Program-made: the position numbers and the translations under genes
Notes under the pieces: generated by a model
What the model was told of the DNA's origin: nothing
Seen by the model: the letters and a program-made list of their open reading frames with translations, nothing else
Databases searched by the model: none
Assembly: GCA_964630755.1 (NCBI GenBank)
Contig: CAZVYS010000001.1
Coordinates: forward strand, 25,893 to 89,892
Direction: 5' to 3'
From: an uncultured Pseudomonadales bacterium
Lineage (GTDB): Bacteria > Patescibacteriota > Microgenomatia > UBA1400 > CG1-02-47-37
DNA length: 64,000 nucleotides
Shown: positions 1-64,000 of the stretch, one piece after another
Layout of the letters: each line of letters starts with the position of its first letter
Numbering within the stretch: position 1 is the first letter of the stretch

Positions 1-81
1 TTCGTGTTTTCTTAAAACCTTTAGATAGGTATCTGGGGTGATTTTTTCCAGCATAGTTAAAGCCTTAATTAAAGGTTTCAT
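1..81 (-). CDS. hypothetical protein, 5' end only (gene runs off the left edge; start ATG as reverse complement of 79-81)
   Basis: Reverse complement of 1-81 reads ATG AAA CCT TTA ATT AAG... (MKPLIKALTMLEKITPDTYLKVLRKHE) with no stop before the window edge. Divergent from the methyltransferase gene. Confidence 0.2.
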   Translation of the reverse strand, partial: MKPLIKALTMLEKITPDTYLKVLRKHE

Positions 82-90
82 TTTTTTCTG

Positions 91-858
91 GTGAATTTTT
101 GGGTTAAAATCAAACTTAGACATATGGATAAAAAGACAGCTGGTAAGCTAAATCAAATTAATCAAGATTTCTACTTAAAGGTTCAGGAGTATTTTAACAG
201 AACAAGGCAATATTACTGGCGAGGGTTTGAAAAATTACTTCCCTATTTAGCTAACCTTCAGGGAGACTCCCTAAAGGTTCTTGATGTAGCTTGTGGGAAT
301 GGCCGATTTGGAAAGTTTTTAGCAGAAAAGGAAAGAAAGATTAAATACACAGGAATTGATAATAATCAGTATTTGTTAGATCAGGCTCAAAAAGACTTAC
401 CAAAAGCTAAGTTAATAAAACAGGATATTTTTGACAAATGGCAAGTTAAAGATAAATATGAGGTAATTGTTTTATTGGGTATTTTGCACCACATTCCAGG
501 TTTTGAAAATAGAGTAAAAATATTATTAAGAGCTAAAAAGAAATTAAAGAAAAACGGAGTGTTAATTTTTAGTTTATGGAGATTTGATAAGTCAAGAAAA
601 TATACCAGAAGAGTAATTAACTGGGGAGAGTTTAATCAAAATAGTAAGATAAAGATAAATCTAGATGAGCTTGAAAAAGGTGACAAAATAATAGACTGGA
701 AAAGAGGAGCTACAGCTTATCGATATGTGCATGTAACTTCTAAAATAGAGTTGGCTAAAATGATTGATAGGCTTCAAATGACAAAAACAAAAGAATTTTT
801 AGCTGATGGTGAGGAGAACAAGGGAAATAAATACGTTATTTTAAAAGCGGCAGCTTAA
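91..858 (+). CDS. class I SAM-dependent methyltransferase
   Basis: Motif I VLDVACGNGRFG with downstream acidic and hydrophobic motifs. The likelier start is the ATG at 124 (MDKKTAGK). Carries an in-frame palindromic element at 254-278 encoding LQGDSLKV just before motif I. Confidence 0.65.
   Translation: MNFWVKIKLRHMDKKTAGKLNQINQDFYLKVQEYFNRTRQYYWRGFEKLLPYLANLQGDSLKVLDVACGNGRFGKFLAEKERKIKYTGIDNNQYLLDQAQKDLPKAKLIKQDIFDKWQVKDKYEVIVLLGILHHIPGFENRVKILLRAKKKLKKNGVLIFSLWRFDKSRKYTRRVINWGEFNQNSKIKINLDELEKGDKIIDWKRGATAYRYVHVTSKIELAKMIDRLQMTKTKEFLADGEENKGNKYVILKAAA
254..278. repeat. palindromic element copy A (ACCTTCAGGGAGACTCCCTAAAGGT), in-frame in the methyltransferase
   Basis: Imperfect palindrome with a GGAGACTCC core and CCTTCAGG / CCTAAAGG arms. 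Translated as N-LQGDSLKV-L. Confidence 0.7.
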
Positions 859-1306
859 ATGGTTTTTGAAGATATTTTTTATAATTATTAATCATATCTA
901 AGTGATCAAAGGCTATTTCTTTCGAATTTGGTAGATTGTTAAGGTTAAACCATTTAGCTTGTTTAATTTCATGATCAGGCTCTTTAATTTTTTTTAAAGG
1001 TTTTAGTAAATGAACAAAAGAAATGTTTTGACGATCTTCATTTTTTCGATCAGGATTATCAATAATTTGAAATAAATCAATTACTTTGGTTTGATAGCCG
1101 GTTTCTTCAAAAACTTCTCGTTTGGCAGCTTTTTTTACAGTTTCATCTCTTTCAACATAACCACCTGGTAGTGCCCATTTATTTGGCTCTAGATACTTAG
1201 AGCCTCGTTTGACTAATAGAATTTGGTTGTCTTTAGTAACCAAATTATCAACTACTACATGGCGAAGTAAAACTTTGTTCTGGTTTTCAAAATTACAGGT
1301 AATCAT
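836..1306 (-). CDS. NUDIX hydrolase
   Basis: Nudix box GGYVERDETVKKAAKREVFEETG (GX5EX7REUXEEXGU). Confidence 0.75.
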   Translation of the reverse strand: MITCNFENQNKVLLRHVVVDNLVTKDNQILLVKRGSKYLEPNKWALPGGYVERDETVKKAAKREVFEETGYQTKVIDLFQIIDNPDRKNEDRQNISFVHLLKPLKKIKEPDHEIKQAKWFNLNNLPNSKEIAFDHLDMINNYKKYLQKPFKLPLLK

Positions 1307-2103
1307 TAACTAATAATGGGTTTGACAATCTTGATTATTGATTTAGTTAAGTTTTTTGGACCAATAACTAAAGAGTGTTGATAGGATTTAATGTTAGGGT
1401 GATTAACATCCGGTGGTTTAGAAATAAATTGATAGTAAAGATTGGCTTCTTTGGCAAAGAGAATAATGGCGGCAATATCCCAGATGGCTAGTTTAGTAAA
1501 AATAGCACAGTCAACTCTATCTAGAACTATATTTATGCCGTTAAAAACACAACTACCAAAATAGCGTGGATAGGGAATTATTTTTTTTAACTTGTTGCTT
1601 ATTTCGTAACGCTCTTTATCAAATGATCCATGGGAATAAACTAGAAATTTTGCAGTTACAGAAGGCTTTGAAAGATGTTTTTGATTATTTAGATACAAAC
1701 CATGATTTTTTTTTGCATGAATTAATTCGTTTTGCATGGGAAGTGAGGCAATGGCATAAAGTGGTTGATTTTGATGCCATAAAGCTATCGAGGTGGCAAA
1801 AATAGGAATAGCTTGAGCAAAATTTGAGGTGCCATCGATTGGGTCGATGATCCAGTTATATTCTTTTACTTTTGGCTTGGTTTCTTCTCCAATAAATCCT
1901 GATTCTGGTAATAATTTAGCTAATTTATTCTTGATCATTTCCTCAACTTGATGGTCAACCTGGGTAACAATAGAAATAGAAGAATTTTTAGATTTTTTGT
2001 AAGAAATTTCTAGCTCAGTGTTAAATTTTTCAAGAATTAGTTTGTTGGTTTTTTTTAATAACGAGCAAAGTTCTTGATGAATGTGGTTTAAATCTGGTTT
2101 CAT
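1306..2103 (-). CDS. inositol monophosphatase family protein (IMPase / SuhB / CysQ-like)
   Basis: Metal-binding motif WIIDPIDGTSNF typical of the IMPase/FBPase family. Overlaps the NUDIX gene by 1 nt. Confidence 0.7.
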   Translation of the reverse strand: MKPDLNHIHQELCSLLKKTNKLILEKFNTELEISYKKSKNSSISIVTQVDHQVEEMIKNKLAKLLPESGFIGEETKPKVKEYNWIIDPIDGTSNFAQAIPIFATSIALWHQNQPLYAIASLPMQNELIHAKKNHGLYLNNQKHLSKPSVTAKFLVYSHGSFDKERYEISNKLKKIIPYPRYFGSCVFNGINIVLDRVDCAIFTKLAIWDIAAIILFAKEANLYYQFISKPPDVNHPNIKSYQHSLVIGPKNLTKSIIKIVKPIIS

Positions 2104-2120
2104 TTAGTTATGATATCACA

Positions 2121-3257
2121 CTATAATTTAATAGTTTCAGCTTGCAAGGTAATTTTGTTAATAACTTTGTCTATTGGATAATCTGATTCAATTTGTTTAA
2201 CTTTTTCTAAGTTAGCTCTCGTGGCTGGTTTTTTACTCACTAAACTACAACAATCTTTGTAGGGTTTAATTGCTTGTTTTTCTAGGTCAATATTCTTAAC
2301 TAAGTTAATAATATCTTTTTTATCCATACCGATAAGGGGCCTAAAGATAGGGATGCCAACAGATTCATCAACAGCAACAATGTTTTCCATGGTTTGGGAA
2401 GCCACTTGACCTAAAGAATCACCTAAAACTAAAGCCTGGTAGCCGTGTTTCTTGGCTAGGTTCTCCCCGACTTTAACCATCAGACGTCTAAAAACAACTA
2501 GTTCTTGTTTTTGGAGCTTAGAATCAATTTCTAAAGCTGTTATTTGAAATGGAGTGTATGAAGATAAAAATAGCTTTTGAGATTGAGTGTAACTTGACAG
2601 TTTATCAACAATGGATTTTATTTTTGAGTTTAAAACTTTTTTTTGATCGGCAAAGACATGAAAGTGTAAATAATCGACCTTGGCTCCCCTTTTGGACATT
2701 AAATAACTTGAGGCAATTGAGTCAAAACCACCAGATAACAAAGATAAGACTTTACCAGAGGTGCCAACTGGCAGGCCACCGGATCCAGAAATCTTTTTTG
2801 TGTACAAGTGAGTGAAATTTTTGTTAATTATGATAAAAATTTGAGTTTGAGGATTTTTTAGATTAACTTTTGATTTGGTTGCTTTTCTGACTGCCTCTCC
2901 TACCTTAATGGCTACATCTTGACTATTAAATGAAATGGTTTTATCAGCTCGTGTAACGCGAAGAGCAAAGCTTTTTGGTTTTGAAGCTAATTTTATAGCT
3001 TGCCTTGAAATTTCTTTTAAATTGGTTTTAGTTTCTTTTATATGAGCAAACCAGGCAATGCCAAATACATTTTGAAGTTTATTTATGCTTTGATTAATTA
3101 AACTAGATTTCACCTCTATAAATAACTGTTTTCTTCCCAGAGTGACAATAACTGGATTAATAGTCTGTTTAATGTTTCTGATAAGCTGATGTTCGAAGTC
3201 TTTTCGGTTGTGGCCTTTGAGACCAATTTCTGCGTACCGAACGAGAATTTTTGCCAT
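2121..3257 (-). CDS. thiI: tRNA 4-thiouridine(8) synthase ThiI
   Basis: N-terminal THUMP-like region plus PP-loop SGGFDS. Length and order are typical of ThiI. Confidence 0.8.
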   Translation of the reverse strand: MAKILVRYAEIGLKGHNRKDFEHQLIRNIKQTINPVIVTLGRKQLFIEVKSSLINQSINKLQNVFGIAWFAHIKETKTNLKEISRQAIKLASKPKSFALRVTRADKTISFNSQDVAIKVGEAVRKATKSKVNLKNPQTQIFIIINKNFTHLYTKKISGSGGLPVGTSGKVLSLLSGGFDSIASSYLMSKRGAKVDYLHFHVFADQKKVLNSKIKSIVDKLSSYTQSQKLFLSSYTPFQITALEIDSKLQKQELVVFRRLMVKVGENLAKKHGYQALVLGDSLGQVASQTMENIVAVDESVGIPIFRPLIGMDKKDIINLVKNIDLEKQAIKPYKDCCSLVSKKPATRANLEKVKQIESDYPIDKVINKITLQAETIKL

Positions 3258-3290
3258 ATAAGGGTATTTTATAATAAAATAGACAATAAT

Positions 3291-3359
3291 GCCGGATAGT
3301 AAAATGGCATTACAATTGGTTCTGGACCAATTATTCTAGGTTCGAGTCCTAGTCCGGCA
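3291..3359 (+). tRNA. tRNA, probable tRNA-Gln (anticodon CTG)
   Basis: Cloverleaf: acceptor GCCGGAT / (G)TCCGGC with discriminator A; D-arm GTAA-AATGGCA-TTAC containing GG; anticodon stem ATTGG/CCAAT with loop TTCTGGA (U33, anticodon CUG); short variable loop; T-arm CTAGG-TTCGAGT-CCTAG. The isotype is less certain than the tRNA call itself. Confidence 0.5.
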
Positions 3360-3373
3360 ACAGATCAGAAAAG

Positions 3374-4558
3374 TTATTTAAGTTGTTTTTTGGTGTAGAT
3401 CCAGATTCCGCCCAGGCCTGAAAGCAAAGCTATAAGGCTAACAAAGGCTCCGACTCCAGGAATAAGTTTTAGAAGATAAAGAGCTAGTAAGCCTAAAGAG
3501 AAAGTGACTTGAGGGCTGACTTTTTTCCAGTTTAAATACTTATCAAGAGTGAGGCCAATGGCCATGGCAGTAAATAATTTAGCTAAGCTAAGCTCAATAA
3601 TAAACACCATTGCTAAAATGGCGGCTAAAGGAAAACCTACTCCAGTAATGGCTAATAGCATTAACGCAGGAAAGGTTAATATGACTAAAACTAGTCCCCA
3701 ACCAAGACTTGATAGAAATTTTGATTTAATGTTACCGGCAATAGCTAGGGTTGGTTTTTTTAGTAACCAAAGTAAGACTAAGCCAACAATCAAACTAGAG
3801 AAAAAAGATATTACCTTAAATGCATACTTAGCATTAGACAAATTCTTGTTAAGATTCATTTTGAATTGCTTGTTATTCCATTCGTTTGACTTTGGAGTAT
3901 GGCGTTTTGTTTCACCTAAAATAACAGCCTGATCATCGATCTGAAGATCTTTTTCGGTAGCGTAGGTTAGGTTGCCATTAATAACTGTTTTGGGGCCAAA
4001 ACTTACATCTTCACCACCAATATAGGCTTCGCCGCCAACTGGAGCGTTGTGTTTAAAGTTACCGGCACCAACCATAAGGTTTCTTAAGACTGGAGCTTGA
4101 TTATCAAGCATTCCTGTGCCTGCCAGTAGAGAACCATTTATCTTAGATTGATCATCAACTTTAATAGAACCTGCGCCTACAAGCATGCCGTCACCAATAG
4201 TAGAATCTGTAACAGTTAAATCACCTGCACCAACGACTAAATCATCACCAATTTGACCGTTAATATAGACTTTTCCAGAACCAACGATTAGATCGCCGGT
4301 AATGCTGCCAGAAAAATTAACAACGCCGGCACCAACATAAACATCGCCATCAATAGTGCCAAAGATGTCGACTGTGTCGGCGGCAAGAAATAGATCGTCG
4401 GTGATAACCTCAGATTTTTCGATAACAATGCTGCCTTCGCCTTCTTTTTTAAGAATAACTTTTGCCTGAGTAGTAGAGGCAAAAATAAATAGACTGATAA
4501 ATAGAATAAGAATAATTTTTAGTTTTTTCATATAGATAAAATATACTCTATTTTCCAA
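3374..4558 (-). CDS. membrane protein with an N-terminal signal peptide, Gly-rich beta-helical (bactofilin-like) repeats and a C-terminal four-helix transmembrane domain
   Basis: Repeats of G-x-I/V-x-G-D-L-x-V-G-A-G (GDLIVGSGKVYINGQIGDDLVVGAGDLTV...) followed by about four hydrophobic helices. The likelier start is MKKLKIILILF. Confidence 0.35.
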   Translation of the reverse strand: MENRVYFIYMKKLKIILILFISLFIFASTTQAKVILKKEGEGSIVIEKSEVITDDLFLAADTVDIFGTIDGDVYVGAGVVNFSGSITGDLIVGSGKVYINGQIGDDLVVGAGDLTVTDSTIGDGMLVGAGSIKVDDQSKINGSLLAGTGMLDNQAPVLRNLMVGAGNFKHNAPVGGEAYIGGEDVSFGPKTVINGNLTYATEKDLQIDDQAVILGETKRHTPKSNEWNNKQFKMNLNKNLSNAKYAFKVISFFSSLIVGLVLLWLLKKPTLAIAGNIKSKFLSSLGWGLVLVILTFPALMLLAITGVGFPLAAILAMVFIIELSLAKLFTAMAIGLTLDKYLNWKKVSPQVTFSLGLLALYLLKLIPGVGAFVSLIALLSGLGGIWIYTKKQLK

Positions 4559-4593
4559 AGAATTTATAGATCTAGATATGATAATATCAACAT

Positions 4594-6378
4594 ATGAAGG
4601 AAATACGAAATATTCTATTGCAGATTCCTAAATTTAAGCGTCGATTCGCAATGTTTGTGGTGGCAGTGATTATTGCTCAAGGAGTGGCAATTCAATTAAT
4701 TCCCTTGGTTGACAGAGAAATAACTAGTTTAGTGGAAAAAGCCATAAAAGGTGAGGTGATTCCAGTTTCAAGTTTTTACCCCTATGCATTAATCGTGGCA
4801 CTAGCTTACCTAGTATTTCGCATATTTAATCGAATTTCTTACACTTTGACTAGTATTTTAAGAGAAGAGGTTTGGAATCATACTTTTAGAACTGGATTTG
4901 CCAAGGTTTTGTTTCATGACCTTGAATATATTACAGCTGATCGATCAGGAGGGCTTTTAAGTAAACTTGAACGAGCTTCGACTAGTTTTGCTAATTTATT
5001 TACCGAATCGGCGGCGGCTCTTTTTCGGAATCTTTCAAAGGCATTTGCTTCATTAATTATTATTTTTAGTATTTCATGGGAAATAGGCTTGGGTGTCTTG
5101 GGAACTATGATTACTTATTATATTGTTTACTGGTTTAGGTTTAAGCTTGATATTCCATATGCTGAAAAAAGAGACAAATTTGCTGATGATGAGTTTAGTC
5201 GAGTATGGGAGGTTATTCCTCAATCAAAAATCAGTAAGATTTTTACAAATGAAAAGAAAGAAATTAAAAATATTGCTTGGATTGGAGATGAGATTATTAA
5301 GATTATTAAAAAACGTGAACTTTTGTGGTCATATGCCAATATAGCTGAGTATCCGTTAGTAACTATTCCAACTATTGTTATTAAACTTTGGGCGGCTTGG
5401 ATGGCTATTAACGGCAGATTTGGCATTCCGACTTTTGTGCTTCTTTATTCGATGATTTCAATAGTTCAAGAGCCAATGTGGGTAATTAACTGGTTTATGT
5501 GGGAGATGCAAGATACTTTTAATAGAGCAAAAAAGTATCTGAAGATTCTTCGCTCAAAAGAAAAAGTTCTAGATCCAGTCAAGCCTGAACGAATAGCTAA
5601 TCCTTTTGGAGATATAAAATTTGAACAGGTCAGCTTTAGCTATTCTCAGGGCCAAAAAAATGTTTTTAAGAAGATAAATCTTAACTTTTCAGGTAAACAA
5701 TTTACAGCCTTAGTGGGAAAATCTGGAGCAGGAAAATCGACGATTACCAACATGATCTGTCGTTTCTTTGACGTTTCCGAAGGCAAGATAACTATTAGCG
5801 GACAGGATATTCGTAAGTTGGCTAAAAAAGATTTACGATCACATATTGGTTTTGTGACCCAAGAGTCCTTTGTTTTCTCTGGGACTGTGGCAGAAAACCT
5901 TCGATATGCAAAAGTTGATGCAACTGATGATGAAATTATGACTGCTATTAAGAAAGCTTATGCGTGGGAATTTATTAAGAACTTTAAAAAAGGCATTCAG
6001 ACCGAAATTGGAGAACGGGGAATAAAACTGTCAGGAGGACAACGTCAACGCTTGTCCATTGCTCGAACTATACTAAAAAATCCATCGATACTTATCTTAG
6101 ATGAAGCGACCAACTCTCTTGATTCTGAGTCTGAGATGGCTGTGCAGCAAGCTCTTGAAAATTTTATGAAAGATCGAACAGTGATTGTGGTGGCGCATCG
6201 TTTGTCTACTGTGCAAAATGCCGATAAGATTTATTTAATTGATGATGGTCAAGTTCAAGAAGAAGGCAACCATCAAGAACTTCTGAAGAAAAACGGAGTT
6301 TATAAAATGTTGTATGAAATTCAATCTGGTGGTTTTGAGAAAAATCGCAAGATTATGCAAGAGTATGAACTTTTATGA
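4594..6378 (+). CDS. ABC transporter, fused permease/ATP-binding protein (type I exporter, MsbA-like)
   Basis: N-terminal transmembrane domain; Walker A GKSGAGKST; signature LSGGQRQR; Walker B ILILDEAT; H-loop. Confidence 0.8.
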   Translation: MKEIRNILLQIPKFKRRFAMFVVAVIIAQGVAIQLIPLVDREITSLVEKAIKGEVIPVSSFYPYALIVALAYLVFRIFNRISYTLTSILREEVWNHTFRTGFAKVLFHDLEYITADRSGGLLSKLERASTSFANLFTESAAALFRNLSKAFASLIIIFSISWEIGLGVLGTMITYYIVYWFRFKLDIPYAEKRDKFADDEFSRVWEVIPQSKISKIFTNEKKEIKNIAWIGDEIIKIIKKRELLWSYANIAEYPLVTIPTIVIKLWAAWMAINGRFGIPTFVLLYSMISIVQEPMWVINWFMWEMQDTFNRAKKYLKILRSKEKVLDPVKPERIANPFGDIKFEQVSFSYSQGQKNVFKKINLNFSGKQFTALVGKSGAGKSTITNMICRFFDVSEGKITISGQDIRKLAKKDLRSHIGFVTQESFVFSGTVAENLRYAKVDATDDEIMTAIKKAYAWEFIKNFKKGIQTEIGERGIKLSGGQRQRLSIARTILKNPSILILDEATNSLDSESEMAVQQALENFMKDRTVIVVAHRLSTVQNADKIYLIDDGQVQEEGNHQELLKKNGVYKMLYEIQSGGFEKNRKIMQEYELL

Positions 6379-7475
6379 TAAAACTTGATCTTTCTGATCG
6401 AACAAATATGTTTTACTGGCAGACTAATCGTCGGATTTCTGCCAAAGTGATGAAAGAAATATTTTTAGATCGATCTAAAAGCTTTGATAAATCAGTAATA
6501 AAACCAGCAGTTGAGTATGGAATGCAAAAGGCTGGAAAAAGTAAAAAAGAATCAAAAGTTGTAGAAATTGGAGATTTAATAACAGATGGTTTGGTAAACA
6601 ATGTATTAAGAGTAAGAATTGCCGATGAAACTGAAGTGATTTTTCGAATGCATCCAAAAGGAGTTAAAAACGGATACTTCTGGGCAGAAAGTGTAGCGGC
6701 TTTTAAGGCTATAGAAAAAGGGGTGTCAACATATACTACTTATATTATTGTTGATGACAGAGAAAAGTTTGATTTTGATTTTATGATCATGGAAGCTTTA
6801 CCAGGTGAAACAATGAGAAATTTTACAAAATCAGGAGAAATTGAGTATCAGTGGGAAGAACAGTTAATTAGACAAACAGGGAAATATTTAGGCTTGATTC
6901 ATCAAGTGAAACCAAAGGGTTTTGGATTTTTTGATAATCAAGTGGCTAAAAAAGAACAAATATTGAAAGGGCAGTATAAAACTTTTAAAGAACATATCTT
7001 TGCAGCCTTAGATAATGATCTTGATAACTTAGAAAAGTTTAAAACTATTAAAAAAGGCCAAAAGAAAAAAATAAAAAAACTATTTGAAGATGGTAAAGAT
7101 TTAATGAATTGTAAGTCACCTGTCTTAATCCATAATGACGTAGCTGACTGGAATACTTTATCTAATGGCAAAAAAGTAACAGGTATTATTGACTGGGATG
7201 AAAGTGTATCTGGAGACCCGGTGATGGATTTTTCTGCTTATAGTTTGTTTTTTGGAGAACCTAGAATGAGTTGGTTTAAAGAAGGGTATAAGGAAACTAA
7301 TGACATACCAGATAACTTTGAAGATAAATTCCAGCTGTTTAAATTAAGGTATTTGGTATCAAAGCTTTGGTTAAGGGTAAGTATGGCTTCTGTTCATGAT
7401 TCACCAGGACTTCAGCGAAATATTAAACGTGGCTTTGAAGCTTTAGAGGAAGTATTTACTTATTTTAAGGTTTAG
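6375..7475 (+). CDS. phosphotransferase family protein (APH/ChoK/Kdo-kinase-like fold)
   Basis: Catalytic loop IHNDVADWN and IIDWDESVSGDP, matching the HxDxxxxN ... IDWE pattern of aminoglycoside/choline kinase-like enzymes. Overlaps the ABC gene by 4 nt. Confidence 0.55.
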   Translation: MIKLDLSDRTNMFYWQTNRRISAKVMKEIFLDRSKSFDKSVIKPAVEYGMQKAGKSKKESKVVEIGDLITDGLVNNVLRVRIADETEVIFRMHPKGVKNGYFWAESVAAFKAIEKGVSTYTTYIIVDDREKFDFDFMIMEALPGETMRNFTKSGEIEYQWEEQLIRQTGKYLGLIHQVKPKGFGFFDNQVAKKEQILKGQYKTFKEHIFAALDNDLDNLEKFKTIKKGQKKKIKKLFEDGKDLMNCKSPVLIHNDVADWNTLSNGKKVTGIIDWDESVSGDPVMDFSAYSLFFGEPRMSWFKEGYKETNDIPDNFEDKFQLFKLRYLVSKLWLRVSMASVHDSPGLQRNIKRGFEALEEVFTYFKV

Positions 7476-7481
7476 AGTGTC

Positions 7482-7985
7482 ATGAAAAATAACTATTCAT
7501 TGTGGGTAGTGCCACCTACAAAGATTAAGCAACAACTAGAAACTGTTATAAATCAGTTGAGTAATGAGTATAATGCGCCCAGATTTGAAGCTCATATGAC
7601 AATTTTAGGAGGATTTGATGAAGAAGAAAAAGAAATGCTTAATAAAGCGCGGCAAATAGCTAAAAAAATAAAACCATTTGTATTGAGCCTAGATAAAGTT
7701 TCTTGCAGTACAACCTATGTTCAAAATGTTTTAGTTAGAGTAACCGTAACCAAAGAAGTACTTGAAGCTAACATGGTGGCAAAAAAAGTAATGAAAAAAG
7801 AAAATGACATGTTTATGCCGCATATTAGCCTAATGTATGGGGATCATACTATGAAAGAAAGAGCTGAGATTGCTTTAAAAATTAATCTACCCAGAGAGAT
7901 ATCATTTGATGTAAGCAAACTGGTGGTAATGGAAACTGGAGCTAATATTGAAAAATGGAAGTGTTTAGACGAGATTTCATTCTGA
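7482..7985 (+). CDS. 2H phosphoesterase superfamily protein (LigT / cyclic phosphodiesterase-like)
   Basis: Two H-x-T/S-x motifs, HMTILGGF and HISLMYG, spaced as in 2'-5' RNA ligase / 2H enzymes. Confidence 0.5.
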   Translation: MKNNYSLWVVPPTKIKQQLETVINQLSNEYNAPRFEAHMTILGGFDEEEKEMLNKARQIAKKIKPFVLSLDKVSCSTTYVQNVLVRVTVTKEVLEANMVAKKVMKKENDMFMPHISLMYGDHTMKERAEIALKINLPREISFDVSKLVVMETGANIEKWKCLDEISF

Positions 7986-8003
7986 CAAGGCCGGGCCTTG
8001 TCA
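7983..8003. terminator. GC-rich perfect hairpin (TGACAAGGCC-G-GGCCTTGTCA) between convergent genes, probably a bidirectional terminator
   Basis: A 10-bp inverted repeat followed by ATTTAATT. Its AAGG/CCTT arms echo the dispersed palindromic element. Confidence 0.35.
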
Positions 8004-8004
8004 T

Positions 8005-8583
8005 TTAATTAGGGATGCAGTTTGGCCAAATGTAGGCTTGGTTAATCGATAAAACATAGGCAGCTGTTCTAGCTGATTCTTTGGCGTTGAAGCGTAAATC
8101 TGGGTTTATGTCTTTATTCATCAAGTTTCTGTAGTGGATCCAAGTGTTGGGAGAAAACTGAAACAAACCAGCATAAGATAAATGCTGAGAACTTGGGTTA
8201 AAATCAGATTCACAGACTGCAATGTGACGAAAAATATGAAGGTCAATATTGTATTCTTTTGCGTATTTTTCAAAAAAACCATGAATTTCTTCGGAGGTGA
8301 ACTCAGGTTGCGGAGATGGACTGGGCCCGGCATTCGCCGGGTAAAGTTTTTTAATATTCTCAGTAGTTTCAGGGGTATTCACCCCTGAGTTATTACTAGT
8401 AGTTTTTTGGACTTTTGGAGAAGGTATGGGTGATGGAGCGGGAAAGTATGATAAGTCAGGAGTGAAGGTAGAAACAGGGTCTAGAAATTCTTGATTTTCT
8501 AATAAATTTTGCTGACTAATAATAACTAAGGGAATAATTACAAAAATAACAAGCTTGAACCAAGATAATGGTTTTTTTAACAT
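8005..8583 (-). CDS. secreted protein with an Rpf-like transglycosylase domain
   Basis: N-terminal transmembrane/signal segment and a Pro/Ser-rich linker. The C-terminus reads CESDFNPSSQHLSYAGLFQFSPNTW...NC, matching the transglycosylase-like (resuscitation-promoting-factor type) CES...GLFQFS..TW motif. Confidence 0.5.
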   Translation of the reverse strand: MLKKPLSWFKLVIFVIIPLVIISQQNLLENQEFLDPVSTFTPDLSYFPAPSPIPSPKVQKTTSNNSGVNTPETTENIKKLYPANAGPSPSPQPEFTSEEIHGFFEKYAKEYNIDLHIFRHIAVCESDFNPSSQHLSYAGLFQFSPNTWIHYRNLMNKDINPDLRFNAKESARTAAYVLSINQAYIWPNCIPN

Positions 8584-8609
8584 ATTTTACAAAGAGCAGA
8601 GATTATCCC

Positions 8610-9113
8610 CTATTTTCTTTTGAGCTGAAAATAGATGAAGGTATGCCGATTTTCTTTTTGGAGCTGACTAGTTTTTGTTAATTTAAACTGAGATTGATAT
8701 TTAGGAAAGAAAACGTCAGCTTTGAAATTTCCTTTAACACGAGTAATATATAGTTTGTCAGTTAAGGGAAGTGCTAAGTTGTAGATTTGACCACCGCCGA
8801 TAATAAAAATCTCTTGATTATCTTTGGTTTGAGCTAGTTTAATAGCTTTTTTTAATGAATTAACAAAGTATACATTTTGCTTTGGAGCGGAATGATTTTT
8901 ACTTCTTGATATGACAATGTGATCTCGACCAGGTAAAACACGCCCCAGAGATTCAAAGGTTTTTCTGCCCATAATAATAGGGTGACCGATGGTAAGGCTC
9001 TTAAATCTTTTTAAGTCAGCTGAGATATGCCAAAGGAGTTGATTGGTTTTAGTACTACCGATACCGAGTTTGTCATCGTGGGCAACAATTATTGAGATAG
9101 TTGGTTTTTTCAT
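8610..9113 (-). CDS. folA: dihydrofolate reductase
   Basis: ISIIVAHDDKLGIG...LPWH..DLKRFK..T.GHPIIMGRKTFES is a canonical DHFR N-terminus. Lies immediately downstream of thyA with a 1-nt overlap. Confidence 0.85.
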   Translation of the reverse strand: MKKPTISIIVAHDDKLGIGSTKTNQLLWHISADLKRFKSLTIGHPIIMGRKTFESLGRVLPGRDHIVISRSKNHSAPKQNVYFVNSLKKAIKLAQTKDNQEIFIIGGGQIYNLALPLTDKLYITRVKGNFKADVFFPKYQSQFKLTKTSQLQKENRHTFIYFQLKRK

Positions 9114-10060
9114 TAAAATCCGCCAACAACAGTGATTTTACCTCTAATTGGTGGGTGGAATTGATAATTAGTTAACTTAAAGTCATTGAACTTAAAACGA
9201 TCAATGTCTTTGACTTTGGAGTTTAGTTTCATGGTTGGAAAAGGCAAAGGTTTTCGTTTAAGTTGCTCTTTGACTTGATCAAAGTGGTTTTCGTAGATAT
9301 GAGCATCGCCAAAAGTGTGGACAAACTCACCGGGTTTGTAGCCGGTAACATGAGCCAGTAGCAGAGTAAGCAGAGCGTAGGAAGCAATATTAAAAGGCAC
9401 CCCTAGAAACATGTCGGCTGATCGTTGGTAAAGGAGCAAGGAAAGTTTATCGCCGGTAATGTTGATGTGAAACATGGTGTGACAAGGGGCAATGACTGCA
9501 GATTTTTTTCTTGAAGAGGCCATCTCGTAAATGGAACCGGCGTTCCAGGCTGAGATAATGTAGTGTTTTTTTTGTGGTTTTTGCTTGATTTTATCTAAGG
9601 CCCATTTTAATTGATCAATAGTGCGACCAGATTCGGTAGGCCAGTTACGCCATTGAACTCCATAAACAGGACCAATGTCGCCCCACTTTTTCATAAAAGC
9701 TTTGTCTTTTTTAGCTTTATCAATAAAATCTTCTAGAGTTAATTTTGGCAACTTGCCTTGTTTCATTAGTTTTTTGTAGGGCTTGTAAGCCCAGTCATCC
9801 CAAATATGGACGTTGTTGTCAACTAAGTACTTGATGTTACTGGAGCCTGATAAAAACCAGATAAGTTCATGGGCAATGCCCCGCCAGAAGGTTTTTTTGG
9901 TAGTTAAGAGCGGAAAACCTTGAGAAAGATCAAAGCGTATTTGGCGACCAAAAACAGATTTTAATTTAACTCCAGTTGAATGAGACACTTTCCAGGCACC
10001 ATTATCTAAAATATCTTTTAATAAGTTTAGATATTGATGTTCTGGATGATTATTAGACAT
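9113..10060 (-). CDS. thyA: thymidylate synthase (ThyA)
   Basis: QYLNLLKDILDNG at the N-terminus, the active-site region ...IAPCHTMFH..., and the classic thyA-folA pairing. Confidence 0.9.
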   Translation of the reverse strand: MSNNHPEHQYLNLLKDILDNGAWKVSHSTGVKLKSVFGRQIRFDLSQGFPLLTTKKTFWRGIAHELIWFLSGSSNIKYLVDNNVHIWDDWAYKPYKKLMKQGKLPKLTLEDFIDKAKKDKAFMKKWGDIGPVYGVQWRNWPTESGRTIDQLKWALDKIKQKPQKKHYIISAWNAGSIYEMASSRKKSAVIAPCHTMFHINITGDKLSLLLYQRSADMFLGVPFNIASYALLTLLLAHVTGYKPGEFVHTFGDAHIYENHFDQVKEQLKRKPLPFPTMKLNSKVKDIDRFKFNDFKLTNYQFHPPIRGKITVVGGF

Positions 10061-10084
10061 AGGTAATTTTTACCTTTTATTTAA

Positions 10085-10903
10085 CTAATCTGCAAGAGGA
10101 ATTGAGTCTTTAAGGCTGAATTTTCCAACTTTAAGACGCTTGATGTTTAAAGCAAGGGCGGGAATATTTAGTTTTTGGCCAATGTTATTAGCTAACGAAC
10201 GCATATAAGTACCAGATGAGCAAGAAATCTTAAGAGTGGCAGTGGAAAAAGTATTAATGGAGTTTTGATTAAAGAATGCTTGCCAAGTCTTTTTAATTTG
10301 GGATTGTCGAAAGTCTCCTTTTACTAGTTTAATTGATTGAAGTATGTGCTTTTTGAGACTAATAGCAGAAATTCTGTTTATTGAAATTAGATTAATAGAG
10401 TTAATGGTGATTTTTCGAGTGGGAATTTTGATTTTATTTAGCTGATTAGTCCGAGCGTAATAGAAAAGCGGCCTACCTTTAACAGTTTTAGATGAATAGG
10501 GTGGATAAACTTGAACTTGAGGACCAATATAGCTTGGTAAAAGACCTTCAAGGTTGGACCTTGAAGGTTGGTGTCTCGAGAGTCTATTTGTTATAGGCTT
10601 AGAAAGCCTACCTTCAAGGTTGGACCTTGAAGGGTGAGAAGGTAGACCAAGAAAGTCGTAAGTGTCGGTGGAGACACCAAAGACAATTGTTAGCTGATAT
10701 GTTTTATCAAGATTAAGATATTGAGCTTTAAGCTTTTCAGTGGGATCAAGAATAATTAACAACACCCCCTCAGCTAAAGGGTCTAGCCGACCAGCATAGG
10801 TAAGTTTTTGATTTATTAGCTCAGGTTTTAGCTGTTGAAGCCTGTTAATGGCTTGAAGAGGCGTAAAACCTACAGGTTTATTTAAGTTGAAAATCTTTGC
10901 CAT
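10085..10903 (-). CDS. truB: tRNA pseudouridine(55) synthase TruB, with an approximately 90-nt in-frame insertion
   Basis: Catalytic motif AGRLDPLAEGVLLI (GxLDxxAxGVL). A PUA-like C-terminus is present. It carries a tandem palindromic-element insertion encoding PSRSNLEG twice. Confidence 0.8.
   Translation of the reverse strand: MAKIFNLNKPVGFTPLQAINRLQQLKPELINQKLTYAGRLDPLAEGVLLIILDPTEKLKAQYLNLDKTYQLTIVFGVSTDTYDFLGLPSHPSRSNLEGRLSKPITNRLSRHQPSRSNLEGLLPSYIGPQVQVYPPYSSKTVKGRPLFYYARTNQLNKIKIPTRKITINSINLISINRISAISLKKHILQSIKLVKGDFRQSQIKKTWQAFFNQNSINTFSTATLKISCSSGTYMRSLANNIGQKLNIPALALNIKRLKVGKFSLKDSIPLAD
10544..10634. repeat. tandem pair of palindromic elements (ACCTTCAAGGTTGGACCTTGAAGG, twice) with a palindromic spacer, inside truB
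   Basis: Copies at 10544-10568 and 10610-10634. The spacer contains CTCGAGAG and AGGCTTAGAAAGCCT palindromes. In-frame with no stop. Confidence 0.7.
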
Positions 10904-12570
10904 ATGAATAAATCCTTAAAAGTTAATTGGCCGTCATTATTAGTATCAAGGGGCAGTAAAGTTTTAAATTGAATTTGGGTAGAAGAAGAATTTAAGGTAG
11001 AGATAGTTTGACGAGGTAAATAAAATGGCTTTAGTAACACAAATCGGTAAATAGTTTCAGGGATGACGCTGTAAAGTTTAATTGGTTGACTAAGTTGGTT
11101 TTTAAGATTAACGGCCATTTCTTTAACTAAGGTTTGATCCTGGTTATAGATTAAAAGCTGGTAATCAGTCTCTGATCTATCTTTAATAAATAGTCGTTTA
11201 GCTTTGATGATCAAGCTTGGAGGGGGAATTACTTTAATGGTGTTACTGAATTCTTCCCCAAAAAGAGAAAGATTGGTTTGAAGTTGAAAATTAAGCTGAT
11301 ACTCCCCTGGTGTTTCTGGAGTAGTTAGATCAATAGTAAAAGTATGATCAGAAAAAGGTTTAGTTGATTCAAGTTTTGTAATTGTAATGTTATTAGTCGG
11401 AAAATCGCCGGTTGGTTTTAAGAAGAAATCTTGATTCCAAATAGATTGTCCAGTGTTTTTGAAAGTGGTCGAAAACCGATAAGTAGAAGAGTCAATTAAT
11501 TGACTGGGGATGTTTGACGAAATTAATTGACTATTATGAATTTGAACTGGTTGCCCAGAATTTTTTTCTAAGTTTTTAACTGCATAATAATGTGGGAAAA
11601 AATCATCGGTGTTTGGTTCTTGCCAAGCAAATTGACTAAAAGGTGGTTGAGGATAATTTAAAACAAAAGGAGTGATGGCCACTAGGTTTTTTTGATTCCA
11701 GATAGAAGTAAAGGCAGTGGTAAAAAAATCAGATAAGGCAGAGGTTTGATTGGTAGTTGCACCTAAAACTTTGCCTTGCTGGTGTATCCAGCCGGTTTCG
11801 GTTATAAAAATAGGCAAGTTTGATTTTAAGTTATATTTTGAAAGATAAGAAATTTCAGCTTGATAGCTTCTAAGACTACCAAATCCCTGACCGGAAACTG
11901 GGCCAGAAAATCCAGGATTAGGGTAAGAATGAGAATTCCAACCATCGAAAAGAGTAAAGATTTGATTATCTTCTTGATGCATTTGTCGCCAGTATTCAGT
12001 GGCTGTCATGGTTTGAGAAGAATTAGGGGCAGCAGTGTCAAAACCGGCTGGCAAGATAAAGTAATCTTTGGATGATTCTTTTAAAGCTGAGTGGAAAGCC
12101 TTGGTAATGGTGACATATTCTTGAGGATTGATATCTCCACCCCATTCTTTTTTATGATTTGGTTCATTAAATAAAACTAGGTAGCGATTTTGAATCACCC
12201 AGTTTAATGAATCAAGAAACTTAACCCAATTATCAATATCTTTAAGCTCTGGTTTGGCCCAATAATCAGAAACTGGCTTGGTGGCAATTCTAACAATTGG
12301 AATAAGTTTTAACTTTCGACATTGATCAAAAATTTTCTGCCATTTATCAAGATTTTGATCGTTTTGACGGATAACGAGAGTGACATAGCCCCATTGACCT
12401 TTTTGACTATTAACTAGTTTGGCGGCAGCTTCTAGGTCATCTATCTCTAAAACATGAATGCCGAATTTATTATTGCTAACTGATAGTGGATCAGAAACAG
12501 CTTTGATCGGCTTTACAAACCAAAAAAAGCAGATTACAAAAACCAGAAAAATACTAATAATTCGTTTCAT
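10882..12570 (-). CDS. secreted glycoside hydrolase, clan GH-A (GH5-like), with a C-terminal Ca-binding dockerin/EF-hand-like motif
   Basis: Signal peptide; LVLFNEPNH (acid/base Glu) and IFITETGW (nucleophile Glu) in the clan GH-A arrangement; C-terminal DTNNDGQLTFKD. Confidence 0.45.
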   Translation of the reverse strand: MKRIISIFLVFVICFFWFVKPIKAVSDPLSVSNNKFGIHVLEIDDLEAAAKLVNSQKGQWGYVTLVIRQNDQNLDKWQKIFDQCRKLKLIPIVRIATKPVSDYWAKPELKDIDNWVKFLDSLNWVIQNRYLVLFNEPNHKKEWGGDINPQEYVTITKAFHSALKESSKDYFILPAGFDTAAPNSSQTMTATEYWRQMHQEDNQIFTLFDGWNSHSYPNPGFSGPVSGQGFGSLRSYQAEISYLSKYNLKSNLPIFITETGWIHQQGKVLGATTNQTSALSDFFTTAFTSIWNQKNLVAITPFVLNYPQPPFSQFAWQEPNTDDFFPHYYAVKNLEKNSGQPVQIHNSQLISSNIPSQLIDSSTYRFSTTFKNTGQSIWNQDFFLKPTGDFPTNNITITKLESTKPFSDHTFTIDLTTPETPGEYQLNFQLQTNLSLFGEEFSNTIKVIPPPSLIIKAKRLFIKDRSETDYQLLIYNQDQTLVKEMAVNLKNQLSQPIKLYSVIPETIYRFVLLKPFYLPRQTISTLNSSSTQIQFKTLLPLDTNNDGQLTFKDLFIWQRFST

Positions 12571-12579
12571 GAATGGATA

Positions 12580-13380
12580 TTATACCTGTTTTGGAAATTT
12601 GGCTGTATAAGGATAATTAATCGGACCTAAGGGAATCCGATCTTGAGGATCATCTACAAATAAAACAATTGTTTTGCCCTTAGTGGCTTTTGGGTAATAA
12701 CCTAAGTCATGCATAACTTGAGGAGAACCGCCAAATTTTTTACCAGTCCATTTGGCTGGACCAGCATCGGCAATAACAGCAATAACAGCAGCGCCATTAC
12801 TAGGATTGATAACAATTACTTTTCGATATTTATACCAGCCTCTTAACTCTCTGAGGTCTTTTTTCCAGTTGGGTAAGTACAAAGTCTGAGCAGCAATATA
12901 ATATTGTTCCATTTGGATATCTTTTTTAGATAATGCGCTTTTATTACCTGCCCAAAAACCCCAAGCGGCTTTACCTGGCGCTACTCCGGCTTGAGGAAAA
13001 CTACGATTATTGGTTGAAGTATCACCAGGATAACGCATTAAGTGTTGCTCTAAGCCCATAAGGCCAATTTGGTGATTTAAACGATTGCCATCTAGGCTAG
13101 CAACAGCTTTGACTCCTAAAGTTTTCTTGATGCTATTTTCTAGTTTTTTTTCCTCTTTATTAGTTAAAACCCTTGAAGATTTAGGCAAGACTTTATTAAG
13201 AAGATCTAAAAGTAGTTTTTTTAGTTCTTGCGATGTAATCAATCCTAAGGGAGCACGAAGAGCAGCTGGTTTATCTGGTAAAGCTTTTAAGTTTTGAGAG
13301 CCAGAGGATAAGAGTAAGCTACCGGCTAAGGTGGCAGAAGTTAAAAACTTTTTTGTATCTTTAGATGATTTTTTGGGCAT
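12580..13380 (-). CDS. secreted protein, possibly an RlpA-like double-psi beta-barrel domain
   Basis: N-terminal signal-like segment. The C-terminal KVIVINPSNGAAVIAVIADAGPAKW...DLGY resembles the RlpA/expansin DPBB pattern V.V.N..NG.........D.GP. Weak. Confidence 0.3.
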   Translation of the reverse strand: MPKKSSKDTKKFLTSATLAGSLLLSSGSQNLKALPDKPAALRAPLGLITSQELKKLLLDLLNKVLPKSSRVLTNKEEKKLENSIKKTLGVKAVASLDGNRLNHQIGLMGLEQHLMRYPGDTSTNNRSFPQAGVAPGKAAWGFWAGNKSALSKKDIQMEQYYIAAQTLYLPNWKKDLRELRGWYKYRKVIVINPSNGAAVIAVIADAGPAKWTGKKFGGSPQVMHDLGYYPKATKGKTIVLFVDDPQDRIPLGPINYPYTAKFPKQV

Positions 13381-14833
13381 GTTTCAAGCGTTTAATGACT
13401 TCTTTTTGGCCTAAAATGCATAAAACGTCAAATAAAGGCGGTGTAGCTGATCTGCCAGTAACAGCTAAACGAATGGTCATAAAGGCGGGTCTTGGTTTGA
13501 AACCGCAGGTAGATTGCAATTCTTTTAAGGTTGATTCTATTTTCCCCACTGTCCAGGCGTTTAGCTTAACAAGAGTTGACTCAACTTGAGATAGAAATTT
13601 GGCAGTGGCCTTGGAATCGGCCTTGGATTCTTTGAAAATAGCTTTTATATCTATTTGAGGATCGGAAACAAAGTACTGAGTAAGGTATTCTAATTCTGAT
13701 AGTTTTTCGATTCTCTCTTTGATTAAAGGCCAGATAGTTTTTAGCTTCTGGTCTGATAAGCCTTGAGGTTGAAAATCTTTGAGGCGCTTAAACATCTCTT
13801 CGTTTGACAGCTTTTTAATCCACTGGGAATTAAGCCAGTTAAGTTTGTCAAGGTCAGCAATTGGCCCTTGAATATGCAAGTTTTTAAAATCAAAGTGTTT
13901 AGATAAATTTTCAAGATTAAAAACTTCTTTGCCTTGAGGATGATTCCAGGCTCGGGTGGCTAGAAAATTAATAACGGCTTCTTTGAGATAACCTTGGGTT
14001 TGATACCAAGAAACAGATGCATGGCCATGTCTTTTACTGAGCTTAGACCGATCTTTATTTCTTAAAAGAGGAGTGTGGATAAAAACAGGCATCTGCCATT
14101 TAAAATATTCATACAAAAGAACGTGTTTTGGAGCAGAACTTAGCCATTCTTCACCTCTAACCATATGAGTAATTTTCATTAAATGGTCATCGACTACTAC
14201 AGCTAAGTGATAAGTTGGAAAACCATCTGATTTAAGTAAAATTTGATCGTCAATCAGATTACTATCAAATTCAATTTGGCCTCTAAGAAGATCGTTGACT
14301 ACTATGGTTTTTTTTGCTGGAACTTTTAAACGAATAACAAAAGGGTTTGATTGAGATTTTATTTTGGTAGTTTTTGGATCGAGCTTTCGACATTTTTGAT
14401 CATACATTGGTGGTTTGTTTGTTTTTTGCAATTGTTTTCTAATCTGATCGATTCTAGTTTGCGAGCAAAAACAATAATAAGCCTTGTTATCTTTGATTAA
14501 TTGTTGAGCGTGTTTTTGGTATATTTTTAATCTTTCAGATTGCCGATAAGGACCAAAATCTCCACCGTGGTTTGAAGATTCATCTGGATTTAGGTCAAGC
14601 CAGCTTAAGCTATTAAAAATAGCCTTTTCAGAAGACTTTACTTGGCGCTTTTTATCAGTATCTTCGATGCGAACAATGAATGACCCTTGGTGTTTTTTGG
14701 CATAAACATAGTTAAACAATGCCTGAAATAAAGTGCCAATATGTGGGTCTCCAGTTGGTGAAGGAGCTAAACGAGTTCTAACCATAATTCTATTCATTGC
14801 TTGAATTGTATCAGAGGGACAAGTTATACTCAA
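13361..14833 (-). CDS. gltX: glutamyl-tRNA synthetase
   Basis: Class I HIGT motif (PSPTGDPHIGT), IEDTD, and KMSKS-like LSKRHG. The likelier start is MNRIMVRTR, about 14797. Confidence 0.85.
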   Translation of the reverse strand: MSITCPSDTIQAMNRIMVRTRLAPSPTGDPHIGTLFQALFNYVYAKKHQGSFIVRIEDTDKKRQVKSSEKAIFNSLSWLDLNPDESSNHGGDFGPYRQSERLKIYQKHAQQLIKDNKAYYCFCSQTRIDQIRKQLQKTNKPPMYDQKCRKLDPKTTKIKSQSNPFVIRLKVPAKKTIVVNDLLRGQIEFDSNLIDDQILLKSDGFPTYHLAVVVDDHLMKITHMVRGEEWLSSAPKHVLLYEYFKWQMPVFIHTPLLRNKDRSKLSKRHGHASVSWYQTQGYLKEAVINFLATRAWNHPQGKEVFNLENLSKHFDFKNLHIQGPIADLDKLNWLNSQWIKKLSNEEMFKRLKDFQPQGLSDQKLKTIWPLIKERIEKLSELEYLTQYFVSDPQIDIKAIFKESKADSKATAKFLSQVESTLVKLNAWTVGKIESTLKELQSTCGFKPRPAFMTIRLAVTGRSATPPLFDVLCILGQKEVIKRLKHAQKII

Positions 14834-15913
14834 AGAGCTATGGCGACTCTGACTGAAACTGCAGTTAATGCTAGAAAAGCGATTAAAGTGGGTGGATTAC
14901 TTATCGGAGTTTTTTTATTTTTTAAATTTAGTGTTTTTGTTTATGATAATTTTTTGAAAGTAGTTAAACCAGCTCCACTAAAAGCTCCAGCAGCAGAGTT
15001 TGGAAAACTACCATCAATTAATTTTCCTGAAAAACTTCATCCAGAATTAACTTTAAGATTGGAAACTCCTACGGGGGGAACTCCTGATCTTGGAGATCGA
15101 ACAACGGTCTATTTAATGCCGACTTCTCGATCTTATTTTGGAGCTCTTGATAAAGCTAAGGAAACAGCTAAGAAAATGAATTTTAGAAATAATCCAAAAG
15201 AAATTACTGAAAGAAGATATTCATGGGAATCAAGTGATTTCCTGCCAAGCACTTTAGAAATGGATATAGTAACTGGCTCTTTTTCATTAAAACGAAATTG
15301 GCAAGCAGATCCAACCATATTATCTGATAAACAATTGCCTGGGAAAGAACAGGCAGTGGTTGAAACCAAAAACTTTTTAAGACAGGCGGGTTTGATGAAT
15401 AATGAGCTTGAAAATGCAAAGATAGAGATTTCCTACTTAACTTTTTCAGCTGGTCAATATCTTGAAGCAGTTAGTTTATCAGAAGCTGATTTTGTTCAAG
15501 CTGATTTATTTAGGGCAGATATAGAAGAAAAGCCTTTGTTAACTCAAACTCCAGAAAAAGGAATCGTGAGTATTATTTTTTCAGGATCAAGAGAAGCAGA
15601 AAAACGAGTAATCAAGGCTGAGTTTAACTACAATCAAGTAGATATTAATCAAATTGGTGCTTATCCAATTAAAGCAGCCAGTCAGGCATGGCGAGAGCTA
15701 CAAACCAGACAAGGCTATATTGCTAGTATTGGGGAAAACGCAGGTGGAGTAGTAGCAATTAGAAGAATCTACTTAGGATACTTTGATGCTGAAGTATCTC
15801 AAGGATTTTTGTTGCCGATTATTGTTTTTGAAGGAGATAATGGTTTTTTTGGATTTGTGCAAGCAGTTACAGATGACTGGCTTCAGACAAATCCTGCCAT
15901 TGATGATTTGTAA
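14801..15913 (+). CDS. hypothetical membrane-anchored protein (single N-terminal transmembrane helix, large extracytoplasmic domain)
   Basis: IKVGGLLIGVFLFFKFSVFVY transmembrane segment. No recognisable catalytic motif. The likelier start is near 14840 (MATLTE). Confidence 0.3.
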   Translation: MNCIRGTSYTQRAMATLTETAVNARKAIKVGGLLIGVFLFFKFSVFVYDNFLKVVKPAPLKAPAAEFGKLPSINFPEKLHPELTLRLETPTGGTPDLGDRTTVYLMPTSRSYFGALDKAKETAKKMNFRNNPKEITERRYSWESSDFLPSTLEMDIVTGSFSLKRNWQADPTILSDKQLPGKEQAVVETKNFLRQAGLMNNELENAKIEISYLTFSAGQYLEAVSLSEADFVQADLFRADIEEKPLLTQTPEKGIVSIIFSGSREAEKRVIKAEFNYNQVDINQIGAYPIKAASQAWRELQTRQGYIASIGENAGGVVAIRRIYLGYFDAEVSQGFLLPIIVFEGDNGFFGFVQAVTDDWLQTNPAIDDL

Positions 15914-16862
15914 AAGCCCAGTTTATAAGAAGAGAGCTTTCTTGAAATCGATCAAGACTTCCTAGAATAACGGTAATAATCTCTTTATCCCCTCTTTTTG
16001 TGTAAGTAACTAAACACTCACCAGCCAACTCTGTCCAGCCGGTTTTGACACCTTTTAATCCCTTAATAGCACCTAATAGCTGATTAATGGTTTCTAGCTC
16101 ATGAGTAATAGTGTTGTCAACATTGTAAACAGTAATGTTTTGGGTGTTAACAATTTTTCTAAAAATGGGGTTTTCCATAGCATGGGCAGCTAGTAAACTT
16201 AAGTCATGAACTGTGGTGTAATGACCATAATTATCTAAACCAGTGGGGTTTTGAAATTGAGTATCAGTAAGATTAAGTTCAGTTAGTTTATGATTCATGG
16301 CCTTGACAAAACCAGCCTCTTTTTGTGGATGATAATTAGCTAAGGCTGCAGCGGCGTCATTTCCAGATTGAACTAGTAAACCGTAAAGTAAGTTTTCAAC
16401 GGTAATTTCCTCATGAAACTCTAACTCCATTGATTGACCTTCGGTGACTAAAGAATCAATCTTCACAACATCGTCAAGATCAAAAACTTCTAAAGCAATT
16501 AGGGCAGTCATGATTTTGGTGGTAGAAGCTGGCAAGAGTTTTAAATCTTGATTTTTATTAAAAAGCATTGCTTTGGAATTAACATCAACTACAATAGCTG
16601 AACGGGCAGTTATGTACGGAGCTAATATGCCCGTATGATTAACTGGATATTCTGAAGTGGAACTAGATTGGATATTTATTGGCCTAACTAAAGGACTTGA
16701 TTGATCAATGTTAAGGTTAAGATAATAGTTTTTGGCAGGAATAAAGATAAGAACAAAGATAGCTAAGATAAGATTAAGCTTAAGATAAGGAGTTTTTTTG
16801 ACAAAGGCTATGAATTTGTCCATGGAATTAGTTAACAAATTCACCCAGTTTTGGATTAACAA
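15867..16862 (-). CDS. D-alanyl-D-alanine carboxypeptidase (serine-type, PBP5/DacA-like)
   Basis: SxxK (ASTTKIM), SxN (VQSGNDAA) and KTG (KTGWT) motifs at the expected spacing; N-terminal transmembrane anchor. Confidence 0.75.
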   Translation of the reverse strand: MLIQNWVNLLTNSMDKFIAFVKKTPYLKLNLILAIFVLIFIPAKNYYLNLNIDQSSPLVRPINIQSSSTSEYPVNHTGILAPYITARSAIVVDVNSKAMLFNKNQDLKLLPASTTKIMTALIALEVFDLDDVVKIDSLVTEGQSMELEFHEEITVENLLYGLLVQSGNDAAAALANYHPQKEAGFVKAMNHKLTELNLTDTQFQNPTGLDNYGHYTTVHDLSLLAAHAMENPIFRKIVNTQNITVYNVDNTITHELETINQLLGAIKGLKGVKTGWTELAGECLVTYTKRGDKEIITVILGSLDRFQESSLLINWAFTNHQWQDLSEASHL

Positions 16863-18768
16863 GATCGATAAAATCCTGATAGTTCATTTTAATAGATTTT
16901 TCGTGTAGGCCAGCGTTAAATACTATTTTTTTATTTTTCCCGAGTTTTTTATCGACAAAAACCGATACATCGAATAAATTCCCAAATGGTGGAACTGAGC
17001 CAATCTTTAAACCAGTAAGGTTAGTAACTTCAGTTTCTGTGGCCATTCTTAAATCTTTGACGTTAAAGGCTTTTTTAAAGGCTTTTGAATCTACTTTAGT
17101 GGCAGCGGATAAGACTAGCATGATTGGTTTTTTGTCGGCCATCATAACAAGAGCTTTAGCGCCTTGTTTGATCTTGGTTCCTCGAACTTTTGCAGCTTCA
17201 AGGCTTGTAAAAACTGGCTGGTGCTCAAAAGTTTTGTATTTAAGTTGATGCTTATCAAGTAAATTTATGATTTTTTGGTTAACTTCAAGGCCCTTGGGGC
17301 TTAACTTCTGGCCAATGGTTTTAATATGTAGTTCAATTAACTGCTCAGTATCTGGTAGACTAGGGGCATCAACCACAGCTGTTTGACCGGAAGAAATGGC
17401 CGGAAAAGCCATGACTTCGCGGATGCTTTTTTCACCTAAAATAACCATTAAAAAGCGGTCAAGCCCTGGAGCAATACCACCATGGGGTGGAACACCGTGC
17501 TTGAAAGCGGTTAGCATGTGCTCGAATTTTTGTTTTTGTTTTTGGGTAAAACCAATTAATTCAAAGACTTTTTCTTGAACTTTTGGATCATGGATCCTAA
17601 TGGAACCACCACCGACTTCATAACCATTTAAGACCAGGTCATGCTGAAGGCCACGAACTTTTAATGGATTTGTTTTTAGTAATTTTAGGTCATCTTGATG
17701 AGGAGAAGTAAACATGTGATGACTTGGAGCAAATTCAGCTTTACCTGATCCATGGAAAAAATCTTCCTCTGATTGTTTGTTAAATAAAGGAAAGTCAATA
17801 ATCCAAGCAAAAGCTAGCTCGTCTTTATCTTTTTTGTTTTTCCGAAGATCAGGTTTATCTGAACCATATTTGGCTTGCGCTTCAGCATGAGAAATTCTTG
17901 GCCAAGGAGATTTTGAGATCTTTTTTTCTGGAAAGATTTCTTTAATTAATTTAGTAAATAAATCCTCTGTTAATTTTAAGATGTCGTCTTGAGTTACAAA
18001 AGACATTTCTAGATCAAGCTGAGTAAACTCACCATAAGCTCGATCTGCTCGCGGGTCTTCGTCACGGAAGCATCTTGCAATCTGAAAATATCTTTCAAAG
18101 CCAGCTACCATCAGTAATTGTTTGTACTGTTGTGGACTTTGGGGTAAAGCGTAAAAATTACCGGGTTGTAAGCGTGATGGAACTAAAAAATCTCGAGCTC
18201 CTTCTGGAGTAGTTTTGGTAAGAATTGGAGTTTCGATTTCAACAAAATCTTTGTTAGTTAAAAAATCTCGGATAAATTTAAATACCTTGGATCGAATTTT
18301 CATGTTTTGGTTCATTCTAGGTCTTCGAAGATCAAGATAACGGTATTTTTGTCGGATTTTTTCTTCTATGTTCAAACCATCAGTGTCTATAGGTAGTGGC
18401 ATTTCTTTTGATTTGGTTAAAACTTTAATTTTTTCAGCCTTGATTTCGACTGTGCCAGTTTTAAGTTTAGGGTTAGTGTAACCTTTGCCTCTTTTAACTA
18501 CCTTGCCTTGAACTTCGACAACATACTCTGGTTTTAGCTCGATTTTTAGATTTTCAACAACTACTTGGATTAGACCAGATCGATCGCGAAGATCAAAAAA
18601 GACAATCTTGCCATGTCCCCTAATAGAATTAACCCAACCCTTGAGGGTGACTGACTTGTTATTTTGGGTGGCGGTTTCAAGGGCGAGTGTTCTTTTCATG
18701 TATTTGATTGTATCGGTAAATCTAAGGGTTGACAAGAATAGATAGTTTGATAAGATAACTAGATGCAA
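16828..18768 (-). CDS. aspS: aspartyl-tRNA synthetase (no GAD insertion) fused to a C-terminal YbaK/ProX-like aminoacyl-tRNA trans-editing domain
   Basis: OB-fold N-terminus; class II motif 2 FRDEDPRADRAYGEFTQLD; motif 3 GGIAPGLDRFLMV; AspRS-specific QSPQQYKQLLMV. The last approximately 160 aa (KTFEHQPVFTSLEAAKVRG...LVLSAATKVDSKAF...LRMATETEVTNLTGLKIGSVPPFG...) match the tRNA_edit (YbaK) fold. The track start is TTG; the likelier start is the ATG at 18699 (MKRTLALE). Confidence 0.8.
   Translation of the reverse strand: MHLVILSNYLFLSTLRFTDTIKYMKRTLALETATQNNKSVTLKGWVNSIRGHGKIVFFDLRDRSGLIQVVVENLKIELKPEYVVEVQGKVVKRGKGYTNPKLKTGTVEIKAEKIKVLTKSKEMPLPIDTDGLNIEEKIRQKYRYLDLRRPRMNQNMKIRSKVFKFIRDFLTNKDFVEIETPILTKTTPEGARDFLVPSRLQPGNFYALPQSPQQYKQLLMVAGFERYFQIARCFRDEDPRADRAYGEFTQLDLEMSFVTQDDILKLTEDLFTKLIKEIFPEKKISKSPWPRISHAEAQAKYGSDKPDLRKNKKDKDELAFAWIIDFPLFNKQSEEDFFHGSGKAEFAPSHHMFTSPHQDDLKLLKTNPLKVRGLQHDLVLNGYEVGGGSIRIHDPKVQEKVFELIGFTQKQKQKFEHMLTAFKHGVPPHGGIAPGLDRFLMVILGEKSIREVMAFPAISSGQTAVVDAPSLPDTEQLIELHIKTIGQKLSPKGLEVNQKIINLLDKHQLKYKTFEHQPVFTSLEAAKVRGTKIKQGAKALVMMADKKPIMLVLSAATKVDSKAFKKAFNVKDLRMATETEVTNLTGLKIGSVPPFGNLFDVSVFVDKKLGKNKKIVFNAGLHEKSIKMNYQDFIDLVNPKLGEFVN
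18706..18757. promoter_or_regulatory. overlapping divergent sigma70-like promoters sharing one -35 hexamer
   Basis: + strand: TTGACA (18729-18734), 16-nt spacer, TAAGAT (18751-18756). - strand: TTGTCA (reverse complement of 18730-18735), 17-nt spacer, TACAAT (reverse complement of 18706-18711), then 6 nt to the aspS ATG (18699), so aspS may be leaderless. Confidence 0.35.
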
Positions 18769-18887
18769 AAAAACATTTTATTTAACCGCCTTATTATTAC
18801 GGACCGAATTGAGTCTATCCTTTTTGGAATTCTCAGCAACTTAGGTCGGGAGGCAGTTAAGTAAAGTTTTAATAAATAAATTACTAA

Positions 18888-18913
18888 GCACCTCCCACTC
18901 GGGAGGTTTTTTT
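18888..18913 (+). terminator. Rho-independent terminator (CCTCCC-ACTC-GGGAGG followed by T7) directly upstream of the small ORF's ribosome-binding site
   Basis: A 6-bp GC stem plus TTTTTTT. The identical GGGAGG at 18848-18853 could form an alternative antiterminator pairing with CCTCCC. Confidence 0.6.
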
Positions 18914-18939
18914 ATGCACCAAAGGGGGTGAAAGAAAAT

Positions 18940-19128
18940 ATGAAAAATGTAGAATCGAGAACAAAAATTTCTCCATATACGTTTAATGGAGTTGAATTTC
19001 GTGATCCTGGGAATGGCCCTTTAGATCCAGGTGATGGAGGAAGTGACGAGGGCCCAATCTCTCCAGGTGATACAGGTGCACCAGGTGTCGTATATCAAAC
19101 GGAGCGTGCTTCTCAAGCTCGTAATTAA
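18940..19128 (+). CDS. small hypothetical protein (63 aa) with a Gly/Pro/Asp-rich repetitive tail
   Basis: Strong Shine-Dalgarno AAAGGGGGTG 9 nt upstream of the ATG. Internal peptide repeat GPLDPGDGG / GPISPGDTG. The track start is a GTG at 18928. No signal peptide. Confidence 0.35.
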   Translation: MKNVESRTKISPYTFNGVEFRDPGNGPLDPGDGGSDEGPISPGDTGAPGVVYQTERASQARN

Positions 19129-19144
19129 TACTTAAATATATACT

Positions 19145-19171
19145 AGCCTACGAGGAGAGTCCTTGTAGGCT
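19145..19171. repeat. palindromic element copy (AGCCTACGAGGAGAGTCCTTGTAGGCT) abutting the recJ stop codon
   Basis: Inverted repeat with a GGAGAGTCC core; overlaps the TAA of recJ (19171-19173). Confidence 0.6.
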
Positions 19172-20856
19172 TAGGTCATGAGAACTGTTTTGACTTTTAG
19201 TTGGAGGGATTTTTGGTTGTTCCAGACGTTTTTATCGAGAGTGTAGACAAGATCAATTGGTTGATTTTCTGATAAGTCTTTGGCTAGATAGCCGTGGTTA
19301 AAAGCAATGGCATTTACCTTCAAGGAGTCTCCCTGTAGGCTTAATTTAAGATGTTTTTGGTCTTGGCCGACGGTGCGAAAACTAGCTAAAGAGACTTTTT
19401 TAGAAATAAAGACTGGCCGAGGATTGCCAAAACCAAAGGGGCGTAGTTTTTCAAGGTCATCATATAATTCCCAGTTAATGTCAGAAAGATTAAGCTCTAG
19501 GTCAACCTCTAGGATTGGAGTGAGTTGTCTTTCTGTTAGTTGCTTTTCAGCTAAAGCAGTTAATTTTTTCTTCACTTTTTCAAGATTTTGATTTGCAACC
19601 GTAAAGCCAGCAGCCATTGGGTGACCGCCGTGTTCAAGTAAGTCTTTTTCAATAGATCTAATATTTTTAATGGCATTAAAGCCTTTAATCGACCTAATTG
19701 AAGCTTTGGAAGTGTTTTTGCCAAGAGCGACTACAATGCTAGGTCGATGATATTTTTCAGCCAAGCGACTGGCAACTAGACCAACTAAACCTTCATGAAA
19801 AGTTTTGTCTGCTACGAAAATGAGCTTTGGCATTTGATTTTGATTTAGCTTGGAGACTTTGTTGGTAATGTTTTTGGCATGAAAGTACATATCTAGAGTT
19901 TGGGTTTGACGAGTCTGATTGGTAAGGTTCACGGTTTGGGCTAGTTTTTTAGCCTTGTTATTATCGGTGGTGCAAAGTAACCTCAATGAATCTAGGGCAT
20001 GAGATAAACGCCCCATGGCGTTAAGCCGAGGACCAATAACAAAACTGGCCTGATAGGCTTCAAGGTCTTGGAGTTTAAAACCAGCTTCATCAGCTAGAGC
20101 AATTAGACCGGGTCTTTTAGAACTTTGAAGTTTTTTTAAACCAAATTTAGCAATAGAGCGATTTATACCCACTAAAGGCATCATGTCAGCAATAGAACCA
20201 AGGGCAACTAAACTTAAGTGTTGAGGGATATTTTTAAGAAGCTTTGAAATCTGCCAAGCAACGCCAACGCCAGCTAGCTTAGTAGAGTGAACGATGGAGT
20301 GAGCTTTGGGAAGTTTATTACCCTTTGGTTGATGGTGGTCAGAGATAATAACTTCAATGCCTAGTCTATTGGCATAATCCACTCCTTTAAAGGCCGAGAT
20401 ACCGTTGTCAACGGTGATGATAAGATCGGGCTTTTTCTTTTTTAAAGAAATAATCTCGTCAATGCCCTGAGGAGATAAACCGCGGATTTTATCATCTCGG
20501 GGTGGAATATATGGTAAAGCATTAGCTTTTAATTGATAAAGTGTTTCCCACAAAACAGCGGTGGCGGTTACTCCATCAGCGTCAAAATCTCCGTAAATAA
20601 AGATCAGTTCTTTATTTTTAATAGCTTTTTTAATTCTTGTAACTGCTTTTTTGAGTTGAGTTGAATTAATTTCTAAGTCTTTAGGGGAAAAGTTGATTGG
20701 ATTTTCTGGGCTTAAAAATTGGTTTTGGAGTTTTTTGGATATAAGACCTCTGTTAATTAATAAAGCCTGGATGATTTCCTGGCGGCGTTTATTGAGACTT
20801 TTAGTTTTTAGTTTAGATTTTATTTTTATCTTTTTATCCATAAGAGATATAATCAT
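19171..20856 (-). CDS. recJ: single-stranded-DNA-specific exonuclease RecJ
   Basis: DHH family motifs (GDFDADGVT, ...IISDHH) and a DHHA1-like C-terminal region. Carries an in-frame palindromic element near the C-terminus (LSLQGDSLKVNAI). Confidence 0.8.
   Translation of the reverse strand: MIISLMDKKIKIKSKLKTKSLNKRRQEIIQALLINRGLISKKLQNQFLSPENPINFSPKDLEINSTQLKKAVTRIKKAIKNKELIFIYGDFDADGVTATAVLWETLYQLKANALPYIPPRDDKIRGLSPQGIDEIISLKKKKPDLIITVDNGISAFKGVDYANRLGIEVIISDHHQPKGNKLPKAHSIVHSTKLAGVGVAWQISKLLKNIPQHLSLVALGSIADMMPLVGINRSIAKFGLKKLQSSKRPGLIALADEAGFKLQDLEAYQASFVIGPRLNAMGRLSHALDSLRLLCTTDNNKAKKLAQTVNLTNQTRQTQTLDMYFHAKNITNKVSKLNQNQMPKLIFVADKTFHEGLVGLVASRLAEKYHRPSIVVALGKNTSKASIRSIKGFNAIKNIRSIEKDLLEHGGHPMAAGFTVANQNLEKVKKKLTALAEKQLTERQLTPILEVDLELNLSDINWELYDDLEKLRPFGFGNPRPVFISKKVSLASFRTVGQDQKHLKLSLQGDSLKVNAIAFNHGYLAKDLSENQPIDLVYTLDKNVWNNQKSLQLKVKTVLMT
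19316..19341. repeat. palindromic element copy (ACCTTCAAGGAGTCTCCCTGTAGGCT), in-frame in recJ
   Basis: GGAGTCTCC core; encodes LQGDSLKV on the minus strand. Confidence 0.7.
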
Positions 20857-20886
20857 AACAGATAATAATACAAATATTTAAGAAAA

Positions 20887-21615
20887 ATGAATTTACGTCT
20901 GAAAAATTATAAGAAAATTAGAACTCCGTTTGTATTTTTAGATGAAACTGGATCAATAAACTCAAAAGCAGAAAGATTTTTTGGAATTGGAATGATTAAG
21001 TGCATGCAGCCATTTTTTTTAGACTCAAGCATTAGATACATTAGGCAAAAATATAAGCTTTATGATGAAATAAAGTGGAATACTATTTCTAAAGCAAAAA
21101 TGGCTGTTTTAAAAGAAATAATTAAAACTATTTTTGAAACTCCAGGAATTTATTTTTCTTCCTTAATTATTAATAAAGATGATGTTAATTTTGAAATTGA
21201 GTTTAATAATAATCCATATTTAGCATATCAAAAATTTTCAGAAGAGTTGCTAAAAAATAGTATTAGTCAAACAGAAATATTAACGGTTTTAGCTGATTAT
21301 ATTGATACGCCTAAATCAGTTAGGTATGAAGTAATGGTAAAACATCAAGTTAATCAAGCACTAGATCGACTAGCAATCGGGGGCATACATAGAGTAGATT
21401 CAAAAGGGGTAAATTTAATTCAAATAACTGATTTATTTTTAGGAGCCGTAGTGTATAACTATAAAATTGACAATAAATTAGTAACTGGAGACAAGAATAA
21501 AATAAAAATACTACAATATATTCAGTCAGGGTTAAAGATTAAATCTTTAGGTCAATCTATAAACGTAAAAGGGTTTAAAGTATTTGAATACAATAAAAAA
21601 GGGCCATCATCCTAA
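20887..21615 (+). CDS. hypothetical protein, DUF3800-like
   Basis: The N-terminus TPFVFLDETGSINS resembles the DUF3800 (Y)IDESG start. No other motif recognised. Confidence 0.3.
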   Translation: MNLRLKNYKKIRTPFVFLDETGSINSKAERFFGIGMIKCMQPFFLDSSIRYIRQKYKLYDEIKWNTISKAKMAVLKEIIKTIFETPGIYFSSLIINKDDVNFEIEFNNNPYLAYQKFSEELLKNSISQTEILTVLADYIDTPKSVRYEVMVKHQVNQALDRLAIGGIHRVDSKGVNLIQITDLFLGAVVYNYKIDNKLVTGDKNKIKILQYIQSGLKIKSLGQSINVKGFKVFEYNKKGPSS

Positions 21616-21667
21616 CGGTTGACGCCCTATTATTAAATTATATAACAAAAAGCCTGAATGTCAAAAA

Positions 21668-23041
21668 ATGAAAATTAAGCTTCCAGGGCCAGTAAAAAAA
21701 GTAATTAAAGTGGTAGAAAAAGCAGGCTTTGAAATATATATAGTTGGAGGGGCGGTTAGAGATATATTAACTGGTAAAGAAGTTAAAGATTGGGACCTAA
21801 CCACAAATGCAAAGCCTGAAGAGATAACTAAGTTATTTAAAGACTCGTTTTATGATAATGATTTTGGCACAGTGGGGATAGCTGAAAAGCACTTGGGAGG
21901 TAAGGATGAGGGAGTTTTAGAGATTACTACCTTTCGAACTGAATCAAGTTATTCTGACTCTAGACGCCCTGATAAAGTTAAGTGGGGTAAAAGTTTAGAT
22001 GAGGATTTAACTAGACGAGATTTTACTATCAATGCCATGGCAATAAAAATCTCCAGCCTACAAGGATCATCCTTAAAGGTTGAGATAATCGACCCATTTA
22101 AAGGACAAAAGGATTTAGAAAAAAGATTAATTAGGGCGGTTGGTGACCCAGATAAGCGGTTTAAAGAAGATGCTTTAAGAATGATGAGGGCGATTAGAAT
22201 CGCAGCAGAACTTGGTTTTACCATTGAAGCTAAGACCTTAAAAGCGATTAGCACGGATGCTAGATTACTAAAAAAAATTGCCAAAGAAAGGGTTCGAGAT
22301 GAGTTGCTTAAGATTATTGTTTCAAAATTTCCTAAAGATGGAGTGACTTTGTTATATACCAGCGGACTACTACAATTTATTATTCCAGAGTTAATTGAAA
22401 CTCGAGAAGTTGAACAAGCTGGGCATCATACTAAAGATGTATGGAACCATAGTTTAGACGCGATGGCTAACTGTCCTTCGCCTGATCCAATTATTCGCCT
22501 TGCTACCCTACTCCATGATGTTGGCAAACCAAGGTCAAAAAGAAATCGAGGTAAAGGCAAAGAAATTACTTTTTACAATCATGAAGTGATTGGGGCCAGG
22601 ATGGTAAAAGATATTGCCAGGAGACTAAAGATGAGTAAAAAAGAAATAGACTTACTCTGGTTACTGGTGCGCTGGCATATGTTTGCTTATGAACCCAAGA
22701 TGACAGACAAAGCGATTCGAAGATTTATTAAACGAGTCTCGTTAGAAAATATTAATAAAATGATGATGCTTAGGATTGGAGACCGGATTGGCGGGGGTAG
22801 TAAAGCTACTTCCTGGAGATTAAGAGAATTACAACAACGAATTGGTGAAGTGCTTTATACGCCGATGCAGATAAAAGACTTAAAAGTATCTGGTCACGAT
22901 GTAATGAAGATAAAAAAAATTAAAGGTGGGCCAGAGATTGGAAAAATTTTAGAAAAGCTGTTTGATGAAGTAATGGAAGATAGTAGCAAAAACAACAGAA
23001 AGTATCTTTTAAAACGGATTAAAGAAATAAATCCAAAATAA
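21668..23041 (+). CDS. cca: tRNA nucleotidyltransferase (CCA-adding enzyme / poly(A) polymerase family) with an HD domain
   Basis: IVGGAVRDILTG...DWDLTT polymerase-beta head motif; HD domain (LLHDVGK). In-frame palindromic element encoding SSLQGSSLKVEI. Confidence 0.75.
   Translation: MKIKLPGPVKKVIKVVEKAGFEIYIVGGAVRDILTGKEVKDWDLTTNAKPEEITKLFKDSFYDNDFGTVGIAEKHLGGKDEGVLEITTFRTESSYSDSRRPDKVKWGKSLDEDLTRRDFTINAMAIKISSLQGSSLKVEIIDPFKGQKDLEKRLIRAVGDPDKRFKEDALRMMRAIRIAAELGFTIEAKTLKAISTDARLLKKIAKERVRDELLKIIVSKFPKDGVTLLYTSGLLQFIIPELIETREVEQAGHHTKDVWNHSLDAMANCPSPDPIIRLATLLHDVGKPRSKRNRGKGKEITFYNHEVIGARMVKDIARRLKMSKKEIDLLWLLVRWHMFAYEPKMTDKAIRRFIKRVSLENINKMMMLRIGDRIGGGSKATSWRLRELQQRIGEVLYTPMQIKDLKVSGHDVMKIKKIKGGPEIGKILEKLFDEVMEDSSKNNRKYLLKRIKEINPK
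22055..22080. repeat. palindromic element copy (AGCCTACAAGGATCATCCTTAAAGGT), in-frame in cca
   Basis: CCTACAAGG / CCTTAAAGG arms with a GGATCATCC core. Confidence 0.65.
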
Positions 23042-23048
23042 AAAAAGT

Positions 23049-23103
23049 GCCAAGTGAAGAATGGGTTTAAGATTAAAAATCTTAAAAACAAGCTCCACTT
23101 GGC
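23049..23103. terminator. nested hairpin between the convergent cca and secF genes (outer stem GCCAAGTG/CACTTGGC, inner TTTAAGATT/AATCTTAAA)
   Basis: Inverted repeats in the 88-nt convergent intergenic region; plausibly a bidirectional terminator. Confidence 0.3.
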
Positions 23104-23129
23104 TTACTTCTAACTTGGAGAATAATTAT

Positions 23130-24018
23130 CTAGTTATTTCTTTTCTTAGACTTAAACTCTTCCCATAAGACCAGTAAAGGGGCGGCGGTGAAGGTTGAGG
23201 AATAAGTGCCGGAGATAGTACCGATTAGTAAGGCAAAAATAAACCATTTGGTGGTCTCGCCACCTAGTAAGTAAAGCGAGAGTAACATAAAGATAATAGT
23301 TAAGGAATTATTGACTGATCGACCTAGAGTTTCGGTGACGGCCTTGTTAACTAGGTCTGTATAAGGCATCTTAGTATGAAGAGATTGAGATTCTCTGATC
23401 CGATCATAAACTACGATGGTGTCATGAACTGAAAAAGAAAGAATAGTTAAAACAGCGGTTACAAATAAGGCGTCAACTTCAATCCCTTGAGTGGCGCCTA
23501 GAAAACTAAAAACTCCGATTAAGATAAAAGTATCATGAAGCATGGCTAGGATAGCACAAACGCCGTATTTTTTATCTTTGAACCTGAATGTCACATATAA
23601 AAGAATAAAGCCGGCTGCCAAACTAACGCCAATCAAGGTTTTTCTAATTAATTCTTTACCTAGAGTAGGCCCTAAGGTTGAAAAGCTAATCTCCTGAGTA
23701 TCTCCTAAAGAAGTAGTTAGTTCTTGTTGCAAGGTTTTATTTTTGGTTTGATCGAATTCTTGGGCTTTAATAATAAAGGTGTTTTCTCCTGTGCTTTGAA
23801 CGCTATGTAGATCAATTATTTTTTTAGATATGTCTTCAACTTGATCGACTGTGATGTCTTCAACTTGAGTAGGCTTGATGTTTAATTCAAGTAAAGTGCC
23901 ACCAGTAAAGTCTACGGCTGGTTTTAATCCATAATTAACTAGATAAAAGGCGCTCGGAATTAAAAAAAACAAGGAGATTATAAAATAAACTAGTTTGTAT
24001 TTCATGAAGTTAATCATA
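23130..24018 (-). CDS. secF: protein translocase subunit SecF
   Basis: SecF membrane topology and motifs. The likelier start is the ATG at 24018 (MINFMKYKLVY) with AGGA 7 nt upstream. The track ORF (to 24104) reads through the palindromic elements. Confidence 0.8.
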
Positions 24019-24021
24019 TGA

Positions 24022-25434
24022 TTATCCTGTAGGGAGACTCCTTCCAGTTTTGCTGTCCCGATTTGGCCGTTGGCCAGATCTCCTGTCAAGGAGTCTCCCT
24101 CCAACTCTCATTAGAGATCTAGTTACTATGACTCCTGTAAACAAACTAATAATCACTCCAATAAACAAAGTTAAGGCAAAGCCTTTGACCATTCCAGAAG
24201 TATTTAGAAAGTTAAAGTTAAAAGGATTAATTAAGACTAAGCTTGTAATGATTGTGGCAAGATTGGCATCTTTGATTGAGTCCCAAGCTCGACCAAAACC
24301 CAATTCTAAAGAAACAGCAAAAGACCGACCAGCTCTTAACTCTTCTTTGAGTCTTTCAAAAATTAAGATATTTGAGTCAACGGCCATGCCGACTGACAAA
24401 ATAAAACCGGCAATGCCTGGTAAAGTTAAGGTAACTGGAATTAATTTATAAATAGTTAAAGTAATCAAACCATAAATTAATAAAGCAATATTAGCTAACA
24501 TTCCGTTTAGTCCGTATAGCAAAACCATAAAAAGCATAACTAAGCCTAAACCAATGGCTCCAGCAGTGATTGATTTAGTGATTGAGGCTTCTCCCAAGGT
24601 AGCGGAAATGTTTTTTTGTTCAACAACCTTAATAGGAACTGGTAAAGCCCCAGCGTTAAGCATGATAGATAATTCTGAAGCGGTTTCGGGGGTAAAGTTG
24701 CCAGAAATGACGGCTCGACCATCAAGAATTGGCTCGTTAACCATGGGTGAAGTAACTAAACGGTTATCTAGGAAAATAGCGACTGGTCGGTTTAAATTAC
24801 GAGAGGTAATGTCGGCAAATTGCTTTTTGCCTTCTTCTGAAAACTCTAAAGCAACTACTGGTTGATTGGCGGCTGATTGACCCTGAGAAAATTGGACTGA
24901 GGCTTTTTTTAGATCTTTGCCAGTCAAGCCGGTAGAAGTAAAGTTGAAAATACGGGTAAAAGCTGATGGGCTAGCGTAATTAACTTCAGCTGAATCAGTA
25001 GCAGTATCTTCCCTGAAATCTAACTGGGCAGTTTGACCGATTAAGTTAATAGCCGTAGATATATCCTGAATTCCAGGAAGCTCAACAATAATCCGGTATG
25101 AATCATCATGAATAGAAGTTTGTATTGATGGCTCTGACACCCCGTAGAGATCAACCCGGCGAGAGATAATTTCTTTTGAAGAGTTAATAGCATCAGGGAT
25201 ATCTTCTTTTTGAAGTGAGGACATATCTGCCTCTAAAACTAGATGAGTACCACCTTGAAGATCAAGTCCTTTTTTTAATTCAAGAGTTCGAGAGTTAATG
25301 GTAATTTTGGGAATATTAAAGTTTATTTCTCGATTTTTAATCTTAAAATTGACTGGAATAGCAGGAAGGTTGAGATAAAGGCAGACTAAAACTAGAAGTA
25401 TAATAAACCACAATCGGCGGACAGAATTTTTCAT
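24022..25434 (-). CDS. secD: protein translocase subunit SecD (C-terminal approximately 25 aa derived from palindromic elements)
   Basis: SecD periplasmic domain plus six C-terminal transmembrane helices. The C-terminal tail ...RRSGQRPNRDSKTGRSLPTG is encoded by the repeat block. Confidence 0.8.
   Translation of the reverse strand: MKNSVRRLWFIILLVLVCLYLNLPAIPVNFKIKNREINFNIPKITINSRTLELKKGLDLQGGTHLVLEADMSSLQKEDIPDAINSSKEIISRRVDLYGVSEPSIQTSIHDDSYRIIVELPGIQDISTAINLIGQTAQLDFREDTATDSAEVNYASPSAFTRIFNFTSTGLTGKDLKKASVQFSQGQSAANQPVVALEFSEEGKKQFADITSRNLNRPVAIFLDNRLVTSPMVNEPILDGRAVISGNFTPETASELSIMLNAGALPVPIKVVEQKNISATLGEASITKSITAGAIGLGLVMLFMVLLYGLNGMLANIALLIYGLITLTIYKLIPVTLTLPGIAGFILSVGMAVDSNILIFERLKEELRAGRSFAVSLELGFGRAWDSIKDANLATIITSLVLINPFNFNFLNTSGMVKGFALTLFIGVIISLFTGVIVTRSLMRVGGRLLDRRSGQRPNRDSKTGRSLPTG
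24026..24104. repeat. composite of two palindromic element copies (CCTGTAGGGAGACTCCTTCCAG and CCTGTCAAGGAGTCTCCCTCCAA) around a GGCCGTTGGCC palindrome, at the secD/secF junction
   Basis: GGAGACTCC / GGAGTCTCC cores. The whole block is in-frame with secD and forms its last approximately 25 codons. Confidence 0.7.
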
Positions 25435-25619
25435 TTTTCCGAAATAGAGCTTTCCAAAGACAACTGTTTAGCGCCCTTAAAAGTATAAATTACTTGACCA
25501 GTGTCTAGCTTAGTTTTAACTTTCACATTATCTCCAATTTTAATGCCAACTGATTTAACAAATTTTGACGGGACAGTAACGCCGACTGAGTTGCCGACCT
25601 TCATGACCTTATTTAACAT
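25431..25619 (-). CDS. AbrB/MazE/SpoVT-family small DNA-binding protein (swapped-hairpin)
   Basis: MKVGNSVGVTVPSKFVKSVGIKIGDNVKV matches the AbrB/MazE KxGNSxxVxIPK...GD.V core. Stop overlaps the secD start (ATGA-type coupling). Confidence 0.5.
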   Translation of the reverse strand: MLNKVMKVGNSVGVTVPSKFVKSVGIKIGDNVKVKTKLDTGQVIYTFKGAKQLSLESSISEK

Positions 25620-25635
25620 ATGTAAACGCTATTCA

Positions 25636-25700
25636 TTAAGGTCCGGCCTTTAAGCTAAAGCTTCAAGAACAGACCTTGCTCCTTTCAGGAGACCATCTCC
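25636..25700. repeat. cluster of short palindromes (TTAAGGTCCGGCCTTTAA, CTCCTTTCAGGAG, GGAGACCATCTCC), possibly degenerate element copies or a terminator
   Basis: Inverted repeats seen directly. The arms and core resemble the dispersed element. Overlaps the last codons of the 25685-26269 gene. Confidence 0.3.
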
Positions 25701-26269
25701 TCTTCATCGCCTATAAGCATGACTCGACCTGATGAAAGAATTTTTTGTAAAAACGGGTCTCTTCTAGATTTACGGAACTCGAATTCTTCTAAAGTCATTG
25801 GAGCATAATTAATTTCTTTTTCTCGTTTTGATTCTGCTCTTCGCACTAGTTTATTTAGCTCACTAACGACAACGCTACCGACTAATAATAAATCGATATC
25901 GTCGTCTGCTTTTCGAGGCATTTGACGAGCATAACGACCGGCTAACATGGCAAATTTTACATTTCCAAGTTTATTTTTATGCTTGATAATGTCCGCGCCT
26001 AAACCTGTGGTTTTTGCAACTAAACTAATTAATTCTTGATAAAAAGGATAAGTTTTAATAAAAAAGTAATAAAGCCGATTGGCTCGAGGCTCTTTTTTAA
26101 CCATGCCTCTTTCTTCCATTCTTTTTAGTTCTCTTCTAACAGCGTTTATTTCTTCGTTAGTTTTTCTAACTAACTCACGAACGTAATAAATTTCTGAAGG
26201 ATCTTTAAGAAAAACTTGAATTAATTTAACTCTAACCTTTGAGACAAATAAATCTTTCAGGCTGGCCAT
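25685..26269 (-). CDS. winged-helix domain fused to a minimal nucleotidyltransferase (MNT-like) domain
   Basis: N-terminal HTH-like YYVRELVRKTNEEINAVRRELKRMEERG; C-terminal LAGRYARQMPRKADDDIDLLLVG, matching the GSxARG...DhDhhh nucleotidyltransferase signature. Confidence 0.4.
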   Translation of the reverse strand: MASLKDLFVSKVRVKLIQVFLKDPSEIYYVRELVRKTNEEINAVRRELKRMEERGMVKKEPRANRLYYFFIKTYPFYQELISLVAKTTGLGADIIKHKNKLGNVKFAMLAGRYARQMPRKADDDIDLLLVGSVVVSELNKLVRRAESKREKEINYAPMTLEEFEFRKSRRDPFLQKILSSGRVMLIGDEEEMVS

Positions 26270-26299
26270 AGGCCTCCTTTTAGGCAGGAAACAATATTG

Positions 26300-27496
26300 T
26301 TAATAACTAACTTTCGTTCCAGTAGGCAGACCAGAAATCCAGATTTTACCTGGGTTAAACTGAACCTCTTTGCCTTTTGAATCATAAAAGACAGTTTTTC
26401 TTAGACGGCTGACTTTACTAAAGGTTCCAGTTTCGACTTGACCATTTTTGATAATCAAGGCCTTGCCTTTACCAATGGTGCCATACAATAAATGGACATT
26501 GCCTGGATAACCATCGTTAGCTGACCTTTCAGTCATAAACTGAATAACTAAGTTTTTGGTAGTTAACTGTTGATCGACATTTAAGTCCATATGGGGCTTC
26601 CCACCATTGAGGCGCTTATAAAGATTGTTTTCTTTGTCATATTGCCAGCTAACTTCGTACATGGCATCATCCCAAAAATTATAATCTATAGATTGAGTGT
26701 CCTCTCTATCAGCAAAGTCTGGTTCTTTTTTTGAAAAACTCCAACTAACGTAACCGTCGATCCATTCTTCTTCATCTGGATCAAGATTGGTGTAGTCTCT
26801 TTTTTTACCAGCTTGCCAAAGTTTTTCTGTGGTACTGTACATGGTATGTTCGGTGGCGACTGTGCGCCCAAGTCTTTCATAATCACGCCAAAAAGTAGGA
26901 TAGCCAATTGAAAATTGATTTAGATCATTAGCGCCTGACCAGCCATAATCTGAAATTTGGCCAAGGGCATTAGCTGGTCCTGGAGTGTTGGCGCCACCAA
27001 CGTGGGCATATAATGGAACGTTGTATTCAGAAGCCCAGTCTAAAAAGTAAGTACGAGCACTTCTGACTGGACCAAGGATAGATTCATAGGCGGCTGCTTG
27101 ACAGTAATATATCGCCATAAAGCGAGTGATGCCGCCTTCGGCAACTGCTTCGTAAACAATGTCAGCGTCTGAAATGCCAGATTGAGGCCTTGATTCTTCA
27201 TGGTTCTCGATCATGACGGCGAGTGGACGACGAGATTCCCAAATAGATTTCTCTGCTTTGGTAAATTTGGCTCCGTTTAATGGACAAGATTCTGATTGTG
27301 AACCAGTGATATCAATAAGGGCTTTTCTGTTAGAATTCTCGTCGCTTTCCTGATCTTGTTTTCCACTTGGTAAAGGAGAAGTGAAGATAGTGCCACTGCC
27401 ATAAGCAGAAAAGACAGCGTAAGATAATCCAGTGGATAATAAATAAATACCTAAGCTTAATAGTATTAAAAGAGCTTTTTTCTTTTTGTTTTCCAT
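26300..27496 (-). CDS. secreted protein of unknown function (signal peptide; possibly a YerB/DUF3048-like lipoprotein family)
   Basis: N-terminal hydrophobic signal, no catalytic motif recognised. The family assignment is only a recollection. Confidence 0.3.
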   Translation of the reverse strand: MENKKKKALLILLSLGIYLLSTGLSYAVFSAYGSGTIFTSPLPSGKQDQESDENSNRKALIDITGSQSESCPLNGAKFTKAEKSIWESRRPLAVMIENHEESRPQSGISDADIVYEAVAEGGITRFMAIYYCQAAAYESILGPVRSARTYFLDWASEYNVPLYAHVGGANTPGPANALGQISDYGWSGANDLNQFSIGYPTFWRDYERLGRTVATEHTMYSTTEKLWQAGKKRDYTNLDPDEEEWIDGYVSWSFSKKEPDFADREDTQSIDYNFWDDAMYEVSWQYDKENNLYKRLNGGKPHMDLNVDQQLTTKNLVIQFMTERSANDGYPGNVHLLYGTIGKGKALIIKNGQVETGTFSKVSRLRKTVFYDSKGKEVQFNPGKIWISGLPTGTKVSY

Positions 27497-27512
27497 ATGA
27501 ATCCTTAATTAT

Positions 27513-27995
27513 TTATTTGGCATTTTTAATAGCTTTTTTTTCTTCTTCTGATAATTTAGAGCCTTCGGGTTGGCCGTTTCTAATTGTTTTGGCGTAAAAC
27601 CGAGTAGTGTCTCTTGAGTGTAATGAGCTTAGCACAAAACCAGTATCTTTTTCATCTAGTAAACTTAAACTAAAGCTTTGATCGCCTCCTGTTTGAGGAA
27701 AGGGATTAAAACGAACAAAGCCTATTTTTTGGATATGGGCTTCCATGCCTTTACGAGCTTTTTTTAGAGCCGCAGTTAAATTTGTTAAATCTTTTTGGTT
27801 AAGATCAACTTTGTTTAAAATCTCAGTTAAGACTGTTTTTAAGTCTTTTTTGGTAATATTTTTTGTTAACTTTTTATAATGAACAATCGAGCGGATTAGA
27901 AAAATAGTTAAAACGACTATCCACAATAATAGTCCCAAAACAACCCATTGAATGATATTGGAATCGAGTACCATATGTTTTCGATTTTGATGCAT
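27513..27995 (-). CDS. hypothetical membrane-anchored protein (N-terminal transmembrane helix, coiled-coil-like remainder)
   Basis: VVLGLLLWIVVLTIFLI transmembrane segment. No conserved motif recognised. Confidence 0.3.
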   Translation of the reverse strand: MHQNRKHMVLDSNIIQWVVLGLLLWIVVLTIFLIRSIVHYKKLTKNITKKDLKTVLTEILNKVDLNQKDLTNLTAALKKARKGMEAHIQKIGFVRFNPFPQTGGDQSFSLSLLDEKDTGFVLSSLHSRDTTRFYAKTIRNGQPEGSKLSEEEKKAIKNAK

Positions 27996-28231
27996 TTATT
28001 GAGATTTGTCAACGGGATACAAACAGATATAATAATCTTATGACAAAAAGACGAACTAAGAAGCAAAAAATCAAAGCAAGAGAGAGAAAACATATTTACA
28101 AATATAAGCCAGAAGAAAAAATAACTCGGGTTCAAGAGAATGGAACAAAAAAACTAATAATTAAAGATCTATTAAAAACTGTGTCAGTGACAATAATATT
28201 AATTGGATTGCTGATGGGAATATTTATTTTC

Positions 28232-29314
28232 TTAAACTAGCAATTTGCCGGCTTTAAGAATTGGCTTGTGATTTACTAAGACGACCGAGCTGCTGGATTT
28301 CATTGATTTGACTAAGTCCCAATGAATAGCGGACTGATTGATGCCACCACCTTGTTTTTCAGGAAAAGCGCTTCCTAAGGCCATATGAATAGTGCCACTA
28401 ATTTTTTCATCAAATAAGGTATTTAACATCGGTTTTGTGATACCTGGATTGGCGCCAATGGCAAATTCGCCTAAACGTTTGGCGCCAGGATCGGTTTTTA
28501 GGGCGGCATGAAGATATTTTTCCCCAATTTCTGAAGAGGCTTTAACTACTTTTCCTTTTTTAAAAGTAAGACTAACTCCCTTAACCACATGGCCAGATCT
28601 TAAAGAAGGTATGTCAAAGAAAACTTGACCTTCGGCGCTCTGATCATTTGGAGCCCCAAAGACTTCGCCATCTGGCATGTTGTGAGTACCTGAACAGGCT
28701 TCAAAATACCTGTTAGTAAAACTTAGCTTGAGTTGTGTTTTGAATCCTAAAACCTCAACTATTTTGGCATTGTCTAGAGTTTTTTTGAGATTAGTCAGCT
28801 TTTGGCTAATTTTTTTCCAATCTTGCAAACAGGCTTTAAAGTATAAATCCTCTAATTCAGTTAAAGACATGTTGGCAGTTTGAGCCATAGATAAACTGGG
28901 AAATTCGGTTAAAACCCAAGGTTTTTTTAGAATTATCTTTCTAAGAGGTGGGTTAACCACTTTTGAGCGAGTCATTAATCTTTGAGGATCAATATTAGCT
29001 AAAGTGCGATTGTTTTTGGTTGAGTATAAACGAATAATTTTATCAGCCCATTTATAAAGAAAAATGGCAATTTCTGGTTTGTTAGTTAATTGAGAAAGAT
29101 TTGCGTTTTTGAAAAAGAAAAAATCAAGGTCTTGATTGTCATATATTATGTGAGGATAAGCACCTTTGGTTAAAGATAGTTTGTAGACTTCCTTGACTAA
29201 AGGCCATGAAGCCTGATTGGCGTTAATTAAAACTTTATCGCTTTTTTTTACTTTAACAGAATAGTCAACTAGTATTTTTGCTAACTTTTTAACTTTTGGA
29301 TCAGTCATAGTCAT
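28232..29314 (-). CDS. aminopeptidase, M29 (AmpS/PepS) family
   Basis: The N-terminus LAKILVDYSVKVKKSDKVLI and overall length match thermophilic-type M29 aminopeptidases. Moderate. Confidence 0.5.
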   Translation of the reverse strand: MTMTDPKVKKLAKILVDYSVKVKKSDKVLINANQASWPLVKEVYKLSLTKGAYPHIIYDNQDLDFFFFKNANLSQLTNKPEIAIFLYKWADKIIRLYSTKNNRTLANIDPQRLMTRSKVVNPPLRKIILKKPWVLTEFPSLSMAQTANMSLTELEDLYFKACLQDWKKISQKLTNLKKTLDNAKIVEVLGFKTQLKLSFTNRYFEACSGTHNMPDGEVFGAPNDQSAEGQVFFDIPSLRSGHVVKGVSLTFKKGKVVKASSEIGEKYLHAALKTDPGAKRLGEFAIGANPGITKPMLNTLFDEKISGTIHMALGSAFPEKQGGGINQSAIHWDLVKSMKSSSSVVLVNHKPILKAGKLLV

Positions 29315-29903
29315 GTATTTTAAAGTAATTGACTAGTTTTTTAAAGGCTCTGGCTCGATGGCTAACTTGATTTTTCTTAGAATCTGGTATTTCAGCAAAG
29401 GTTTTATTTAGATCTTTTGATAGAAAAATTGAGTCATAGCCAAAACCATGATTGCCTTTTTCATGTAAAGAGATGTAGCCACGAGAAATACCAGTAAAGG
29501 TTTTGATCTTGTTACTAGATGGATCAAATAAAGCTAAGGTGCATTTAAATTGAGCGGTTCGTTGAGGCTTTGGAACTACTTTAAGTAATTGAAGTATATG
29601 GTTTCTTGCTTGTTGATGACCATGCTTTGCGAATCGATGAGAATGAACTCCAGGTTGACCATTAAGATGGTCTACCATTAAGCCAGAATCATCAGCTAGA
29701 GTTAGAGATTTTGCAATTTGTCCAAAGCCAACTGCTTTTAAAACAGCATTTTGTTTAAATGATTTACCGGTTTCTTTAATGTTGAAGGTTTTTGGGATTG
29801 ATGAAATCTGATCAAGATTGACAATCTTGAAGTTAAGGTTGCTCAGTAGAGACTTGAATTCTTTTAATTTATGCTGATTCCTAGTGGCAATAAGTAGTTT
29901 CAT
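29301..29903 (-). CDS. rdgB: non-canonical purine NTP pyrophosphatase (RdgB/HAM1)
   Basis: MKLLIATRNQHKLKEF start and (F)GYDSIF... motifs typical of the Ham1 family. Confidence 0.8.
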   Translation of the reverse strand: MKLLIATRNQHKLKEFKSLLSNLNFKIVNLDQISSIPKTFNIKETGKSFKQNAVLKAVGFGQIAKSLTLADDSGLMVDHLNGQPGVHSHRFAKHGHQQARNHILQLLKVVPKPQRTAQFKCTLALFDPSSNKIKTFTGISRGYISLHEKGNHGFGYDSIFLSKDLNKTFAEIPDSKKNQVSHRARAFKKLVNYFKIHDYD

Positions 29904-30543
29904 TAAACATAAGCTAACTCAAAAAGGTTGGAAACACAAGGTAAGATTAAGTTATAATAAATCTATGCTCGAAACTGATGGAAAATGGAAAATAGTGGCA
30001 ATGTTAAAAATGGCTTCTTTGGGGCTGGTGGTAGTGGTGGCAATATTAGTTTTTTTTACTTTTAGAAAAAATGCTCAAATTAATCAAGCTCAACCAAAAA
30101 CTGGCTTTGCTAGTTTAATTACTGATGGAGCTGACGGAGCTATTTTAACCATTCCTTATCAACAAACCTTGTATAAGCATTTTGGAAATGCAATAAATCC
30201 TCAGGTTAATTTACCGGTTAAAACAATTACCGGTTATAAAGAGTTTGAGTTTTTAATTGATTCTGGAGCAGTAGTGTCGGCACTGCCTAATACTTTGGCT
30301 GAAGATTTGGGAGTAGATCTAACAGATCTACCAAGAATTACGATTGAAGGATTTGCTGGACAAAAAACATTTGCTTATAAAGGAGAGTTTGTAGTTAAGA
30401 TTGGTGATGAAGAATCGATTATTCCGGTAGTTTTTTCAGAAAACTCTCAGGCTAATAATATCTTGGGAAGAATTGGGTTTTTTGATCAATTTAATATTGA
30501 GTTTAATGCTGAGTCTCAACAAATAACAATTAGTCATAAGTAA
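29884..30543 (+). CDS. membrane-anchored retropepsin-like aspartic protease (clan AA)
   Basis: N-terminal transmembrane helix, then FEFLIDSGAVVSALP (D-S/T-G-A active site) and a C-terminal ILGRIGFFDQF dimerisation-like segment. Confidence 0.5.
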   Translation: MAISSFIKHKLTQKGWKHKVRLSYNKSMLETDGKWKIVAMLKMASLGLVVVVAILVFFTFRKNAQINQAQPKTGFASLITDGADGAILTIPYQQTLYKHFGNAINPQVNLPVKTITGYKEFEFLIDSGAVVSALPNTLAEDLGVDLTDLPRITIEGFAGQKTFAYKGEFVVKIGDEESIIPVVFSENSQANNILGRIGFFDQFNIEFNAESQQITISHK

Positions 30544-30544
30544 T

Positions 30545-31363
30545 ATGAGAAAAAGAAAAAAAATTCTTCACTGGTTTTATAAGCTTTCCTGGAAAAAACT
30601 AATGGGCGTTTCGATGCTAGCATTAACAGCTGCAGTCCTACCAACTGCCTTAAATGTAGCTTTAAATCCAACTCGAACTAGATCTGAGGCAGCTTTGTTG
30701 CCTCAAACTCAACCAATATCGACGGAGTTTGAAGTGCCAACTGGACCACCTGCTATCTATTTAGTGGATCATTTCTTTGGAAAACCTGGTGATGCTGTCT
30801 TAGTTCACGGAGAAAATTTAGGTGGCTTGCATGAAAACTCATGGGTTAGTTTAGCAGGAGAAAAAATAGCGATAGATAATTTGGTTAGCTGGACGGGGAG
30901 TTATATTGAATTTAAGGTGCCTGATACGGCTAAGTCTGGAAGGGTTGAAGTAAGTATTCTGGGTAAACAAGCAAACTGGAGTGGGATGTTTTTTGTAACA
31001 GATGTAAAAACCAAAGCAGAATTAAGATTAGCAGATGGTTATTTGAAGGCAAGCGAAATTCAGGGAGGAAAAAATTTATTAGTATGGTTTTTGATAATTA
31101 GAGGTGAGGGCGAAGTGACAATTACACCAGTTAATAAAGTTAAGGCTACTACTAAAGAAATTGATTTGCCAATTGGGAAAGTTTACCAAGTGAATATTGA
31201 CTTAAATAGTGAATTAACTAACGCTTCTAAAGACAGTTTGGTTAATTTGGTAAAAGTAGATAAAAGTGAGGATGTGTTAGTCGGAATTGCTCGAGGTGAA
31301 CTAGAAAATGGCAAAGGCGAACTAGTCCCCTTGCAGGCTCATCCTTTATACGTTAGCTTTTGA
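30545..31363 (+). CDS. hypothetical exported protein with an IPT/TIG-like Ig domain
   Basis: Signal/transmembrane N-terminus. PAIYLVDHFFGKPGDAVLVHGENLG...IEFKVPDTAKSGRVEV resembles IPT/TIG. Confidence 0.3.
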   Translation: MRKRKKILHWFYKLSWKKLMGVSMLALTAAVLPTALNVALNPTRTRSEAALLPQTQPISTEFEVPTGPPAIYLVDHFFGKPGDAVLVHGENLGGLHENSWVSLAGEKIAIDNLVSWTGSYIEFKVPDTAKSGRVEVSILGKQANWSGMFFVTDVKTKAELRLADGYLKASEIQGGKNLLVWFLIIRGEGEVTITPVNKVKATTKEIDLPIGKVYQVNIDLNSELTNASKDSLVNLVKVDKSEDVLVGIARGELENGKGELVPLQAHPLYVSF

Positions 31364-31369
31364 AGCTAG

Positions 31370-31849
31370 ATGCTAAAAATAAAGCCAGAAAAACAAAACA
31401 CTTCTTATAGTTGTGGGCCGGTATCTTTGAAAATGATTCTTAACTATTATGGAGTTAATCGATCAGAAAAAAGCTTAATAAAACTAGCTAGCGCTAGAAA
31501 AGGATATGGATGTGATCCTGATGATTTAGTGCAAGCGGCTGAAAAACTTGGCTTTAAGGCAATATATAAACAAAACAGTTCAATCAAAGAAATAAAACAC
31601 TATTTAAGTAAAAAAATACCAGTAATCGTAGACTGGTTTTCACCAACTGCCTTGGGTCATTATTCTGTGGTTGTTGGTCTTGATAGGAAAAATTTAATTT
31701 ATGCTGACCCTCAATTTGGAAGAATTAAGAAAATGAAAGTTGATCAATTTGAAAATAGATGGTTTGAACTAGACGATTATCCGCCAAAAAATCAAGCCAA
31801 ATTTGCTTTGAGGGAAATAGTAGTGGTATTTCCGAAGTTAGAAAATTAA
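31370..31849 (+). CDS. peptidase C39-like domain protein (stand-alone)
   Basis: SYSCGPVSLKMILNYYG (catalytic Cys), a downstream GHYSVVVG (His) and D, as in bacteriocin-processing C39 peptidase domains. Confidence 0.5.
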   Translation: MLKIKPEKQNTSYSCGPVSLKMILNYYGVNRSEKSLIKLASARKGYGCDPDDLVQAAEKLGFKAIYKQNSSIKEIKHYLSKKIPVIVDWFSPTALGHYSVVVGLDRKNLIYADPQFGRIKKMKVDQFENRWFELDDYPPKNQAKFALREIVVVFPKLEN

Positions 31850-32575
31850 AACAACTAGGCCTAAGATAAGGCAGTAAAACCCAAAGTAATGAAGCTTACC
31901 TTTAATAACAAAACGCTTGAGCATCTTTAAGGCAATTAGGCCAGAGATAAAGGCAGTGGTAAAGCCAGTTAGTAAGATTGGAAATTGTGATGAAGGGAAA
32001 TTGCTAATTTTATTTAACTGCAGTATTTGGGCGCCAAAAATGGCTGGCAAACTAAGCAAAAAAGAGAAATTAAAGGCTTTTGCTGGCGAAAGACCTAGAT
32101 GCATACCAGTAATAATGGTGCTACCAGATCTTGAGATGCCGGGGATAATGGCTAGGGCTTGAGAAAAACCGATTAAAAAAGAGTTTTTATAATTTAACTT
32201 TATTTTTGGGGCTTTTCTTATTAATTTGGTTGAAAAAAGGAAAGCACTTGTGACAAGTAGAGCAAAACCGACTATTCTGAGAGAGCTAAATAATTGTTCC
32301 ATCTTGGAGTTTAGTAATAATCCAAACACAGCAGCTGGAAGACTAGCTAAAATGATTAGCTTTATCTTTTTTATAGTGATCTTAGTTAAACTTTCAAAGA
32401 CAACAATGATGACTGCCAAAGAAGTACCAAGATGCACTAAGACATCAAAAAAGATAGGGGCTTTTGACAATTGGAATAAGTGTTGAGCAATAACTAAATG
32501 GCCTGAACTAGAAATCGGCAAAAACTCGGTTAAGCCTTGAATCAGGCCTAATAAAAAACTTTGATAAAAAGTCAT
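31838..32575 (-). CDS. uppP: undecaprenyl-diphosphatase (BacA/UppP)
   Basis: N-terminal GLTEFLPISSSGHL motif and 8-transmembrane topology. Confidence 0.85.
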   Translation of the reverse strand: MTFYQSFLLGLIQGLTEFLPISSSGHLVIAQHLFQLSKAPIFFDVLVHLGTSLAVIIVVFESLTKITIKKIKLIILASLPAAVFGLLLNSKMEQLFSSLRIVGFALLVTSAFLFSTKLIRKAPKIKLNYKNSFLIGFSQALAIIPGISRSGSTIITGMHLGLSPAKAFNFSFLLSLPAIFGAQILQLNKISNFPSSQFPILLTGFTTAFISGLIALKMLKRFVIKGKLHYFGFYCLILGLVVLIF

Positions 32576-32579
32576 TTAG

Positions 32580-33284
32580 TTATTTTGCCTTTTGTTGTTT
32601 TTGATACCAATCCATTAATAGTTTTGAAACTAGATCTTTAGCGCCTAAGCCAATGCTTAGACCAATGCCAAGAGTTAAAGTAGCGATTACTCCAATAAAT
32701 AAAGTATTAATTAGACTTTGAGCAATACCAAGTTCGTTAATAGCGGCAAGGCTGGTAACGATAACTACTAAATAACTAGCAATTTTGCTTAATAGCCGAC
32801 TGGTTCTTTTATCAACTTGATTAACAGTGCCTTTAACTAAGTTTTCAACTAAACCGGCTAATAATACTCCAACAGATAAGACCAATACAGCTGAAATTAT
32901 GTTGGGTAAATATCCTAGCAGCGAACTTAAAACACCAGAAACGGTAGTTAAGCCTAAAACGTTAGCCGCTGCCATAAAGAAAACTATGATTACTAACCAA
33001 CGGACTATTTGACCGATAAATTCTTCAGCTTTAACTCGGACTTCAGCTTTTTTGAGATATGAATCTAAACCACCTTTTCTTAGTAACTTATCTAACTTAA
33101 TAGCGCTTAAGATTTTAACAATTAAAGCTTTGCTCCATTTTGCTAAAACTAGTCCAAAAAAGAAAATAACAAGAGCTCCTAAGAAACTGGGAAGAAAACC
33201 AAAAAAACCGCTGAGGACATTAGCGCCAGCAATTAAAACGGCTTCTTGCCAGTTCGAAACGGCTCCAAATGAATATGAGGGCAT
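32580..33284 (-). CDS. polytopic membrane protein with conserved transmembrane-helix repeats (MscS N-terminal-like)
   Basis: Multiple hydrophobic helices; repeated Gly-rich transmembrane segments. Shine-Dalgarno GGAGGTG upstream. Confidence 0.3.
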   Translation of the reverse strand: MPSYSFGAVSNWQEAVLIAGANVLSGFFGFLPSFLGALVIFFFGLVLAKWSKALIVKILSAIKLDKLLRKGGLDSYLKKAEVRVKAEEFIGQIVRWLVIIVFFMAAANVLGLTTVSGVLSSLLGYLPNIISAVLVLSVGVLLAGLVENLVKGTVNQVDKRTSRLLSKIASYLVVIVTSLAAINELGIAQSLINTLFIGVIATLTLGIGLSIGLGAKDLVSKLLMDWYQKQQKAK

Positions 33285-33358
33285 ATTATTTCACCTCCCT
33301 TCTATTAGTTTTATTATGTAAAGAGGAGGCCAAGAAGTCAAATGAAGTTGATTTTTCT

Positions 33359-33367
33359 TGGTATAAT
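33359..33367 (+). promoter_or_regulatory. extended -10 promoter (TGGTATAAT) for rnpB
   Basis: TGnTATAAT match, 6-7 nt upstream of the predicted RNase P RNA 5' end. Confidence 0.45.
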
Positions 33368-33373
33368 ATAAGG

Positions 33374-33758
33374 GCTAGGAAGTGTGGTGATGCTCCGATG
33401 TAACTTCGGAGAGGAAAGTCCAGACTGCAGAAAGCAGAGTGTCCCGATATAACGTCGGGAGGAAGGAGCCGCGCTTTAGGGTTCTTTGACAGTGAAGCCA
33501 CAGAGACGAGATCTCCGATGACCTAATCGGTAACGGAGATGTGAAACGTTTAATATCACAGTTGGTATTGAAATCACTCCGATGTTACATCGGAGGGTGG
33601 TAATTCTCCTTGCAGCAACTTCCGAATGATCCCTCACTAGGTGCTTTCACGAGCCTGCCAACAGGCAGACAGGGATCAAAGTTTGAAGGCCTAGATAGAT
33701 GTCACCTCAATCCTGATTAAATCAGGACGAGACAAAATCTGGCTTACAGCTTCCTAGC
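33374..33758 (+). ncRNA. rnpB: RNase P RNA (bacterial type A-like)
   Basis: P4 core GAGGAAAGUCC; ...CAGUGAAGCCACAGAGA... (the P9/P10 AGUGNAACAGARA region); GGUAACGGAGAUGUGAAACG (compare GGUAAGGGUGAAAGGGUG); a 9-bp P1 between GCUAGGAAG (33374-33382) and CUUCCUAGC (33750-33758). Length is 385 nt in a 460-nt non-coding gap. Confidence 0.6.
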
Positions 33759-34760
33759 AAACAAAAGCACTCTTTTTAGAGTGTTTTTGTTTATTATTAT
33801 GGAAATCAACAACAAGGCAGCAAAACTAATAAACACTGGCGTTAACGGCACCTCTGATAAATCAAAGTTGGCTAGATGAACTAAAACTGGATGAGATAAG
33901 TAAATTAAATATGAATGTTTTCCAAACCAGGAAATAATCTTATTATTTAAAGATTTTATTTGTGAATTCAGGAAAAATGAAATAAAACCAAACGAGTATA
34001 ATAACTGAGGTATTTTGGCAAATCGAATAGCTAGAACAATGTTTTTTGAAAATTGCAAATACTGATGAGTGTCAATAATTGAAAGAATTAAACCGATAAT
34101 TAGTAGTAGTAAGCTGATTTTTTTTGAGATAAAAGACTTTACTCTGGCAAGATAAATTCCAAGAATAAAATAAAAGATCCAGGTTAGAAAAATTGTGTTT
34201 TGGATTTGATCTGAAGGTGGATTTTGAGAAAAAGAAAAATAACTATATAAGCCAAGTTGAGCAATTAAACTGGCCATTAAAGTTAATTTTAACTTAGATA
34301 GTGATAGTTTATGGATAAAAGGAAAGAGTAAATATAACTGCAAGATAACAGAGACAAAATAGAGATGATAATCAGCCCAACCTAATAGCAATATTTTCCA
34401 AACAGGACCTGTTTCAAGAACTTTCCACCAAGGGTCAATATATTCTGATAAAAAAAGGTAATAAGCTGACCAAATTAAGTATAAGGGCAATATTTTAGTA
34501 AGACGGGATTGGTAGAACTTTAATAGTTTAATTTTTTGGTTTAAATATTTTAAACTTAATCCGAAGCCTGAAAGAAAAATAAAGATTGGAACACAGAAAC
34601 GTAAAGCTTGATTAACTGAAATAAAAAGTAAATTGGTCGGATAGGTAAAAACAGCTTGAGGGGGTACAAAGGTAAGTAAATGAAGGCCAATAACAGCCAA
34701 GATGGCTAAGCCTTTTAACTGAAGTGAAATATCCTTATCTTTATTGAGAATAGTTGACAT
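33744..34760 (-). CDS. acyltransferase family 3 (OafA-like) integral membrane protein
   Basis: About 10 transmembrane helices. The N-terminal LKGLAILAVIGLHL is typical of Acyl_transf_3. Confidence 0.5.
   Translation of the reverse strand: MSTILNKDKDISLQLKGLAILAVIGLHLLTFVPPQAVFTYPTNLLFISVNQALRFCVPIFIFLSGFGLSLKYLNQKIKLLKFYQSRLTKILPLYLIWSAYYLFLSEYIDPWWKVLETGPVWKILLLGWADYHLYFVSVILQLYLLFPFIHKLSLSKLKLTLMASLIAQLGLYSYFSFSQNPPSDQIQNTIFLTWIFYFILGIYLARVKSFISKKISLLLLIIGLILSIIDTHQYLQFSKNIVLAIRFAKIPQLLYSFGFISFFLNSQIKSLNNKIISWFGKHSYLIYLSHPVLVHLANFDLSEVPLTPVFISFAALLLISIIINKNTLKRVLLFARKL
33767..33793 (+). terminator. Rho-independent terminator (GCACTC-TTTTTA-GAGTG followed by TTTTTGTTT) after rnpB
   Basis: Stem-loop plus T-run on the + strand. 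Overlaps the 3' end of the convergent acyltransferase CDS. Confidence 0.5.
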
Positions 34761-35737
34761 TACTTTTTATAATGCCGATGATATAAATCGTTAATAATTA
34801 TCTCGATAAACAAAACAGAAGGGACAGATAGGATAGCGCCAGGAATACCAGCTGTCTTGAAACCAATTAATAAGGAAATAATAATTACTAATGGGCTTAA
34901 ACCAACGGCCTTGGACATAATTTTAGGAACAATAAAATTATTCTCGAGTTGTTGAATAAGAAAATATAAAGCAAAAACAGCTAAGGCCAAAACCGGAGAA
35001 GTGCCTAAGGCCACTAATACAGCTGGAATCATTGAGACAGTCGGGCCAATATTAGGAATAATTTCAAGCATGCCAGCAAGAAAAGCTAAAGGAACGGCAA
35101 ACTCAACTCCTAAAAAGGTTAAGCCAAGGTATGACATCATGCCAACTATTAGCATTAAAGCTAGTTGGCCTCGCATCCAAGAACCTAGTTTGCTCTCAAG
35201 TTTTTCGATTAAATCTTCTGCGTGTTTTTCTGTTCCATTGTTTCCGAGCATAAAAACAAGATATTTATGAAGATTTTTTCTTTCCATAATTAAGTAAAAA
35301 ACTATAACCATAAAAGTAAAAAGGCCAGCCACATTAGCAAAGGTGCTAACAGCAATTTTTAAAATCTGTTCTGGAAGGGCATTAAGGTGAGAATTAAAGA
35401 TAGAGACGTCGAAACGACCCTGGCTTAGATTGGCAATATCTTGAGGTAAGCGGGTGATAAACTTGGTTGTTTGTTCGACTAATGGAGGAACAAGAGAAGC
35501 AATGCCGTAACTAATACCAGTCCAAATAAGTATATAAATAAGTAAAATACTTAACCCTCTTGGAACTTTAAGCTTTTCTAGCTTATCAACAATCGGGCTT
35601 AAGGCAGACATAAAAATAATCGCAATAAATATTAGCAACAATATGTTTCTGATTTGAAATAAAAACCACAAAAATATTAAAAAGAAGGCAGTAAAAATAA
35701 TGGTTTTGTGAGAGATTTCGATTTTGGCTGGCTTCAT
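34760..35737 (-). CDS. AI-2E family transporter (PerM/UPF0118-like)
   Basis: An approximately 325-aa polytopic membrane protein with the N-terminal pattern ...LLLIFIAIIFMSALSPIVDKLEKLKVPRGLSILLIYI characteristic of AI-2E. Confidence 0.5.
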   Translation of the reverse strand: MKPAKIEISHKTIIFTAFFLIFLWFLFQIRNILLLIFIAIIFMSALSPIVDKLEKLKVPRGLSILLIYILIWTGISYGIASLVPPLVEQTTKFITRLPQDIANLSQGRFDVSIFNSHLNALPEQILKIAVSTFANVAGLFTFMVIVFYLIMERKNLHKYLVFMLGNNGTEKHAEDLIEKLESKLGSWMRGQLALMLIVGMMSYLGLTFLGVEFAVPLAFLAGMLEIIPNIGPTVSMIPAVLVALGTSPVLALAVFALYFLIQQLENNFIVPKIMSKAVGLSPLVIIISLLIGFKTAGIPGAILSVPSVLFIEIIINDLYHRHYKK

Positions 35738-35740
35738 ATA

Positions 35741-36688
35741 CTATTTAGTATACCAAGACTTTAGTTGAGTGACTACTATTTGAGGATAGTTATGACTATT
35801 GATATTAAACCATTTAATGTAGGGTTTTTTATGAAACCAAGTTATTTGGCGACGAAGATATTGTTTTTCAGCTGTTGTCCAGGATTTAATAACTTTATCT
35901 ATGTTAATATTTTTCTTAAAATAAGGCTGCCATTGTTTATATCCCATGGCTGACATAGACGGTAAATTCCAAGAATAGCCAGCTTTGATTAGTGATTCAA
36001 CTTCTGCTTTGGAATTAGCGCTAATTCTATCAAGAACTCTTTTCTCAACTCTATTATCTAAGTTTTTTTTATTAGCAGTTAAACCAACCCAAAATTGATC
36101 AGATTCTGCAAGATTCAGTCTTTTTGTTTTCTTAACCTTCAAGGTCGGACCCTTAAGGTTAATTTCGATAGCCCGAATTAGTCGACGTGGATTATGTTGA
36201 TCAGAATGATTCATTTTTTGATATTTATCAAAATCTAGTTTTTTTAGTTTTTTTTGAAGACTGAGAACATTTAATTTACTTAACTGCTGGCGTAAAACTT
36301 GGTTAGCAGGAATGGCAATGGTGTTTAGTGGTTTTGTTAAAGCCTGAAGATACAAACCAGTACCGCCAACAAGAATAGGCAATTCTCTGGCAGTCCAAAT
36401 CTTTTTAATTCTAGGGATAGCAAAGTTTATAAAATGAGCGACAGAAAAATCCTGATTTGGTTTAACTAAATCGTAACCCCAGACTTTAATTTTTTTGATT
36501 AAATAATGTCCATCTTTATATTGTTTAGCTTTTTGAGGTAAATCTTTGCCTGTGCCAATATCCATTCCTTTATAAACTTGACGAGAATCAGCTGAGATAA
36601 TCTGACCTGAAAAGATCTTACTTAATTTTAAAGCCAAATTGGTTTTGCCAGTGGCAGTTGAACCACAAATAATTAGAAGTTTTTTCAT
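35741..36688 (-). CDS. miaA: tRNA dimethylallyltransferase MiaA (with an in-frame palindromic element)
   Basis: P-loop LLIICGSTATGKT, DSRQVYKGMDIGT. The element encodes INLKGPTLKVKK. Confidence 0.8.
   Translation of the reverse strand: MKKLLIICGSTATGKTNLALKLSKIFSGQIISADSRQVYKGMDIGTGKDLPQKAKQYKDGHYLIKKIKVWGYDLVKPNQDFSVAHFINFAIPRIKKIWTARELPILVGGTGLYLQALTKPLNTIAIPANQVLRQQLSKLNVLSLQKKLKKLDFDKYQKMNHSDQHNPRRLIRAIEINLKGPTLKVKKTKRLNLAESDQFWVGLTANKKNLDNRVEKRVLDRISANSKAEVESLIKAGYSWNLPSMSAMGYKQWQPYFKKNINIDKVIKSWTTAEKQYLRRQITWFHKKPYIKWFNINSHNYPQIVVTQLKSWYTK
36133..36159. repeat. palindromic element copy (AACCTTCAAGGTCGGACCCTTAAGGTT), in-frame in miaA
   Basis: CCTTCAAGG / CCTTAAGG arms with a GGTCGGACC core. 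Confidence 0.65.
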
Positions 36689-37827
36689 TTGATTACTTTT
36701 GGTCTTGCCCTAAGATATTTTTTATTAATTAATTTTTCTAAAATATCCCAACGGCGTTTTTTTTCTTTTGGCGGAACGTTATCAGGATAGTGCTTGCTGG
36801 CGAAAGTGTGAGGTCGAGGAGAATACTGAGCTACAAAAGCAACCTTAAAATCAACTTTTCGAGCAAGCTTAACAGTGTCCTGAAAATCTTTTTCAGTTTC
36901 GCCTGGAAAACCGACAATAATATCTGTGCCGATTTCTGCTTTTGGAATTTTTATTCTAATTTTATTAATTAGTGCAAGGTATTGTTTTCGAGTATAACCT
37001 CTGTTCATCTTTTTTAATATTTTGTTTGATCCTGATTGAACTGGTAGATAGATAAATCGATCAATTCGATTATTTCTGGCGATACAGTTGATTAATTGAT
37101 CAGAAAAATCCCAAGGGTTAGAGGTTAAAAATCTTAGTTTTTTAATTTGTTTAAACTCAAGAATTTTTTCTAATAGCTTGACAAAAGGCGGTTTAGCTTT
37201 AAAAGTTTTATATTGTGATTGATTGGTGGGTAATTTTATTTTATTGCCATCCATTAATATTTTTCTTAAACCAATGCCAAGTTTTTCTAATCCGTATGAA
37301 TTAACGTTTTGACCAACTAGAGTAATTTCAAAATAGCCTTTTTCTACTAAATTTTCCACTTCTTCTAAAATATCTCTCATGGGCCTTGATACTTCTCTCC
37401 CTCTTGAAAAAGGAACTATACAGTAGGTGCAAAATGAATTACAGCCATTACTGATCGGTATCCAGGCATGGTGCTTATCGCGCCTGATAGCTTCTTGATT
37501 AAAACCAACTTCGTCTATCGGTAAGATTTCGTCAACAAAAGGAAGCATTTTAAGTAGTTTTTCTTCACCATGATGAATCATGCAACCAGTTAAAATAATT
37601 TTAGGCTTTTGCTTGTTCTTTAAGTTCTCTTTTAAGTTGTAGAGAAAACCAACAGCTTTGTCTTCAGCTCTTTGCCTGACACTGCAGGTGTTAATTACAA
37701 TCTCGTCTGCCTTGGCAGCTGATTTTGCTTTCTTAAACCCCCTGCTCTGGTAATCACCAGCAATCCGCTCTGAGTCGGCTTTGTTCATTTGGCAGCCAAA
37801 AGTATGAATATAGTATTTTTTCGACAT
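36685..37827 (-). CDS. miaB: tRNA-i6A37 methylthiotransferase MiaB (radical SAM)
   Basis: N-terminal MTTase domain (FGCQMN), radical SAM C-x3-C-x2-C (CNSFCTYCIVP) and a TRAM-like C-terminus. Adjacent to miaA. Confidence 0.75.
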   Translation of the reverse strand: MSKKYYIHTFGCQMNKADSERIAGDYQSRGFKKAKSAAKADEIVINTCSVRQRAEDKAVGFLYNLKENLKNKQKPKIILTGCMIHHGEEKLLKMLPFVDEILPIDEVGFNQEAIRRDKHHAWIPISNGCNSFCTYCIVPFSRGREVSRPMRDILEEVENLVEKGYFEITLVGQNVNSYGLEKLGIGLRKILMDGNKIKLPTNQSQYKTFKAKPPFVKLLEKILEFKQIKKLRFLTSNPWDFSDQLINCIARNNRIDRFIYLPVQSGSNKILKKMNRGYTRKQYLALINKIRIKIPKAEIGTDIIVGFPGETEKDFQDTVKLARKVDFKVAFVAQYSPRPHTFASKHYPDNVPPKEKKRRWDILEKLINKKYLRARPKVIK

Positions 37828-37886
37828 GAGATATTTTAACAGATAAAATATCTATTCCTATCACACTCCCGGAATGTGATAGTTTA

Positions 37887-38693
37887 TTACGAAGAGGCAG
37901 AAGAGTATTTAGTTAGAGCGAGTTGCCAAAACTTAATTGAGATATAAAAAACGATAATTGAGGCAAAAAATGAGGCTATAATAGCTGGAAGTGTAAGTAA
38001 ACCCAATAACACTTTGGCGGGAATAGTAAATACCAGAGAAATTGGTATCACAAAAGTTAAAAAGGCACGAATAAAATTAAGATAAATATCGACAGGAACA
38101 CGACCCATAGAAGCTAGATCACGGAAAATCCAGATAGTATGATCTACTTCTGTAGTTAAAACGCCAATAGCAGCAACAATTATATGGATGGCGGTAATGG
38201 TAAAAAATGAAGCCAGGCCCAAAAATAGAAAATAGAGAATATTAGATGAAGGGAAATGAAAGGTTTTAATAATAAGCATCACAATAACCAGAATTAAGAT
38301 GGGTAAATCAAGAAAGTCAGTGTGTTTAGTTAAAGCGTTAAATAAAGGGCTGATGGGTTTAATGAGCTTATAATCAAAAGTGCCAGTGATAATATCTTGC
38401 CGAAACCAATAAATACCTCTAAAGAAAAATTGAGCTAGCAAGTCAAAAAGATTGAAAACTAAAAAGAAAATAACTAACTGGTCAAAGGTGTAACCAGAAA
38501 CTAAGGTGAGCCTGGTTTTTAAGATTAATAAAAACCAAAGAAAAAAAGTAAAACGAATTAACTTACCAGTTAAAAATAAAAATGATGACAAACGAGTGCT
38601 TAATAGGCTTTGTAAAGACATCAAGCTATGCTTAGTCCAATAAAGCCAGTAAATTCTTAATCTTTTTAACATTTTAACGACCATAAGCACCAT
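37887..38693 (-). CDS. ABC-2 family transporter permease (type Y, paralog of 40540-41328)
   Basis: Six-transmembrane protein; shares the C-terminal ...(K)YSSASS motif with 40540-41328. Confidence 0.5.
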   Translation of the reverse strand: MVLMVVKMLKRLRIYWLYWTKHSLMSLQSLLSTRLSSFLFLTGKLIRFTFFLWFLLILKTRLTLVSGYTFDQLVIFFLVFNLFDLLAQFFFRGIYWFRQDIITGTFDYKLIKPISPLFNALTKHTDFLDLPILILVIVMLIIKTFHFPSSNILYFLFLGLASFFTITAIHIIVAAIGVLTTEVDHTIWIFRDLASMGRVPVDIYLNFIRAFLTFVIPISLVFTIPAKVLLGLLTLPAIIASFFASIIVFYISIKFWQLALTKYSSASS

Positions 38694-39471
38694 AAGTTTT
38701 TAGGCCCTTTTTCCAAATTAAACGAGAAAGTTTATAAAGCACGGCAATCCAAATCAACATAATCAATAGAGTGGCGTAGATTTGAACTGGATTTAGCCGA
38801 CCTAAATAGATTTGAACTGGATAAAAAACTAAATAAGCTGGAGGGAGGTAGCGGATGATATTAAAAGCTGCAGTTGGCAAAATATCTAATGGGAATAGTC
38901 CGCCAGCAATAAATTCAATAATCATAAAGACAAAAAACCGCAATGGCCAGCCGTTGTGTTCTGGATACCAAAAGGCAAAACTACTAACTATAAAACTAAA
39001 AAGAAAGTACATGATGATGGCCAAGATAGTTGCGAGAATAAACGTAGATATTAATAGCCAGCTTCTCTGAAGAACTAAAGGAGGTTTAATGATTAAGATA
39101 AAAATGAAAAGTTCTACAGATAAAAATAAAATATTCAATAGTTTATCTGCTAAGTCCCGACTGAGCCAACTTTTTAGGTAGTTAATTGGTTTAACTAGAT
39201 AGTTGTTAAGATCACCATTGGCGATTTCGGCGCCAACATAAGTGCTACGAGATGAAAATACAAAAGTCCTTAAAACTGAAGTGCCGATAATATAAGTTAA
39301 CATTATTGATTTGGAGTAATCAAAAATTTCACTTTGATTAGTAAAAATGGCTATCCAAAGAAAGTAAACAGCAAAAAACTGCAAAACAGTTCTGACCCGC
39401 CACATGATGAAGTTAAGTCGGTAAACAAATGCATCCTGCCAGCTTATTCTGAAAATCTGAAAATATTTCAT
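38674..39471 (-). CDS. ABC-2 family transporter permease (type X, paralog of 41329-42129)
   Basis: Six-transmembrane protein similar in length and profile to 41329-42129. Confidence 0.5.
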   Translation of the reverse strand: MKYFQIFRISWQDAFVYRLNFIMWRVRTVLQFFAVYFLWIAIFTNQSEIFDYSKSIMLTYIIGTSVLRTFVFSSRSTYVGAEIANGDLNNYLVKPINYLKSWLSRDLADKLLNILFLSVELFIFILIIKPPLVLQRSWLLISTFILATILAIIMYFLFSFIVSSFAFWYPEHNGWPLRFFVFMIIEFIAGGLFPLDILPTAAFNIIRYLPPAYLVFYPVQIYLGRLNPVQIYATLLIMLIWIAVLYKLSRLIWKKGLKTYGAYGR

Positions 39472-39519
39472 AAGTCAAGGCTCCGAACTGACATAAAGTT
39501 ACGGAACCTTAGGTTATTT

Positions 39520-40509
39520 TTAGGACAAATCACGACCAGTAAAAACTTCACGAATTATATCTTCGATCGAAGACTCAAGAATATTTAAGTCGGCAACAGG
39601 GAATTTTTCTAATAGTTTAGCGGCGACTGGATTGACTGATCGTCTTTTAACTGAAAAAACAACCTGGTGAGGATCATATTGTTTAATTTTAGCGGCTTTG
39701 ATAATACTAAATTGTTTTTTTTCAACAACTTTTGAAAAAGTGACTTCTAGAATTTTTCGATCTGCGTATTTTTTAATAATTTCGTCTAATGCGCCGTCGA
39801 AAAAGATTTTACCTTTATCAATGATAATGACGCGGTCACATAATTCTTTGACATCATCCATATAGTGAGAAGTTAAAATGATAGTAGCTTTGAATTTTTG
39901 ATTGTATTCTTTAATAAAATCTCTGATCTTTTTTTGCATGACTACATCTAGACCAATAGTTGGCTCATCTAAAAATAAAACTTTTGGGGAATGAAGTAAG
40001 GCGGCAACAAGTTCGCATTTCATTCTCTGGCCAAGAGATAGTTTTCTAACCTGGACCTTGATAATGTCTTTTAGGTCAAGCATTTTGACTAAGTTTTTTA
40101 AGGTGTGGTCAAATTTCTTTTGAGGAACTTCGTAGATTTCTTTATTAAGAATAAAAGAGTCTAAGGCAGGCAGGTCCCACCAGAGTTGGTTTTTCTGGCC
40201 CATGACTAAAGAAAACTGCTTTTGAAATTCAGGCTTTCGATCAAAAGGAGTGTAATTTAAAACACTAACTTCACCAGCAGTTGGATATAAAAGACCTGAT
40301 AATACTTTTAAGGTAGTTGTTTTACCAGCGCCATTTGGACCAATAAAACCAACTAACTCCCCTTCTTTAATAGAAAAAGAAATATCATTAACAGCCTTAA
40401 CGTCTTCGTATTTTCGATTAAATAAAGATTTTAAAGAACCTTTTAAACCAGGTTCTTTTTGATAAACTTGGTAGTATTTTTTTAAGTTTTTAACTATGAT
40501 TAAAGACAT
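39520..40509 (-). CDS. ABC transporter ATP-binding protein
   Basis: Walker A GPNGAGKTT, signature LSLGQRMK, Walker B LFLDEPT, plus a C-terminal extension. Confidence 0.8.
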   Translation of the reverse strand: MSLIIVKNLKKYYQVYQKEPGLKGSLKSLFNRKYEDVKAVNDISFSIKEGELVGFIGPNGAGKTTTLKVLSGLLYPTAGEVSVLNYTPFDRKPEFQKQFSLVMGQKNQLWWDLPALDSFILNKEIYEVPQKKFDHTLKNLVKMLDLKDIIKVQVRKLSLGQRMKCELVAALLHSPKVLFLDEPTIGLDVVMQKKIRDFIKEYNQKFKATIILTSHYMDDVKELCDRVIIIDKGKIFFDGALDEIIKKYADRKILEVTFSKVVEKKQFSIIKAAKIKQYDPHQVVFSVKRRSVNPVAAKLLEKFPVADLNILESSIEDIIREVFTGRDLS

Positions 40510-40539
40510 AAAGCTATTTTAGCATGATTATTAGCATGA

Positions 40540-41328
40540 TTATGACGAGGCTGAGGTGTATGATTTTAAACAAAATCTCCAAGTCTTGTTTGATAAAAAA
40601 AGTAGAACAATTGAGATAAAAACTGCGTAAACCACCAACCAGCTTGATGGGCTAGAAACAATCACCTGAGTCGGAATAGTAGTAACAAAAGCTAAAGGGA
40701 ATATGAAAGTAAGTAAAAATTTAAATGCTTTTCCAGAGATATTTAAAGGTATGCGGCAAAGTTGATGAAAGGGTCTAAATAAATGGTGGATGTTATCTAC
40801 TCGACCCCACTTAAAAATTGGCATAAGAGATATAAACCAGAGCGAGTAAGTAATGGCTAAACCAGTGAATAACAAGATAATAAACTGAAATATTTGCAAA
40901 AATGAGATAGGTAAAAAATAGGATCTGATTAAGTAAATAATAATGACGATCATAGAGATATTGCTAAAAAAAGGGGCAAATGAAAATCGCCTTAAGGAAA
41001 TGTAAAACTGAGATGAAATTGGCTTAGTGAGAATGTAATCAAGCTTCCCAGTATTAACAATAGAAGTAAGGTCCCAAAAATTTAATTCAAAAAAACTATC
41101 AAAAATTCTATCGATTAGAAAATATATAGCAGTTAATAATAACATTGATTCTAGGGTCCAACCGTTAATAGAGTCAAGATGCTTATAGATAAATATAAAG
41201 GTTATAAAAACTACAAAAGCCCAAAGAAGGCCAACAAAATTTTGAAGTAAAAAATGTCCCCTAAATTCCATTTCTCTAGCAAGGCAGTTACGGAAAAATG
41301 ATATGTATAATTTAAGATAACGCTTCAT
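40540..41328 (-). CDS. ABC-2 family transporter permease (type Y)
   Basis: Six-transmembrane protein; ends ...SYTSASS. Confidence 0.5.
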   Translation of the reverse strand: MKRYLKLYISFFRNCLAREMEFRGHFLLQNFVGLLWAFVVFITFIFIYKHLDSINGWTLESMLLLTAIYFLIDRIFDSFFELNFWDLTSIVNTGKLDYILTKPISSQFYISLRRFSFAPFFSNISMIVIIIYLIRSYFLPISFLQIFQFIILLFTGLAITYSLWFISLMPIFKWGRVDNIHHLFRPFHQLCRIPLNISGKAFKFLLTFIFPLAFVTTIPTQVIVSSPSSWLVVYAVFISIVLLFLSNKTWRFCLKSYTSASS

Positions 41329-42129
41329 TTATCCCCCAAAGACATCGTAAGCCTTAAAGCCTTTTTTTAATACTAATTTATAAATCAGGTAAAAAACCAA
41401 ACACCAAATTAATTGGATTAGTAATCCAAGGCCGATGTGTGATAGTTGAGTAATTTTATTTAACATCAAAGATAAAGGGAAAAATAACATGTATTTAAAA
41501 GGCAAAAGATTAACTAGCTTTAAAAAAGTTGATGGAAATAAATCCAAAGGAATTAGTTCGCCACTAAAAAAGCTTGCCAGAATCTGATAAAAGAAAAACA
41601 GCCAACCAGATTCTAAAAACCAAACTGAAGATAAACCTAATGACATTTTAATGAAAAAATTGAGGAAAAAAGCAAAAAATAAACTAATCATAAAAGATAA
41701 AATATTAACAAAATTGAGACTGTAGTTTTCCCAGTAAGATTTGAAAAGCAAAAAGAAGATGAGGAAAATTGGAGCTAGAAAGATAATTCTGACTATTCGC
41801 CAAGAAATGGCGTCAGCGATTTTTTTAACGGTAATGCTAAATGGTTTGGTTAGATAGTTTGAAAAAACACCAGATTTAATTTCGTCTGACAAATGGTATT
41901 GCGGATGCGTGTCAACTAAATTATTAATAAACATAATGCCTAGATAGTAAATAATCATGCCTGAAGCAGAATAGCTACCAATTAGAGGTTTAGTTTGAAA
42001 AGCAGCTAGCCAAAAAATTAAAGAAACAGCAGCTGGGCCAATATCGTTTAACATCCAGATAAAACCAGTAGCTCGATAAATTAGAGCGTCAGAAATAGAA
42101 ATAGAGAAAAATGACCAAAACTTTTTCAT
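41329..42129 (-). CDS. ABC-2 family transporter permease (type X)
   Basis: Six-transmembrane protein. Confidence 0.5.
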   Translation of the reverse strand: MKKFWSFFSISISDALIYRATGFIWMLNDIGPAAVSLIFWLAAFQTKPLIGSYSASGMIIYYLGIMFINNLVDTHPQYHLSDEIKSGVFSNYLTKPFSITVKKIADAISWRIVRIIFLAPIFLIFFLLFKSYWENYSLNFVNILSFMISLFFAFFLNFFIKMSLGLSSVWFLESGWLFFFYQILASFFSGELIPLDLFPSTFLKLVNLLPFKYMLFFPLSLMLNKITQLSHIGLGLLIQLIWCLVFYLIYKLVLKKGFKAYDVFGG

Positions 42130-42158
42130 TATGAAATTGTAACACGGAGAAGAAAAGC

Positions 42159-42434
42159 TTATTTCTTGACTAAGCGTTTAAGAGTTTTACCAACCACAAA
42201 ACGAACTACTCGATGACCTTTGATGATTAAGTCTTCACCAGTTTGAGGATTTCGACCTTTTTTATCTTTTACTTTAGTAACTTTAAAAGTACCAAAGCCA
42301 GAAAGAACTACTTTTTCACCCTTGTTGATTTGCCTAATAGTTTCGTCTAAAAAAGCATCAATTGATTCTCGGGCGGCTTTTTTAGTTAAATGAGCCTTTT
42401 TAGCAACAATTTCAATAATTTCAGCTTTTGTCAT
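42159..42434 (-). CDS. hup: DNA-binding protein HU
   Basis: A 91-aa protein whose ...GFGTFKV...R.GRNPQTGE...I.. reads as a canonical HU/IHF fold. Confidence 0.85.
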   Translation of the reverse strand: MTKAEIIEIVAKKAHLTKKAARESIDAFLDETIRQINKGEKVVLSGFGTFKVTKVKDKKGRNPQTGEDLIIKGHRVVRFVVGKTLKRLVKK

Positions 42435-42498
42435 AATAAAATGATAATAGCTGATATATCAGCCTAAATCAAGTAGCAATTTAAGTATTTAAAGTGTA

Positions 42499-44040
42499 TC
42501 AGTTGGCCACAGATTCTGTACGCAATTCTCGAATAACCGTAATTTTAATCTGGCCAGGAAAAGCCTTGACATCTTCTTTAACCTTATTTTTAATGTCATT
42601 GGCTAGCTTGGTAGCAGCGTCATCATCAATTTGATCTGGCTTTACTATAACTCTGACTTCACGTCCAGCTTGAATAGCAAAAGCAGAGTCAACGCCGTCA
42701 AAGGAATTAGCAATTTCTTCTAGTTGAGTCATACGCTGAAGATAACCTTCATGGTCATCATAGCGAGCACCTGGGCGAGAACCAGAAATAGCATCTGCAA
42801 TATAGACCAGTTTTGATTCAACTGAAGAAAAAGGTTTGTCTTCATGATGTTGCTCGACACAGTCAATCACAGCTTTTGGAATATTGAATTTTTTTAAGAA
42901 CTTCACCCCAAGTTCAACGTGAGTGCCTTCTTCATCATCAATTACCTTGCCAATATCGTGAAGCAGACAGCCTAAACGAACAATATTGCTGTCAGCGCCT
43001 ATTTCATGAGCTAATTTAATGCCAATTTTGGTTTCTTCAAGAGTATGAGTAATCATGCTTTGGCCGTAAGAAAATCGATATTTAAATCGACCAAGCATGT
43101 CCATAATTTCGCGAGGAAGATTGAAAACTTTAATAGCATGGCAAAGCTTTTCTCCTTCTTGGCTCATAATACGATTAATATCTTTAGTTACCTGTTTTAC
43201 CACCTCTTCGATACGAGAAGGTTGAATACGACCATCAGCCATTAATTTTTCCAATGCAACCCTAGCAATTTCTCTTCTGACAGAATTAAAACAAGACAAT
43301 CGAATAATACCTTCTTCGTCTAAGTCGACTTCGACTCCAGTGACTTTTTCAAAAGTACGAATATTTCTACCCTCACGGCCAATAACTCGACCCTTCATAT
43401 CTTCGTCAGCAACTTTGACAATAGAAACTGTGTATTCAGCTACATAATCAGTAGCACCATGCCGCATGGCTTCAACAAGTATTTCTTTAACTTTGTCCTG
43501 AGCTTCTGATTTGGCTTTTTCTTCAGCATCTTTAATAATTTGAGCAATATCTCTCGTCATCCGTTTTTGATAGGCTTTGAGGATTAAATCCTGAGCTTCT
43601 TGTTTTGTTAGTTTTGCGATATTCTCTAATTGAGTAAGTTGTTTTTGCTTAAGAACTTCTACATTTTTTTGTTCTTTTTGAATATGTTTTTGAAGGCCAG
43701 AAACACTTTTTTCGCGTTGCTCAACTGCTCCTAAACGATGGTCAAGCTTTAATGCTTCTTTCTGAACTCTATCTTTAAGTCTTTGAGTTTGTTGAATAAT
43801 TTCTTGAGATTGTTTGTCAGCTTGACGCTTGGCTTCAAAAGCTTTGTTTTTAGCTTCAAGAATAATTTCTTGAGCTTTGGCATGAGCTTGGGCCTGGGCT
43901 GCAGCTAGTTGCTGTTTTGATGGAACAACTTTTATTGATTGTGTTTGAGCGGGCTTTTTGACAGGTGAGGCGGATTTACTCTTGGTAGTATCAGTAGCTT
44001 TCCCAGCCATTAAATTTGAGAAACGAGATAAAAACGACAT
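42499..44040 (-). CDS. rny: ribonuclease Y
   Basis: Coiled-coil N-terminus, KH domain (GRVIGREGRNIR), HD domain (HTLEE...LLHDIGK). Length and order are typical of RNase Y. Confidence 0.8.
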   Translation of the reverse strand: MSFLSRFSNLMAGKATDTTKSKSASPVKKPAQTQSIKVVPSKQQLAAAQAQAHAKAQEIILEAKNKAFEAKRQADKQSQEIIQQTQRLKDRVQKEALKLDHRLGAVEQREKSVSGLQKHIQKEQKNVEVLKQKQLTQLENIAKLTKQEAQDLILKAYQKRMTRDIAQIIKDAEEKAKSEAQDKVKEILVEAMRHGATDYVAEYTVSIVKVADEDMKGRVIGREGRNIRTFEKVTGVEVDLDEEGIIRLSCFNSVRREIARVALEKLMADGRIQPSRIEEVVKQVTKDINRIMSQEGEKLCHAIKVFNLPREIMDMLGRFKYRFSYGQSMITHTLEETKIGIKLAHEIGADSNIVRLGCLLHDIGKVIDDEEGTHVELGVKFLKKFNIPKAVIDCVEQHHEDKPFSSVESKLVYIADAISGSRPGARYDDHEGYLQRMTQLEEIANSFDGVDSAFAIQAGREVRVIVKPDQIDDDAATKLANDIKNKVKEDVKAFPGQIKITVIRELRTESVAN

Positions 44041-44228
44041 ATATTATCCTTTTATGATATTTAGCAGATCCGATGTAGCTTCGGATAACTACAACTATAT
44101 TTAATGAATTGGGGTAAACAGCGAGATTACTCGCCCATTGAAGAGCTTGAGGTATTTATAAAATTAGGTTGATATAACAACATTAAATTTAACAATATCA
44201 CTATTTATCCAATACTAGTATTTTACGC

Positions 44229-44678
44229 CTATAGATTTAATCCGTCAATGCTTAAGTTAATAGAGTTAGAAGAAAAACCTCTAGAGTAGAGGTATTGATA
44301 GGCCTTTTGTTTATCTGTAAATTTTTTTAATTTTAATAGTTTTTTAGCTAGAGCTCGTTCTTGATCTATTGACAATAAAACTGAGTCGATATTCGATTGA
44401 TCAACTCCTTTTTGAATTAACTCACTTTTTAAGGCAAGGTTGCCTTTGGGTCGATGACTTGATCTTTGCTCAACCCACCAAGCAGCAAACTTTTGGTCAT
44501 TAAGCATGTCAAGTTCGATAAAATAATCAATCACTTCGTTTAAAAGACTAGCTGATGGTTTGAATTTTTTTAGTTTGAGTTTGATCTCAGCAATGCTTTG
44601 CGGCCGGAAAGATAAAATCTTGAGAGTTTTATTAATCAGTTTTTGGCGGACGGCCGCGTTGTTTTTTGGAGGTATCAT
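44229..44678 (-). CDS. recX: recombination regulator RecX
   Basis: Small helical-repeat protein immediately downstream of recA and overlapping it, with a RecX-like repeat pattern. Confidence 0.55.
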
Positions 44679-45675
44679 TGTTAGTTTGATTTTTAACTTT
44701 TTGCCAGATTTGGGTTTCGATTTTTTTAGATACTTTAGGATTATCAGCTAAATAGATTCTAGCAGCTTCTTTGCCTTGACCAATAACTTTTCCTTTGTAT
44801 TTATAAAAACTGCCGGATTTTTCAATAATATTATGTTCAACCCCAAGATCAATCAGGCCACCTAGTTTACTGATCCCAGAAACATTAAGAATGTCAAACT
44901 CGGCTTTTCTAAAAGGAGGGGCTACTTTGTTTTTAACTACTTTAACTCTGTGGCGAGAGCCAATGATAGTGTCACCATCTTGGATGTTGCCGATCTTACG
45001 ACAGTCTAAGCGAATTGATGAATAAAACTTTAAAGCTTTGCCACCAGAAGTGGTTTCTGGATTGCCGAACATAACGCCAATTTTCATTCTTAACTGGTTA
45101 GTAAAAATGACGACAGCTTTTGATTTTGCGATAGCTGAGGTTAGTTTTCTCATGGCTTGACTCATAAGTCTGGCTTGAACGCCGATCATGGCATCACCCA
45201 TTTCGCCCTCGATCTCAGCCTTAGGCACTAAGGCAGCTACTGAATCAACACAGATAACATCTACTGCTCCAGAGCGGATTAAGGTCTCGGTGATTTCTAG
45301 AGCTTGCTCGCCGGTGTCTGGTTGAGAAATAATTAAGTCATCAAGGTTAACACCAATAGTTTCGGCGCGTTGAGGATCAAGAGCATGCTCGGCGTCAATA
45401 AAAGCAACTGTGCCCCCCTGTTTTTGAGCTTCAGCAATAACATGAAGGCAAAGGGTGGTTTTGCCACTTGCCTCTGGACCATAGATTTCAGAAATACGAC
45501 CACGAGGTAGACCACCAATACCCAGAGCAATATCTAGGGTAATTGAGCCAGTTGGAATAACAGCTACTTTTTGATGCTGATGATCGCCAAGCTTCATGAT
45601 TGAACCTTTACCATATTCTTTTTCTATTTGCTCCATAGCCACTTTAATTGCTTGAAGTTTAGGGTCTTTGGACAT
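44632..45675 (-). CDS. recA: recombinase RecA
   Basis: Walker [10 protein letters not shown] and the conserved RecA core ([27 protein letters not shown]). Confidence 0.9.
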
Positions 45676-45754
45676 AAATACCTTTCATTTGAGGGCAGAA
45701 GAAATAAATTACTATTATCAGCATAACAAAGATGTTAATAATTGCAAGTCAAAT

Positions 45755-46030
45755 TCATATTCCGTTAAAACTAATTTTTAACTCTCCACCAAATATATTA
45801 GCCAAGCGTTTTAAAAAGGAGACTGAAGTGGTAGTTTGAGCATTTTCAACACGGGAAATAACAGATTGTTGAGTTTTAAGTTTATTGGCTAGTTGTTTTT
45901 GAGTAAGTTGATGCTTTAAGCGAGCTTTGATAACAACTCTGGCGATTTCATATTCTACACGACTCTCTTTGAGAGCTTTTTTAAATTTTGGATTATTAAG
46001 AAGTTGTTTTTTGTGGGTTTGCCAATCCAT
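45755..46030 (-). CDS. XRE-family HTH protein (HigA-like antitoxin)
   Basis: HTH LTQKQLANKLKTQQSVISRVEN. Lies directly downstream of a Gp49/HigB-like toxin gene. Confidence 0.6.
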   Translation of the reverse strand: MDWQTHKKQLLNNPKFKKALKESRVEYEIARVVIKARLKHQLTQKQLANKLKTQQSVISRVENAQTTTSVSFLKRLANIFGGELKISFNGI

Positions 46031-46064
46031 ATGATGATATCATATCACAATATTGTGATATTAG

Positions 46065-46403
46065 TCAATTGAATATTTTTAATCTGTTTAAGGCAATTTT
46101 AATTTCTTTTTTAGGAATTTTTTGAGATTTTTTTACAAAAGCGTGAAGCATTAGAAAAATCTTCTTTGTCTGAGTAAGATAGAAAAAACGAATAGATTTT
46201 TTGCCAAGAATCCTTAATTCCCTTATAGGCGTATTTCTAATTTTTTTGACATAGGGTTGATTTAATTTTAGATTAAATTCAATCAATAACTCAAAAGTGT
46301 CGTGAACCTTAGCTTGAAGACTAACTGGTAAATCTTCGATAAAATCTTTAACTGGAATTTTTCCTGAAGACTTTTGATAATATTTTATTCTCCATTTGGA
46401 CAT
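46065..46403 (-). CDS. type II toxin, RelE/ParE superfamily (HigB / phage Gp49-like, DUF891)
   Basis: The C-terminal FFYLTQTKKIFLMLHAFVKKSQKIPKKEIKIALNRLK matches the Gp49-like pattern ...iyrifya.d.kkivvLlhgFiKKtqktpkkeie.a. Toxin-first order followed by an XRE antitoxin. Confidence 0.55.
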   Translation of the reverse strand: MSKWRIKYYQKSSGKIPVKDFIEDLPVSLQAKVHDTFELLIEFNLKLNQPYVKKIRNTPIRELRILGKKSIRFFYLTQTKKIFLMLHAFVKKSQKIPKKEIKIALNRLKIFN

Positions 46404-46462
46404 TAAATAATTAAATCAAATAAAACCCGAAGATGTCAAGAGTAAAAAATAGTATGATAAAA

Positions 46463-46533
46463 TTAATAAAAACGGGGATTAGTTTAATGGTAGAATACGC
46501 GGCTGGGGGTCGTGTGGCTTGAGTTCGATTCTC
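46463..46533 (+). tRNA. tRNA-Pro (anticodon GGG)
   Basis: Acceptor CGGGGAT/ATCCCCG with the C1:G72 pair and A73 (ProRS identity). D-loop AATGGTA (G18G19). Anticodon loop CUGGGGG (U33, GGG, G37). T-arm TTGAG-TTCGATT-CTCAA. Followed by a hairpin and TTCTTT. Confidence 0.75.
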
Positions 46534-46546
46534 AAATCCCCGACAT

Positions 46547-47212
46547 TTAGGTTGATATATCAGCCTTCTTTAAGAAGCTAATTAAATGCAAAAGATTGTC
46601 AATATAATAGTCTGCGTTGGTTGGTTGGTAATTATTAGGTAAGTTTTGAGTTAAGCAGATAGTAGTTATTTTACTGGCTTTTGCAGCATTAATGCCTGTT
46701 TGAGAATCTTCTAAAATATAAGAAGTTTGAGGATTAGCATTTAGTTTTTTTAAGGCATAAAGATAGCCGTCGGGATGAGGTTTGGATTTAAGCTGAGGGG
46801 TGTCGTTGACGGAAACAGTAACTGAAAACTGATTGGCAAACGGCAATCTAGCTAAAACTTTTTGAATCCATATTCGCCGCGAGGAAGACACAATGCCCAA
46901 TTTATATTGATTATTAGTTAAATAATTGACTAGCTTTTTTAAGTTAGGTGTAATTGGAGCCGTAGCATAAATCTCTTGAGCTTGCTGGTCATACCTTTTG
47001 ATAAATTGGTTTTTGGTACCTTTATACCCATACTCTTTTGCCCAATTGAAAATTGAGTTAAGATCACTGCCATAGGCTTTTTTTAATAAAAGCTTGGCTT
47101 TATTGGCGTTTAAGATTGAAGTGTAATATTTTAATTCTTTGGCTTGCCAGATTTTCTCACTATTAACAATAACTCCGTCCATGTCAAATAAAAAAACTTT
47201 GTTTTTTGTCAT
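46547..47212 (-). CDS. HAD-superfamily hydrolase (beta-phosphoglucomutase-like subfamily IA)
   Basis: Motif I VFLFDMDGVIVNSE (DxDGV), then motif II/III spacing. Confidence 0.6.
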   Translation of the reverse strand: MTKNKVFLFDMDGVIVNSEKIWQAKELKYYTSILNANKAKLLLKKAYGSDLNSIFNWAKEYGYKGTKNQFIKRYDQQAQEIYATAPITPNLKKLVNYLTNNQYKLGIVSSSRRIWIQKVLARLPFANQFSVTVSVNDTPQLKSKPHPDGYLYALKKLNANPQTSYILEDSQTGINAAKASKITTICLTQNLPNNYQPTNADYYIDNLLHLISFLKKADIST

Positions 47213-47216
47213 AAAT

Positions 47217-47987
47217 TTAGCTAGTTAAACAGAAAAAGCTACCGACAGGTGAAAACTCTTTTATGTGAACCTTTTGGTTATAAAAAACCGAGGCAGAGCC
47301 ACCATCTAGATTAAGAGCGTGTATAATTGGAGTCTTTAATTGGCTAGCAATAGCTATAACAATCTTGGGAGTATCGGCTAATAAGGGACCTAAAAATAAA
47401 GAGTCTGGTGAGGTAATAACCATGAAAAGCAAACTGCCATCTTTAGTTTGAGCAGCAATTATTCGTCGACGGAGTTGATCGTTACGGATTTTTAATGACA
47501 AGGGTTGAGAGTTTTGAACTAAGATTGGGCCAGATTGAAAACCAAGCTTAGAATCATCTTTTAAATAAGAGCTTATTGATAATCGATTGTTATTAACTGA
47601 TAAAAAACCGTTGAATAATTGACTGGTGATAGGTTTTGAGATTTCAGTTTTTTCAGAAACTAACCAACCTAAGGGCTTATAATCCTCTGAGTAAAATCCA
47701 GCGTTAACTAAGACTGAACAGTTATGTTTATCAATTAAATCTATTGAAGCTAGTTGATCTTTAAAATTGGGTAATAGTTTGAGTTTCTCAAATTGATCAA
47801 TGATAAGATGAGAGAAATAGTAAGTAGCACCATTGATAATAATGGGGTCAAGTTTTTCTCGGGTTAGATTTTCTTTTATTGCTGGTGAGGGAAGCGGTTT
47901 TTGAGTAATAGCTGGCTCGCGCTCGAGATAATAAAAAACAACTAAGCCTAAAATGGGAATAATTAAAAAAAGAAATAGTTTTTTCAT
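47217..47987 (-). CDS. secreted phosphodiester glycosidase-like (NAGPA domain) protein
   Basis: Signal peptide. The C-terminal ALNLDGGSASVFY resembles the conserved NLDGGGS of the phosphodiester glycosidase / DUF2233 family. Confidence 0.4.
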   Translation of the reverse strand: MKKLFLFLIIPILGLVVFYYLEREPAITQKPLPSPAIKENLTREKLDPIIINGATYYFSHLIIDQFEKLKLLPNFKDQLASIDLIDKHNCSVLVNAGFYSEDYKPLGWLVSEKTEISKPITSQLFNGFLSVNNNRLSISSYLKDDSKLGFQSGPILVQNSQPLSLKIRNDQLRRRIIAAQTKDGSLLFMVITSPDSLFLGPLLADTPKIVIAIASQLKTPIIHALNLDGGSASVFYNQKVHIKEFSPVGSFFCLTS

Positions 47988-49006
47988 AATTTAAAAGCGT
48001 TTAGTAATCTTCTAACTTCTGACGGCTTTGAGGCTTTCATTAACTGAACTCTTAAAACTAAGGCATTGTCAAAACCTTTTATATATATTTTAAAGAATCT
48101 TTTCAAACTATGGAATGATTTTAAATTATTATTGGTTTGTTCAAAAAGCTTGAGGTGACTTAATAAAAGGTTAATTTTTTGTTTAGGGGTTTTTGAGTTG
48201 ATGGTTTGATTAGGATTAAAAATATATGGATCAAGCAAAACTCCCCTGCCGATCATGATGCCATCTAAAGAGTGTTTTTTAATCATGCTTTTTGCTTCTA
48301 AAAGGCTTTTAATATCACCATTACCGATGATTTTGGTTTTGGGGCTAAGCTTGTCTCTTAAAATAATAATTTTTTTTAGTTCCTGCCAATGAGGTTTTAC
48401 CTCTGACAGTTCTTTTTTGGTACGAAGATGAATGGTTAGAGCATCTAGGTTCAAAGAGAGTAAAAAGCCAAGCCATTCTTCAGTTTGAATCGAGTTAAAA
48501 CCTAATCTGGTTTTGACTGAAACGGGAGTTTTTTGATTGGCTCCAATTTGGGTGGCTTTGATAATTTCTTTAGCTATTTTAGGAGCGTTGATTAAAGCAG
48601 CGCCAGCGCCTTTTTTGATGACCGCTTTAACTGGACAGCCAAGATTAATATCTATGCCGTCAAAACCAAGTTTGCAGAGGAGCTTAGCTGTTTGTTCAAA
48701 TAATTCTGGGGTGGTACCCCAAATTTGGGCAATGAGCGGTTTTTGCTTTTTTTGATATTGAAGACGTCTAATAGAAGCAGTTTTGTCGTGAGAGAAAATG
48801 GCCTTGACATGAGTAAATTCGGTAAACATAAGATCTGGTTTGCCTAGATCACACAAAAGCGACCTAAATACTTCGTCAGTGACTCCATCCATAGGAGCAA
48901 GACATATGATTGGTTTTTTTAACTCTTGCCAAATATTTATCATACTGAGATTATATAATAGACAGACATGGCAAAAGATAAATATACAGCAGTTTGGGTA
49001 TCGCAT
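47984..49006 (-). CDS. dus: tRNA-dihydrouridine synthase
   Basis: ICLAPMDGVTDEVFR (the FMN-binding Dus motif) and a TIM-barrel pattern. The likelier start is MINIWQEL. Confidence 0.75.
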   Translation of the reverse strand: MRYPNCCIFIFCHVCLLYNLSMINIWQELKKPIICLAPMDGVTDEVFRSLLCDLGKPDLMFTEFTHVKAIFSHDKTASIRRLQYQKKQKPLIAQIWGTTPELFEQTAKLLCKLGFDGIDINLGCPVKAVIKKGAGAALINAPKIAKEIIKATQIGANQKTPVSVKTRLGFNSIQTEEWLGFLLSLNLDALTIHLRTKKELSEVKPHWQELKKIIILRDKLSPKTKIIGNGDIKSLLEAKSMIKKHSLDGIMIGRGVLLDPYIFNPNQTINSKTPKQKINLLLSHLKLFEQTNNNLKSFHSLKRFFKIYIKGFDNALVLRVQLMKASKPSEVRRLLNAFKL

Positions 49007-49828
49007 TCGTCAATTTCTGATTGGCTAGTGTGTCCTCGGGCCTACTTTCTTAAAAACGTTTACAAAGATCCAAAAACTGGGCGAAAGATATCCTTGGTTA
49101 GTCCGCCGTTAACTTTAGGAAAGGTAGTTCATGAAGTAGTGGAAGGATTATCGGTTTTGCCTCTTGAAAAGAGATTTAACGAACCTCTTTTGGCGAAGTT
49201 TGAAGAAAAGTGGCAACAAGTGAGCGGTAGGGCAGGAGGTTTTTTTAGCAAAGATGTGGAAATGAAGTATAAACAGCGAGGCCAAGAAATGCTAAAGAGA
49301 ATTACTAGAAATCCTGGGCCTCTAAATCGTCTGGCAGTAAAAATCCAGATGGAATTGCCTTATTATTGGCTTTCTGAAAAAGATAATATTATACTTTGCG
49401 GCATGATTGACTGGCTTGAGTATCTTGAAAAAGAAGACGCTGTTGCTATTATTGATTTTAAGACTGGTAAAAAAAGAGAGAAGAAAGGTTCTTTGCAGCT
49501 GCCTATTTACTACTTGTTGGCGACAGAAACTCAAAAAAGAGCAGTTAAGAAAGCTAGTTACTGGTATGTTTCTTTAGCTGATAAACCAGTTGAGCAAAAA
49601 TTACCAGATGCTGCAAAGTCCCGAGAAAAAATCTTAAAGATAGCAAAAGAGATTAAGTTGGCTCGACAACTAGAGAGATTTAAGTGTCCGAATAATGGTT
49701 GTCGAGCTTGTGAACCGTTTGAGGACGTTATTAATGGTAAGGCAGAATTAGTGGGAACGGATAATATTAATCGTGATGTATATATTTATTTAAAAAACGA
49801 AGATCAAACTGAAGGGGAAATATTGTGA
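48968..49828 (+). CDS. PD-(D/E)XK nuclease, Cas4/RecB-like (DUF83), with a putative Fe-S cysteine cluster
   Basis: N-terminal Cys (CPRAYFL); core motif GMIDWLEY...AIIDFKTGKK (the D...ExK pattern); C-terminal CPNNGCRAC cysteines as in Cas4 / AddB 4Fe-4S nucleases. Confidence 0.5.
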   Translation: MAKDKYTAVWVSHSSISDWLVCPRAYFLKNVYKDPKTGRKISLVSPPLTLGKVVHEVVEGLSVLPLEKRFNEPLLAKFEEKWQQVSGRAGGFFSKDVEMKYKQRGQEMLKRITRNPGPLNRLAVKIQMELPYYWLSEKDNIILCGMIDWLEYLEKEDAVAIIDFKTGKKREKKGSLQLPIYYLLATETQKRAVKKASYWYVSLADKPVEQKLPDAAKSREKILKIAKEIKLARQLERFKCPNNGCRACEPFEDVINGKAELVGTDNINRDVYIYLKNEDQTEGEIL

Positions 49829-50154
49829 CAGATAAGAGGGGCAAAGTTTTAAGGTGGGTGGGTAAGATTCCTAAAGGCAAGGTGTCTACATACGGTCGGA
49901 TTGCAAAACTAGCAAAAGTTAAAAGTGCCAGGCCAGTTGGTAACTGGCTGCACACTCATGGTAAACCAATCAGTATTGTCCCCTGTCATCGGGTGGTAAA
50001 TGCTCAAGGCAAGCTTGCTTTAAATTTTGGAGCTAAAGGTGGGATAAAAACTCAAAAAAAACGATTAGAAAATGAAGAGGTTAAGGTGGAAAACTATAAA
50101 GTAGATCTAGATAAATATTTATGGAAGCCTACAGGGAGTCTATTTGAAAGTTAG
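49825..50154 (+). CDS. ogt: methylated-DNA--protein-cysteine methyltransferase (Ogt/MGMT DNA-binding domain)
   Basis: VSTYGRIAKL...PCHRVVNAQGKL, with the PCHRV active-site motif. Start overlaps the upstream nuclease gene by 4 nt. Confidence 0.7.
   Translation: MTDKRGKVLRWVGKIPKGKVSTYGRIAKLAKVKSARPVGNWLHTHGKPISIVPCHRVVNAQGKLALNFGAKGGIKTQKKRLENEEVKVENYKVDLDKYLWKPTGSLFES
50128..50150. repeat. degenerate palindromic element copy (CCTACAGGGAGTCTATTTGAAAG) in the last codons of ogt
   Basis: Left arm and core match the family (CCTACAGGGAGTCT); the right arm is decayed. Confidence 0.3.
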
Positions 50155-50594
50155 CGTTTAGGACTTTGCTTCTGCCTTCTGGCTTTGCCGCCTTTACCAG
50201 CTTGGCGACGTTGTCTTTTTCGTGGATCACGAGTAAGCAAACCTTTTTTTCTTAATAAAGGCTTAAATTTTTCCTCATCAGCTTTAACTAGGGATCTTGA
50301 GATGCCGTGGATAACAGCCTCAAGTTGGCTATTTTTACCAGAACCAACGACTTTAACAGTCACGTGATATTTTCCTAAAACGCTACAAACATTAAACGGT
50401 TGGTCAAATAATATTTGGTTAATTTTGCCAGGAAAATATTTAGAAACTGCTTGATCATTAACTAGAGAGTCGCCTTTTTTTCTAAACAATCGAATTCTAG
50501 CAATAGCTTTTCTTCTTCGACCAACTGCATGAATATAGTTTGCTTTAGGCATTTTTCTCCTTTTTAAGTTTGTCTTGATAGATATGTTGATCAT
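50151..50594 (-). CDS. rpsI: 30S ribosomal protein S9
   Basis: GRRRKAIARIRL... and the C-terminal ...GLLTRDPRK...KR. The likelier start is MPKANYIHAVG (about 50552). Confidence 0.85.
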   Translation of the reverse strand: MINISIKTNLKRRKMPKANYIHAVGRRRKAIARIRLFRKKGDSLVNDQAVSKYFPGKINQILFDQPFNVCSVLGKYHVTVKVVGSGKNSQLEAVIHGISRSLVKADEEKFKPLLRKKGLLTRDPRKRQRRQAGKGGKARRQKQSPKR

Positions 50595-50973
50595 CTTTAA
50601 AAACTTTTAAACGATTAAGCCTCATGTCTCGAAGTTTGTTTTTAGGCAACATGTTTTTTACAGCTGAAAAGATAATTTTTCTTGAATCCTTTTTTAATTG
50701 CTCTTCAAAAGTAATCTGTTTTAAACCGCTAGGATAGTTAGAATGACGGTAATATATTTTTTGTTTTTGTTTTCTACCAGTAACCTGGACTTTATCGCTG
50801 TTAATGACAACTACATAGTCACCACAGTCTAGATGAGAAGTAAAGTAAGGTTTGTTTTTGCCGATTAAGAATTGCGCTATGCTGGTGGCAATCCGACCCA
50901 AGACTTGATCTTTTACATCAACAAGGTGCCAAGCGCGTTTAATATCTTTAGGAGTGGTTGAGTAGGTTTTCAT
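50545..50973 (-). CDS. rplM: 50S ribosomal protein L13
   Basis: MKTYSTTPKDIKRAWHLVDVKDQVLGRIAT is a canonical L13 N-terminus. Confidence 0.9.
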   Translation of the reverse strand: MKTYSTTPKDIKRAWHLVDVKDQVLGRIATSIAQFLIGKNKPYFTSHLDCGDYVVVINSDKVQVTGRKQKQKIYYRHSNYPSGLKQITFEEQLKKDSRKIIFSAVKNMLPKNKLRDMRLNRLKVFKDDQHIYQDKLKKEKNA

Positions 50974-50974
50974 G

Positions 50975-51376
50975 TTATTTTTTCTTGGGTTTAGTTGGAG
51001 CGGGCTTATCTACTAACTCGACTCTGGCCATCATGGTATTGTCACCGCGTCTCTTGCCAATTCTTGTTACTCGAGTGAAACCAGAGGTGCGTTTCTTAGT
51101 TCGAGGGGCAAGTTCATCAAATAGCTTATGAACTGCCTTTTTATCAGGCAGAAAAGATAAAACTTGTCTCCGTGAAGACAAAGAACCAAGTTTAGCCTTA
51201 GTCATTAACTTGTCAACCAAGCCCCTAACAGCTTTGGCCTTAGCTTCAGTGGTTTTGATTTGCTCGTTTAAAATCAAGCCCTTAATAAGATCCTTAAACA
51301 AGGCCTTACGCTGCTTGATATTTCGACTCAGTTTTTTACCTTTTTTACGATGACGCATATTACTTAACAATAACAT
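50975..51376 (-). CDS. rplQ: 50S ribosomal protein L17
   Basis: MRHRKKGKKLSRN start. The likely true start is at 51358. Confidence 0.85.
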   Translation of the reverse strand: MLLLSNMRHRKKGKKLSRNIKQRKALFKDLIKGLILNEQIKTTEAKAKAVRGLVDKLMTKAKLGSLSSRRQVLSFLPDKKAVHKLFDELAPRTKKRTSGFTRVTRIGKRRGDNTMMARVELVDKPAPTKPKKK

Positions 51377-52274
51377 CCTTTTCTTTTAGCTTATCAAGAA
51401 TAATGTCAATTGACTTTCCGCCTAGATTTTTTACTTTAGAGATGTCAGCTTTTGAAGCAACGCTTAAGTCTTTGACTGTTGCGTAGCCGCCTTTTCTAAG
51501 GGCGTTAGCTATCCTGGTAGGAAGATCAAGTTCTTCAACTGAAAGCTTTAATGACTCATTTTCTTCTAGTTCGTCAACTTTCTCTTCAGCTTCTGGTTCA
51601 AAAGTTGGGTCGATTACTTGTGTAAACGAATCAATTAAGATTTTAGCTGCCTTTTCTAGGGCCTTTTGAGGCTTAATGGTACCATCTGTAAAAATCTCAA
51701 TAATTAGTTTATCTAGTTCAGTGCGTCGACCAACACGAGCTGACTCTACCTTGTAGTTGACTCGAACTACTGGAGAAAAAGTGGCATCTAGAATAATTTG
51801 GCCAAGTTTTTTAGCAGATCGGTTTTTGGCTGATAAATATCCATAACCTTGACTAACTTCTAGTTTAACATCTAACTTTGATTTTTTATTAGCTAAGGTT
51901 GCTAATACTAAGTCTTTATTAACTACCTTGACATTGGCGGGGACTTTTAGATCAGAAGCCTTGACTTTTTTAGGACCAGTGGCGTTTAAACTAATCTTAA
52001 CAGGCTCTTCACCAGTGTAACTTAAACGAACTTGTTTAAGATTTAAAAGAAGCTCGACAACATCTTCTTTCATGCCTTGTAGTGTCGTAAACTGATGAGT
52101 AACGCCACCAATGGTAGCGCTGGTTATAGCTGCACCTGGCAAACTGGCTAATAATACTCTTCTTAGAGAATTGCCGATTGTTAAACCGTATCCTGGTTCT
52201 AATGGAGAAAGTTCAAATTTCCCATAGTCTTTTGTTTCGGCAAGGCAGGCGGTTTTAAAATTATTTTTTATCAT
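51360..52274 (-). CDS. rpoA: DNA-directed RNA polymerase subunit alpha
   Basis: N-terminal domain LEPGYGLTIGNSLRRVLLASLPGAAIT and a C-terminal alpha-CTD. Confidence 0.9.
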   Translation of the reverse strand: MIKNNFKTACLAETKDYGKFELSPLEPGYGLTIGNSLRRVLLASLPGAAITSATIGGVTHQFTTLQGMKEDVVELLLNLKQVRLSYTGEEPVKISLNATGPKKVKASDLKVPANVKVVNKDLVLATLANKKSKLDVKLEVSQGYGYLSAKNRSAKKLGQIILDATFSPVVRVNYKVESARVGRRTELDKLIIEIFTDGTIKPQKALEKAAKILIDSFTQVIDPTFEPEAEEKVDELEENESLKLSVEELDLPTRIANALRKGGYATVKDLSVASKADISKVKNLGGKSIDIILDKLKEKDVIVK

Positions 52275-52315
52275 ATATTACCTTTCTTTCTGACTATTAA
52301 TCAGAGTAAATTAGG

Positions 52316-52924
52316 TTAACGTGAGTAAAACTCAACAATTAATTGTTCTTGAATGTTAATGTCGATTTCATCGCGATCTGGCAAGCGTTCATATTTACTA
52401 GCTACTGCTTTCCTTTTTAAATATTTTGGAGTATGAACGTCTTTTTTTTGAAGAAGCTCAGCTATTTTTAGATTTTTAACTATCTTTTCGGATAAACTAA
52501 TTACTTGACCAGGTTTAACCAAGTATGAAGGGATAGTTAGTTTTTTGCCATCTACCTTAATGTGTCCATGAGTAACCATTTGACGAGCAGCTGGTCTTGT
52601 TTGAGCAAAACCTGATCTGAAAATTAAATTATCAAGGCGAGATTCTAGTAATTGAAGTAGTTTAGTGCCAGTGGCTGCTTTTTCTAATCTCGCAGTGTCA
52701 TAGTAACGACGAAATTGTTTTTCTAGTACTCCGTAAGTTGCTTTTAGCTTTTGTTTTTCTTTGAGTTGAAGGCCATAGTCTGATAATCGACGCTGTCTTT
52801 TCTTGCCATGGGCGCCAGGAGGATAAGGTTTTCGAGCTAAAACTTTGTCTAGTTGTTTAGACCCAAAAATATTTTCATTGAAACGCCTAACTAGCTTGCC
52901 TTTGGGAGATGTTGGTCTTGCCAT
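52316..52924 (-). CDS. rpsD: 30S ribosomal protein S4
   Basis: MARPTSPKGKLVRRF start and an S4 domain. Confidence 0.9.
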   Translation of the reverse strand: MARPTSPKGKLVRRFNENIFGSKQLDKVLARKPYPPGAHGKKRQRRLSDYGLQLKEKQKLKATYGVLEKQFRRYYDTARLEKAATGTKLLQLLESRLDNLIFRSGFAQTRPAARQMVTHGHIKVDGKKLTIPSYLVKPGQVISLSEKIVKNLKIAELLQKKDVHTPKYLKRKAVASKYERLPDRDEIDINIQEQLIVEFYSR

Positions 52925-52927
52925 AAA

Positions 52928-53341
52928 TTAACCTCTGCGTCTCTTTTTTGGCCGACAACCATTATGGGGCATTGGAGTAATGTCGGCTATTTGAGTAATT
53001 TTTAATCCACTACTTCTAATAACTCCAAGGGCAGCATCACGCCCTGAACCGGGACCTTTAATATAAACTTCAGCTTGAGACAAACCTTTTTCCTTTGCTT
53101 TCTTGATGACGGCATCAATAGCAGTCGTGGCTGCAAAAGGAGTTGATTTACGAGAACCCTTGAAGCCTGAAGCTCCAGTTGATCCCCACACAATAACATC
53201 TCCTTGATTATTTGTAATAGATACTAAAGTATTATTAAAAGTGGCAGTAATAAAGATCTTGCCATTACTGAGACTTGCTTTTTGAGGTTGAACTTTAGTT
53301 GGTTTAGCTTTTGAATTAGTCATGTTATTTTTTAGATGCAT
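52928..53341 (-). CDS. rpsK: 30S ribosomal protein S11
   Basis: IFITATFNNTLVSITNNQGDV... and the C-terminal ...PHNGCRPKKRRR. The likelier start is MTNSK (about 53323). Confidence 0.9.
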   Translation of the reverse strand: MHLKNNMTNSKAKPTKVQPQKASLSNGKIFITATFNNTLVSITNNQGDVIVWGSTGASGFKGSRKSTPFAATTAIDAVIKKAKEKGLSQAEVYIKGPGSGRDAALGVIRSSGLKITQIADITPMPHNGCRPKKRRRG

Positions 53342-53726
53342 CTGCTATTTTTTGAGCATCTTCTTTTTTAAGAGCACCAACAGTCATACGCTTGCCTCGT
53401 TTAGTACGAGCATTGTGCCGAGTACGTTGGCCTCTACTTGGTAACTTGGCAGTATGACGTATACCTCTGTATGTCCCGATCTGCTTAAGCCTTTTAATAT
53501 TCTCAGTAATAATTTTTCTTAATGGACCCTCTGTAGGAATAGTGTCAATGGCTTTTTGAAGTCTCATAATTTCATCTGAACTTAGATCTTTAGCTCGTTT
53601 GTTACTGTCAACATTAGCAAGCTTCAAAATCTTTGAAACATTTTGACGACCAATACCGAAAATGTAGGTAAGGGCAATCTCGGTTCGTTTATGTGGAGGA
53701 ATATCGATTCCAGAAATTCTTGGCAT
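53325..53726 (-). CDS. rpsM: 30S ribosomal protein S13
   Basis: MPRISGIDIPPHKRTEIALTYIFGIGR. Confidence 0.9.
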   Translation of the reverse strand: MPRISGIDIPPHKRTEIALTYIFGIGRQNVSKILKLANVDSNKRAKDLSSDEIMRLQKAIDTIPTEGPLRKIITENIKRLKQIGTYRGIRHTAKLPSRGQRTRHNARTKRGKRMTVGALKKEDAQKIADASKK

Positions 53727-53753
53727 AGAAAATTTAACCTTGTCGCTGTTTGT

Positions 53754-53847
53754 GGCGAGGGTTTGTGCAAATTACATAAACCCGACCTTTTCGGCGGACT
53801 ATTTTACATTTTAGGCAGCGTTTTTTAACTGAGGCTTGTACCTTCAT
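53754..53847 (-). CDS. rpmJ: 50S ribosomal protein L36
   Basis: Missed by the ORF track as too short. The minus strand translates to [37 protein letters not shown], with the L36 Cys/His zinc ribbon. Confidence 0.85.
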
Positions 53848-53908
53848 AGACAGAAAAAATCAAGGAGCTAGTTAATAACTATCTCCTTTTTTTATATTTC
53901 AAATTTTA

Positions 53909-54130
53909 TTATTTTAGCCGGTAAGTTATCCGACCCTTAGTTTTGTCGTAAGGAGTCTGTTCAATCTTAACTTGATCACCAGGTAAAACTCGAATACGAT
54001 ACATGCGCATTTTGCCAGCAAGGTGACAAAGGATGGTTTTATCTGAATTGTTAAGCTTAACTTTAAAGGTAGCGTTAGGAAGAGCTTCCTCTACAACCCC
54101 TTCGACTTGAACTACATCGTTAGTAGACAT
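53909..54130 (-). CDS. infA: translation initiation factor IF-1
   Basis: [20 protein letters not shown]...[30 protein letters not shown]. Confidence 0.9.
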
Positions 54131-54152
54131 TGATTAAGATATTATACCAAAA

Positions 54153-54917
54153 TTACTCAGTTAATGCCACTGGCCCGTTTTTAGTAATGGCGACAGTGTG
54201 TTCAAACATAGCTGCGTCTTTTTGGTCTTTTGTAATAATGGTCCAGTTATCTTTAGGGTCAGTTATGGTTTTATGATTACCAGCCATGTAAATAGCTTCA
54301 ATAGCAATAACTAAGCCTGGTTCTATTATTGGTGTTTGAGTAATTGGTTTGTCTATAAAGCAGGGAATGGCTGGAGATTCGTGAAGATTCTTTCCTAAAC
54401 CATGACCAGTTAGATTACGGGCAACGTTATAGCCATATTTTTCAATTGAAATTTGCATTGCTTGAGAAATATGACCAATTCGGTTGCCGGGCTTAGCTTG
54501 ACTAATAGCTTGTTTAAGAGCCTTTTGGCCAGCAATTAGTAGTTTTTGTTTTTTGGGATACTTGTCTTCTTGGCCAGCAATGAAACTAACTGCTGAATCT
54601 GTGTGAAAACCTTTAAAATACAGGCCAATATCTATAGTAACTATGTCTCCTTGTTTAATGACTTTTTTATCAGGTACTCCATGAACTAAACCGTGATTAA
54701 GATTGATACAGGTAGCCCAGCTGTAACCTGGAACAAGGGAAAAACTAGGTTGACCACCGGACTCACTAATCAAGCTTAAGGCTTTTCCTTCGATTAAGTT
54801 AAGTTTAACTCCAGGCTTAGCCATGGACTTTAAGTAGTTTCGAATATGTTTTAGTTTTTGGCCACCAACTTTCATGATGGCAATTTCTGAAGCAGACTTA
54901 AGATTAATTTGGGTCAT
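54153..54917 (-). CDS. map: methionine aminopeptidase, type I
   Basis: Pita-bread fold metal ligands (D...D...H...E...E pattern; GHGLGKNLHESP). Confidence 0.85.
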   Translation of the reverse strand: MTQINLKSASEIAIMKVGGQKLKHIRNYLKSMAKPGVKLNLIEGKALSLISESGGQPSFSLVPGYSWATCINLNHGLVHGVPDKKVIKQGDIVTIDIGLYFKGFHTDSAVSFIAGQEDKYPKKQKLLIAGQKALKQAISQAKPGNRIGHISQAMQISIEKYGYNVARNLTGHGLGKNLHESPAIPCFIDKPITQTPIIEPGLVIAIEAIYMAGNHKTITDPKDNWTIITKDQKDAAMFEHTVAITKNGPVALTE

Positions 54918-55483
54918 TTTTTCAAAAGCTTAATTTCTGCTAAAACTTGGTCAAGTTCATGGTGTAAATGTTCTTGAGTTTGATGGTTTATAATTAAAAA
55001 ATCGCTAATTGCAATTGGCCCACCTTTGTGAGAATAAACAATTTCTCTAATATCTCGTTTCCTGGCTTCGTCTCTTGATAGTGGACGAATGGATCTATTA
55101 GCCAGTCTTTGGTAACGAATATTAGGTTTAGCAAAAATACAGACAAGAAAAAAATTATTGTATTTATTAAAAAGATATTCATATTCCTCCCAGGAATAAA
55201 GACCATCGAGAATAACAACTGAAGATTTTTTTAAGGCTTTGTCAATTCGTGGTTTGATTTTTTTTGCATAAGCAGCCATGCCTAGTTTTTTTCTTAGATT
55301 TTCACGATATTGACTCTCGTTTTTTTCAGTTAAGGGTAGCCCAAGATTCTTTAATCCAAGATCTGTTTGATCGCCAAATCTTAAAACTGGAAAACCTTTT
55401 AAAGAAAAATGCTCACTAGCTACAGATTTTCCAGAACCAGCCATGCCAACTAAAGCAATAATAGAGGTTGGTTTATGATCCAT
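54914..55483 (-). CDS. P-loop nucleoside/nucleotide kinase-like protein inserted between adk and map (CoaE- or archaeal Cmk-like)
   Basis: Walker A IALVGMAGSGKSVA, a lid-like region and a DxxxR pattern. About 189 aa; overlaps map by 4 nt. Confidence 0.4.
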   Translation of the reverse strand: MDHKPTSIIALVGMAGSGKSVASEHFSLKGFPVLRFGDQTDLGLKNLGLPLTEKNESQYRENLRKKLGMAAYAKKIKPRIDKALKKSSVVILDGLYSWEEYEYLFNKYNNFFLVCIFAKPNIRYQRLANRSIRPLSRDEARKRDIREIVYSHKGGPIAISDFLIINHQTQEHLHHELDQVLAEIKLLKK

Positions 55484-56051
55484 TATTTATGGCCTTATAA
55501 ATGTCTTGATGAATGCTATCAATCGTTTGCTCGCCGTTAATTTTAGTTAATAATAATTTTTCTTGAAAATAAGCTAATACATCGGCTTCTTGCTTTTGAT
55601 AAATACGAAGACGTGACTGAATTTTTTCATCTGAGTCATGTAAGGTGCCATCTGGGCTTAATCGCTTTCTTTTCTTTAGTCTTTTGACAGATTCAATCTC
55701 TGATACGTCTAGATAAAAAACATAGTCAATTTTCTTGCCATATTTATCAAGTTTTTCGGTTAAAAATAAAGCTTGAGTGTGGTTCCTTGGAAAACCATCG
55801 ATAACAAAACCAGATTCAACATCTGGTTCTTTTAAGCGAACTTTCCATAAAACAAACATTTCTGAGTCGGCAACGTAATGACCTTTATCTAAAGCTTCGC
55901 GACAAATATCTCCCATAATGCCCTGGTCTTTTTTGGCATAAAATCTGACTAAGTTGCCTGAATTTAAAAAAGGGAGCTTAAGTTTTTCGGCCAACATTTT
56001 TCCCTGAGTGGATTTTCCAGATCCTTCTGGCCCGTAAAGAACAATAAACAT
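55473..56051 (-). CDS. adk: adenylate kinase (short form)
   Basis: MFIVLYGPEGSGKSTQ P-loop plus NMP-binding and LID remnants. Position after secY. Confidence 0.8.
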   Translation of the reverse strand: MFIVLYGPEGSGKSTQGKMLAEKLKLPFLNSGNLVRFYAKKDQGIMGDICREALDKGHYVADSEMFVLWKVRLKEPDVESGFVIDGFPRNHTQALFLTEKLDKYGKKIDYVFYLDVSEIESVKRLKKRKRLSPDGTLHDSDEKIQSRLRIYQKQEADVLAYFQEKLLLTKINGEQTIDSIHQDIYKAINNGS

Positions 56052-56103
56052 AATACTATTGTAAAGGTTACTGACTAATCTTTAAAGTTTCTTCACCTTA
56101 AAT

Positions 56104-57387
56104 TTATTTAATAAAACTGTCATAGTTTCTCATAATCAATTGAGCTTCTAATCCTTTGCTGACTTCTAGAATAACTGAAACGACGATTAAAATTCCTGTG
56201 CCACCAATAGTTAAGGTGGTAATGCCAGTAGCTAATCTAGCTAGTGAAGGCAAGATAGCAATTAAGCCTAAAAAGAGGGCGCCAGCCAAAGTAATACGAT
56301 TAAGCACGTAAGATAAGTAATCGGCAGTGGGTTTTCCAGGTCGAATACCAGGAATAAAGCCGCCATATTTTTTAATATCTTGTGAAATTTTATCTGGATT
56401 AAAAGTAACAGCAGTATAAAAATAAGTAAAGCCAAGAACTAAGAAAAAATAAATAAAGTGATAAGGGGGTTGATTGGGATCAAAAATATTGACTAATTTT
56501 GAGGCAAAAGAAACAATCCTTGGATTATTCAGCTGCATTAACCAACGACCGACAACAGAAGGCATGATTACTAAAGAAACAGCAAAAATAATAGGAATTA
56601 CGCCAGCCTGATTAACTCTTAACGGTAGATGAGTTGACTGACCACCAGAAACAGATTGGCCTCGAACGCGCCTGGCATAGCGAACAGTGATTTGACGAGT
56701 GGCTTCGTTAACATAAACAATACCAGCAATAACAAACAAGCTAAGAATTAAGAAAGTTAAGATGCTGGTGAAATTTAAAGTTTGACTGATTGAGCTAGTT
56801 TGCAACAAAGAAATAGGAAGCCTACCAACAATGCCAGCAAAGATTAAAAGAGAAATTCCGTTACCAATTCCGTATTCTGTTAATAATTCACCAAACCACA
56901 TTAAAAGAATTGTTCCCGCCACCATGGTGGCTACTATACTTATGATGGTGAAAGGATTAGTGAAGCTAATGATTTGTTGAGTTCGTAATAAAGTTATCAT
57001 GCCAATCGATTGAACTGTGGCTAAAGGAACAGCCAAAATACGTGTCCACTGGTTAAGTTTTTCTCGACCAATTTGACCTTCTTTTTGCATTTCTTCAAGT
57101 TTAGGGAAAATAATCGTTAAGAGTTGAAAAACAATTGAGGCGTTAATGTAAGGGGTTAATCCTAGGGCCATGATAGAAAAATTAGCTAAGGTGCCACCAG
57201 AAAAAATATCTAGTAAGCCTAAAAGTTGGTTTGAACCGAAAAGTTGTTTTAAAGCATTTAAGTCAACGCCTGGAACGGGAATATGAGCGATAAATCTAAA
57301 AATTACAAAAATGGCTAAAGTAATAAGAAACTTTTTTCGTAAGTCTTTGATCTTAAAAACATTGATTGCTGATTGAAGCAGTTTCAT
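56104..57387 (-). CDS. secY: preprotein translocase subunit SecY
   Basis: Ten transmembrane helices; conserved SecY motifs; position after rplO. Confidence 0.9.
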
Positions 57388-57894
57388 TTATTTTTTAGCT
57401 GGCTTGTCTCTTTTGGCAGGAGTTTTTTTGACTGGTTTTTTAGTTGGTGGTAGAGCCACTTTTCCGCCGGCTTTTTTTATTTTAGCTGCTGCTGATTTAC
57501 TGGTAGGCAAAGCTACTTTAACAGGATGTTTTAGTTCGCCGTCACCTAAGATTTTAACCGGGTGATTTTCTGCTTCTTTGGGAAGCAAGTTGTGTTTAAT
57601 TAAAATTTTATGATCAACTGTAGAGTTTTTAGGAAGCAGATTTAAGTGCTTTAGATTTAAGATAATCGGTTTAGCTTTATAAGATTTATTTTTTAATTTT
57701 CCTCTTAGCATTGGCATTCTTCTAATTAAAGATTTACGCATTGGAGTTCCTTCAAAATAAAGTTTAACTTTGCTTCTAGCTTTTTGCCCTTTTGCCCCTC
57801 GACCACTTGTGTGACCACCTTTGCCTGAACTATATCCACGACCAACTCGTTTTTTTGACTTGGTAGTTGTTTTTGTTTGTTTTGATAAAACCAT
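57388..57894 (-). CDS. rplO: 50S ribosomal protein L15 with a Lys/Ala/Pro-rich C-terminal extension
   Basis: KRVGRGYSSGKGGHTSGRGAKGQKARS core plus an approximately 35-aa tail (...AAAKIKKAGGKVALPPTKKPVKKTPAKRDKPAKK). Confidence 0.85.
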   Translation of the reverse strand: MVLSKQTKTTTKSKKRVGRGYSSGKGGHTSGRGAKGQKARSKVKLYFEGTPMRKSLIRRMPMLRGKLKNKSYKAKPIILNLKHLNLLPKNSTVDHKILIKHNLLPKEAENHPVKILGDGELKHPVKVALPTSKSAAAKIKKAGGKVALPPTKKPVKKTPAKRDKPAKK

Positions 57895-57902
57895 AACTCT
57901 CC

Positions 57903-58364
57903 TTAATCTGATTTAAGTTGTTTTAAAGCTCTGATAGTACAGTATACGTTTGAAGCTTGATTTTTGGTACCCAATACCTTACTTGAGACATCTTTTATTC
58001 CAGCGGCTTCCATCACGGCTCGAACAGCTCCACCGGCAATCACTCCAGATCCAACTGGAGCTGGCTTTAGTAAAACTTTGGCTGCACCAAACTTTACTTT
58101 GATATCGTGAGGAATAGTTGTGTTTTTCATGGGAACGCGAAACATGTTTTTTTTAGCTCTTCTAACACCTTTTTTAATAGAAGATAAAACATCTGGTGCT
58201 TTTCCTAAACCAACACCAACTTTGCCTTTCTTGTCCCCAACTACCATTAAGACAGAAAAGCCAATCTGATTGCCACCTTTGGTTTTTTTACTAACCCGAT
58301 TAACCTGAATGACTTTTTCATCAAATTCTTTTTCTCTTCGCGGATCTCTTGATCTATTATTCAT
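57903..58364 (-). CDS. rpsE: 30S ribosomal protein S5
   Basis: S5 dsRBD and C-terminal domain. Abuts rplO directly, with no L30 gene between. Confidence 0.9.
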   Translation of the reverse strand: MNNRSRDPRREKEFDEKVIQVNRVSKKTKGGNQIGFSVLMVVGDKKGKVGVGLGKAPDVLSSIKKGVRRAKKNMFRVPMKNTTIPHDIKVKFGAAKVLLKPAPVGSGVIAGGAVRAVMEAAGIKDVSSKVLGTKNQASNVYCTIRALKQLKSD

Positions 58365-58365
58365 A

Positions 58366-58716
58366 TTAAAACTTTAGGCCTACCTTTCTTGAGGCTTCGG
58401 CCAAAGCTTTAACTCGGCCATGATATTTATAAGGTCCACGATCAAAAACAACTTTGGTGATTTTTTTGAGCTTGGCGGCTTTAGCTATGTTTTCACCAAC
58501 CAATTTTGCAGTATCAAGTTTATTCTTGCCTTTAGTCTTTAATTTAAGACTAGAAAATGATGCCAAGGTAATTTGCTTTTGATCGTTGATTATTTGGGCA
58601 GAGATTTGTTTTGTAGATCGATACACAGATAATCTAGGTCGCTCTGATGTGCCTTTGATGACTGAGCGAACTCTAGCTTTTCTTTTGGCTGACTTTGATG
58701 AGTATTGATTAATCAT
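58366..58716 (-). CDS. rplR: 50S ribosomal protein L18
   Basis: Conserved L18 family pattern and operon position. Confidence 0.85.
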
Positions 58717-58717
58717 A

Positions 58718-59269
58718 CTAAGCTCCTTCGGCAGCTTTGGCAGCCTTTCCTGGTTTAAGCTTCACTTCTTCGCCTTGATATCTGACTCCTTTACCTTTGT
58801 AAGAATCTGGTGGCTTAGATTGTCTGATTTTCGCAGCAACTTCTCCAACTAATTGTTTGTCTACTCCAGAAATAACAATGGTTGTTTGGTTGGTGACTTC
58901 AAGCTTAATTCCTTCAGGCGGATCAAAAACAACAGGGTGAGAAAATCCTAAAGTCATTTCGATTCCCTGGCCTTTTGCAGAAACTCTGAAACCAGTGCCG
59001 TGTAGTTCTAGGGTTTTTTGATAGCCTTGAGTTACTCCTATGATCATGTTTTGAATTAAACTTCTTATTAAGCCATGGAAAGCTTTTGTTTGACGTTGGT
59101 TATCAGTAACAGTAACAAATACCTGGCTATCTTTTACTTCTAACTTCAGACCTTTTGGTATATCTTGAGATAATTGTTGATTGTCTTTTTTAACAATTAT
59201 CTTATTGTCAGTCTTGGTAACTGTAACATTATCTGGAATAGTGATCGGTTTTTTTCCAATTCTAGACAT
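58718..59269 (-). CDS. rplF: 50S ribosomal protein L6
   Basis: [17 protein letters not shown] start and a duplicated L6 domain. Confidence 0.9.
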
Positions 59270-59270
59270 A

Positions 59271-59663
59271 TTAGGTTATTTTTAGGATTAGTTCTCCGCC
59301 TAATTTTTGATTAAAAGCGTCTTTGCCTGTCATTAAGCCTTTGGAGGTCGATAAAATTAAAATCCCTCGACCACGCATTAGTTTTGGGAGTTGATTTAGA
59401 TTAGCATAAACTCTGACACCAGGTTTACTGATTCTATCAATGGTAGTGATAGCAGGAACATTTTTTTTATATTTTAAAGCAATTTCTAAGATAAAATGTG
59501 GCTTTTTGCCTGTTTTTTGATAATCTTTTAAGTAGTTGTTTTTAATGATTAACTTAACAATGGCCTCTTTGGTAACTGAATAAGGAACAGAAACATTTTT
59601 ATGCTTGGCGGCGATTGCGTTACGGATTCTGGTAAGTAAATCTGCGATAGGATCAGTAGTCAT
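59271..59663 (-). CDS. rpsH: 30S ribosomal protein S8
   Basis: MTTDPIADLLTRIRNA start. Confidence 0.9.
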   Translation of the reverse strand: MTTDPIADLLTRIRNAIAAKHKNVSVPYSVTKEAIVKLIIKNNYLKDYQKTGKKPHFILEIALKYKKNVPAITTIDRISKPGVRVYANLNQLPKLMRGRGILILSTSKGLMTGKDAFNQKLGGELILKIT

Positions 59664-59670
59664 AATAAAC

Positions 59671-59856
59671 TCACCAGCTTGCCTTGGTGACTCCAGGTAA
59701 TTCGCCCTTATGAGCTAATTTTCTAAAACACATACGACATAAGCCAAAATGCCTCATATATGATCGAGGTCGACCACACAATTGGCAACGATTTTTTATT
59801 CTAGATGAAAATTTAGGTTTTCTCAATTTTCTTGCAAAATATTTTACTTTAGCCAT
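59671..59856 (-). CDS. rpsZ: 30S ribosomal protein S14 type Z (zinc-binding)
   Basis: A 61-aa protein with [22 protein letters not shown] (a C-x2-C...C-x2-C ribbon). Confidence 0.9.
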
Positions 59857-59880
59857 ATTGTAAGGTAAAGGTTACGAACA

Positions 59881-60447
59881 TTACGGGAAGTTACGTAACC
59901 TTTCGTTATTTTTAGTAAACGGCATGCCTAATAACTCAAGTAGCCTTAAAGCTTTCTGGTTATTACTAGTATTAGTAACAATAGTAACTTCAAGACCACG
60001 AACAGCGTCGATTGTATCATAATCAACCTCATGAAAGACAATTTGTTCTTTAAATCCGATTGAATAATTACCACGACCGTCAAAAGAGTTTTTTGAAATC
60101 CCTTGAAAATCTCGAACACGAGGAAAAACAATAGAGATAAGTTTATCTAAAAAAGCATACATTCGCTCGCCTCTTAAAGTGGCTTTGGCACCAATGGGGT
60201 CATTTTTCCGAGTTTTAAAAGCGGCTTCAGCAATTCTGGCTTTAGTGATAACGGCTTTTTGACCGGCAATTAAACTTAGCCAATCGCTTACTTTTTTAGC
60301 TACTCCTTTGTCGCCAGCGCCATCTTTAAGACCTAAGTTGATAACAATTTTCGTAATTCTAGGCACGGCTAGAGCTTGCTTTACATTTAATTCTTTTTTT
60401 AAAGCTGGAATGATTTCTTTTTGGTATTTTTGTTTTAGTCTGTTCAT
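59881..60447 (-). CDS. rplE: 50S ribosomal protein L5
   Basis: MNRLKQKYQKEIIPALKKEL start and the L5 fold. Confidence 0.9.
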   Translation of the reverse strand: MNRLKQKYQKEIIPALKKELNVKQALAVPRITKIVINLGLKDGAGDKGVAKKVSDWLSLIAGQKAVITKARIAEAAFKTRKNDPIGAKATLRGERMYAFLDKLISIVFPRVRDFQGISKNSFDGRGNYSIGFKEQIVFHEVDYDTIDAVRGLEVTIVTNTSNNQKALRLLELLGMPFTKNNERLRNFP

Positions 60448-60455
60448 AGATATGG

Positions 60456-60791
60456 TTATTTCTTCTTCTTTGTACTAGCTGAAGTGTCGATTGGTTTTTG
60501 ACATTTTTTGCAGATTCTAACCTTTTTCTTGGCTTGACCCTCAAATCCAATGCGAGTAGGCTCCTTACATTGAGGGCAGACTAAGGAAACTTTACTGATG
60601 TTTAAGGGTTTGGTGATATCAATAATGCCGCCGGGTTTATTTTGATCCTGGGCTTTAACATGCTTTTTGTACTGATTAACGCCAGCAACAATGACAGAGT
60701 TTGATTTTGGGATTATTTTTTCGATTTTGCCAGTTCGACCTCGATCTTTACCAGTGATTACTTTGATAGTGTCATTAACTCTAAGCTTCAT
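60456..60791 (-). CDS. rplX: 50S ribosomal protein L24 with a Cys4 zinc-ribbon-like C-terminal region
   Basis: KOW motif (VITGKDRGRTGKI) and a C-terminal CPQCKEPTRIGFEGQAKKKVRICKKCQ. Confidence 0.85.
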   Translation of the reverse strand: MKLRVNDTIKVITGKDRGRTGKIEKIIPKSNSVIVAGVNQYKKHVKAQDQNKPGGIIDITKPLNISKVSLVCPQCKEPTRIGFEGQAKKKVRICKKCQKPIDTSASTKKKK

Positions 60792-60794
60792 AAA

Positions 60795-61169
60795 TTATAG
60801 TACCTCCGGAGCCTGAGAGGCCAAAGCATTATATCCCAAGGCTTTAATTTCTCTAGCAATGGGGCCAAAAACACGAGTGCCTTTTGGCTCTTTGTTTTTA
60901 ACGTTTTCTAGAATGACTGCGGCATTGTCGTCGAAGCGAACATATGAGCCGTCTTTTCTACGATGTTCTTTTCTCGTTCTAACAATAACAGCCTTAACCA
61001 TCTCGCCTGATTTTACTGCAGCGTGAGGGTTGCTTTGAATAACTGAAGCGGTGACTAGATCACCAATACGACCAAAGCGTCGTTTAGAACCACCATGGAC
61101 TAATATAACTCGAAGCTTCTTGCCTCCAGAGTTATCAGCGACCTTGAGTGTTGATCTTAGTTGAATCAT
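60795..61169 (-). CDS. rplN: 50S ribosomal protein L14
   Basis: MIQLRSTLKVADNSGGKKL start. Confidence 0.9.
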   Translation of the reverse strand: MIQLRSTLKVADNSGGKKLRVILVHGGSKRRFGRIGDLVTASVIQSNPHAAVKSGEMVKAVIVRTRKEHRRKDGSYVRFDDNAAVILENVKNKEPKGTRVFGPIAREIKALGYNALASQAPEVL

Positions 61170-61390
61170 TTACCCACGACCTCCCAGCGTTTTTTCTTAC
61201 TGACTGGCTTGCATTCTTGAATAATTACTTTGTCACCTGCTTCGAGCTTTATTTTAGGATTATGGCATAAATAATTTTTTCTTTTAGTAATAGTTTTTTT
61301 ATACATTGGATGAGTCCAGCGACGGACTACTTGCACTTTGGCAGTTTTGTTCATTTTGGTGTTTATAACTACACCGGTTAGTTGTTTCAT
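61166..61390 (-). CDS. rpsQ: 30S ribosomal protein S17
   Basis: OB-fold S17 pattern (GVVINTKMNKTAKVQVVRR). Confidence 0.85.
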   Translation of the reverse strand: MKQLTGVVINTKMNKTAKVQVVRRWTHPMYKKTITKRKNYLCHNPKIKLEAGDKVIIQECKPVSKKKRWEVVGK

Positions 61391-61398
61391 AATATCCT

Positions 61399-61596
61399 TT
61401 AAGGTTTAGCCTTGCTTATCAAAGTCTTAATAAGAGCAATCTTGTAACGAGCTTTTTTAAGTTTACTAGTATCTTTAAGTTTATTGACTTTTAAGTCTAG
61501 TCTTAGCTTATTTTGATCTAAAATAGCTTGAGCTAGATCTTTTTTTAACTCAGTGGTGGATTTTCCTATTAGGATTTTTTTATCTTTTAATTTCAT
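61399..61596 (-). CDS. rpmC: 50S ribosomal protein L29
   Basis: A 65-aa helical protein in the operon slot between L16 and S17. Confidence 0.8.
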   Translation of the reverse strand: MKLKDKKILIGKSTTELKKDLAQAILDQNKLRLDLKVNKLKDTSKLKKARYKIALIKTLISKAKP

Positions 61597-61598
61597 AG

Positions 61599-62006
61599 TT
61601 AACGTCTTTTTGAAAATTTAACTTTAAAGCCAAATTTTTGACCGGCTCGACGAAAAGCCTCTTTAGCTATATCTTTTTGGACTCCTGCTAGTTCAAAAAT
61701 GACTCGACCGGGTTTAACCACACAAACATAGCCTTCGACTTCGCCTTTGCCCCCTCCCATTCGGACACCGGCTCCTTTTTTGGTATAAGTTTTGTCTGGG
61801 AAAACCCTGATCCAGAGCTTACCAGTTCTTTTGGTGTAATGGGTAATGGCTTTTCTGGCAGCTTCGATTTGACGAGCTGATAACCAACCACGGCCAACGG
61901 CCTTAAGGCCAAAATCTCCAAAAGAAACTTTTGAACCAGCGGTGGCTATACCCCTCATAGTGCCTCTAAAATGCTTTCTATATTTTTGACGTTTTGGTTG
62001 CAACAT
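61599..62006 (-). CDS. rplP: 50S ribosomal protein L16
   Basis: [15 protein letters not shown] start. Confidence 0.9.
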
Positions 62007-62007
62007 A

Positions 62008-62664
62008 TTACTTTAATTCTTTTTCTCCTTTGTAAATCCAGATTTTAATACCAACGTAGCCAAATTTAGTTAAAGCTGGTGACTCAAAATAATCTATATC
62101 TGATCTGATGGTGCTTAAAGGAACACTGCCCTTTGAGTATTTTTCGGTTCTTGAGATTTCAGCTCCGTTAATGCGGCCGGCAAGAACAATCTTAACTCCT
62201 TTGGCGCCAGCGTTCATAATTCTTTCTAGTGCTTGACTGACTGCTCGACGATGAGGATAACGCTTGATTAGCTGGTCAGCGATTCTAAGGCCAACCAACC
62301 TAGCTGAAAGGTCAGGTTTTTTTACTTCGACTACGCTTAGTTCAAATTTTGGTGGTTTTCCAGACTTAGGATCTTTAACTAGTTTTTGACTAATAAGTTT
62401 TTTTAGCTCTTCTAATCCAGAACCGCCTCGACCAATGACCACACCTGGTCTGGAGACATGTAAAGTAATGGTAATATTATTGATTGATCGATCTATTTGA
62501 ACTTGAGTAATACCGGCTAGTTGTAACTTATCAAATAAAAATTCTCGAAGCTTAATGTCTTCTAGCAACAAGTGTTTGTAATCCTGAGAGTTAGCAAACC
62601 AGTTGCTTGACCAGGAATACAAGCTGCCGATACGAAATCCTTTTGGATTAACTTTTTGTCCCAT
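62008..62664 (-). CDS. rpsC: 30S ribosomal protein S3 (the track ORF extends to 62793 through the L22 overlap)
   Basis: [13 protein letters not shown] start plus KH and S3-C domains. The likely true start is the ATG at 62664. Confidence 0.85.
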
Positions 62665-62665
62665 A

Positions 62666-63127
62666 TTAAGTTTTGTTAAGATTACGAACTTTTTTGGGAG
62701 TTCGCAACCTTGCGTTATTTTTAGTTTTCTTGATTGGTTTTTTTGATGTAGTTTTTGTTGATTTTGGTTTTTTAGTTTTCGGTTTTTTAGCAAGCTTAGA
62801 CTTTAAAATGATTTTAATATGGCTGGTTCGTTTTAAAATAGAGTGAGCTCGACCGCGAGAAACTGGCCTAAAACGCTTATAAGTAGCGCCTTCGTTAACT
62901 TCAATTGATTGAATTAGAAGCGAATCTTTTGATAAATTGTGATTATTGACTGCATTAGCTTGAGCTTGCTTTAGGGTTTTAAGCATTGCAGTAGCGGCTC
63001 GCTTTCTAAGATGAGTTAGGGTAATAATGGCTTCTGGAACAGACATTTGGCGGACTAAATCGGCCACCAGTCTAATTTTCCTGGGGCTAGTGCGGATGTA
63101 TTTTCGCTCAGCTTTAATTTGTTTCAT
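62666..63127 (-). CDS. rplV: 50S ribosomal protein L22 with a Lys-rich C-terminal extension
   Basis: L22 core (AERKYIRTSPRKIRLVADLVR) plus a basic tail. Confidence 0.85.
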   Translation of the reverse strand: MKQIKAERKYIRTSPRKIRLVADLVRQMSVPEAIITLTHLRKRAATAMLKTLKQAQANAVNNHNLSKDSLLIQSIEVNEGATYKRFRPVSRGRAHSILKRTSHIKIILKSKLAKKPKTKKPKSTKTTSKKPIKKTKNNARLRTPKKVRNLNKT

Positions 63128-63174
63128 ATTAGATTGAGCAGGTCCGACGTCACGTCGGACAACTGCCGCTATAT

Positions 63175-63459
63175 TTAGGTTTTTGTAATTGTCCTTTTAA
63201 CCATTTTGCCATGTCCTTTAAAGGTTCTAGTTGGAGCAAATTCTCCTAAGCGATGCCCAACCATGGCTTCGTTAACAAAAACCTCGATAAATTTTTTGCC
63301 ATTATGAACTTCAAAGGTGTGACCAACAAACTCAGGAGCAATTTGGCTAGCTCTTGACCAAGTTTTGATTGGTTGTTTTTTACCAGTGACTTTAAGTTTG
63401 TCGATTTTCTTTAACAATCTTTCGTCAACAAATGGTCCTTTTTTACTACTTCTACTCAT
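63175..63459 (-). CDS. rpsS: 30S ribosomal protein S19
   Basis: [19 protein letters not shown] start. Confidence 0.9.
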
Positions 63460-63460
63460 A

Positions 63461-64000
63461 TTATTTCTTTCTTCTATCCTTGAGGATAAATTTAGTAGAA
63501 TATTTTTTTGGTTTTCTGGTCTTTTTACCCAAGGTTTTTTTACCCCAAGGGCTTAAAGGAGAAGGCATGCCAATTCCAGATCGACCTTCACCACCACCGT
63601 GGGGGTGAGCACCTGGATGCTGTGCAACGCCTCGAACAGACGGCCTGAAGCCTAAATGACGCTTTCGGCCGGCTTTACCAAGCTTGATGTTTTTGACATC
63701 TGGGTTGCCGACCTCGCCAATGGTAGCATAACACTCTAGAGAAACCAAACGGATTTCATTAGAAGGTAGTTTAACAGTGGCTTTTTTTTCTTTGGCCTGA
63801 AGAATGGCGGCAGTACCAGCACTGCGCACCAACTGTCCACCTTTACCAGGAGTAAGCTCGAGATTGTGAATCAAGCTACCTACAGGAATAGATTTTAATG
63901 GAAGGGCGTTTCCTGGTTTGATAGGAGCTTTACTTGAAGCCAAAATTGGTTGATTTAATTTTAAACCTTTTGGAGCCAATATGTATCTTTTATCTCCATC
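63461..64000 (-). CDS. rplB: 50S ribosomal protein L2 (C-terminal part; the 5' end lies beyond the window)
   Basis: ...[20 protein letters not shown]... is the conserved L2 C-terminal domain. No start codon within the window. Confidence 0.85.

Follow-up and report, generated by a model that had tools for sequence, protein, structure and literature searches.

Palindromic elements in and directly behind recJ probably belong to a REP-type repeat family of Beckwithbacteria-like Patescibacteria

REPs and RAYTs are known mainly from Proteobacteria, and REPs are defined as extragenic. The Rickettsia palindromic elements (RPEs) measure roughly 100-150 bp, carry a CGTC tag, encode 30-50 residues and are tolerated as an extra surface peptide; Ogata and co-workers reportedly found them in 2000 in frame in housekeeping genes, truB among them, and we know of no transposase dedicated to them. 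PARCELs (palindromic amphipathic repeat coding elements) are longer than 100 nt and occur in genes for surface proteins, in Mollicutes among others. As for RAYT genes, a core feature is that they are flanked by abundant repeats (PMC5581495). Di Nocera et al. (2013), who also mention RPEs, described REPs of the GTAG/CGTC type that lie wholly within ORFs, encode short peptides and sometimes occur twice per gene (PMC3733652). Such intragenic REPs are often found in replication and repair genes and in truB, and REP ends, including GTAG, supply TAG stops (PMC3733652). Patescibacteria are not among the host phyla listed there, and a literature search for REP or RAYT in Patescibacteria, Microgenomates or CPR gave nothing relevant. 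Here we describe a REP-like family in ultra-small Patescibacteria genomes, which survives mostly in genes, where a simple rule governs the reading frame, and occupies what is probably its own transposase gene as well.

The window, that is, the whole 64-kb stretch of DNA that was analysed, derives from a Beckwithbacteria-like Patescibacteria genome and harbors seven strong copies and one or two decayed copies of a 25-nt near-perfect palindrome with the consensus R-CCTWCARGG-N5-CCYTGWAGG-Y, which provides a 10-bp stem and a 3-nt loop (Table 1); none is expected by chance. Scanning the window with a position-weight model trained on copies from outside it gave seven sites at 27.9-38.7 bits and two weaker ones at 10.1 and 7.5 bits, the maximum in ten shuffled windows being 2.9 bits. 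Seven of the eight strongest sites are translated. Both recJ copies lie where the earlier note had placed them, 145 nt apart, and they are, as it proposed, copies of one dispersed element. The in-frame copy reads AGC CTA CAG GGA GAC TCC TTG AAG GTA on the minus strand and encodes SLQGDSLKV in the recJ frame, which confirms the peptide LQGDSLKV reported for it. At the W positions, inside the stem, CTAC/GTAG alternates with CTTC/GAAG; GTAG/CTAC is found in only about half of the arms, and in the common asymmetric form CTAC...GAAG the GTAG is present on a single strand only. The 25-nt unit contains no CGTC. Position -1 (A or G) is the sole conserved position of the flanks, and a conserved TAA in the flank, tested as a cause of stop adjacency, was not found. 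An Rfam gathering scan of the window returned two tRNAs only and no match at element sites, a second repeat (TCACACC-N4-GGTGTGA) is absent from the window, and viral contigs scanned with the pattern gave one unrelated match of 57% GC.

Table 1. Element copies and the genes that carry or adjoin them in the window
Feature	Position	Strand	Remarks
GAG-loop palindrome with G.T stem pair	19146-19170	.	32.7 bits; + strand sequence GCCTACGAGGAGAGTCCTTGTAGGC
recJ stop codon TAA	19171-19173	-	Abuts the palindrome
GAC/GTC-loop palindrome in recJ	19316-19340	-	35.7 bits; self-symmetric frame, SLQGDSLKV; RecJ_OB domain
recJ, single-stranded-DNA-specific exonuclease	19171-20856	-	Pfam DHH, DHHA1 and RecJ_OB on homologues; PDB RecJ E 7e-80
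Small convergent ORF, 66 aa	18928-19128	+	No Pfam match; stop 17 nt before stop-adjacent copy
Copy in class I methyltransferase ORF (91-858)	254-278	+	27.9 bits; NLQGDSLKV just before SAM-binding motif
Copy in truB (ORF 10085-10903)	10544-10568	-	38.7 bits; other permitted frame, PSRSNLEG
Second copy in truB	10610-10634	-	36.5 bits; same frame, PSRSNLEG; 66 nt from first
Copy in CCA-adding enzyme gene (ORF 21668-23041)	22056-22080	+	SLQGSSLKV
Copy in miaA (ORF 35741-36688)	36135-36159	-	30.9 bits; NLKGPTLKV
Decayed copy in MGMT-like ORF (49825-50154)	50127-50151	+	10.1 bits; last 8 residues, PTGSLFES
Possible very decayed copy, junction of ORFs 23130-24104 and 24022-25434	24025-24049	.	7.5 bits; null maximum 2.9

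Several copies correspond to insertions in the encoded protein. Compared with PDB 1ze1, the truB copy at 10544-10568 adds 8-9 residues, the two TruB insertions amounting to +8 and +9 aa relative to the solved homologue, and the copy in the CCA enzyme adds 8 residues compared with PDB 6ibp. At the in-frame copy RecJ is 7-8 residues longer than close homologues without the element. In two related genomes (L005 and L211) truB likewise carries two copies, or one and a decayed one; the CCA-enzyme site is empty in the former and holds a decayed copy in the latter. The decayed copy at 50127-50151 abuts the stop of the convergent rpsI and has lost its fold. From synteny with relatives, the two ORFs whose junction holds the weakest site are putative secF (23130-24104) and secD (24022-25434).

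A pattern scan of metagenomes gave at least 144 exact matches in at least 120 contigs, mostly of 30-50% GC; this sample was picked by the pattern itself, and its ORF calling is crude. Among the matches listed, about 0.8 Mb of related contigs contain 193-197 copies with up to two mismatches, of which 100 out of 197 lie inside called genes and 117 out of 193 inside ORFs of at least 100 aa. Copy density in these contigs is about 8-fold higher in non-coding than in coding DNA. By reading frame, the 117 copies within ORFs of this minimum length divide into F0 57, F1 50 and F2 10, so that two frames are in use, giving LQGxxLK and PSRxxLEG, and the third, stop-bearing frame is rare. GTAG is missing from the 3' arm of every F1 copy, but this absence is built into the way copies were chosen, as scoring was confined to open frames. 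The distribution of in-gene copies over the length of the ORFs is even (mean relative position 0.52), which, together with the equal use of two frames, is in keeping with insertion straight into coding sequence and subsequent selection. Most copies are single, and no inverted doublets of the REPIN type were seen; in the window, the truB copies have their loops in one orientation on either side of a 43-nt spacer, and the recJ copies are of different subtypes.

A candidate enzyme is encoded on 13 of the at least 120 contigs listed, which share one homologous protein of about 215-225 aa. It matches Pfam Y1_Tnp at 40-43 bits (threshold 23), and the only NCBIfam model that it matches is NF047646, 'REP-associated tyrosine transposase', with 38-41 bits where the cut-off is 80. 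The HUH (PNHFHL) and YIHRNP motifs are invariant or nearly so, with H82, H84 and Y142 invariant. The AlphaFold model (pLDDT 80, pTM 0.81) has as its best PDB match 4er8_A (E 5e-6, TM 0.65), a structure of the E. coli RAYT in complex with a REP hairpin, followed closely by the ISDra2 and IS608 TnpA proteins; sequence-only PDB searches with a single sequence or an 11-sequence profile gave nothing significant. Six loci (L202, L141, L185, L107, L163 and L135) have one copy 14-40 nt upstream of the ATG, another 0-12 nt downstream of the stop, and two more in frame within the gene, at about aa 50 and 151. The element-encoded stretches are low-confidence loops in the model (residues 53-57 and 151-157). 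All four copies of a locus share the loop type of their lineage; the proteins are only 55-64% identical. In 43 of 44 homologues both in-gene sites are assigned the same loop type, as compared to a mean of 16 and a maximum of 25 in shuffles, and 13 distinct loop combinations occur among these 44. Since neither the window (tblastn) nor the syntenic relative L005 contains a RAYT-like gene, the link between copy and enzyme rests on other genomes. The element is probably a REP-type repeat that is moved by a RAYT-like enzyme.

We consider it likely that the recJ sequences are copies of a REP-type family dispersed in Beckwithbacteria-like Patescibacteria, REPtron-like in relatives and seeded mostly into genes. 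The REPtron-like unit of related genomes would consist of a Y1/HUH tyrosine transposase with the RAYT or IS200/IS605 fold and the element on both flanks. We infer mobilisation by this transposase, which would recognise the hairpin on single-stranded DNA and seed copies around the chromosome by cutting and joining without target-site duplications. Flanking direct repeats are indeed at chance level (2-nt repeats 6-9%, 7% expected), as is expected for IS200/IS605-type chemistry. A DDE-derived MITE, with terminal inverted repeats, a target-site duplication and a length of 70-300 bp, was considered and rejected in view of the 25-nt unit and the chance level of direct repeats. Because the genomes are about 89% coding, most insertions would land in genes, where selection would retain copies in surface loops and in two stop-free frames. 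The self-symmetric frame would read L-Q-G-x-S/T/A-L-K in either orientation and the other P-S/T-R/G-x-x-L-E/V-G. The third frame, Cys/Pro-rich and with TGA in GAAG arms, would be purged, and GTAG in the 3' arm would be purged from the first, self-symmetric frame because it gives TAG. Copies between genes would survive best hard against a stop codon, where they may serve as 3' mRNA hairpins. With no transposase gene in the window and mixed loop types, the copies may be fossils or may be served by a gene elsewhere.

An alternative is that the palindrome is a host RNA or DNA signal and not mobile, acting as a terminator, mRNA 3'-end stabiliser, translation-coupled regulator at stop codons, protein-binding site or uptake signal. 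We regard this as unlikely, although such a role may also be a secondary, co-opted use of REP copies. The stop-adjacent 25-mer starts 0 nt after the recJ TAA, inside the 42-nt gap between recJ and the small ORF, and folds at -20.2 kcal/mol on the plus strand (z -3.4) and at -15.7 kcal/mol on the minus strand; in RNAfold its extended stem takes in bases of the stop codon. The G.T stem pair of this copy, shared with the copies of L135, improves pairing on one strand and is RNA-like. The copy is also conserved: it recurs directly behind the RecJ stop in L209, and in L005 and L211 it remains beside the small convergent ORF, which is itself conserved, other genes having been inserted between the copy and recJ. 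Among the listed contigs, 52 gap copies face the 3' end of a gene, and 24 of them overlap its stop or are at most 10 nt away, as against only 4 gap copies equally close to a facing start; convergent gaps hold 13 of 58 copies against a background of 15.5%, an enrichment that is not convincing. Liang, Rudd and Deutscher reportedly found in 2015 that ribosomes stall at E. coli REPs located less than about 15 nt from a stop, with reduced expression. What speaks against a pure signal is that most copies are in genes, where a terminator would be harmful, and neither element-sized protein indels nor clustering at a transposase gene would be expected. The suggestion in the earlier note of a hairpin terminator at the stop-adjacent copy holds as regards the strong stem, but no T/U tract is present beside it on either strand and a terminator scan made no call there, so that an intrinsic terminator was rejected. 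A DNA uptake sequence (DUS/USS), being a short non-palindromic single motif, was likewise rejected: half-sites are nearly confined to the paired palindrome, 5 of 7 half-site matches falling within elements.

The arrangement in recJ might also be explained by local hopping, or by landing at a 3' end and becoming coding through stop loss. The short distances within recJ and truB are in favor of hopping. The enrichment of intergenic copies at stops, and the copy at 50127 that forms the last eight codons of its ORF, would suit a 3'-end origin. Both ideas, raised by the earlier note, are nevertheless very improbable. The two recJ copies differ in loop subtype, GAG with a G.T pair in the stop-adjacent copy and GAC/GTC in the other, and each is found at the same position in relatives with RecJ identities of 57-79%. 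For the in-frame copy, a DNA palindrome is present at the same RecJ codon in L005 and L207-L211, whose RecJ proteins are 53-79% identical. Read-through at recJ is refuted because the approximately 50 residues C-terminal to the in-frame copy, which lies 56 codons upstream of the stop, are conserved in RecJ homologues without the element. In the listed related contigs, the enrichment near stops for which the earlier note had called for a check does exist, but it is confined to intergenic copies; within genes only 4 of 106 listed copies lie within 5 codons of the stop. A RecJ-profile scan of genome contigs listed at least 80 loci, mostly distant RecJ of Chloroflexi and Firmicutes; L007 (Beckwithbacteria), the sole informative one, was alone in having one near-match.

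It is even less probable that LQGxSLKV is a favoured beta-turn peptide under protein selection with the DNA palindrome as a by-product. The peptide does recur in RecJ, the CCA enzyme, the methyltransferase and MiaA, and native sequence is already similar in MiaA (KLTGKTVTE) and in the RecJ of PDB 8y30 (TLGESNI). However, the second frame, to which both truB copies belong, is used equally in the listed contigs, about 40% of the copies there are non-coding, and codons at element sites are paired as GGA with TCC, GGT with ACC and GGC with GCC, a complementarity that selection on amino acids does not demand. Chance resemblance or an assembly artefact can be practically dismissed, as a window scan for the 25-nt pattern that allowed 3 mismatches at most found the recJ pair and the copy at 22056-22080, as compared to 0.00 in 100 shuffles, the recJ locus is identical in three independent assemblies (L001-L003), and exact matches abound in metagenomes.

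Within the favored explanation of a dispersed REP-type family, the recJ pair would be two independent members and not parent and daughter. By sequence comparison its arrangement looks inherited, and nothing in it points to local transposition. The in-frame copy would long have occupied a RecJ_OB loop, and the stop-adjacent copy would long have occupied the gap towards which recJ and the small ORF converge. In L211, the recJ site looks as if a recent copy had nested next to an arm that remains from an earlier one. The miaA copy is no insertion with respect to solved MiaA structures, and RecJ has only +2 residues at its in-frame copy relative to PDB 8y30; some copies may thus stem from replacement or conversion of similar native sequence. 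More tentatively, and with considerable doubt, RAYT-REP could have shifted to a mainly intragenic life, feeding 8-9-residue loops into core proteins, with copies also replaced in situ, as the loop types shared within each transposase locus and the recJ site of L211 would suggest. The hairpin would then have a shape that does no harm in two frames, of which one gives the same peptide from either strand, and it would supply loops to RecJ, TruB, the CCA enzyme and the transposase itself. If in-situ replacement is true, it would amount to a transposase- or conversion-driven 'refresh', that is, concerted evolution of a repeat in essential genes. If confirmed, the findings would extend REP-RAYT biology to the candidate phyla radiation and identify a specific source, one that can be dated, for small loop insertions in conserved proteins; insertions of this kind can mislead alignments and gene annotation. 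They would also offer a tractable case for host tolerance or use of hairpins in coding mRNA and at stops.

Similar to RPEs, the element is inserted in frame into functional protein genes, but it is only 25 nt long (8-9 residues), lacks CGTC and is tied to a Y1 transposase. With PARCELs it shares the palindromic repeat and a similar translation from either strand. The IS200/IS605 enzymes (IS608 and ISDra2 TnpA) have the same catalytic fold and motifs as the protein described here, and hairpin-directed single-strand transposition is the chemistry we infer for it; what these enzymes move is the gene that encodes them, bounded by sub-terminal hairpins, whereas the repeated unit here is a bare 25-nt hairpin. 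The closest resemblance in fold is to E. coli TnpA-REP (4ER8). With the Proteobacterial REP/REPIN-RAYT group, to which this system and the REPINs of Pseudomonas belong, the family has in common a short palindrome at about 0.1 per kb, a Y1/HUH gene with the repeat on both flanks (in relatives) and the lack of target-site duplications. Intergenic copies of Proteobacterial REPs likewise lie downstream of genes, tight against stops (PMC3733652). Unlike in that group, two copies are in frame within the transposase gene, and the protein scores below the NCBIfam RAYT cut-off. REPINs consist of two inverted REPs in a longer hairpin, whereas such doublets were not seen here, and the GTAG of classical REPs is an unpaired tag at one end, whereas here GTAG/CTAC is present in many arms and lies within the stem of an almost perfect 10-bp palindrome. 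Classical REPs are extragenic, and at least half of the copies described here are intragenic and translated. Even among the REPs of Di Nocera et al., only a minority of the members of any family lie within genes (PMC3733652); here the intragenic copies form the majority and obey a clear two-frame rule.

Both palindromes that the earlier note had placed at recJ are copies of the element: their coordinates and the in-frame SLQGDSLKV reading were borne out, and the element pattern was found at three sites of the window (six strand matches) and in none of 100 shuffles. RecJ homologues carry DHH, DHHA1 and RecJ_OB domains, the window protein matches solved RecJ structures at E 7e-80, and its best named relatives are labelled 'Patescibacteria group', Candidatus Beckwithbacteria or Gottesmanbacteria. 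From the position of the recJ TAA it follows that the stop-adjacent copy starts immediately past the stop, the bases of which are pulled into an extended stem in the fold prediction. The proposal that this copy is a hairpin terminator candidate stood as far as the hairpin is concerned, which is predicted to be stable (-20.2 and -15.7 kcal/mol), but there is no U tract beside it and an intrinsic-terminator scan made no call there. Tails resembling GTAGGCTTA follow both recJ copies.

A weight matrix made from copies outside the window detected seven strong copies in the window (35.5% GC) at 27.9-38.7 bits, as compared to a best score of 2.9 in the ten shuffled windows used as null. Six of the seven are intragenic, the sole fully intergenic one being that at 19146, within the 42-nt gap that separates recJ from a small convergent ORF. 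In truB, a third small perfect palindrome (TAGGCTT-AGA-AAGCCTA, 10594-10610) lies between both copies, its last base doubling as the first base of the second copy.

Element copies and associated features (window coordinates, or positions relative to the transposase gene)
Feature	Position	Score (bits)	Reading or remarks
recJ ORF	19171-20856, minus strand		TAA at 19171-19173
Stop-adjacent copy	19146-19170		+ strand GCCTACGAGGAGAGTCCTTGTAGGC; 11-nt arms, one G.T pair, GAG loop
In-frame recJ copy	19316-19340		+ strand ACCTTCAAGGAGTCTCCCTGTAGGC; S-L-Q-G-D-S-L-K-V in recJ frame
Copy in methyltransferase gene	254		NLQGDSLKV
First copy in truB	10544		PSRSNLEG
Second copy in truB	10610		PSRSNLEG
Copy in CCA-adding enzyme gene	22056		SLQGSSLKV
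Copy in miaA	36135-36159	30.9	NLKGPTLKV
Decayed copy	50127	10.1	Encodes last eight residues of MGMT-like ORF; abuts convergent rpsI stop
Doubtful copy	24025	7.5	
Transposase-locus copy 1	14-40 nt upstream of ATG		
Transposase-locus copy 2	Residue ~50, in frame		L-Q-G frame
Transposase-locus copy 3	Residue ~151, in frame, just past YIHRNP		P-S-R frame
Transposase-locus copy 4	0-12 nt past stop		

A metagenome scan with CCTWCARGGNNNNNCCYTGWAGG gave at least 144 exact matches in at least 120 contigs, mostly in DNA of 30-50% GC; this sample was picked by the element pattern itself and is biased accordingly. The N5 segment is almost always w-NNN-w', i.e. a tenth base pair enclosing a 3-nt loop, with CCA/TGG, CAG/CTG, GAG/CTC, GAC/GTC, CCG/CGG and TCA/TGA as frequent loop types. 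Among the matches listed, 193 copies with at most two mismatches occur in 757 kb, and 117 of them fall in ORFs, taken from stop to stop, with a minimum length of 100 aa. A greedy gene call, which is crude and makes 89% of the DNA coding, divided 197 listed copies into 100 intragenic ones, 58 in defined gaps and 39 near contig edges. Copy density in the same matches is about 8-fold greater in non-coding than in coding DNA, an indication that most genic insertions are selected against. Flank conservation is restricted to R at -1 and Y at +1, and a search for target-site duplications at element copies found none.

The palindromic unit has an odd length, so that one of its reading frames coincides with itself on the opposite strand, and this self-symmetric frame encodes L-Q-G-x-(S/T/A)-L-K in both orientations. 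The second frame, P-(S/T)-(R/G)-x-x-L-(E/V)-G, is stop-free, and the third reads T-(F/Y)-K-x-x-P-C-R, with GAAG arms giving TGA. The 117 listed copies in ORFs of at least 100 aa use the P-S-R frame 57 times, the L-Q-G frame 50 times and the third frame 10 times. A perfect CTAC...GTAG copy in the L-Q-G frame would place TAG in the 3' arm; among the matches listed, no L-Q-G-frame copy has GTAG there, and in half of them the 5' arm still has CTAC, which results in an A.A mismatch. Since scoring took open frames only, the absence of TAG is uninformative, and what counts as frame evidence is that the third frame is nearly absent and that the remaining two are used equally. In listed P-S-R-frame copies with unequal arms (contigs L087-L206), sense-strand CTAC 5'/GAAG 3' outnumbers the reverse by 18:2; either amino-acid selection for E rather than V or a bias in orientation with respect to transcription or replication could explain this.

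Contigs L202, L163, L107 and L185, each with several closely spaced copies, encode a protein of ca. 215-225 amino acids with the motifs PNHFHL (HUH) and YIHRNP. Among the 120 listed contigs, which the pattern had selected, 13 gave a tblastn match to it; the window gave none. The protein passes Pfam Y1_Tnp (40-43 bits, threshold 23); its sole NCBIfam match is the REP-associated tyrosine transposase (RAYT) model, at 38-41 and thus below the cut-off of 80. Homologues are publicly labelled 'transposase [Patescibacteria / Candidatus Beckwithbacteria]'. In the PDB, the AlphaFold model of homologue P0121 (pLDDT 80, pTM 0.81) came closest to 4er8_A, in which the E. coli RAYT is in complex with a REP hairpin (E 5e-6, TM 0.65 on target), followed by ISDra2 and IS608 TnpA. 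Six contigs (L202, L141, L185, L107, L163, L135) possess an identical four-copy layout at the transposase gene, with which three truncated contigs are compatible, and the element-encoded stretches correspond to low-confidence loops of the P0121 model (residues 53-57 and 151-157). What defines REP-RAYT systems is a lone Y1 transposase gene with the repeat at its flanks (PMC5581495, PMC3733652), and the element is therefore filed as REP-type. We infer that the Y1 transposase mobilises the element and would be responsible for its spread.

The four copies at each transposase locus have one common loop type (L202 GAC; L163 CAG; L107 CCAGG; L185 TGG/CCA; L135 GAG; L141 TCA), with proteins that are merely 55-64% identical. 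Both in-gene peptides are present in 44 of 120 transposase homologues, and the loops inferred at the two sites are compatible in 43 of these 44 (shuffles: mean 16, maximum 25), an agreement inflated by shared ancestry. There are 13 distinct loop combinations, and the number of distinct loop types argues for repeated co-switching; in-situ replacement and gene conversion are candidate causes of the shared types, which would point to replacement in place or to concerted evolution. Loop types are more mixed among the dispersed copies of these contigs, as they are among the window copies. A subgroup of homologues (e.g. P0146-P0171) is without the first in-gene copy.

Comparison with solved homologues showed 8 extra residues in the CCA enzyme, exactly at the element, and 8 and 9 extra residues at the two TruB copies. 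RecJ has 7-8 additional residues relative to close homologues reading ...KLKIED--FDAIAF, and only 2 relative to PDB 8y30, with the native turn TLGESNI. The miaA copy adds no residues to solved MiaA, NLKGPTLKV being aligned with native KLTGKTVTE, which is itself similar to the element peptide; either this copy arose by replacing native sequence instead of by insertion, or a native sequence is able to drift into the element family. Simple insertion thus appears to fit most copies but not all, and some may have replaced similar native sequence. In relative L211, the recJ loop (~7960-8010) reads T-L-Q-N-L-Q-G-S-S-L-K-V, with a perfect TCA-loop copy after an apparent older 5' arm ACCCTGCAG, and the CCA-enzyme loop (~5990-6040) harbors a decayed copy and an additional GCCTGC..GCAGGC mini-palindrome, which suggests that the element inserted again into copies already in place.

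Syntenic relatives share 79% (L211), 77% (L005), 61% (L209), 57% (L207/L208) and 53% (L210) RecJ identity with the window, and in each the same RecJ codon bears a palindrome of the family, with different loop types and decay. Many more RecJ homologues have an LQGxSLKV-type peptide at that site; others are 7-8 residues shorter. In L209 the stop-adjacent copy begins 1 nt past the RecJ TAA, with a CTC/GAG loop as in the window, and in L005 and L211 a same-subtype copy lies next to the conserved small convergent ORF. For recJ, the earlier idea that the element started at the 3' end and was then read through is refuted, as is a captured 3' UTR, by the residues past the in-frame copy, which are conserved in element-free homologues. 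Local hopping within recJ is neither needed nor supported, as the two belong to different subtypes and both predate the split of the compared lineages. The stop-adjacent copy is separated from the recJ stop by a Phd/ParE toxin-antitoxin pair (11711-12222) in L005 and by a 122-aa ORF (8151-8519) in L211, at the position of 19170/19171 in the window; the repeat boundary next to the recJ stop may be an insertion hot spot.

The proposed preference for gene 3' ends holds for intergenic copies but not for those within genes, whose mean relative ORF position is 0.52, with 4 of 106 at most 5 codons from the stop (among the matches listed). The position statistics were run as an approximation, on copies in gaps facing a gene 3' end: 24 of 52 listed copies overlap the stop or lie within 10 nt of it, and only 4 listed gap copies are equally near a facing start. 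Liang et al. in 2015 reportedly described classical REPs in terms that match this pattern. Several stop-proximal copies supply the stop itself. The enrichment of intergenic copies is real, its possible causes being target choice, selection in favor of a hairpin at the 3' end, and tolerated truncation of gene ends. The same enrichment has been described for classical REPs (PMC3733652). The recJ arrangement is ordinary for the element family.

Some neighboring loci vary among the relatives. A second Y1 transposase, ca. 36% identical to the first, occupies a conserved syntenic spot between secF and the CCA-enzyme gene, two genes from recJ (L207 7951-8631, L208 7947-8636, L007 7890-8579), and has at either flank an unrelated palindrome of its own, ATCACACC-TCTA-AGGTGTGAT in L207/L208 and ATCACACACC-CGGTGTGTGAT in L007. 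This gene and its palindrome are both absent from the window, where the corresponding gap is 23042-23129. The gap, after the CCA-enzyme gene, contains a long hairpin at 23049-23110 (GCCAAGTG...CACTTGGC, inner palindrome TTAAGATT...AATCTTAA), unrelated in sequence to the element and positioned at the second transposase's site in relatives. The DUF3800 gene (20887-21615) between recJ and the CCA-enzyme gene is found in the window and L001-L003; in L005 and L207-L211 the two genes are adjacent, and the DUF3800 gene appears to be a lineage-specific insertion. The aspartyl-tRNA synthetase ORF (16828-18768) is ca. 180 residues longer than the L005 orthologue (463 aa); the L211 orthologue (572 aa) has a precomputed tRNA_edit (YbaK-like) Pfam match, and this therefore looks like a C-terminal editing-domain fusion in only some relatives.

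A search of a literature library for REP/RAYT repeats in Patescibacteria found no description. The element appears to work like REP-RAYT systems, and it is similar to the intragenic REPs described in PMC3733652 and to the in-frame Rickettsia RPEs. Unlike these, it is found mostly within genes, where it follows a two-frame rule, has a 10-bp stem that is near-perfect and includes GTAG, lacks REPIN doublets, occurs in a different host phylum and occupies its own transposase gene.

Follow-up and report, generated by a model that had tools for sequence, protein, structure and literature searches.

The block at the junction of secD and secF in the window, by which we mean the whole 64,000-nt stretch of DNA analysed, is probably one copy of a small, non-autonomous and selfish repeat that resembles the Rickettsia palindromic elements (RPEs) and has settled in a tolerant spot. 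We propose that the element is a 70-nt palindrome folded around a three-way junction, with a 13-bp outer stem, two inner hairpins and a 6-nt tail (AWTGRA), and that it belongs to a family dispersed in Beckwithbacteria-like Patescibacteria, the group in which the window genome itself falls. Its copies would persist where they do no harm, in the surface loops and at the termini of proteins, each sitting in a stop-free frame and being translated together with its host gene. A literature search with most subscription journals outside its scope returned no report of such elements in Patescibacteria, and the folded repeat family appears to be previously unreported.

The palindromic block noticed earlier at the end of secD is confirmed by its sequence, its inverted repeat and its fold. 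On the minus strand, the 70-nt fold (24031-24100) is closed by a perfect 13-bp stem and followed by a 6-nt tail, ACAGGA, and then by the secD stop codon (Table 1). Read along that strand, the 5' part runs ...ATGAGAGTTGG AGGGAGACTCCTT GACAGGA GATCTGGCCAACGGCCAAATC GGGA and the 3' part CAGCAAAACTG G AAGGAGTCTCCCT ACAGGA TAA TCAT ATG.... An inverted-repeat scan returned the arms AGGGAGACTCCTT (24100-24088) and AAGGAGTCTCCCT (24043-24031) as perfect complements separated by a 44-nt spacer, with GGCCAACGGCC lying between them (24075-24065, minus strand). What the earlier note had described as two copies flanking a palindrome is therefore one element, the supposed copies being its two arms, each of which is a near-palindromic ARGG-N5-CCYT unit. 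As RNA the block folds at -38.9 kcal/mol (z = -4.6), a stability matched by 0/200 shuffles, and GGAGACTCC is present 4 times in the window, where 0.08 occurrences would be expected. The GC content of the element is 55%, that of the surrounding window and genome about 36%. A scan of the region with Rfam gave no family over the block at E values up to 10, and ARAGORN reported only tRNA-Gln and tRNA-Pro, both elsewhere in the window, and no tRNA/tmRNA-like gene at the block. A private sequencing frameshift, which the earlier note had named as a way in which its reading could fail, or an assembly error appears unlikely here because an ENA scaffold (L031), deposited separately although its sample origin relative to the window was not distinguished, matches the window at 99.98% identity over 4667 nt that include the block.

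Table 1 Features of the secD-secF junction, with positions counted from the first letter of the window
Feature	Position	Strand	Remarks
secD, 470 aa	24022..25434	-	ORF runs through block
secF, 295 aa	23130..24017	-	ATG 24017 conserved in relatives as MINFMKYK
Outer stem, 5' arm AGGGAGACTCCTT	24088..24100	-	encodes G-R-L-L of the SecD tail
Junction J1/2, GACAGGA	24081..24087	-	family consensus RACAGGA; invariant in 17/17 copies (some columns by construction, see text)
Inner hairpin P2, GAU-C-UGGCC-AAC-GGCCA-A-AUC	24060..24080	-	the GGCCGTTGGCC palindrome of the earlier note
Junction J2/3, GGGA	24056..24059	-	invariant across copies (some columns by construction, see text)
Inner hairpin P3, CAGC-AAA-ACUG	24045..24055	-	window copy: 3 bp and one C.A
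J3/1 (G) and outer stem, 3' arm AAGGAGTCTCCCT	24031..24044	-	
3' tail ACAGGA and TAA	24022..24030	-	family consensus AWTGRA; secD stop and SD-like AGGA for secF

The block forms the C-terminal tail of SecD, as had been suggested: the secD ORF stays open through it, and the SecD of relatives that lack the element is about 20 residues shorter at this end. The ORF closes with ...GGRLLDRRSGQRPNRDSKTGRSLPTG, also written ...RRSGQRPNRDSKTGRSLPTG, and the tail comprises its last 26 residues, after ...LMRV, the final 24 of which (RLL...PTG) derive from the element and its own tail; predicted tail peptides include GRLLDRRSGQRPNR and DSKTGRSLPTG. The block also carries the secD stop codon, since TAA (24024-24022) directly follows the 6-nt tail. 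A frame-A stop stands at this point in 7/17 copies of the family (AWTGRA-TAA or -TAG), and SecD therefore ends there in the window. The secF start, previously placed at 24018 and 3 nt from the stop, is the ATG at 24017-24015, with 4 nt (TCAT) in between, and the product of the gene matches Pfam SecD_SecF_C (E = 4.8e-52). The proposal of a Shine-Dalgarno (SD) sequence inside the block holds in that the ACAGGA tail is positioned where an SD of secF would be expected, but the usable AGGA (24028-24025) lies outside the stem, in the unpaired tail just 3' of it and 7 nt upstream of the secF ATG. The strong AAGGAG within the 3' arm is paired and at least 20 nt from that ATG. Extending SecF N-terminally from a TTG at 24104 through the element (frame B) was rejected, as this frame relation is not conserved in L001.

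Comparison of the SecD C-terminus with its orthologues, which the earlier note had put forward as a check, shows that the nearest relatives (80-89% identity) lack the tail and stop about 20 residues earlier, e.g., at ...TRTLMRVLLRKKL*. L003, the closest relative read as DNA (89%), has no element, and its secD stop and secF start overlap as ATGA. A homologous tail is present in the SecD of L001 and L002 (73-74% identity). At the DNA level, L001 and L002 share the site, the flanks, the arms and the junctions, while P2 and P3 are wholly different and fully compensated (TGGCC-GAA-GGCCA vs CGAGA-GAA-TCTCG and CAGT-GAA-GCTG vs CGCC-GAA-GGCG). Because these inner hairpins differ and yet stay compensated, the conserved feature is the nucleic-acid fold and not the peptide; the difference itself could stem from conversion between copies or from repeated site-specific insertion. 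The element occupies the secD-secF junction in 5 distinct SecD sequences (window, L001, L002, L010 and L013), and the junction in close relatives is found in three states, holding nothing (L003, L028), the element, or a different palindromic family (L026, L027). That other family, AAGGTTCCGAA...TTCGGAACCT, makes up the SecD C-terminal tail at L026 2835-2870 and L027 2803-2855 (peptides SSEP and GSEP), and its motif is repeated many times in L012 and occurs twice in the host protein of L024.

In the proposed scheme, the window copy would sit in a short cytoplasmic tail between the last transmembrane helix of SecD and the secF start, where it would have replaced an ancestral 'LLRKKL-stop / ATGA' junction, would now encode the last 24 SecD residues and supply their stop, and would leave an AGGA 7 nt ahead of the start codon of secF. 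The SecD tail is basic and follows directly on the last SecD helix. Because this end of SecD is cytoplasmic in the topology of SecDF, a hydrophilic extension should be tolerated there. The tail is presumably translated, and the insertion may be selectively near-neutral for SecDF.

Seventeen distinct copies of the element, all of the same length, were collected from Patescibacteria genomes and metagenomes, and they align without gaps over 90 nt centred on the fold. An arms-only pattern scan (one genome per species) located the element at secD in another Beckwithbacteria genome; MAG070, the MAG of L001, carries one copy in secD and a second, in the opposite orientation, inside mreB. A junction-pattern scan of metagenome contigs gave 17 further loci. 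Because part of the junction sequence was specified in the metagenome pattern, some 'invariant' columns are so by construction, and the 3 copies recovered with the arms-only pattern have the same junctions as the rest, J1/2 included in all 3. One arms-only match, from Ruminococcus flavefaciens (L005) and with an unrelated interior, was taken as chance.

The alignment strongly favours a shared fold. In a model with an outer stem of 13 bp (pairs 7-19 with 64-76), a P2 of 3+5 bp and a P3 of 4 bp, 98.6% of 425 pair cells are paired and 13/25 pairs carry compensatory double changes, with 6/13 pairs covarying in the outer stem, 5 of the 8 pairs compensated in P2 and 2 of the 4 in P3. P2 is 100% paired across the 17 copies, and its C.A mismatch is conserved. 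The covariation score of 0.439 compares with 0.153 in shuffles (0/500 reach 0.439), pairing in slid controls does not exceed 44% of cells, and RNAalifold independently recovers the same structure. G.U pairs account for 2 of the 425 cells. The post-stem tail is likewise conserved in most copies. A covariance model built on this structure detects exactly one full copy in the window (93 bits, E = 1.8e-19) and, at other loci, one diverged copy (56 bits) and two weaker, differently built but related palindromes (22-26 bits). When the three translated frames were used as a profile against a set of 5.8 billion proteins, 3 weak matches were returned, a 25-aa match being too short for significance; a scan of viral contigs gave no match to the element.

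Every copy with a callable host gene falls within a long ORF that shows homology on both sides; the copy in L019 is apparently intergenic and that in L025 ambiguous. The hosts are MreB, UppS, a class A penicillin-binding protein (PBP), the NiFe hydrogenase large subunit, a MerR-type protein and SecD, together with two homologous CTP-transferase-like proteins that hold the element at the same site. In MreB, UppS, PBP and NiFe hydrogenase, host motifs are recognisable on both sides of the insert and the reading frame is kept; secD is the only one of the host genes that the window contains. The element lies in sense orientation to the host gene at about 6 sites and antisense at 4-5. Frames B and C are open in 17/17 copies, two frames are open in 11/17, and E and F are open in none, and host genes use open frames only. 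The translations in use read GRLLNRRP..SRD..GRSLPIG in the SecD tails, GDSLTGDPA.GRVGTAKLEGVSL, and antisense ETPSSFAVPTRHSAGSPVKESP. The earlier picture of an intergenic hairpin that had been absorbed into the coding sequence thus gives way to a dispersed family whose copies stand in frame within coding sequences, in either orientation.

Comparison with solved structures helps to delimit the insert. Against a solved UppS (PDB 7jli), it measures about 26-27 aa, corresponding to the fold plus the 6-nt tail AWTGRA, and in MreB it falls between residues 7 apart in a solved structure (predicted insert peptide ETPSSFAVPTR). This MreB loop holds different palindromic inserts in different lineages. 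A clean empty site was sought in MreB, but in the nearest relatives, L029 and L030, the loop that holds the element in L007 is occupied by a different palindrome, GGATCCGGCTTCAAAGCTAAAGCTTTGAAAACGGATCC (peptide VQEGSGFKAKA), of which L007 mreB retains an apparent right arm. Several further host loci show features of their own. The penicillin-binding-protein gene of L021 contains two copies, a diverged one (3837-3915, minus strand, 56 bits) in the N-terminal cytoplasmic tail and a canonical one (2290-2365, minus strand) in the transpeptidase domain. In L019, the full copy is immediately preceded by an incomplete one, GAGGACTATCCCCAACAGGAGACCTG, at about 4470-4505 (minus strand), which corresponds to the 5' part of the element. 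Residues 663-724 of the large MerR-type host protein in L020 give a weak match, below the curated cut-off, to a Pfam intein splicing domain.

The window contains other palindromes as well, and ARGG-N5-CCYT units number 14 in it against 4.5 expected. At 25622-25690 (minus strand), 1.5 kb from the secD element and between a 194-aa gene and a MazE-like gene, there is a 64-nt intergenic insertion relative to L003 and L001; it contains a palindrome (25632-25677, AAGGTCTGTTCTTGA...AAGGCCGGACCTTAATGAATAG) that is shorter than the secD element and has the same kind of ends and tail (model E = 0.046). The truB gene (10085-10903, minus strand) has an in-frame palindromic insert at 10545-10633, with two identical CCTTCAAGGTTGGACCTTGAAGG units about 38 nt apart that give a repeated PSRSNLEG peptide within the pseudouridine synthase. 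Solo 13-nt arm units occur at 260-272 (AGGGAGACTCCCT) and 19322-19334 (AGGGAGACTCCTT, on the minus strand), in frame in a methyltransferase gene and recJ, and both read LQGDSLKV; these may be scars, targets or chance occurrences, and it is very unlikely that chance would give an exact match to a 13-mer. Palindromes of the ARGG-N5-CCYT type are further found at 36132-36162, 7987-7999 and 61892-61902 (TTAACCTTCAAGGTCGGACCCTTAAGGTTAA, AAGGCCGGGCCTT and a second exact GGCCAACGGCC). A DUF3800 gene (20887-21615, plus strand, 242 aa) between recJ and the CCA-adding enzyme gene is missing at this position in L001.

Since the SecD junction and the MreB loop hold different palindromes, and given the other palindromes and the ARGG-N5-CCYT enrichment in the window, the simplest reading would be repeated insertion of selfish palindromes that survive only at sites the protein tolerates. 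The scarcity of G.U pairs, the indifference to orientation and the covarying arms fit a pairing constraint that acts on both strands of the DNA and not on a single RNA. Sequences bound by a transposase at the ends of an element are expected to be conserved, not to covary. We therefore hypothesise that movement of the element, in the past or still today, proceeds through single-stranded DNA that folds and is recognised in this form by an enzyme. Several points weigh against the overall scheme. The sites compared gave no instance of transposition, and none of them was a clean empty site from which the ends or a target-site duplication could be defined; no transposase or other enzyme was associated with the element in the window or the 31 loci. 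The invariance of the junction bases and of the C.A mismatch suggests that something recognises the element specifically, part of this invariance having come from the search pattern. That the same secD position is kept in at least three lineages could reflect host function rather than tolerance. On a wider and more tentative view, to which we give slightly less than even chances, Patescibacteria harbour a hitherto undescribed superfamily of translated palindromic elements assembled from ARGG-N5-CCYT units. In the present family, selection would maintain the fold and the junction bases on account of a structure-specific copying machinery, making it a second, independent case of Rickettsia-type coding palindromes, with a nucleic-acid fold that is defined and testable. 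Such a machinery would act on single-stranded DNA or RNA and copy the element into coding sequences, and copies might perhaps be converted against each other.

The position of the window copy also invites a reading as a host cis-regulatory RNA that would stabilise the mRNA, direct its processing or modulate translational coupling, and would be kept for SecDF stoichiometry. Such a role would account for the very stable fold, for its presence at the same junction in the 5 SecD sequences and for the stop codon and SD-like AGGA beside the secF ATG. We nevertheless regard it as unlikely, as the same element lies within the coding sequences of mreB, uppS, PBP and hydrogenase, often antisense, the nearest relatives lack it and have a plain ATGA overlap where their DNA was read, and the covariation is almost purely Watson-Crick. 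Nor do the predicted accessibilities of the -15..-5 region and the AUG change appreciably, being 0.41 and 0.36 with the element and 0.29 and 0.39 in L003 without it. The candidate ribosome-binding site of secF is thus predicted not to be sequestered, and this modelling lends no support to the earlier idea of a hairpin gating secF translation or to a regulatory role of the block. Coupling by reinitiation is plausible, because a ribosome stopping at the TAA would have melted the stem and would sit 4 nt from the secF ATG. An intrinsic terminator was ruled out: the stem is followed directly by ACAGGAUAAUCAU, with no U-tract on the sense strand, and a terminator scan found nothing on the minus strand at the element.

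A catalytic or protein-binding RNA motif carried on a mobile sequence, such as a hammerhead-like self-cleaving ribozyme or a multi-GGA protein site, is very unlikely in our view. The three-way junction has invariant unpaired bases, there are four spaced RGGA motifs, and the junction lengths of 7/4/1 on the sense strand resemble the 7/3/1 of a type I hammerhead; the core, however, reads RACAGGA / GGGA / G and not CUGANGA / GAA / H, Rfam offers no match, insertion is neutral with respect to the direction of transcription, and G.U pairs are almost absent. It is also unlikely that the element is the cognate single-stranded DNA hairpin on which, in a REP/REPIN-like system, a domesticated RAYT-type Y1 transposase acts. 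DNA hairpins are substrates of Y1/HUH enzymes, covariation restricted to Watson-Crick pairs suits a DNA substrate, and a Y1_Tnp gene does follow secF directly in L002, L026 and L028. Against this, the Y1 gene is flanked by hairpins of its own, ATCAC-stem-GTGATAGAGGTA, unrelated in sequence to the element, and no Y1 gene is found in the 64-kb window or within the 7.4-kb stretch around secD in MAG070; the window copy is the only one with a GTAG tag, and the copies lie within genes instead of between them. With different flanking hairpins, no gene in the window and no established link to the element, the Y1 transposase was set aside as a candidate mobiliser. The Y1 (IS200-like/RAYT-like) gene starts at 3811 in L026 and at 3753 in L028, and in L002 its REP-like flanking hairpins (4240-4266 and 4976-5002) have covarying stems, a third lying upstream of secD (1936-1965). 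A chance palindrome or an assembly artefact is extremely improbable, being refuted by the shuffled folds, by the 17 homologous copies elsewhere and by the identical block in the separately deposited scaffold.

The reading as a translated selfish palindrome bears on how such elements are viewed more generally. In-frame selfish palindromes have so far been treated as a peculiarity of Rickettsia, and the Patescibacteria family would be a structurally defined analogue. If this is true, repeats in essential proteins such as SecD, MreB, UppS and PBP have time and again been tolerated, and perhaps recruited, by genomes that are reduced and AT-rich. To our knowledge, the enzyme that mobilises RPEs has never been found; the constant length, invariant junctions and clean covariation of the present element would offer a concrete substrate for finding such an enzyme, and, with a fold this clean and a length that does not vary, the way in which coding palindromes move becomes open to direct testing. 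For annotation, the family would explain odd C-terminal tails and loop insertions in Patescibacteria proteins, which should accordingly not be taken for functional domains or assembly errors.

Placed among known systems, the element shares with the type I hammerhead three helices around a junction and single-stranded segments of similar length; it lacks the catalytic core sequence (junctions RACAGGA, GGGA and G, as opposed to CUGANGA, GAA and the cleavage-site H) and any Rfam match and occurs in both orientations, and it is therefore not a hammerhead. It is no integron attC site either, as such sites have terminal RYYYAAC / GTTRRRY cores and an integron integrase, whereas the CCTTRAC of the element is internal (J1/2), departs from RYYYAAC and reads GAC in 6/17 copies, and there are no gene cassettes at the element, which also has the features of neither an intrinsic terminator nor a tRNA/tmRNA-like gene. 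REP/REPIN elements with RAYT transposases are GC-rich hairpins in many copies (PMC3733652). The present element is similarly GC-rich and multi-copy, could serve as a single-stranded DNA substrate, and has a Y1 gene nearby in some related genomes. It differs in having no conserved GTAG or CGTC tag (GTAG in the window copy only, ATAG, TTAA and TTGA in others), in being an intragenic three-way junction instead of a simple extragenic hairpin of 20-40 nt, and in that the Y1 gene here has its own, different cognate hairpins; tag, location and structure all place it outside this group.

MITEs and small repeats such as ERIC, BOX, RUP/SPRITE and Correia can extend the 3' ends of genes (Delihas 2011, PMC3184786), and compensatory changes that keep the fold have been reported for some small repeats, e.g., bcr1 (PMC3184786). 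Like these, the element is non-autonomous, has terminal inverted repeats (13-bp arms, although these covary between copies) and can lengthen a protein C-terminus by in-frame fusion. No direct repeat was evident as a target-site duplication in the flanks of the 17 copies, for which there was no clean empty site, and no parent insertion sequence with the same ends was found in the window or the 31 loci, the ends of Y1_Tnp being different. The element is set apart by its mostly intragenic location and by arms whose covariation points to pairing, not to fixed transposase-binding sequences.

The closest parallel is with the RPEs, short palindromes of the small, AT-rich, reduced Rickettsia genomes (Ogata et al. 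2000, Science 290:347, as summarised in PMC10969869 and PMC3184786) that lie in frame in unrelated housekeeping genes, are translated, occupy permissive sites and have no known transposase (PMC10969869, PMC3184786). The element is not a member of this family as judged by phylum, length and three-way junction, and because its phylum differs, it is far shorter and it has a three-way junction, we place it outside the RPEs and the gene-extending repeats. Its hosts are Patescibacteria (Beckwithbacteria) and not Rickettsiales, and no sequence relation was recognised, the RPE-1 to RPE-10 consensuses not being part of the comparison. It consists of a 70-nt fold and a 6-nt tail, where RPEs measure about 105-150 nt, has a defined three-way junction with invariant junction bases, and is used in three reading frames and both orientations, with its own stop in one frame. 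What it has in common with RPEs is that it is a short palindrome inserted in frame into unrelated housekeeping genes of a small, AT-rich, reduced genome, at tolerated sites and with no transposase known.

Follow-up and report, generated by a model that had tools for sequence, protein, structure and literature searches.

The RNA described here lies in the longest ORF-free stretch (459 nt) of the window, by which we mean the whole 64-kb stretch of DNA that was analysed. It is flanked by an MscS-like gene on the minus strand (32580..33284) and by a convergent gene for a protein of the acyltransferase-3 family. The initial annotation had called this stretch the only long non-coding gap. It is indeed the longest, but three other gaps of at least 400 nt were found, two of which contain small genes that, going by translation only, resemble those for ribosomal proteins and IF-1, and the third of which (18769-19170) contains just one uncharacterised 66-aa ORF. 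The genes and signals at the locus are as follows.

33313..33341, minus strand: divergent sigma-70-like promoter, TTGACT-17-CATAAT (promoter scan, 10/12 matches)
33359..33367, plus strand: predicted extended -10 promoter of rnpB, TGGTATAAT (TGnTATAAT invariant in 7/7 aligned loci)
33374..33758, plus strand: rnpB, predicted mature RNA of bacterial type-A RNase P, about 385 nt long; the alignment to RF00010 extends to 33762
33744..34760, minus strand: acyltransferase-3 family CDS, 338 aa (PF01757, E = 1.9e-36, with the domain reaching residue 323 of 338)
33759..33800, plus strand: predicted intrinsic terminator of rnpB, a hairpin at 33759-33792 with a U-rich tail (-18.3 kcal/mol, z = -8.4)

An RNase P RNA with type-A hallmarks had been proposed for this gap from the sequence, together with a cmsearch using the RNase P models. 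In the Infernal search, RF00010 matched the rnpB locus over its full length (model positions 1-367) with 94.7 bits and an E-value of 1.4e-29, which is clearly a significant match. Type A was the best match within the RNase P clan, the overlapping weaker clan matches being discarded, and after hand mapping of the structure no sequence was left over at the positions of the type-B elements P5.1, P10.1 and P15.1. Scanning the window with Rfam at the gathering threshold, which is the default, returned no RNase P match. The gathering threshold of RF00010 is 100 bits, and the window rnpB falls 5 bits short of it. The silence of the default scan is thus a threshold effect and not a sign that the RNA is absent, and the shortfall does not reflect a lack of significance. 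The orthologues lie on both sides of the same threshold, with scores of 91.4-103.2 bits. The conserved core (CR-I to CR-V) is intact, being represented by GAGGAAAGUCC, CCACAGAGA, GUGAAA, GCAGCAA, CUAGAU and ACAAAAUCUGGCUUA. These strings occupy upper-case consensus positions of the model with high posterior probability, and they do not change among the relatives. The sequence features on which the initial annotation was based were all recovered, either in place or a few bases away; GAGGAAAGUCC lies at 33411-33421, CAGUGAAGCCACAGAGA at 33490-33506 and GGUAACGGAGAUGUGAAACG at 33529-33548.

The consensus fold obtained with RNAalifold from eight sequences recovered P1, P2, P3, P13 and P14, but it mispaired the core by joining the 5' strand of P4 to a P15 strand. 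We therefore replaced this fold by a canonical structure that was mapped by hand, and which contains the following elements, all on the plus strand.

33393..33411: P3 hairpin, CUCCGAUGUAACUUCGGAG, first copy of the hairpin motif discussed below; its stem covaries among the orthologues
33416..33424: P4 5' strand, AAG-U-CCAGA with U33419 bulged, which pairs with 33738-33745 (UCUGGCUU) in the pseudoknot of the catalytic core
33431..33436: 5' strand of the P6 pseudoknot, AAAGCA, which pairs with 33642-33647 (UGCUUU); G-C is replaced by A-U in 3 of 8 sequences
33443..33459: P8 hairpin, CCCGAUAUAACGUCGGG, second motif copy; its UAAC loop is the family consensus for P8
33511..33540: P12, in which AUCUCCG...CGGAGAU encloses an ACC/GGU helix; an alternative pairing, CCGAU...AUCGG, lies within P12
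33573..33598: P14, distal part CUCCGAUGUUACAUCGGAG, third motif copy; eight P14 pairs are altered on both sides
33655..33668: P17 hairpin, CCUGCC-AACA-GGCAG, within a 20-nt insertion that is missing from all seven close orthologues
33689..33699: site of P18, where only 11 nt (GCCUAGAUAGA) separate the 3' strands of P15 and P2; P18 is absent
33711..33727: P19 hairpin, UCCUGA-UUAAA-UCAGGA, limited to the window, L007, L012 and L015
33738..33746: P4 3' strand and a conserved unpaired A (UCUGGCUU-A); GGCTTA is unchanged in 12 sequences

The terminal helix that had been proposed between 33374-33382 and 33750-33758 is present with its 9 bp, and extends to 10 bp if U33383-G33749 is counted. In the P4 pseudoknot, formed by the GGAAAGUCC and GGCUUA strands, 8/8 pairs are standard in the hand mapping and 100% of the cells are paired in the eight sequences. 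Among the type-A peripheral elements, P6, P13, P14, P16 and P17 are present and covary where they are variable, while P18 is missing: the cmscan alignment sets a 24-nt segment of the model against 0 nt of the window. The sister Gottesmanbacteria have kept the P18 hairpin, and the loss therefore falls inside the Microgenomates. Loop L15 reads AAAGUUU (33678-33684) and thus carries AGU instead of GGU, which among the relatives occurs in L007, L008 and L015 only. The weakened pairing with the tRNA 3'-CCA that this implies is consistent with the lack of an encoded CCA in both tRNA genes of the window. The position of the Rfam score just under the cut-off results from the loss of P18, the extra P17 and P19, and the AGU in L15.

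The same RNA occupies the syntenic position in six to seven Beckwithbacteria-like genomes and is found in further Microgenomates genomes; promoter and RNA together are conserved in about ten genomes, where the helices are maintained by compensatory changes. A scan of the genome collection with the invariant 21-mer GGAAAGTCCAGACTGCAGAAA returned seven loci only. Locus L019 of a member of the Balneolaceae was rejected as an RNase P locus, the 21-mer there being a chance match inside an ORF of 763 aa, with no RNase P present. In the alignment of eight sequences, the canonical type-A structure with P4 and P6 is paired in 92% of 858 cells, compared to 34-47% in slid controls. Changes on both sides of a pair were seen in 37 of 120 pairs, against a mean of 20.9 after shuffling, and none of the 500 shuffles reached this number. 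Covariation was observed in P6 (G-C to A-U) and also in P3, P7, P13 and P14. Lower pairing of 72-78% in P8, P9 and P12 is an artefact of the MAFFT alignment, which misaligned these helices in distant members owing to indels. The initial annotation had looked to covariation in P1 and P4 as support for these pairings; they are invariant within the close clade, and covariation in them was found only against distant sequences and the model consensus. Specifically, P1 is compensated at three to four pairs relative to the Gottesmanbacteria sequences, and P4 is compensated relative to the family consensus (CCAGA/UCUGG versus CCGGG/CCCGG).

Compared to the type-A RNase P RNAs (RF00010, with E. coli M1 RNA and the Thermotoga maritima P RNA), the window rnpB shares P1-P17, the P4/P6 pseudoknots and P13/P14, as well as the core strings GAGGAAAGUCC, ACAGAGA, GUGAAA, AGCAA, CUAGAU and ACAAAAUCUGGCUUA. 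It differs from them in having P19 and no P18, in the AGU of L15, and in L9, which is a 9-nt loop and not a GNRA tetraloop. RNase P RNAs of CPR bacteria that score under the Rfam cut-off, miss helices and have often lost GGU are already described by Lui, Nielsen & Arkin 2021 (PMC8172020), where the L15 GGU is missing in 23 of 35 CPR RNAs and is dispensable where the tRNA genes lack CCA. Like these RNAs, the window rnpB is found only at a lowered RF00010 threshold and shows loss of a peripheral helix and of the CCA-binding GGU; unlike them, it is only mildly diverged, with P12, P13, P14, P16 and P17 all present. The passages of that paper that were consulted describe no overlap between a CPR RNase P RNA and a protein gene. 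For the Aquificales and for Chlorobium, natural RNase P RNAs that have lost P18 are cited in PMC8457005 (from Haas et al. 1994 and Marszalkowski et al. 2006). As in these RNAs, the window rnpB is otherwise type A and has lost both P18 and the interdomain contact between L18 and P8, but the lineages are unrelated and the loss of P18 in the window rnpB is therefore independent.

As to the expression signals, the extended -10 element had been placed at the right distance from the RNA: its TATAAT ends 6 nt 5' of G33374, and this spacing suggests that transcription of rnpB probably starts at or beside the mature 5' end. The conserved AGTCAA block further upstream is due to the divergent minus-strand promoter that sits there, and which probably serves the MscS-like gene; GTCAA is the same in all aligned orthologues. 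The intrinsic terminator that had been annotated at 33767-33793 was found as the hairpin at 33759-33792, with UUUUUGUUU as its 3' arm followed by AUUAUUAU. This hairpin was detected as a terminator on both strands, its terminator-like appearance on the minus strand being caused by the A-rich 5' flank. If it were active on that strand, the acyltransferase mRNA would end 5' of its stop codon, an outcome for which a passive overlap of the two genes does not account. Equivalent hairpins are present in L007-L010, and none was found at the rnpB loci of L011, L012 and L015. The rnpB transcript would probably end at this hairpin, about 35 nt beyond P1, and the extension would then be trimmed. For the E. 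coli M1 RNA, a terminator-bearing 3' extension is likewise trimmed off, and the promoter lets transcription begin at the mature 5' end. With RnpA as its protein partner, the window rnpB would remove the 5' leaders from pre-tRNAs, as its sequence, structure and family indicate.

The observation in the initial annotation that the 3' strand of P1 and the terminator lie inside the last codons of the acyltransferase gene was borne out: the stop codon is at 33744-33746, and the overlap is conserved. The last five codons and the stop codon (33744-33761) are antisense to the 3' strands of P4 and P1, and about 11 more codons are antisense to the terminator. The TAA stop is the complement of U33744-U33745-A33746, the conserved UUA that ends the 3' strand of P4, and P1 read in antisense gives the last acyltransferase residues (A-R-K-x). 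This ARK-x tail is confined to the syntenic clade. The residues before it, which are the antisense of the terminator, follow the terminator in their variation, in length as well as in sequence. In seven genomes the overlap between the 3' end of the RF00010 match and the CDS measures exactly 19 nt, with the stop codon inside GGCUUA. In the mechanism that we propose, an acyltransferase ORF without a stop codon of its own after the conserved domain would read antisense through the terminator and the 3' strand of P1, and would end at the TAA opposite the invariant UUA of P4.

Two other interpretations of the locus were considered. One is that the RNA is a decaying, non-functional pseudogene, the activity being supplied by another copy or by a protein-only enzyme. 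A score under the gathering threshold, the missing P18 and the degraded GGU of L15 could be taken in this sense, but functional RNase P RNAs without P18 or without GGU exist in nature (PMC8457005, PMC8172020), and the universally conserved core sequences are all intact. Conservation of promoter and RNA in about ten genomes, with helices preserved by compensatory changes, led us to reject this idea, which we consider extremely improbable. The other interpretation is that the overlap is functional and couples rnpB to the acyltransferase gene, be it by antisense pairing with the 3' precursor of rnpB, by transcriptional interference, or by non-stop mRNAs that are passed to tmRNA. It would agree with the 19-nt geometry, which is kept in seven genomes with acyltransferases that are 46-70% identical, with the invariance of P1 across the clade, and with a hairpin that is terminator-like on both strands and has a minus-strand U-tract that ends before the stop codon. 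However, the invariant GGCUUA and P1 by themselves account for the conserved geometry, and the terminator-encoded tail residues are not conserved. The arrangement also varies: in L015 the gene is in another frame, takes a TAG stop from the CUA of P1 and overlaps by about 6 nt only, the terminator hairpin is missing in L011, L012 and L015, and the Gottesmanbacteria have no acyltransferase gene at the locus and hence no overlap. A functional coupling thus appears very unlikely. Taken together, the sequence and comparative data indicate that 33374-33758 on the plus strand is almost certainly the catalytic RNA of RNase P (rnpB, type A) of a Beckwithbacteria-like member of the Microgenomates (CPR/Patescibacteria), and suggest that its overlap with the acyltransferase gene is a passive result of genome compaction. 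This rnpB is an ordinary housekeeping gene, slightly diverged, and a further example of a known RNA class.

A separate matter is the hairpin motif CCGA-N7-UCGG, which had been singled out as an unusual repeat. The repeat is real and enriched in the window; the orthologues, however, have not kept its sequence. Within rnpB the motif hairpins start at 33395, 33444 and 33579. Over both strands of the window, CCGATNTNNCNTCGG occurs five times (the 33579 hairpin being counted on each strand) against 0.00 expected, and CCGA-N7-TCGG occurs five times against 0.14 expected. The fourth copy, which had been reported at 44070-44088 in the spacer between rny and recX, was found at 44070-44084. Two occurrences had been overlooked, namely a CCGAU...AUCGG variant in P12 (33515-33530) and the fifth copy, which lies at 63144-63158. 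The two hairpins outside RNase P are the following, and these leader copies of rny and rplV have the same flanks.

44064..44092, minus strand: hairpin in the recX-rny spacer, in gene sense GUAG-UU-AUCCGA...UCGGAU-C-UGC
63137..63167, minus strand: fifth copy of the hairpin, between rpsS and rplV, GCAG-UU-GUCCGACG...CGUCGGAC-CUGC (-18.9 kcal/mol, z = -3.5)

It is conceivable that P3, P8, P14 and the two leader hairpins are copies of one module, either a site for an RNA-binding factor or an insertable palindrome. Besides the enrichment in the window, this would be in line with the density of copies, rnpB genes having seven in 4.5 kb and the other CPR DNA three, all intergenic, in 143 kb, and with the shared flanks of the leader copies. 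In L040 and L041, the outer stem of these leader copies shows covariation. Moreover, L042 has a copy with 13 of 15 positions identical elsewhere in the same spacer and in the opposite orientation, and the likeness of P8 to P14 is higher within than between genomes (permutation p of about 0.003, for eight sequences and with phylogeny ignored). Against this, type-A RNase P RNAs all have P3, P8 and P14 as ancestral helices, loops of the UAAC type in P8 and P14 belong to the family consensus, and the similarities of P3 to P14 and of P3 to P8 are not significant. The orthologues retain the hairpins and not their sequence, and in L011 and L015 the three hairpins are unlike each other. A GC-rich stem of the CCGA/UCGG type is an obvious choice for a stable hairpin in a genome of 35.5% GC. 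A metagenome scan with the extended motif GTTRTCCGA-N7-TCGGAYCTGC gave essentially chance matches, 17 of 20 being in unrelated contigs of 60-72% GC, and showed no sign of a widespread element. With respect to REP-like dispersed palindromes, there are two extragenic, flank-sharing copies in 64 kb and one variant in L042, and no related metagenome copies were found. An Rfam scan of the recX-rny spacer by E-value returned nothing meaningful, and folding the conserved block of the rny leader to a consensus gave one small hairpin with zero compensatory changes. A common origin or common binding factor for the five hairpins is therefore unlikely, and we regard it as very doubtful that CCGA-YGUARCY-UCGG is a reusable Beckwithbacteria-like module, as a mini-palindrome or as the target of a shared factor, on P3, P8, P14 and the rny and rplV leaders. 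If it were, the RNase P RNA would be linked to a lineage-specific RNA-processing network.

For the RNase P family as such, the present rnpB leaves our understanding unchanged, and the overlap is tidy but not surprising. The window rnpB and about half of its close relatives score just under the gathering score of RF00010, and standard annotation of CPR genomes will therefore report the RNase P RNA as missing, a problem that is already documented (PMC8172020). The rnpB sequences gathered here could help to retrain RF00010. The biological value is small: the locus dates the loss of P18 to within the Microgenomates and documents P17, P19 and, in one relative, P12 as helices gained and lost in particular lineages. 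Finally, it provides a clean example of genome compaction, in which an invariant triplet of the ribozyme core supplies a protein gene with its stop codon, and the C-terminal tail of the protein is the antisense of P1 and the terminator.

A sensitive Rfam scan limited to 33250-33850 identified 33374-33762 as bacterial RNase P class A (RF00010), matched over its full length (94.7 bits, E = 1.4e-29, model positions 1-367), as expected from the initial annotation, which had placed an RNase P RNA here on the basis of short hallmarks. These hallmarks were all present where it had located them, namely GAGGAAAGUCC (33411-33421), the CAGUGAAGCCACAGAGA block, GGUAACGGAGAUGUGAAACG, the terminal helix 33374-33382 / 33750-33758, TGGTATAAT (33359-33367) and a terminator hairpin. 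At default thresholds, a scan of the whole window reported two tRNAs alone, because the RF00010 score is 5 bits below the curated gathering score of 100 bits. The gap had also been described as the only long non-coding one; 33285-33743 is indeed the longest stretch of the window in which no ORF reaches 90 aa, but other gaps of about 400 nt exist. Two of these contain small genes that, judged by translation, resemble ribosomal proteins and IF-1. The remaining one, 18769-19170 (402 nt), likewise has no ORF of that length; its sole ORF (18928-19128, +; 66 aa, GTG start) is G/P/D-rich and uncharacterised, and matches to RNA families were absent there at the Rfam gathering threshold.

Metagenome contigs and MAGs, one carrying the label Candidatus Beckwithbacteria, contain orthologues of the flanking acyltransferase (PF01757) that share 46-70% identity with it, and RNase Y homologues indicate the same lineage. 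Gene order is conserved (miaB, miaA, AI-2E transporter, acyltransferase, ~410-460-nt gap, MscS-like gene, bacA). In each of the six orthologous loci, RF00010 matches the gap at full length, on the opposite strand to the acyltransferase (91.4-103.2 bits; three above the threshold and three below). Searching genomes with an invariant 21-mer brought in five further Microgenomates RNase P RNAs, Gottesmanbacteria among them. One exact match to this 21-nt P4/P5 string, at 2255-2275 of a Balneolaceae locus (CP051242.1), was rejected: it lies inside a 763-aa ORF with RNase P RNA absent, and is a chance occurrence in a 596-Gb collection.

The canonical type-A helices were mapped by hand on the window and projected onto an alignment of eight sequences. 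Standard pairs occupied 92.0% of 858 cells, compared to 34-47% when the 3' partners were slid by 1-3 columns, and both sides had changed in 37 of the 120 pairs (shuffle mean 20.9; 37 was reached in 0 of 500 shuffles). Covariation was extensive in P7, P3, P13 and P14, and in three sequences A-U replaces G-C in the P6 pseudoknot (33431-36 with 33642-47). Helices P1, P4, P5, P11 and P15 are invariant within the clade and are for that reason uninformative there. Comparison with Gottesmanbacteria shows compensatory changes at several P1 pairs (GCUAGGAAG/CUUCCUAGC versus UGCGGAAG/CUUCCGCA and UGCGGAGG/CCUCCGCA), and P4 (AAG-U-CCAGA paired to UCUGGCUU) shows them relative to the family consensus CCGGG/CCCGG. 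The initial annotation had held that an insignificant Infernal match, together with P1/P4 pairing lacking covariation support, would refute RNase P; given the significant RF00010 match and the P1 and P4 compensation, neither was the case.

The RNA departs from the type-A consensus at several points. P18 is missing, only 11 nt separating P15 from P2 and a 24-nt model segment aligning to nothing, whereas the Gottesmanbacteria RNAs retain it; natural P18 loss is described for Aquificales and Chlorobium (PMC8457005). P17 (33655-33668) is formed by a 20-nt insertion found in the window alone among close relatives, P19 (33711-33727) occurs in only four of the eight sequences, and the L9 loop is 9 nt long. 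The L15 motif that pairs with tRNA CCA reads AGU instead of GGU and is variable among relatives, and neither tRNA gene of the window, Gln-CUG or Pro-GGG (3290-3361, 46473-46544), encodes a 3' CCA. Both tRNA genes have a TATAAT-like box 10-20 nt upstream, and the leaders that RNase P removes would therefore be short. Lui et al. 2021 (PMC8172020) describe CPR RNase P RNAs that were detected only below Rfam cut-offs and had helices missing, with the L15 motif absent in 23 of 35, and all departures of the window RNA fall inside the range described there. P12 loss, termed highly unusual in the same source, was seen in Candidatus Beckwithbacteria MAG JBDRQW010000070.1 (locus L012, 4170-4200, -; ...CCACAGAGACGAG-CAAU-GUGAAACG...), with P13 and P14 kept. 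In locus L015, a further relative, P3 is enlarged by a ~50-nt insertion (3455-3525), whereas the window's P3 hairpin measures 19 nt.

A repeated hairpin motif had also been noticed. It is real and enriched, CCGA-N7-UCGG occurring five times in the window versus 0.14 expected, but the copy at 63144 had been overlooked and the sequence is not conserved in orthologues.

CCGA-N7-UCGG copies in the window and the neighbouring conserved block
P3, P8 and P14 of the RNase P RNA: one copy each
44064-44092 (-): recX-rny spacer hairpin, copy at 44070
63137-63167 (-): rpsS-rplV spacer hairpin, copy at 63144
44105-44215 (-): conserved recX-rny block (relatives: L040 105-310, L041 798-1006, L042 827-1006, L043 868-1006)

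The three RNase P copies occupy helices common to every type-A RNA, the family consensus itself has UAAC-type loops in P8 and P14, and a variant of the motif lies inside P12. In orthologues the hairpins are kept with covarying stems and a different sequence; in L011 and L015 no resemblance among P3, P8 and P14 was found. Across eight sequences, with phylogeny uncontrolled, P8-P14 similarity was higher within than between genomes (p ~0.003), and P3-P14 and P3-P8 similarity was not significant. The CPR DNA examined contains 7 copies in 4.5 kb of rnpB genes and 3 in the other 143 kb, these 3 all intergenic; a metagenome scan with an extended motif returned essentially chance matches only, in high-GC contigs. 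The hairpins are genuine structural elements; a common function, or a tie of the mRNA-leader copies to RNase P, would be speculative.

On the gene-sense strand the two spacer hairpins share the flanks GYAG-UU-[stem]-C-CUGC, each being built with a 4-bp stem on the outside and an internal UU/C loop (GYAG-UU-RUCCGA...UCGGAY-C-CUGC), and each lies ~12-25 nt upstream of the next start codon. The rny-spacer hairpin is an indel: the window, L040 and L041 have it, and L042 and L043 lack it; where present, its outer stem covaries and its inner stem is completely different. L042 carries a CCGACGTAGCCTCGG hairpin (925-945) that agrees with the 44070 copy in 13 of 15 positions and sits elsewhere in the opposite orientation, within the loop of the conserved rny-leader GCGAG hairpin. 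This arrangement hints that the CCGA/UCGG hairpin may be insertable. The ~110-nt spacer block conserved in five relatives, with its small GCGAG-UAAUC-UCGC hairpin, may correspond to the promoter and leader of rny; an Rfam search of it found no family match, and a consensus comparison across relatives no covariation.

Upstream of rnpB, all seven aligned loci carry an unchanged TGnTATAAT; in the window its TATAAT stops 6 nt short of G33374, a position suggesting that primary and mature 5' ends probably coincide. A predicted divergent promoter (TTGACT-17-CATAAT, 33313-33341, -) lies back to back with it, and the conserved AGTCAA block is best read as the -35 of this putative MscS-like gene promoter. 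The two promoters wholly occupy the 89-nt spacer. Downstream, a 15-bp hairpin (33759-33792; -18.3 kcal/mol, z = -8.4) precedes a U-rich tail and, because its 5' flank is A-rich, scores as a minus-strand terminator also. L011 (1270-1295), L012 (3960-3985) and L015 (3838-3860) lack a separate hairpin and have a run of 6-7 U immediately after the P1 3' strand (CUUCCUAGCAC-UUUUUUU).

The ORF 33744..34760 (-) encodes a protein of 338 aa from the Acyl_transf_3 family, with the Pfam match extending as far as residue 323. Its stop TAA is the complement of U33744-U33745-A33746, in which the two U close the paired part of the P4 3' strand and the A is conserved and unpaired, inside invariant GGCUUA; its C-terminal A-R-K-L is antisense to the P1 3' strand and the ~11 preceding residues to the terminator. 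The overlap proposed earlier recurs, with exactly 19 nt from RNase P model end to stop in the window and all six orthologous loci. The ARK-x terminus is restricted to proteins of the syntenic clade; the preceding residues vary in sequence and length and are absent where the terminator hairpin is (P0010 and P0011, from L011 and L012). In L015 another frame is used, the stop TAG being the complement of CUA within P1, and at the Gottesmanbacteria locus, where the acyltransferase is absent, 4 or 24 nt separate the end of the AI-2E gene from rnpB. The simplest reading is a passive overlap, in which the acyltransferase ORF would continue until invariant RNase P RNA sequence provides a stop, available in two of the three frames. 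Minus-strand termination at the hairpin would leave the acyltransferase mRNA without a stop codon, and is presumably suppressed by translating ribosomes.

The short conserved overlap is best explained by genome compaction. Judged from sequence, the locus is the ordinary essential rnpB of a CPR bacterium, encoding a mildly diverged type-A RNA, and its escape from standard thresholds is a situation already reported for this radiation.

Follow-up and report, generated by a model that had tools for sequence, protein, structure and literature searches.

A P-loop gene of the NMP-kinase fold between adk and map in a ribosomal super-operon of Patescibacteria

The gene between adk and map

The window, by which we mean the whole stretch of 64,000 nucleotides that was analysed, has a GC content of 35.5% and carries compact operons on its minus strand. 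In the ribosomal super-operon, an additional gene, called gene X here, is located between the genes for adenylate kinase and methionine aminopeptidase (Table 1). X is an ATG-to-TGA open reading frame (ORF) of 189 aa, and its translation begins MDHKPTSIIALVGMAGSGKSVA. The sequence-only reading had described a Walker A ORF of this length overlapping its two neighbours by 4 nt and 11 nt, and direct reading of the strand confirmed this. At the junction with adk, the minus strand reads ...AATAATGGATCATAAACC..., and the first 11 nt of X, from its ATG on, are also the last 11 nt of adk, the junction with its overlap being ATGGATCATAA. At the junction with map, the minus strand reads ...AAAAAATGACCC..., and the two genes share the 4 nt ATGA. 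X, adk and map are thus on the same strand, and the stop and start codons of X overlap both neighbours. Between positions 53700 and 57500, promoter-like and terminator-like matches did not exceed the shuffled expectation, and the minus strand of this region is without any terminator-like site. Because X is co-oriented with both neighbours and overlaps them, and because no promoter or terminator signal rises above the shuffled expectation, X is very probably carried on the transcript of the ribosomal super-operon, with predicted translational coupling to Adk and Map.

Table 1. Gene X, its neighbours and its sequence features in the window
Feature	Position	Strand	Basis
Gene X, 189-aa P-loop NMP-kinase-fold protein, LDGLYSWEE family (Pfam AAA_18, UPF0200-related)	54914..55483	minus	ORF list and translation
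adk, adenylate kinase, short type, 192 aa, upstream of X	55473..56051	minus	PF00406, E 3.7e-32
map, type I methionine aminopeptidase, downstream of X	54153..54917	minus	TIGR00500, E 1e-69, 234.8 bits vs cut-off 171
infA, operon context, after map	53909..54130	minus	ORF; PF01176 on identical contig L001
secY, operon context	56104..57387	minus	ORF; PF00344 on identical contig L002
L36 gene, 37 aa	53734..53847		
11-nt overlap, adk end (TAA) / X start (ATG)	55473..55483	minus	direct strand reading
4-nt overlap ATGA, X stop / map start	54914..54917	minus	direct strand reading
Walker A / P-loop GMAGSGKS, residues 13-20 of X	55424..55447	minus	G13, M14, G16, G18 and K19 invariant in 30-member alignment
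Signature DGLYSWEE, residues 93-100 of X, after strand 3	55184..55207	minus	invariant in 30-member alignment
LID-like arginine cluster R123, R126, R130, R133 of X	55085..55117	minus	invariant in 30-member alignment

X is a real gene and not a chance ORF. Independent metagenome contigs encode the identical protein in the same place. A word-indexed search found 981 homologues, and the best 120 of these 981 are 54-66% identical to X. When 1.84 billion representatives were searched exhaustively with a profile, 3188 proteins matched at E<=1e-3; of these, 1232 reached E<=1e-10 and 234 reached E<=1e-30. The nearest species-level relative, labelled Candidatus Beckwithbacteria, is 81% identical in SecY, 70% in Adk and 61% in X. 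In an alignment of 30 members, 40 columns are invariant; they include GMxGxGK, RFG, E56/R60/E61/R64, GM.A.A and LDGLYSWEE, and further R123/R126/R130/R133, R143-D144, K153..PIA and D161..N166. The marks of the family are GMxGxGK, (R)FGD, DGLYSWEE, an arginine-rich LID and KGGPIA.

The AlphaFold model of X, which is of high confidence (pLDDT 94.3, pTM 0.87), has the features of the P-loop NMP-kinase fold, namely an N-terminal Walker A motif, a five-stranded parallel sheet and LID arginines, the last of which lie in the predicted helix 120-128 and the loop that follows it. X also passes the Pfam AAA_18 model (PF13238) with 39.6 bits against a gathering threshold of 29.4. The proposal that an extra gene of the P-loop nucleotide-kinase fold stands between adk and map is therefore upheld by both profile and predicted structure.

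Relationship to known nucleotide kinases

The generic AAA_18 is the only Pfam model that X passes. Its best matches are PRK08356, a 'hypothetical protein' model, and the Sulfolobus solfataricus UPF0200 protein SSO1041 (PDB 3LW7 and 3H0K), which was deposited as an 'adenylate kinase related protein' with AMP bound. 3LW7 is also the top Foldseek match of the predicted model (TM 0.80/0.88). SSO1041 is homologous to X over the full length with 22-24% identity (phmmer E 6e-7; E 5e-17 with the family profile), but X reaches only 32.7 bits on PRK08356 (UPF0200) against an equivalog cut-off of 189. DGLYSWEE, which is present in stand-alone, deaminase-adjacent and deaminase-fused members of the X family, corresponds to DGVRS in SSO1041, and GM, FGD and KGGP are missing there as well. 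A neighbour-joining tree places SSO1041 far outside the LDGLYSWEE proteins, as an outgroup. Because of this position and because several invariant motifs are absent from SSO1041, we place X in a sister family to UPF0200 rather than in UPF0200 itself. In the literature searched, we found no published functional study of UPF0200, SSO1041, 3LW7 or the X family.

The sequence-only reading had also likened X to an archaeal-type cytidylate kinase (Cmk) or to a CoaE-like kinase. The archaeal part of this stands in so far as the closest solved structure is archaeal; judged by the models, X is neither Cmk nor CoaE. At E<=1, X has no match to TIGR02173 (archaeal Cmk, which follows adk in archaeal spc operons) and none to PF02224 or TIGR00017 (bacterial Cmk). 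The CoaE models align to X at the P-loop only (residues 8-34) and stay far below their cut-offs, with 12 bits against 27 for PF01121 and 19.3 against 65.55 for TIGR00152. The classical NMP kinases are also different. X has no match at E<=1 to PF00406 (Adk) or to the UMP-CMP models (UMP/CMP kinase, e.g., yeast Ura6, PDB 1UKZ), the NMP-binding motifs of these enzymes differ from those of X, and competing HMMs separate X and ADK domains cleanly. Specific similarity to Fap7/hCINAP was found neither in the model scores nor in the structure ranking. PHROG matches are weak and generic ('kinase', guanylate kinase, dNMP kinase), and a tblastn search of X against 50,697 phage records gave nothing at E<=1e-3. 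Members of the family are labelled 'AAA family ATPase' at NCBI and 'dephospho-CoA kinase' at JGI. As far as sequence comparison can tell, X is outside every characterised kinase family tested; within the NMP-kinase fold, it belongs to a family that is sister to UPF0200.

Another relative is found among anti-phage enzymes. The PADLOC dCTPase model PDLC02373 aligns to residues 4-180 of X (E 2.6e-12), over the kinase-like region of the model, and natural fusions of X with a deaminase score 126-140 bits on the PADLOC dCTPase model. NF041025, the model for anti-phage dCTP deaminase, matches residues 75-182 with 26.5 bits against a cut-off of 400. X thus resembles the AvcD/DcdV-type enzymes in having their N-terminal P-loop kinase-like domain. 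These enzymes also have a C-terminal zinc deaminase domain (HxE...PCxxC), whereas X, with its 189 aa, is without one and has none nearby in the operon. By alignment to these profiles, X shares homology with the kinase-like domain of dCTP/dCMP deaminases as well as with UPF0200. In the DcdV/AvcD preprint, the corresponding domain is termed 'P-loop kinase' and is required for activity, its chemistry not being defined there. The domain is required for deaminase-dependent toxicity, and the substrates of the enzyme are dCTP and dCMP. The literature searched contained no work on the structure or mechanism of the AvcD kinase domain.

Genomic contexts inside and outside Patescibacteria

The synteny of X was surveyed across Patescibacteria. 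A scan of GTDB species representatives gave 80 X loci, 69 of them non-CPR, and secY-adk-X-map is present in all 11 of the Patescibacteria species loci that carry the operon. The order in these eleven is L15-secY-adk-X-map(-infA); one Peregrinibacteria locus is an exception. The loci are labelled Beckwith-, Gottesman-, Levy-, Nealson- and Saccharibacteria; some loci with the same operon are labelled Gammaproteobacteria and cluster with the CPR loci. More metagenomic contigs give the same synteny. In one lineage, found in two independent samples, Adk and X are fused into a single 376-aa polypeptide that occupies the slot as SecY-[Adk.X]-Map. The insertion is not a common feature of ordinary bacterial operons, since X was never found in the ribosomal operon outside Patescibacteria among the 69 non-CPR loci. 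We found no report of this insertion in CPR operons in the literature searched.

We also surveyed the slot itself in 80 Map-anchored metagenomic loci, of which 68 had enough upstream sequence, by using competing X and ADK profile HMMs. The plain order adk-map without X accounts for 44 of the 68 loci and secY-map for 12. A clear X is present in six, directly before map in four and separated from map by another ~700 nt in two, and the other six loci have other arrangements. The suggestion that the arrangement is unusual for a bacterium is borne out by these counts. Several loci that do not have X encode a SecY 55-64% identical to that of the window, and labelled Microgenomates fall in this same range of identity, which indicates that X is missing even in fairly close relatives. 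The distribution of X is patchy: it is missing from most related operons and is hence dispensable or replaceable.

Other nucleotide kinases occupy the same slot. A bacterial Cmk (PF02224, E 1e-58 to 1e-65, 197-219 bits) lies between adk and map in L099, L150, L102 and L095, and by similarity also in L113 and L098; a second Adk paralogue lies there in L096 and L143. The finding of X, Cmk and a second Adk in one slot suggests that the adk|map junction repeatedly takes nucleotide kinases. X shares with Cmk both this slot, in sister lineages, and a P-loop NMP-kinase fold, and like Cmk it plausibly acts on cytosine nucleotides, but the bacterial Cmk in this slot is longer than X by ~40 residues. 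Furthermore, the order in L102 is adk, a UPF0200-like gene, cmk and map, and L095, whose contig begins inside the UPF0200-like gene, continues with cmk and map. The presence of a UPF0200-like relative alongside Cmk in two operons suggests that the family is not simply a substitute for Cmk.

Outside CPR, X has a different partner. The usual gene directly downstream of X, on the same strand, encodes a ~160-aa dCMP/cytidine deaminase (PF00383, E 7e-25), and in tblastn searches a dCMP deaminase adjoins X in 48 of the 69 non-CPR loci, including loci of Chloroflexia and Woesearchaeota and one of Nanoarchaeota. X and the dCMP deaminase are fused in P0167, P0179, P0200 and L057. The kinase and deaminase architecture of AvcD/DcdV thus recurs as neighbouring genes. 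A dCTP-deaminase-like gene (PF22769) is near X in eight loci, and in a Bacilli locus a T4-type dNMP kinase (PF21448) precedes X. Other fusions of X are with an HD_3 domain, HAD phosphatases, GNAT, HEAT repeats and DUF1858. In the literature searched, there was no paper on the free-standing X family or on its pairing with dCMP deaminase.

These contexts bear on the claim that the gene order of the window is archaeal-like, which did not hold. The archaeal members are beside or fused to dCMP deaminase, and tblastn with bacterial secY, adk and map probes gave no match near them; in addition, sister CPR-like operons fill the slot with a bacterial Cmk or a second Adk. A dCMP deaminase was found by tblastn neither in the 64-kb window nor, for any of the CPR loci, at a distance of up to 4 kb from X, so that for CPR the deaminase link is carried over from other phyla. 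The invariant residues of the family are kept in every genomic context, whether X is stand-alone, deaminase-adjacent or deaminase-fused, and this argues for one common activity.

Proposed function of X and alternative readings

We propose that X is a housekeeping pyrimidine (d)NMP kinase of the NMP-kinase fold that is co-expressed with Adk. The probability that we give to this reading is roughly 45%, and its substrate is deduced from X adjoining, or being fused with, dCMP deaminase in other microbes. According to this proposal, X would transfer phosphate from ATP, in a reversible reaction, to a pyrimidine (deoxy)nucleoside monophosphate, the likeliest being dCMP or one of the dUMP/CMP type. 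In non-CPR lineages, X and dCMP deaminase would form a dCDP <-> dCMP -> dUMP module, and dCTP deaminases of the AvcD/DcdV type would carry the X domain as their N-terminal 'P-loop kinase'. In Patescibacteria, X would have moved to the adk|map junction, the slot of Cmk or a second Adk in sister lineages. There, the output of the nucleotide kinase may track the expression of ribosome and translation genes, and the co-expressed and sometimes fused Adk would rebalance the ADP made by X. Several observations stand against this proposal. They include the lack of a dCMP deaminase near X in CPR, the UPF0200-like relative that accompanies Cmk in two operons, and the absence of X from most related operons. 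Furthermore, SSO1041 was crystallised with AMP and not with a pyrimidine, and the arginine of its DGxR motif is an invariant Tyr in X. In the light of R88 of Adk, this could mean that the acceptor of X is something other than a 5'-phosphate.

The same substitution is consistent with X being a nucleotide-binding or nucleotide-hydrolysing accessory rather than a kinase. X might then be an NTP/dNTP sensor that regulates its partners (dCMP deaminase elsewhere and Adk here) or a phosphohydrolase yielding dCMP from dCTP/dCDP. That X is often fused or adjacent to a deaminase agrees with this, as does the need for the kinase-like domain in the toxicity of AvcD/DcdV, which act on both dCTP and dCMP. 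However, X has the full kinase-type set of Walker A, DG motif and four invariant LID arginines, and the CPR members have no deaminase but are beside Adk, in a slot otherwise taken by true NMP kinases. We consider an accessory role unlikely.

The AMP in the SSO1041 structure, together with its deposition as related to adenylate kinase, would also suit an NMP kinase that acts on purines or has broad specificity, which would amount to a second enzyme of the adenylate-kinase type. The second Adk paralogues in the slot and the existence of the Adk-X fusion point in the same direction. Against this, X does not match the Adk model, its genomic partners outside CPR are enzymes of cytosine and deoxypyrimidine metabolism, and an enzyme encoded next to a canonical Adk would be expected to have a different substrate; such an activity seems to us somewhat more doubtful than an accessory role.

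It is improbable that X is the dephospho-CoA kinase (CoaE) of the organism, the function under which many members are labelled at JGI, because the CoaE models score below their cut-offs with the P-loop alone aligned, the genomic partners of X are deoxypyrimidine enzymes and not CoA genes, and adjacency or fusion to dCMP deaminase has no CoA logic. The location inside the ribosomal protein super-operon would be explained if X were an NTPase of the Fap7/AK6 kind, linked to ribosome biogenesis or translation. We take Fap7/AK6 to share AAA_18 with X, but given the lack of specific similarity noted above we think this role very improbable. Finally, X matches the PADLOC dCTPase model and NF041025, as a part of an AvcD-like anti-phage nucleotide-depletion system might; this is scarcely credible, because the NF041025 score is far below the cut-off, X here has neither a deaminase domain nor a deaminase neighbour, it lies not in a defence island, unlike AvcD/DcdV, but in a core ribosomal operon whose synteny is conserved across Patescibacteria classes, and the deaminase partner in Dehalococcoidia keeps 69-88% identity from species to species, a degree of conservation like that of housekeeping genes.

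The proposed pyrimidine (d)NMP kinase can be set in a wider evolutionary picture, which we offer tentatively and hold to be doubtful as a whole. LDGLYSWEE proteins occur in Patescibacteria, Chloroflexota, DPANN archaea, cyanobacteria and Bacilli. They may be unrecognised but widespread deoxypyrimidine nucleotide kinases that form, with dCMP deaminase, an ancient module (dCDP/dCTP -> dCMP -> dUMP) feeding thymidylate synthesis. AvcD/DcdV might then be a weaponised fusion of this housekeeping module, and Patescibacteria might have built its kinase half into the ribosomal super-operon beside Adk, fusing the two in one lineage.

X adds a new protein to a well-known enzyme fold and occupies a CPR-specific operon position that is conserved yet patchy, and nothing in these findings departs from known biology. 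If the substrate is deduced correctly, a protein common in the genomes of Patescibacteria, Dehalococcoidia and DPANN would gain a role in dTMP/dCTP supply, and its entry as CoaE in metabolic reconstructions would have to be corrected. The 'P-loop kinase' domain of AvcD/DcdV would likewise gain a housekeeping origin and a testable biochemical role. That X is linked both to dCMP deaminase and to defence enzymes of the AvcD type offers a useful lead, open to a direct test by enzyme assay. Nucleotide kinases seem to have docked repeatedly at the CPR adk|map junction, in the form of X, Cmk, a second Adk and the Adk-X fusion, and this is a small example of operon-level coupling of nucleotide homeostasis with translation genes in reduced genomes.

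Operon of the window and taxon labels

In the ribosomal operon of the window, L15 directly follows S5, and no L30 gene lies between them (57388-58364). CPR/Patescibacteria are known for lacking L30, and its absence here agrees with the placement of the window in this group. Between infA and S13, a 37-aa protein looks like ribosomal protein L36 (rpmJ); its ORF is shorter than default ORF lists admit. Directly past S9, on the opposite strand, lies a pair of genes labelled PDDEXK_1 and DNA_binding_1. These Pfam labels were taken from L001, an identical contig.

Four GTDB loci with X, the P-loop gene that lies between adk and map in the window, are labelled "uncultured Gammaproteobacteria" and come from binchicken/SRP co-assemblies (L007, L009, L020 and L066). 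L007, L009 and L020 carry Patescibacteria-type operons, with SecY 61-62% identical to that of the window, and their X sequences cluster with CPR X sequences. Therefore, their labels are probably wrong. L066 is without a Patescibacteria-type operon; there, X adjoins a dCMP deaminase gene, and its sequence groups with one from Woesearchaeota.

Features of the window and of related loci
Feature	Sequence	Positions	Strand	Remark
S5 gene	window	57903..58364	minus	ribosomal operon
L15 gene	window	57388..57894	minus	ribosomal operon
L36 (rpmJ)-like gene	window	53734-53847	minus	ribosomal operon
PDDEXK_1-family gene (286 aa) and DNA_binding_1 (MGMT-like) gene (109 aa)	window	48968-50154	plus	Pfam labels
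UPF0200-like gene, with neighbours	L102	1740-3010		metagenome
UPF0200-like gene, with neighbours	L095	39-1041		metagenome
Second Adk paralogue	L096	2944-3498		PF00406, E 8e-21
Second Adk paralogue	L143	2828-3496		PF00406, E 2e-24
Adk-X fusion (P0203)	L168	4001-5131
Adk-X fusion (P0203)	L169	421-1551

Viral matches and further family members

A BFVD search revealed that the viral proteins R4TLC3 (251 aa) and G8DGT5 (328 aa) match the X model with TM 0.78-0.81, resembling it as closely as does SSO1041, the Sulfolobus UPF0200 protein. A tblastn search with X against 50,697 phage genomes gave no match at E<=1e-3. HEAT repeats (PBS-lyase-like) form the C-terminal part of some members of the family, which is also present in cyanobacteria (labelled Fischerella, Nostoc and Pleurocapsa); these observations concern P0170, P0217, P0228, P0246, L060, L071 and L074. 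For the HEAT-repeat and cyanobacterial members, no nucleotide-metabolism rationale is apparent.

Other occupants of the adk-map junction

X also occurs fused to its neighbour: a naturally occurring 376-aa protein joins adenylate kinase to X, and its gene separates secY from map in each of two independent sequencing runs. In two metagenomic operons, a divergent second adenylate kinase paralogue lies between canonical adk and map. The gene order in L102 is adk, a UPF0200-like gene, bacterial Cmk and map; L095 shows the same order from the UPF0200-like gene onwards, adk being outside its coverage. The UPF0200-like P-loop protein (190 aa) has a DGIR motif and scores 67 bits against the X profile, with no Pfam match at the 1e-5 limit. 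Thus, a second relative, one closer to SSO1041, also occupies this junction and coexists there with Cmk.
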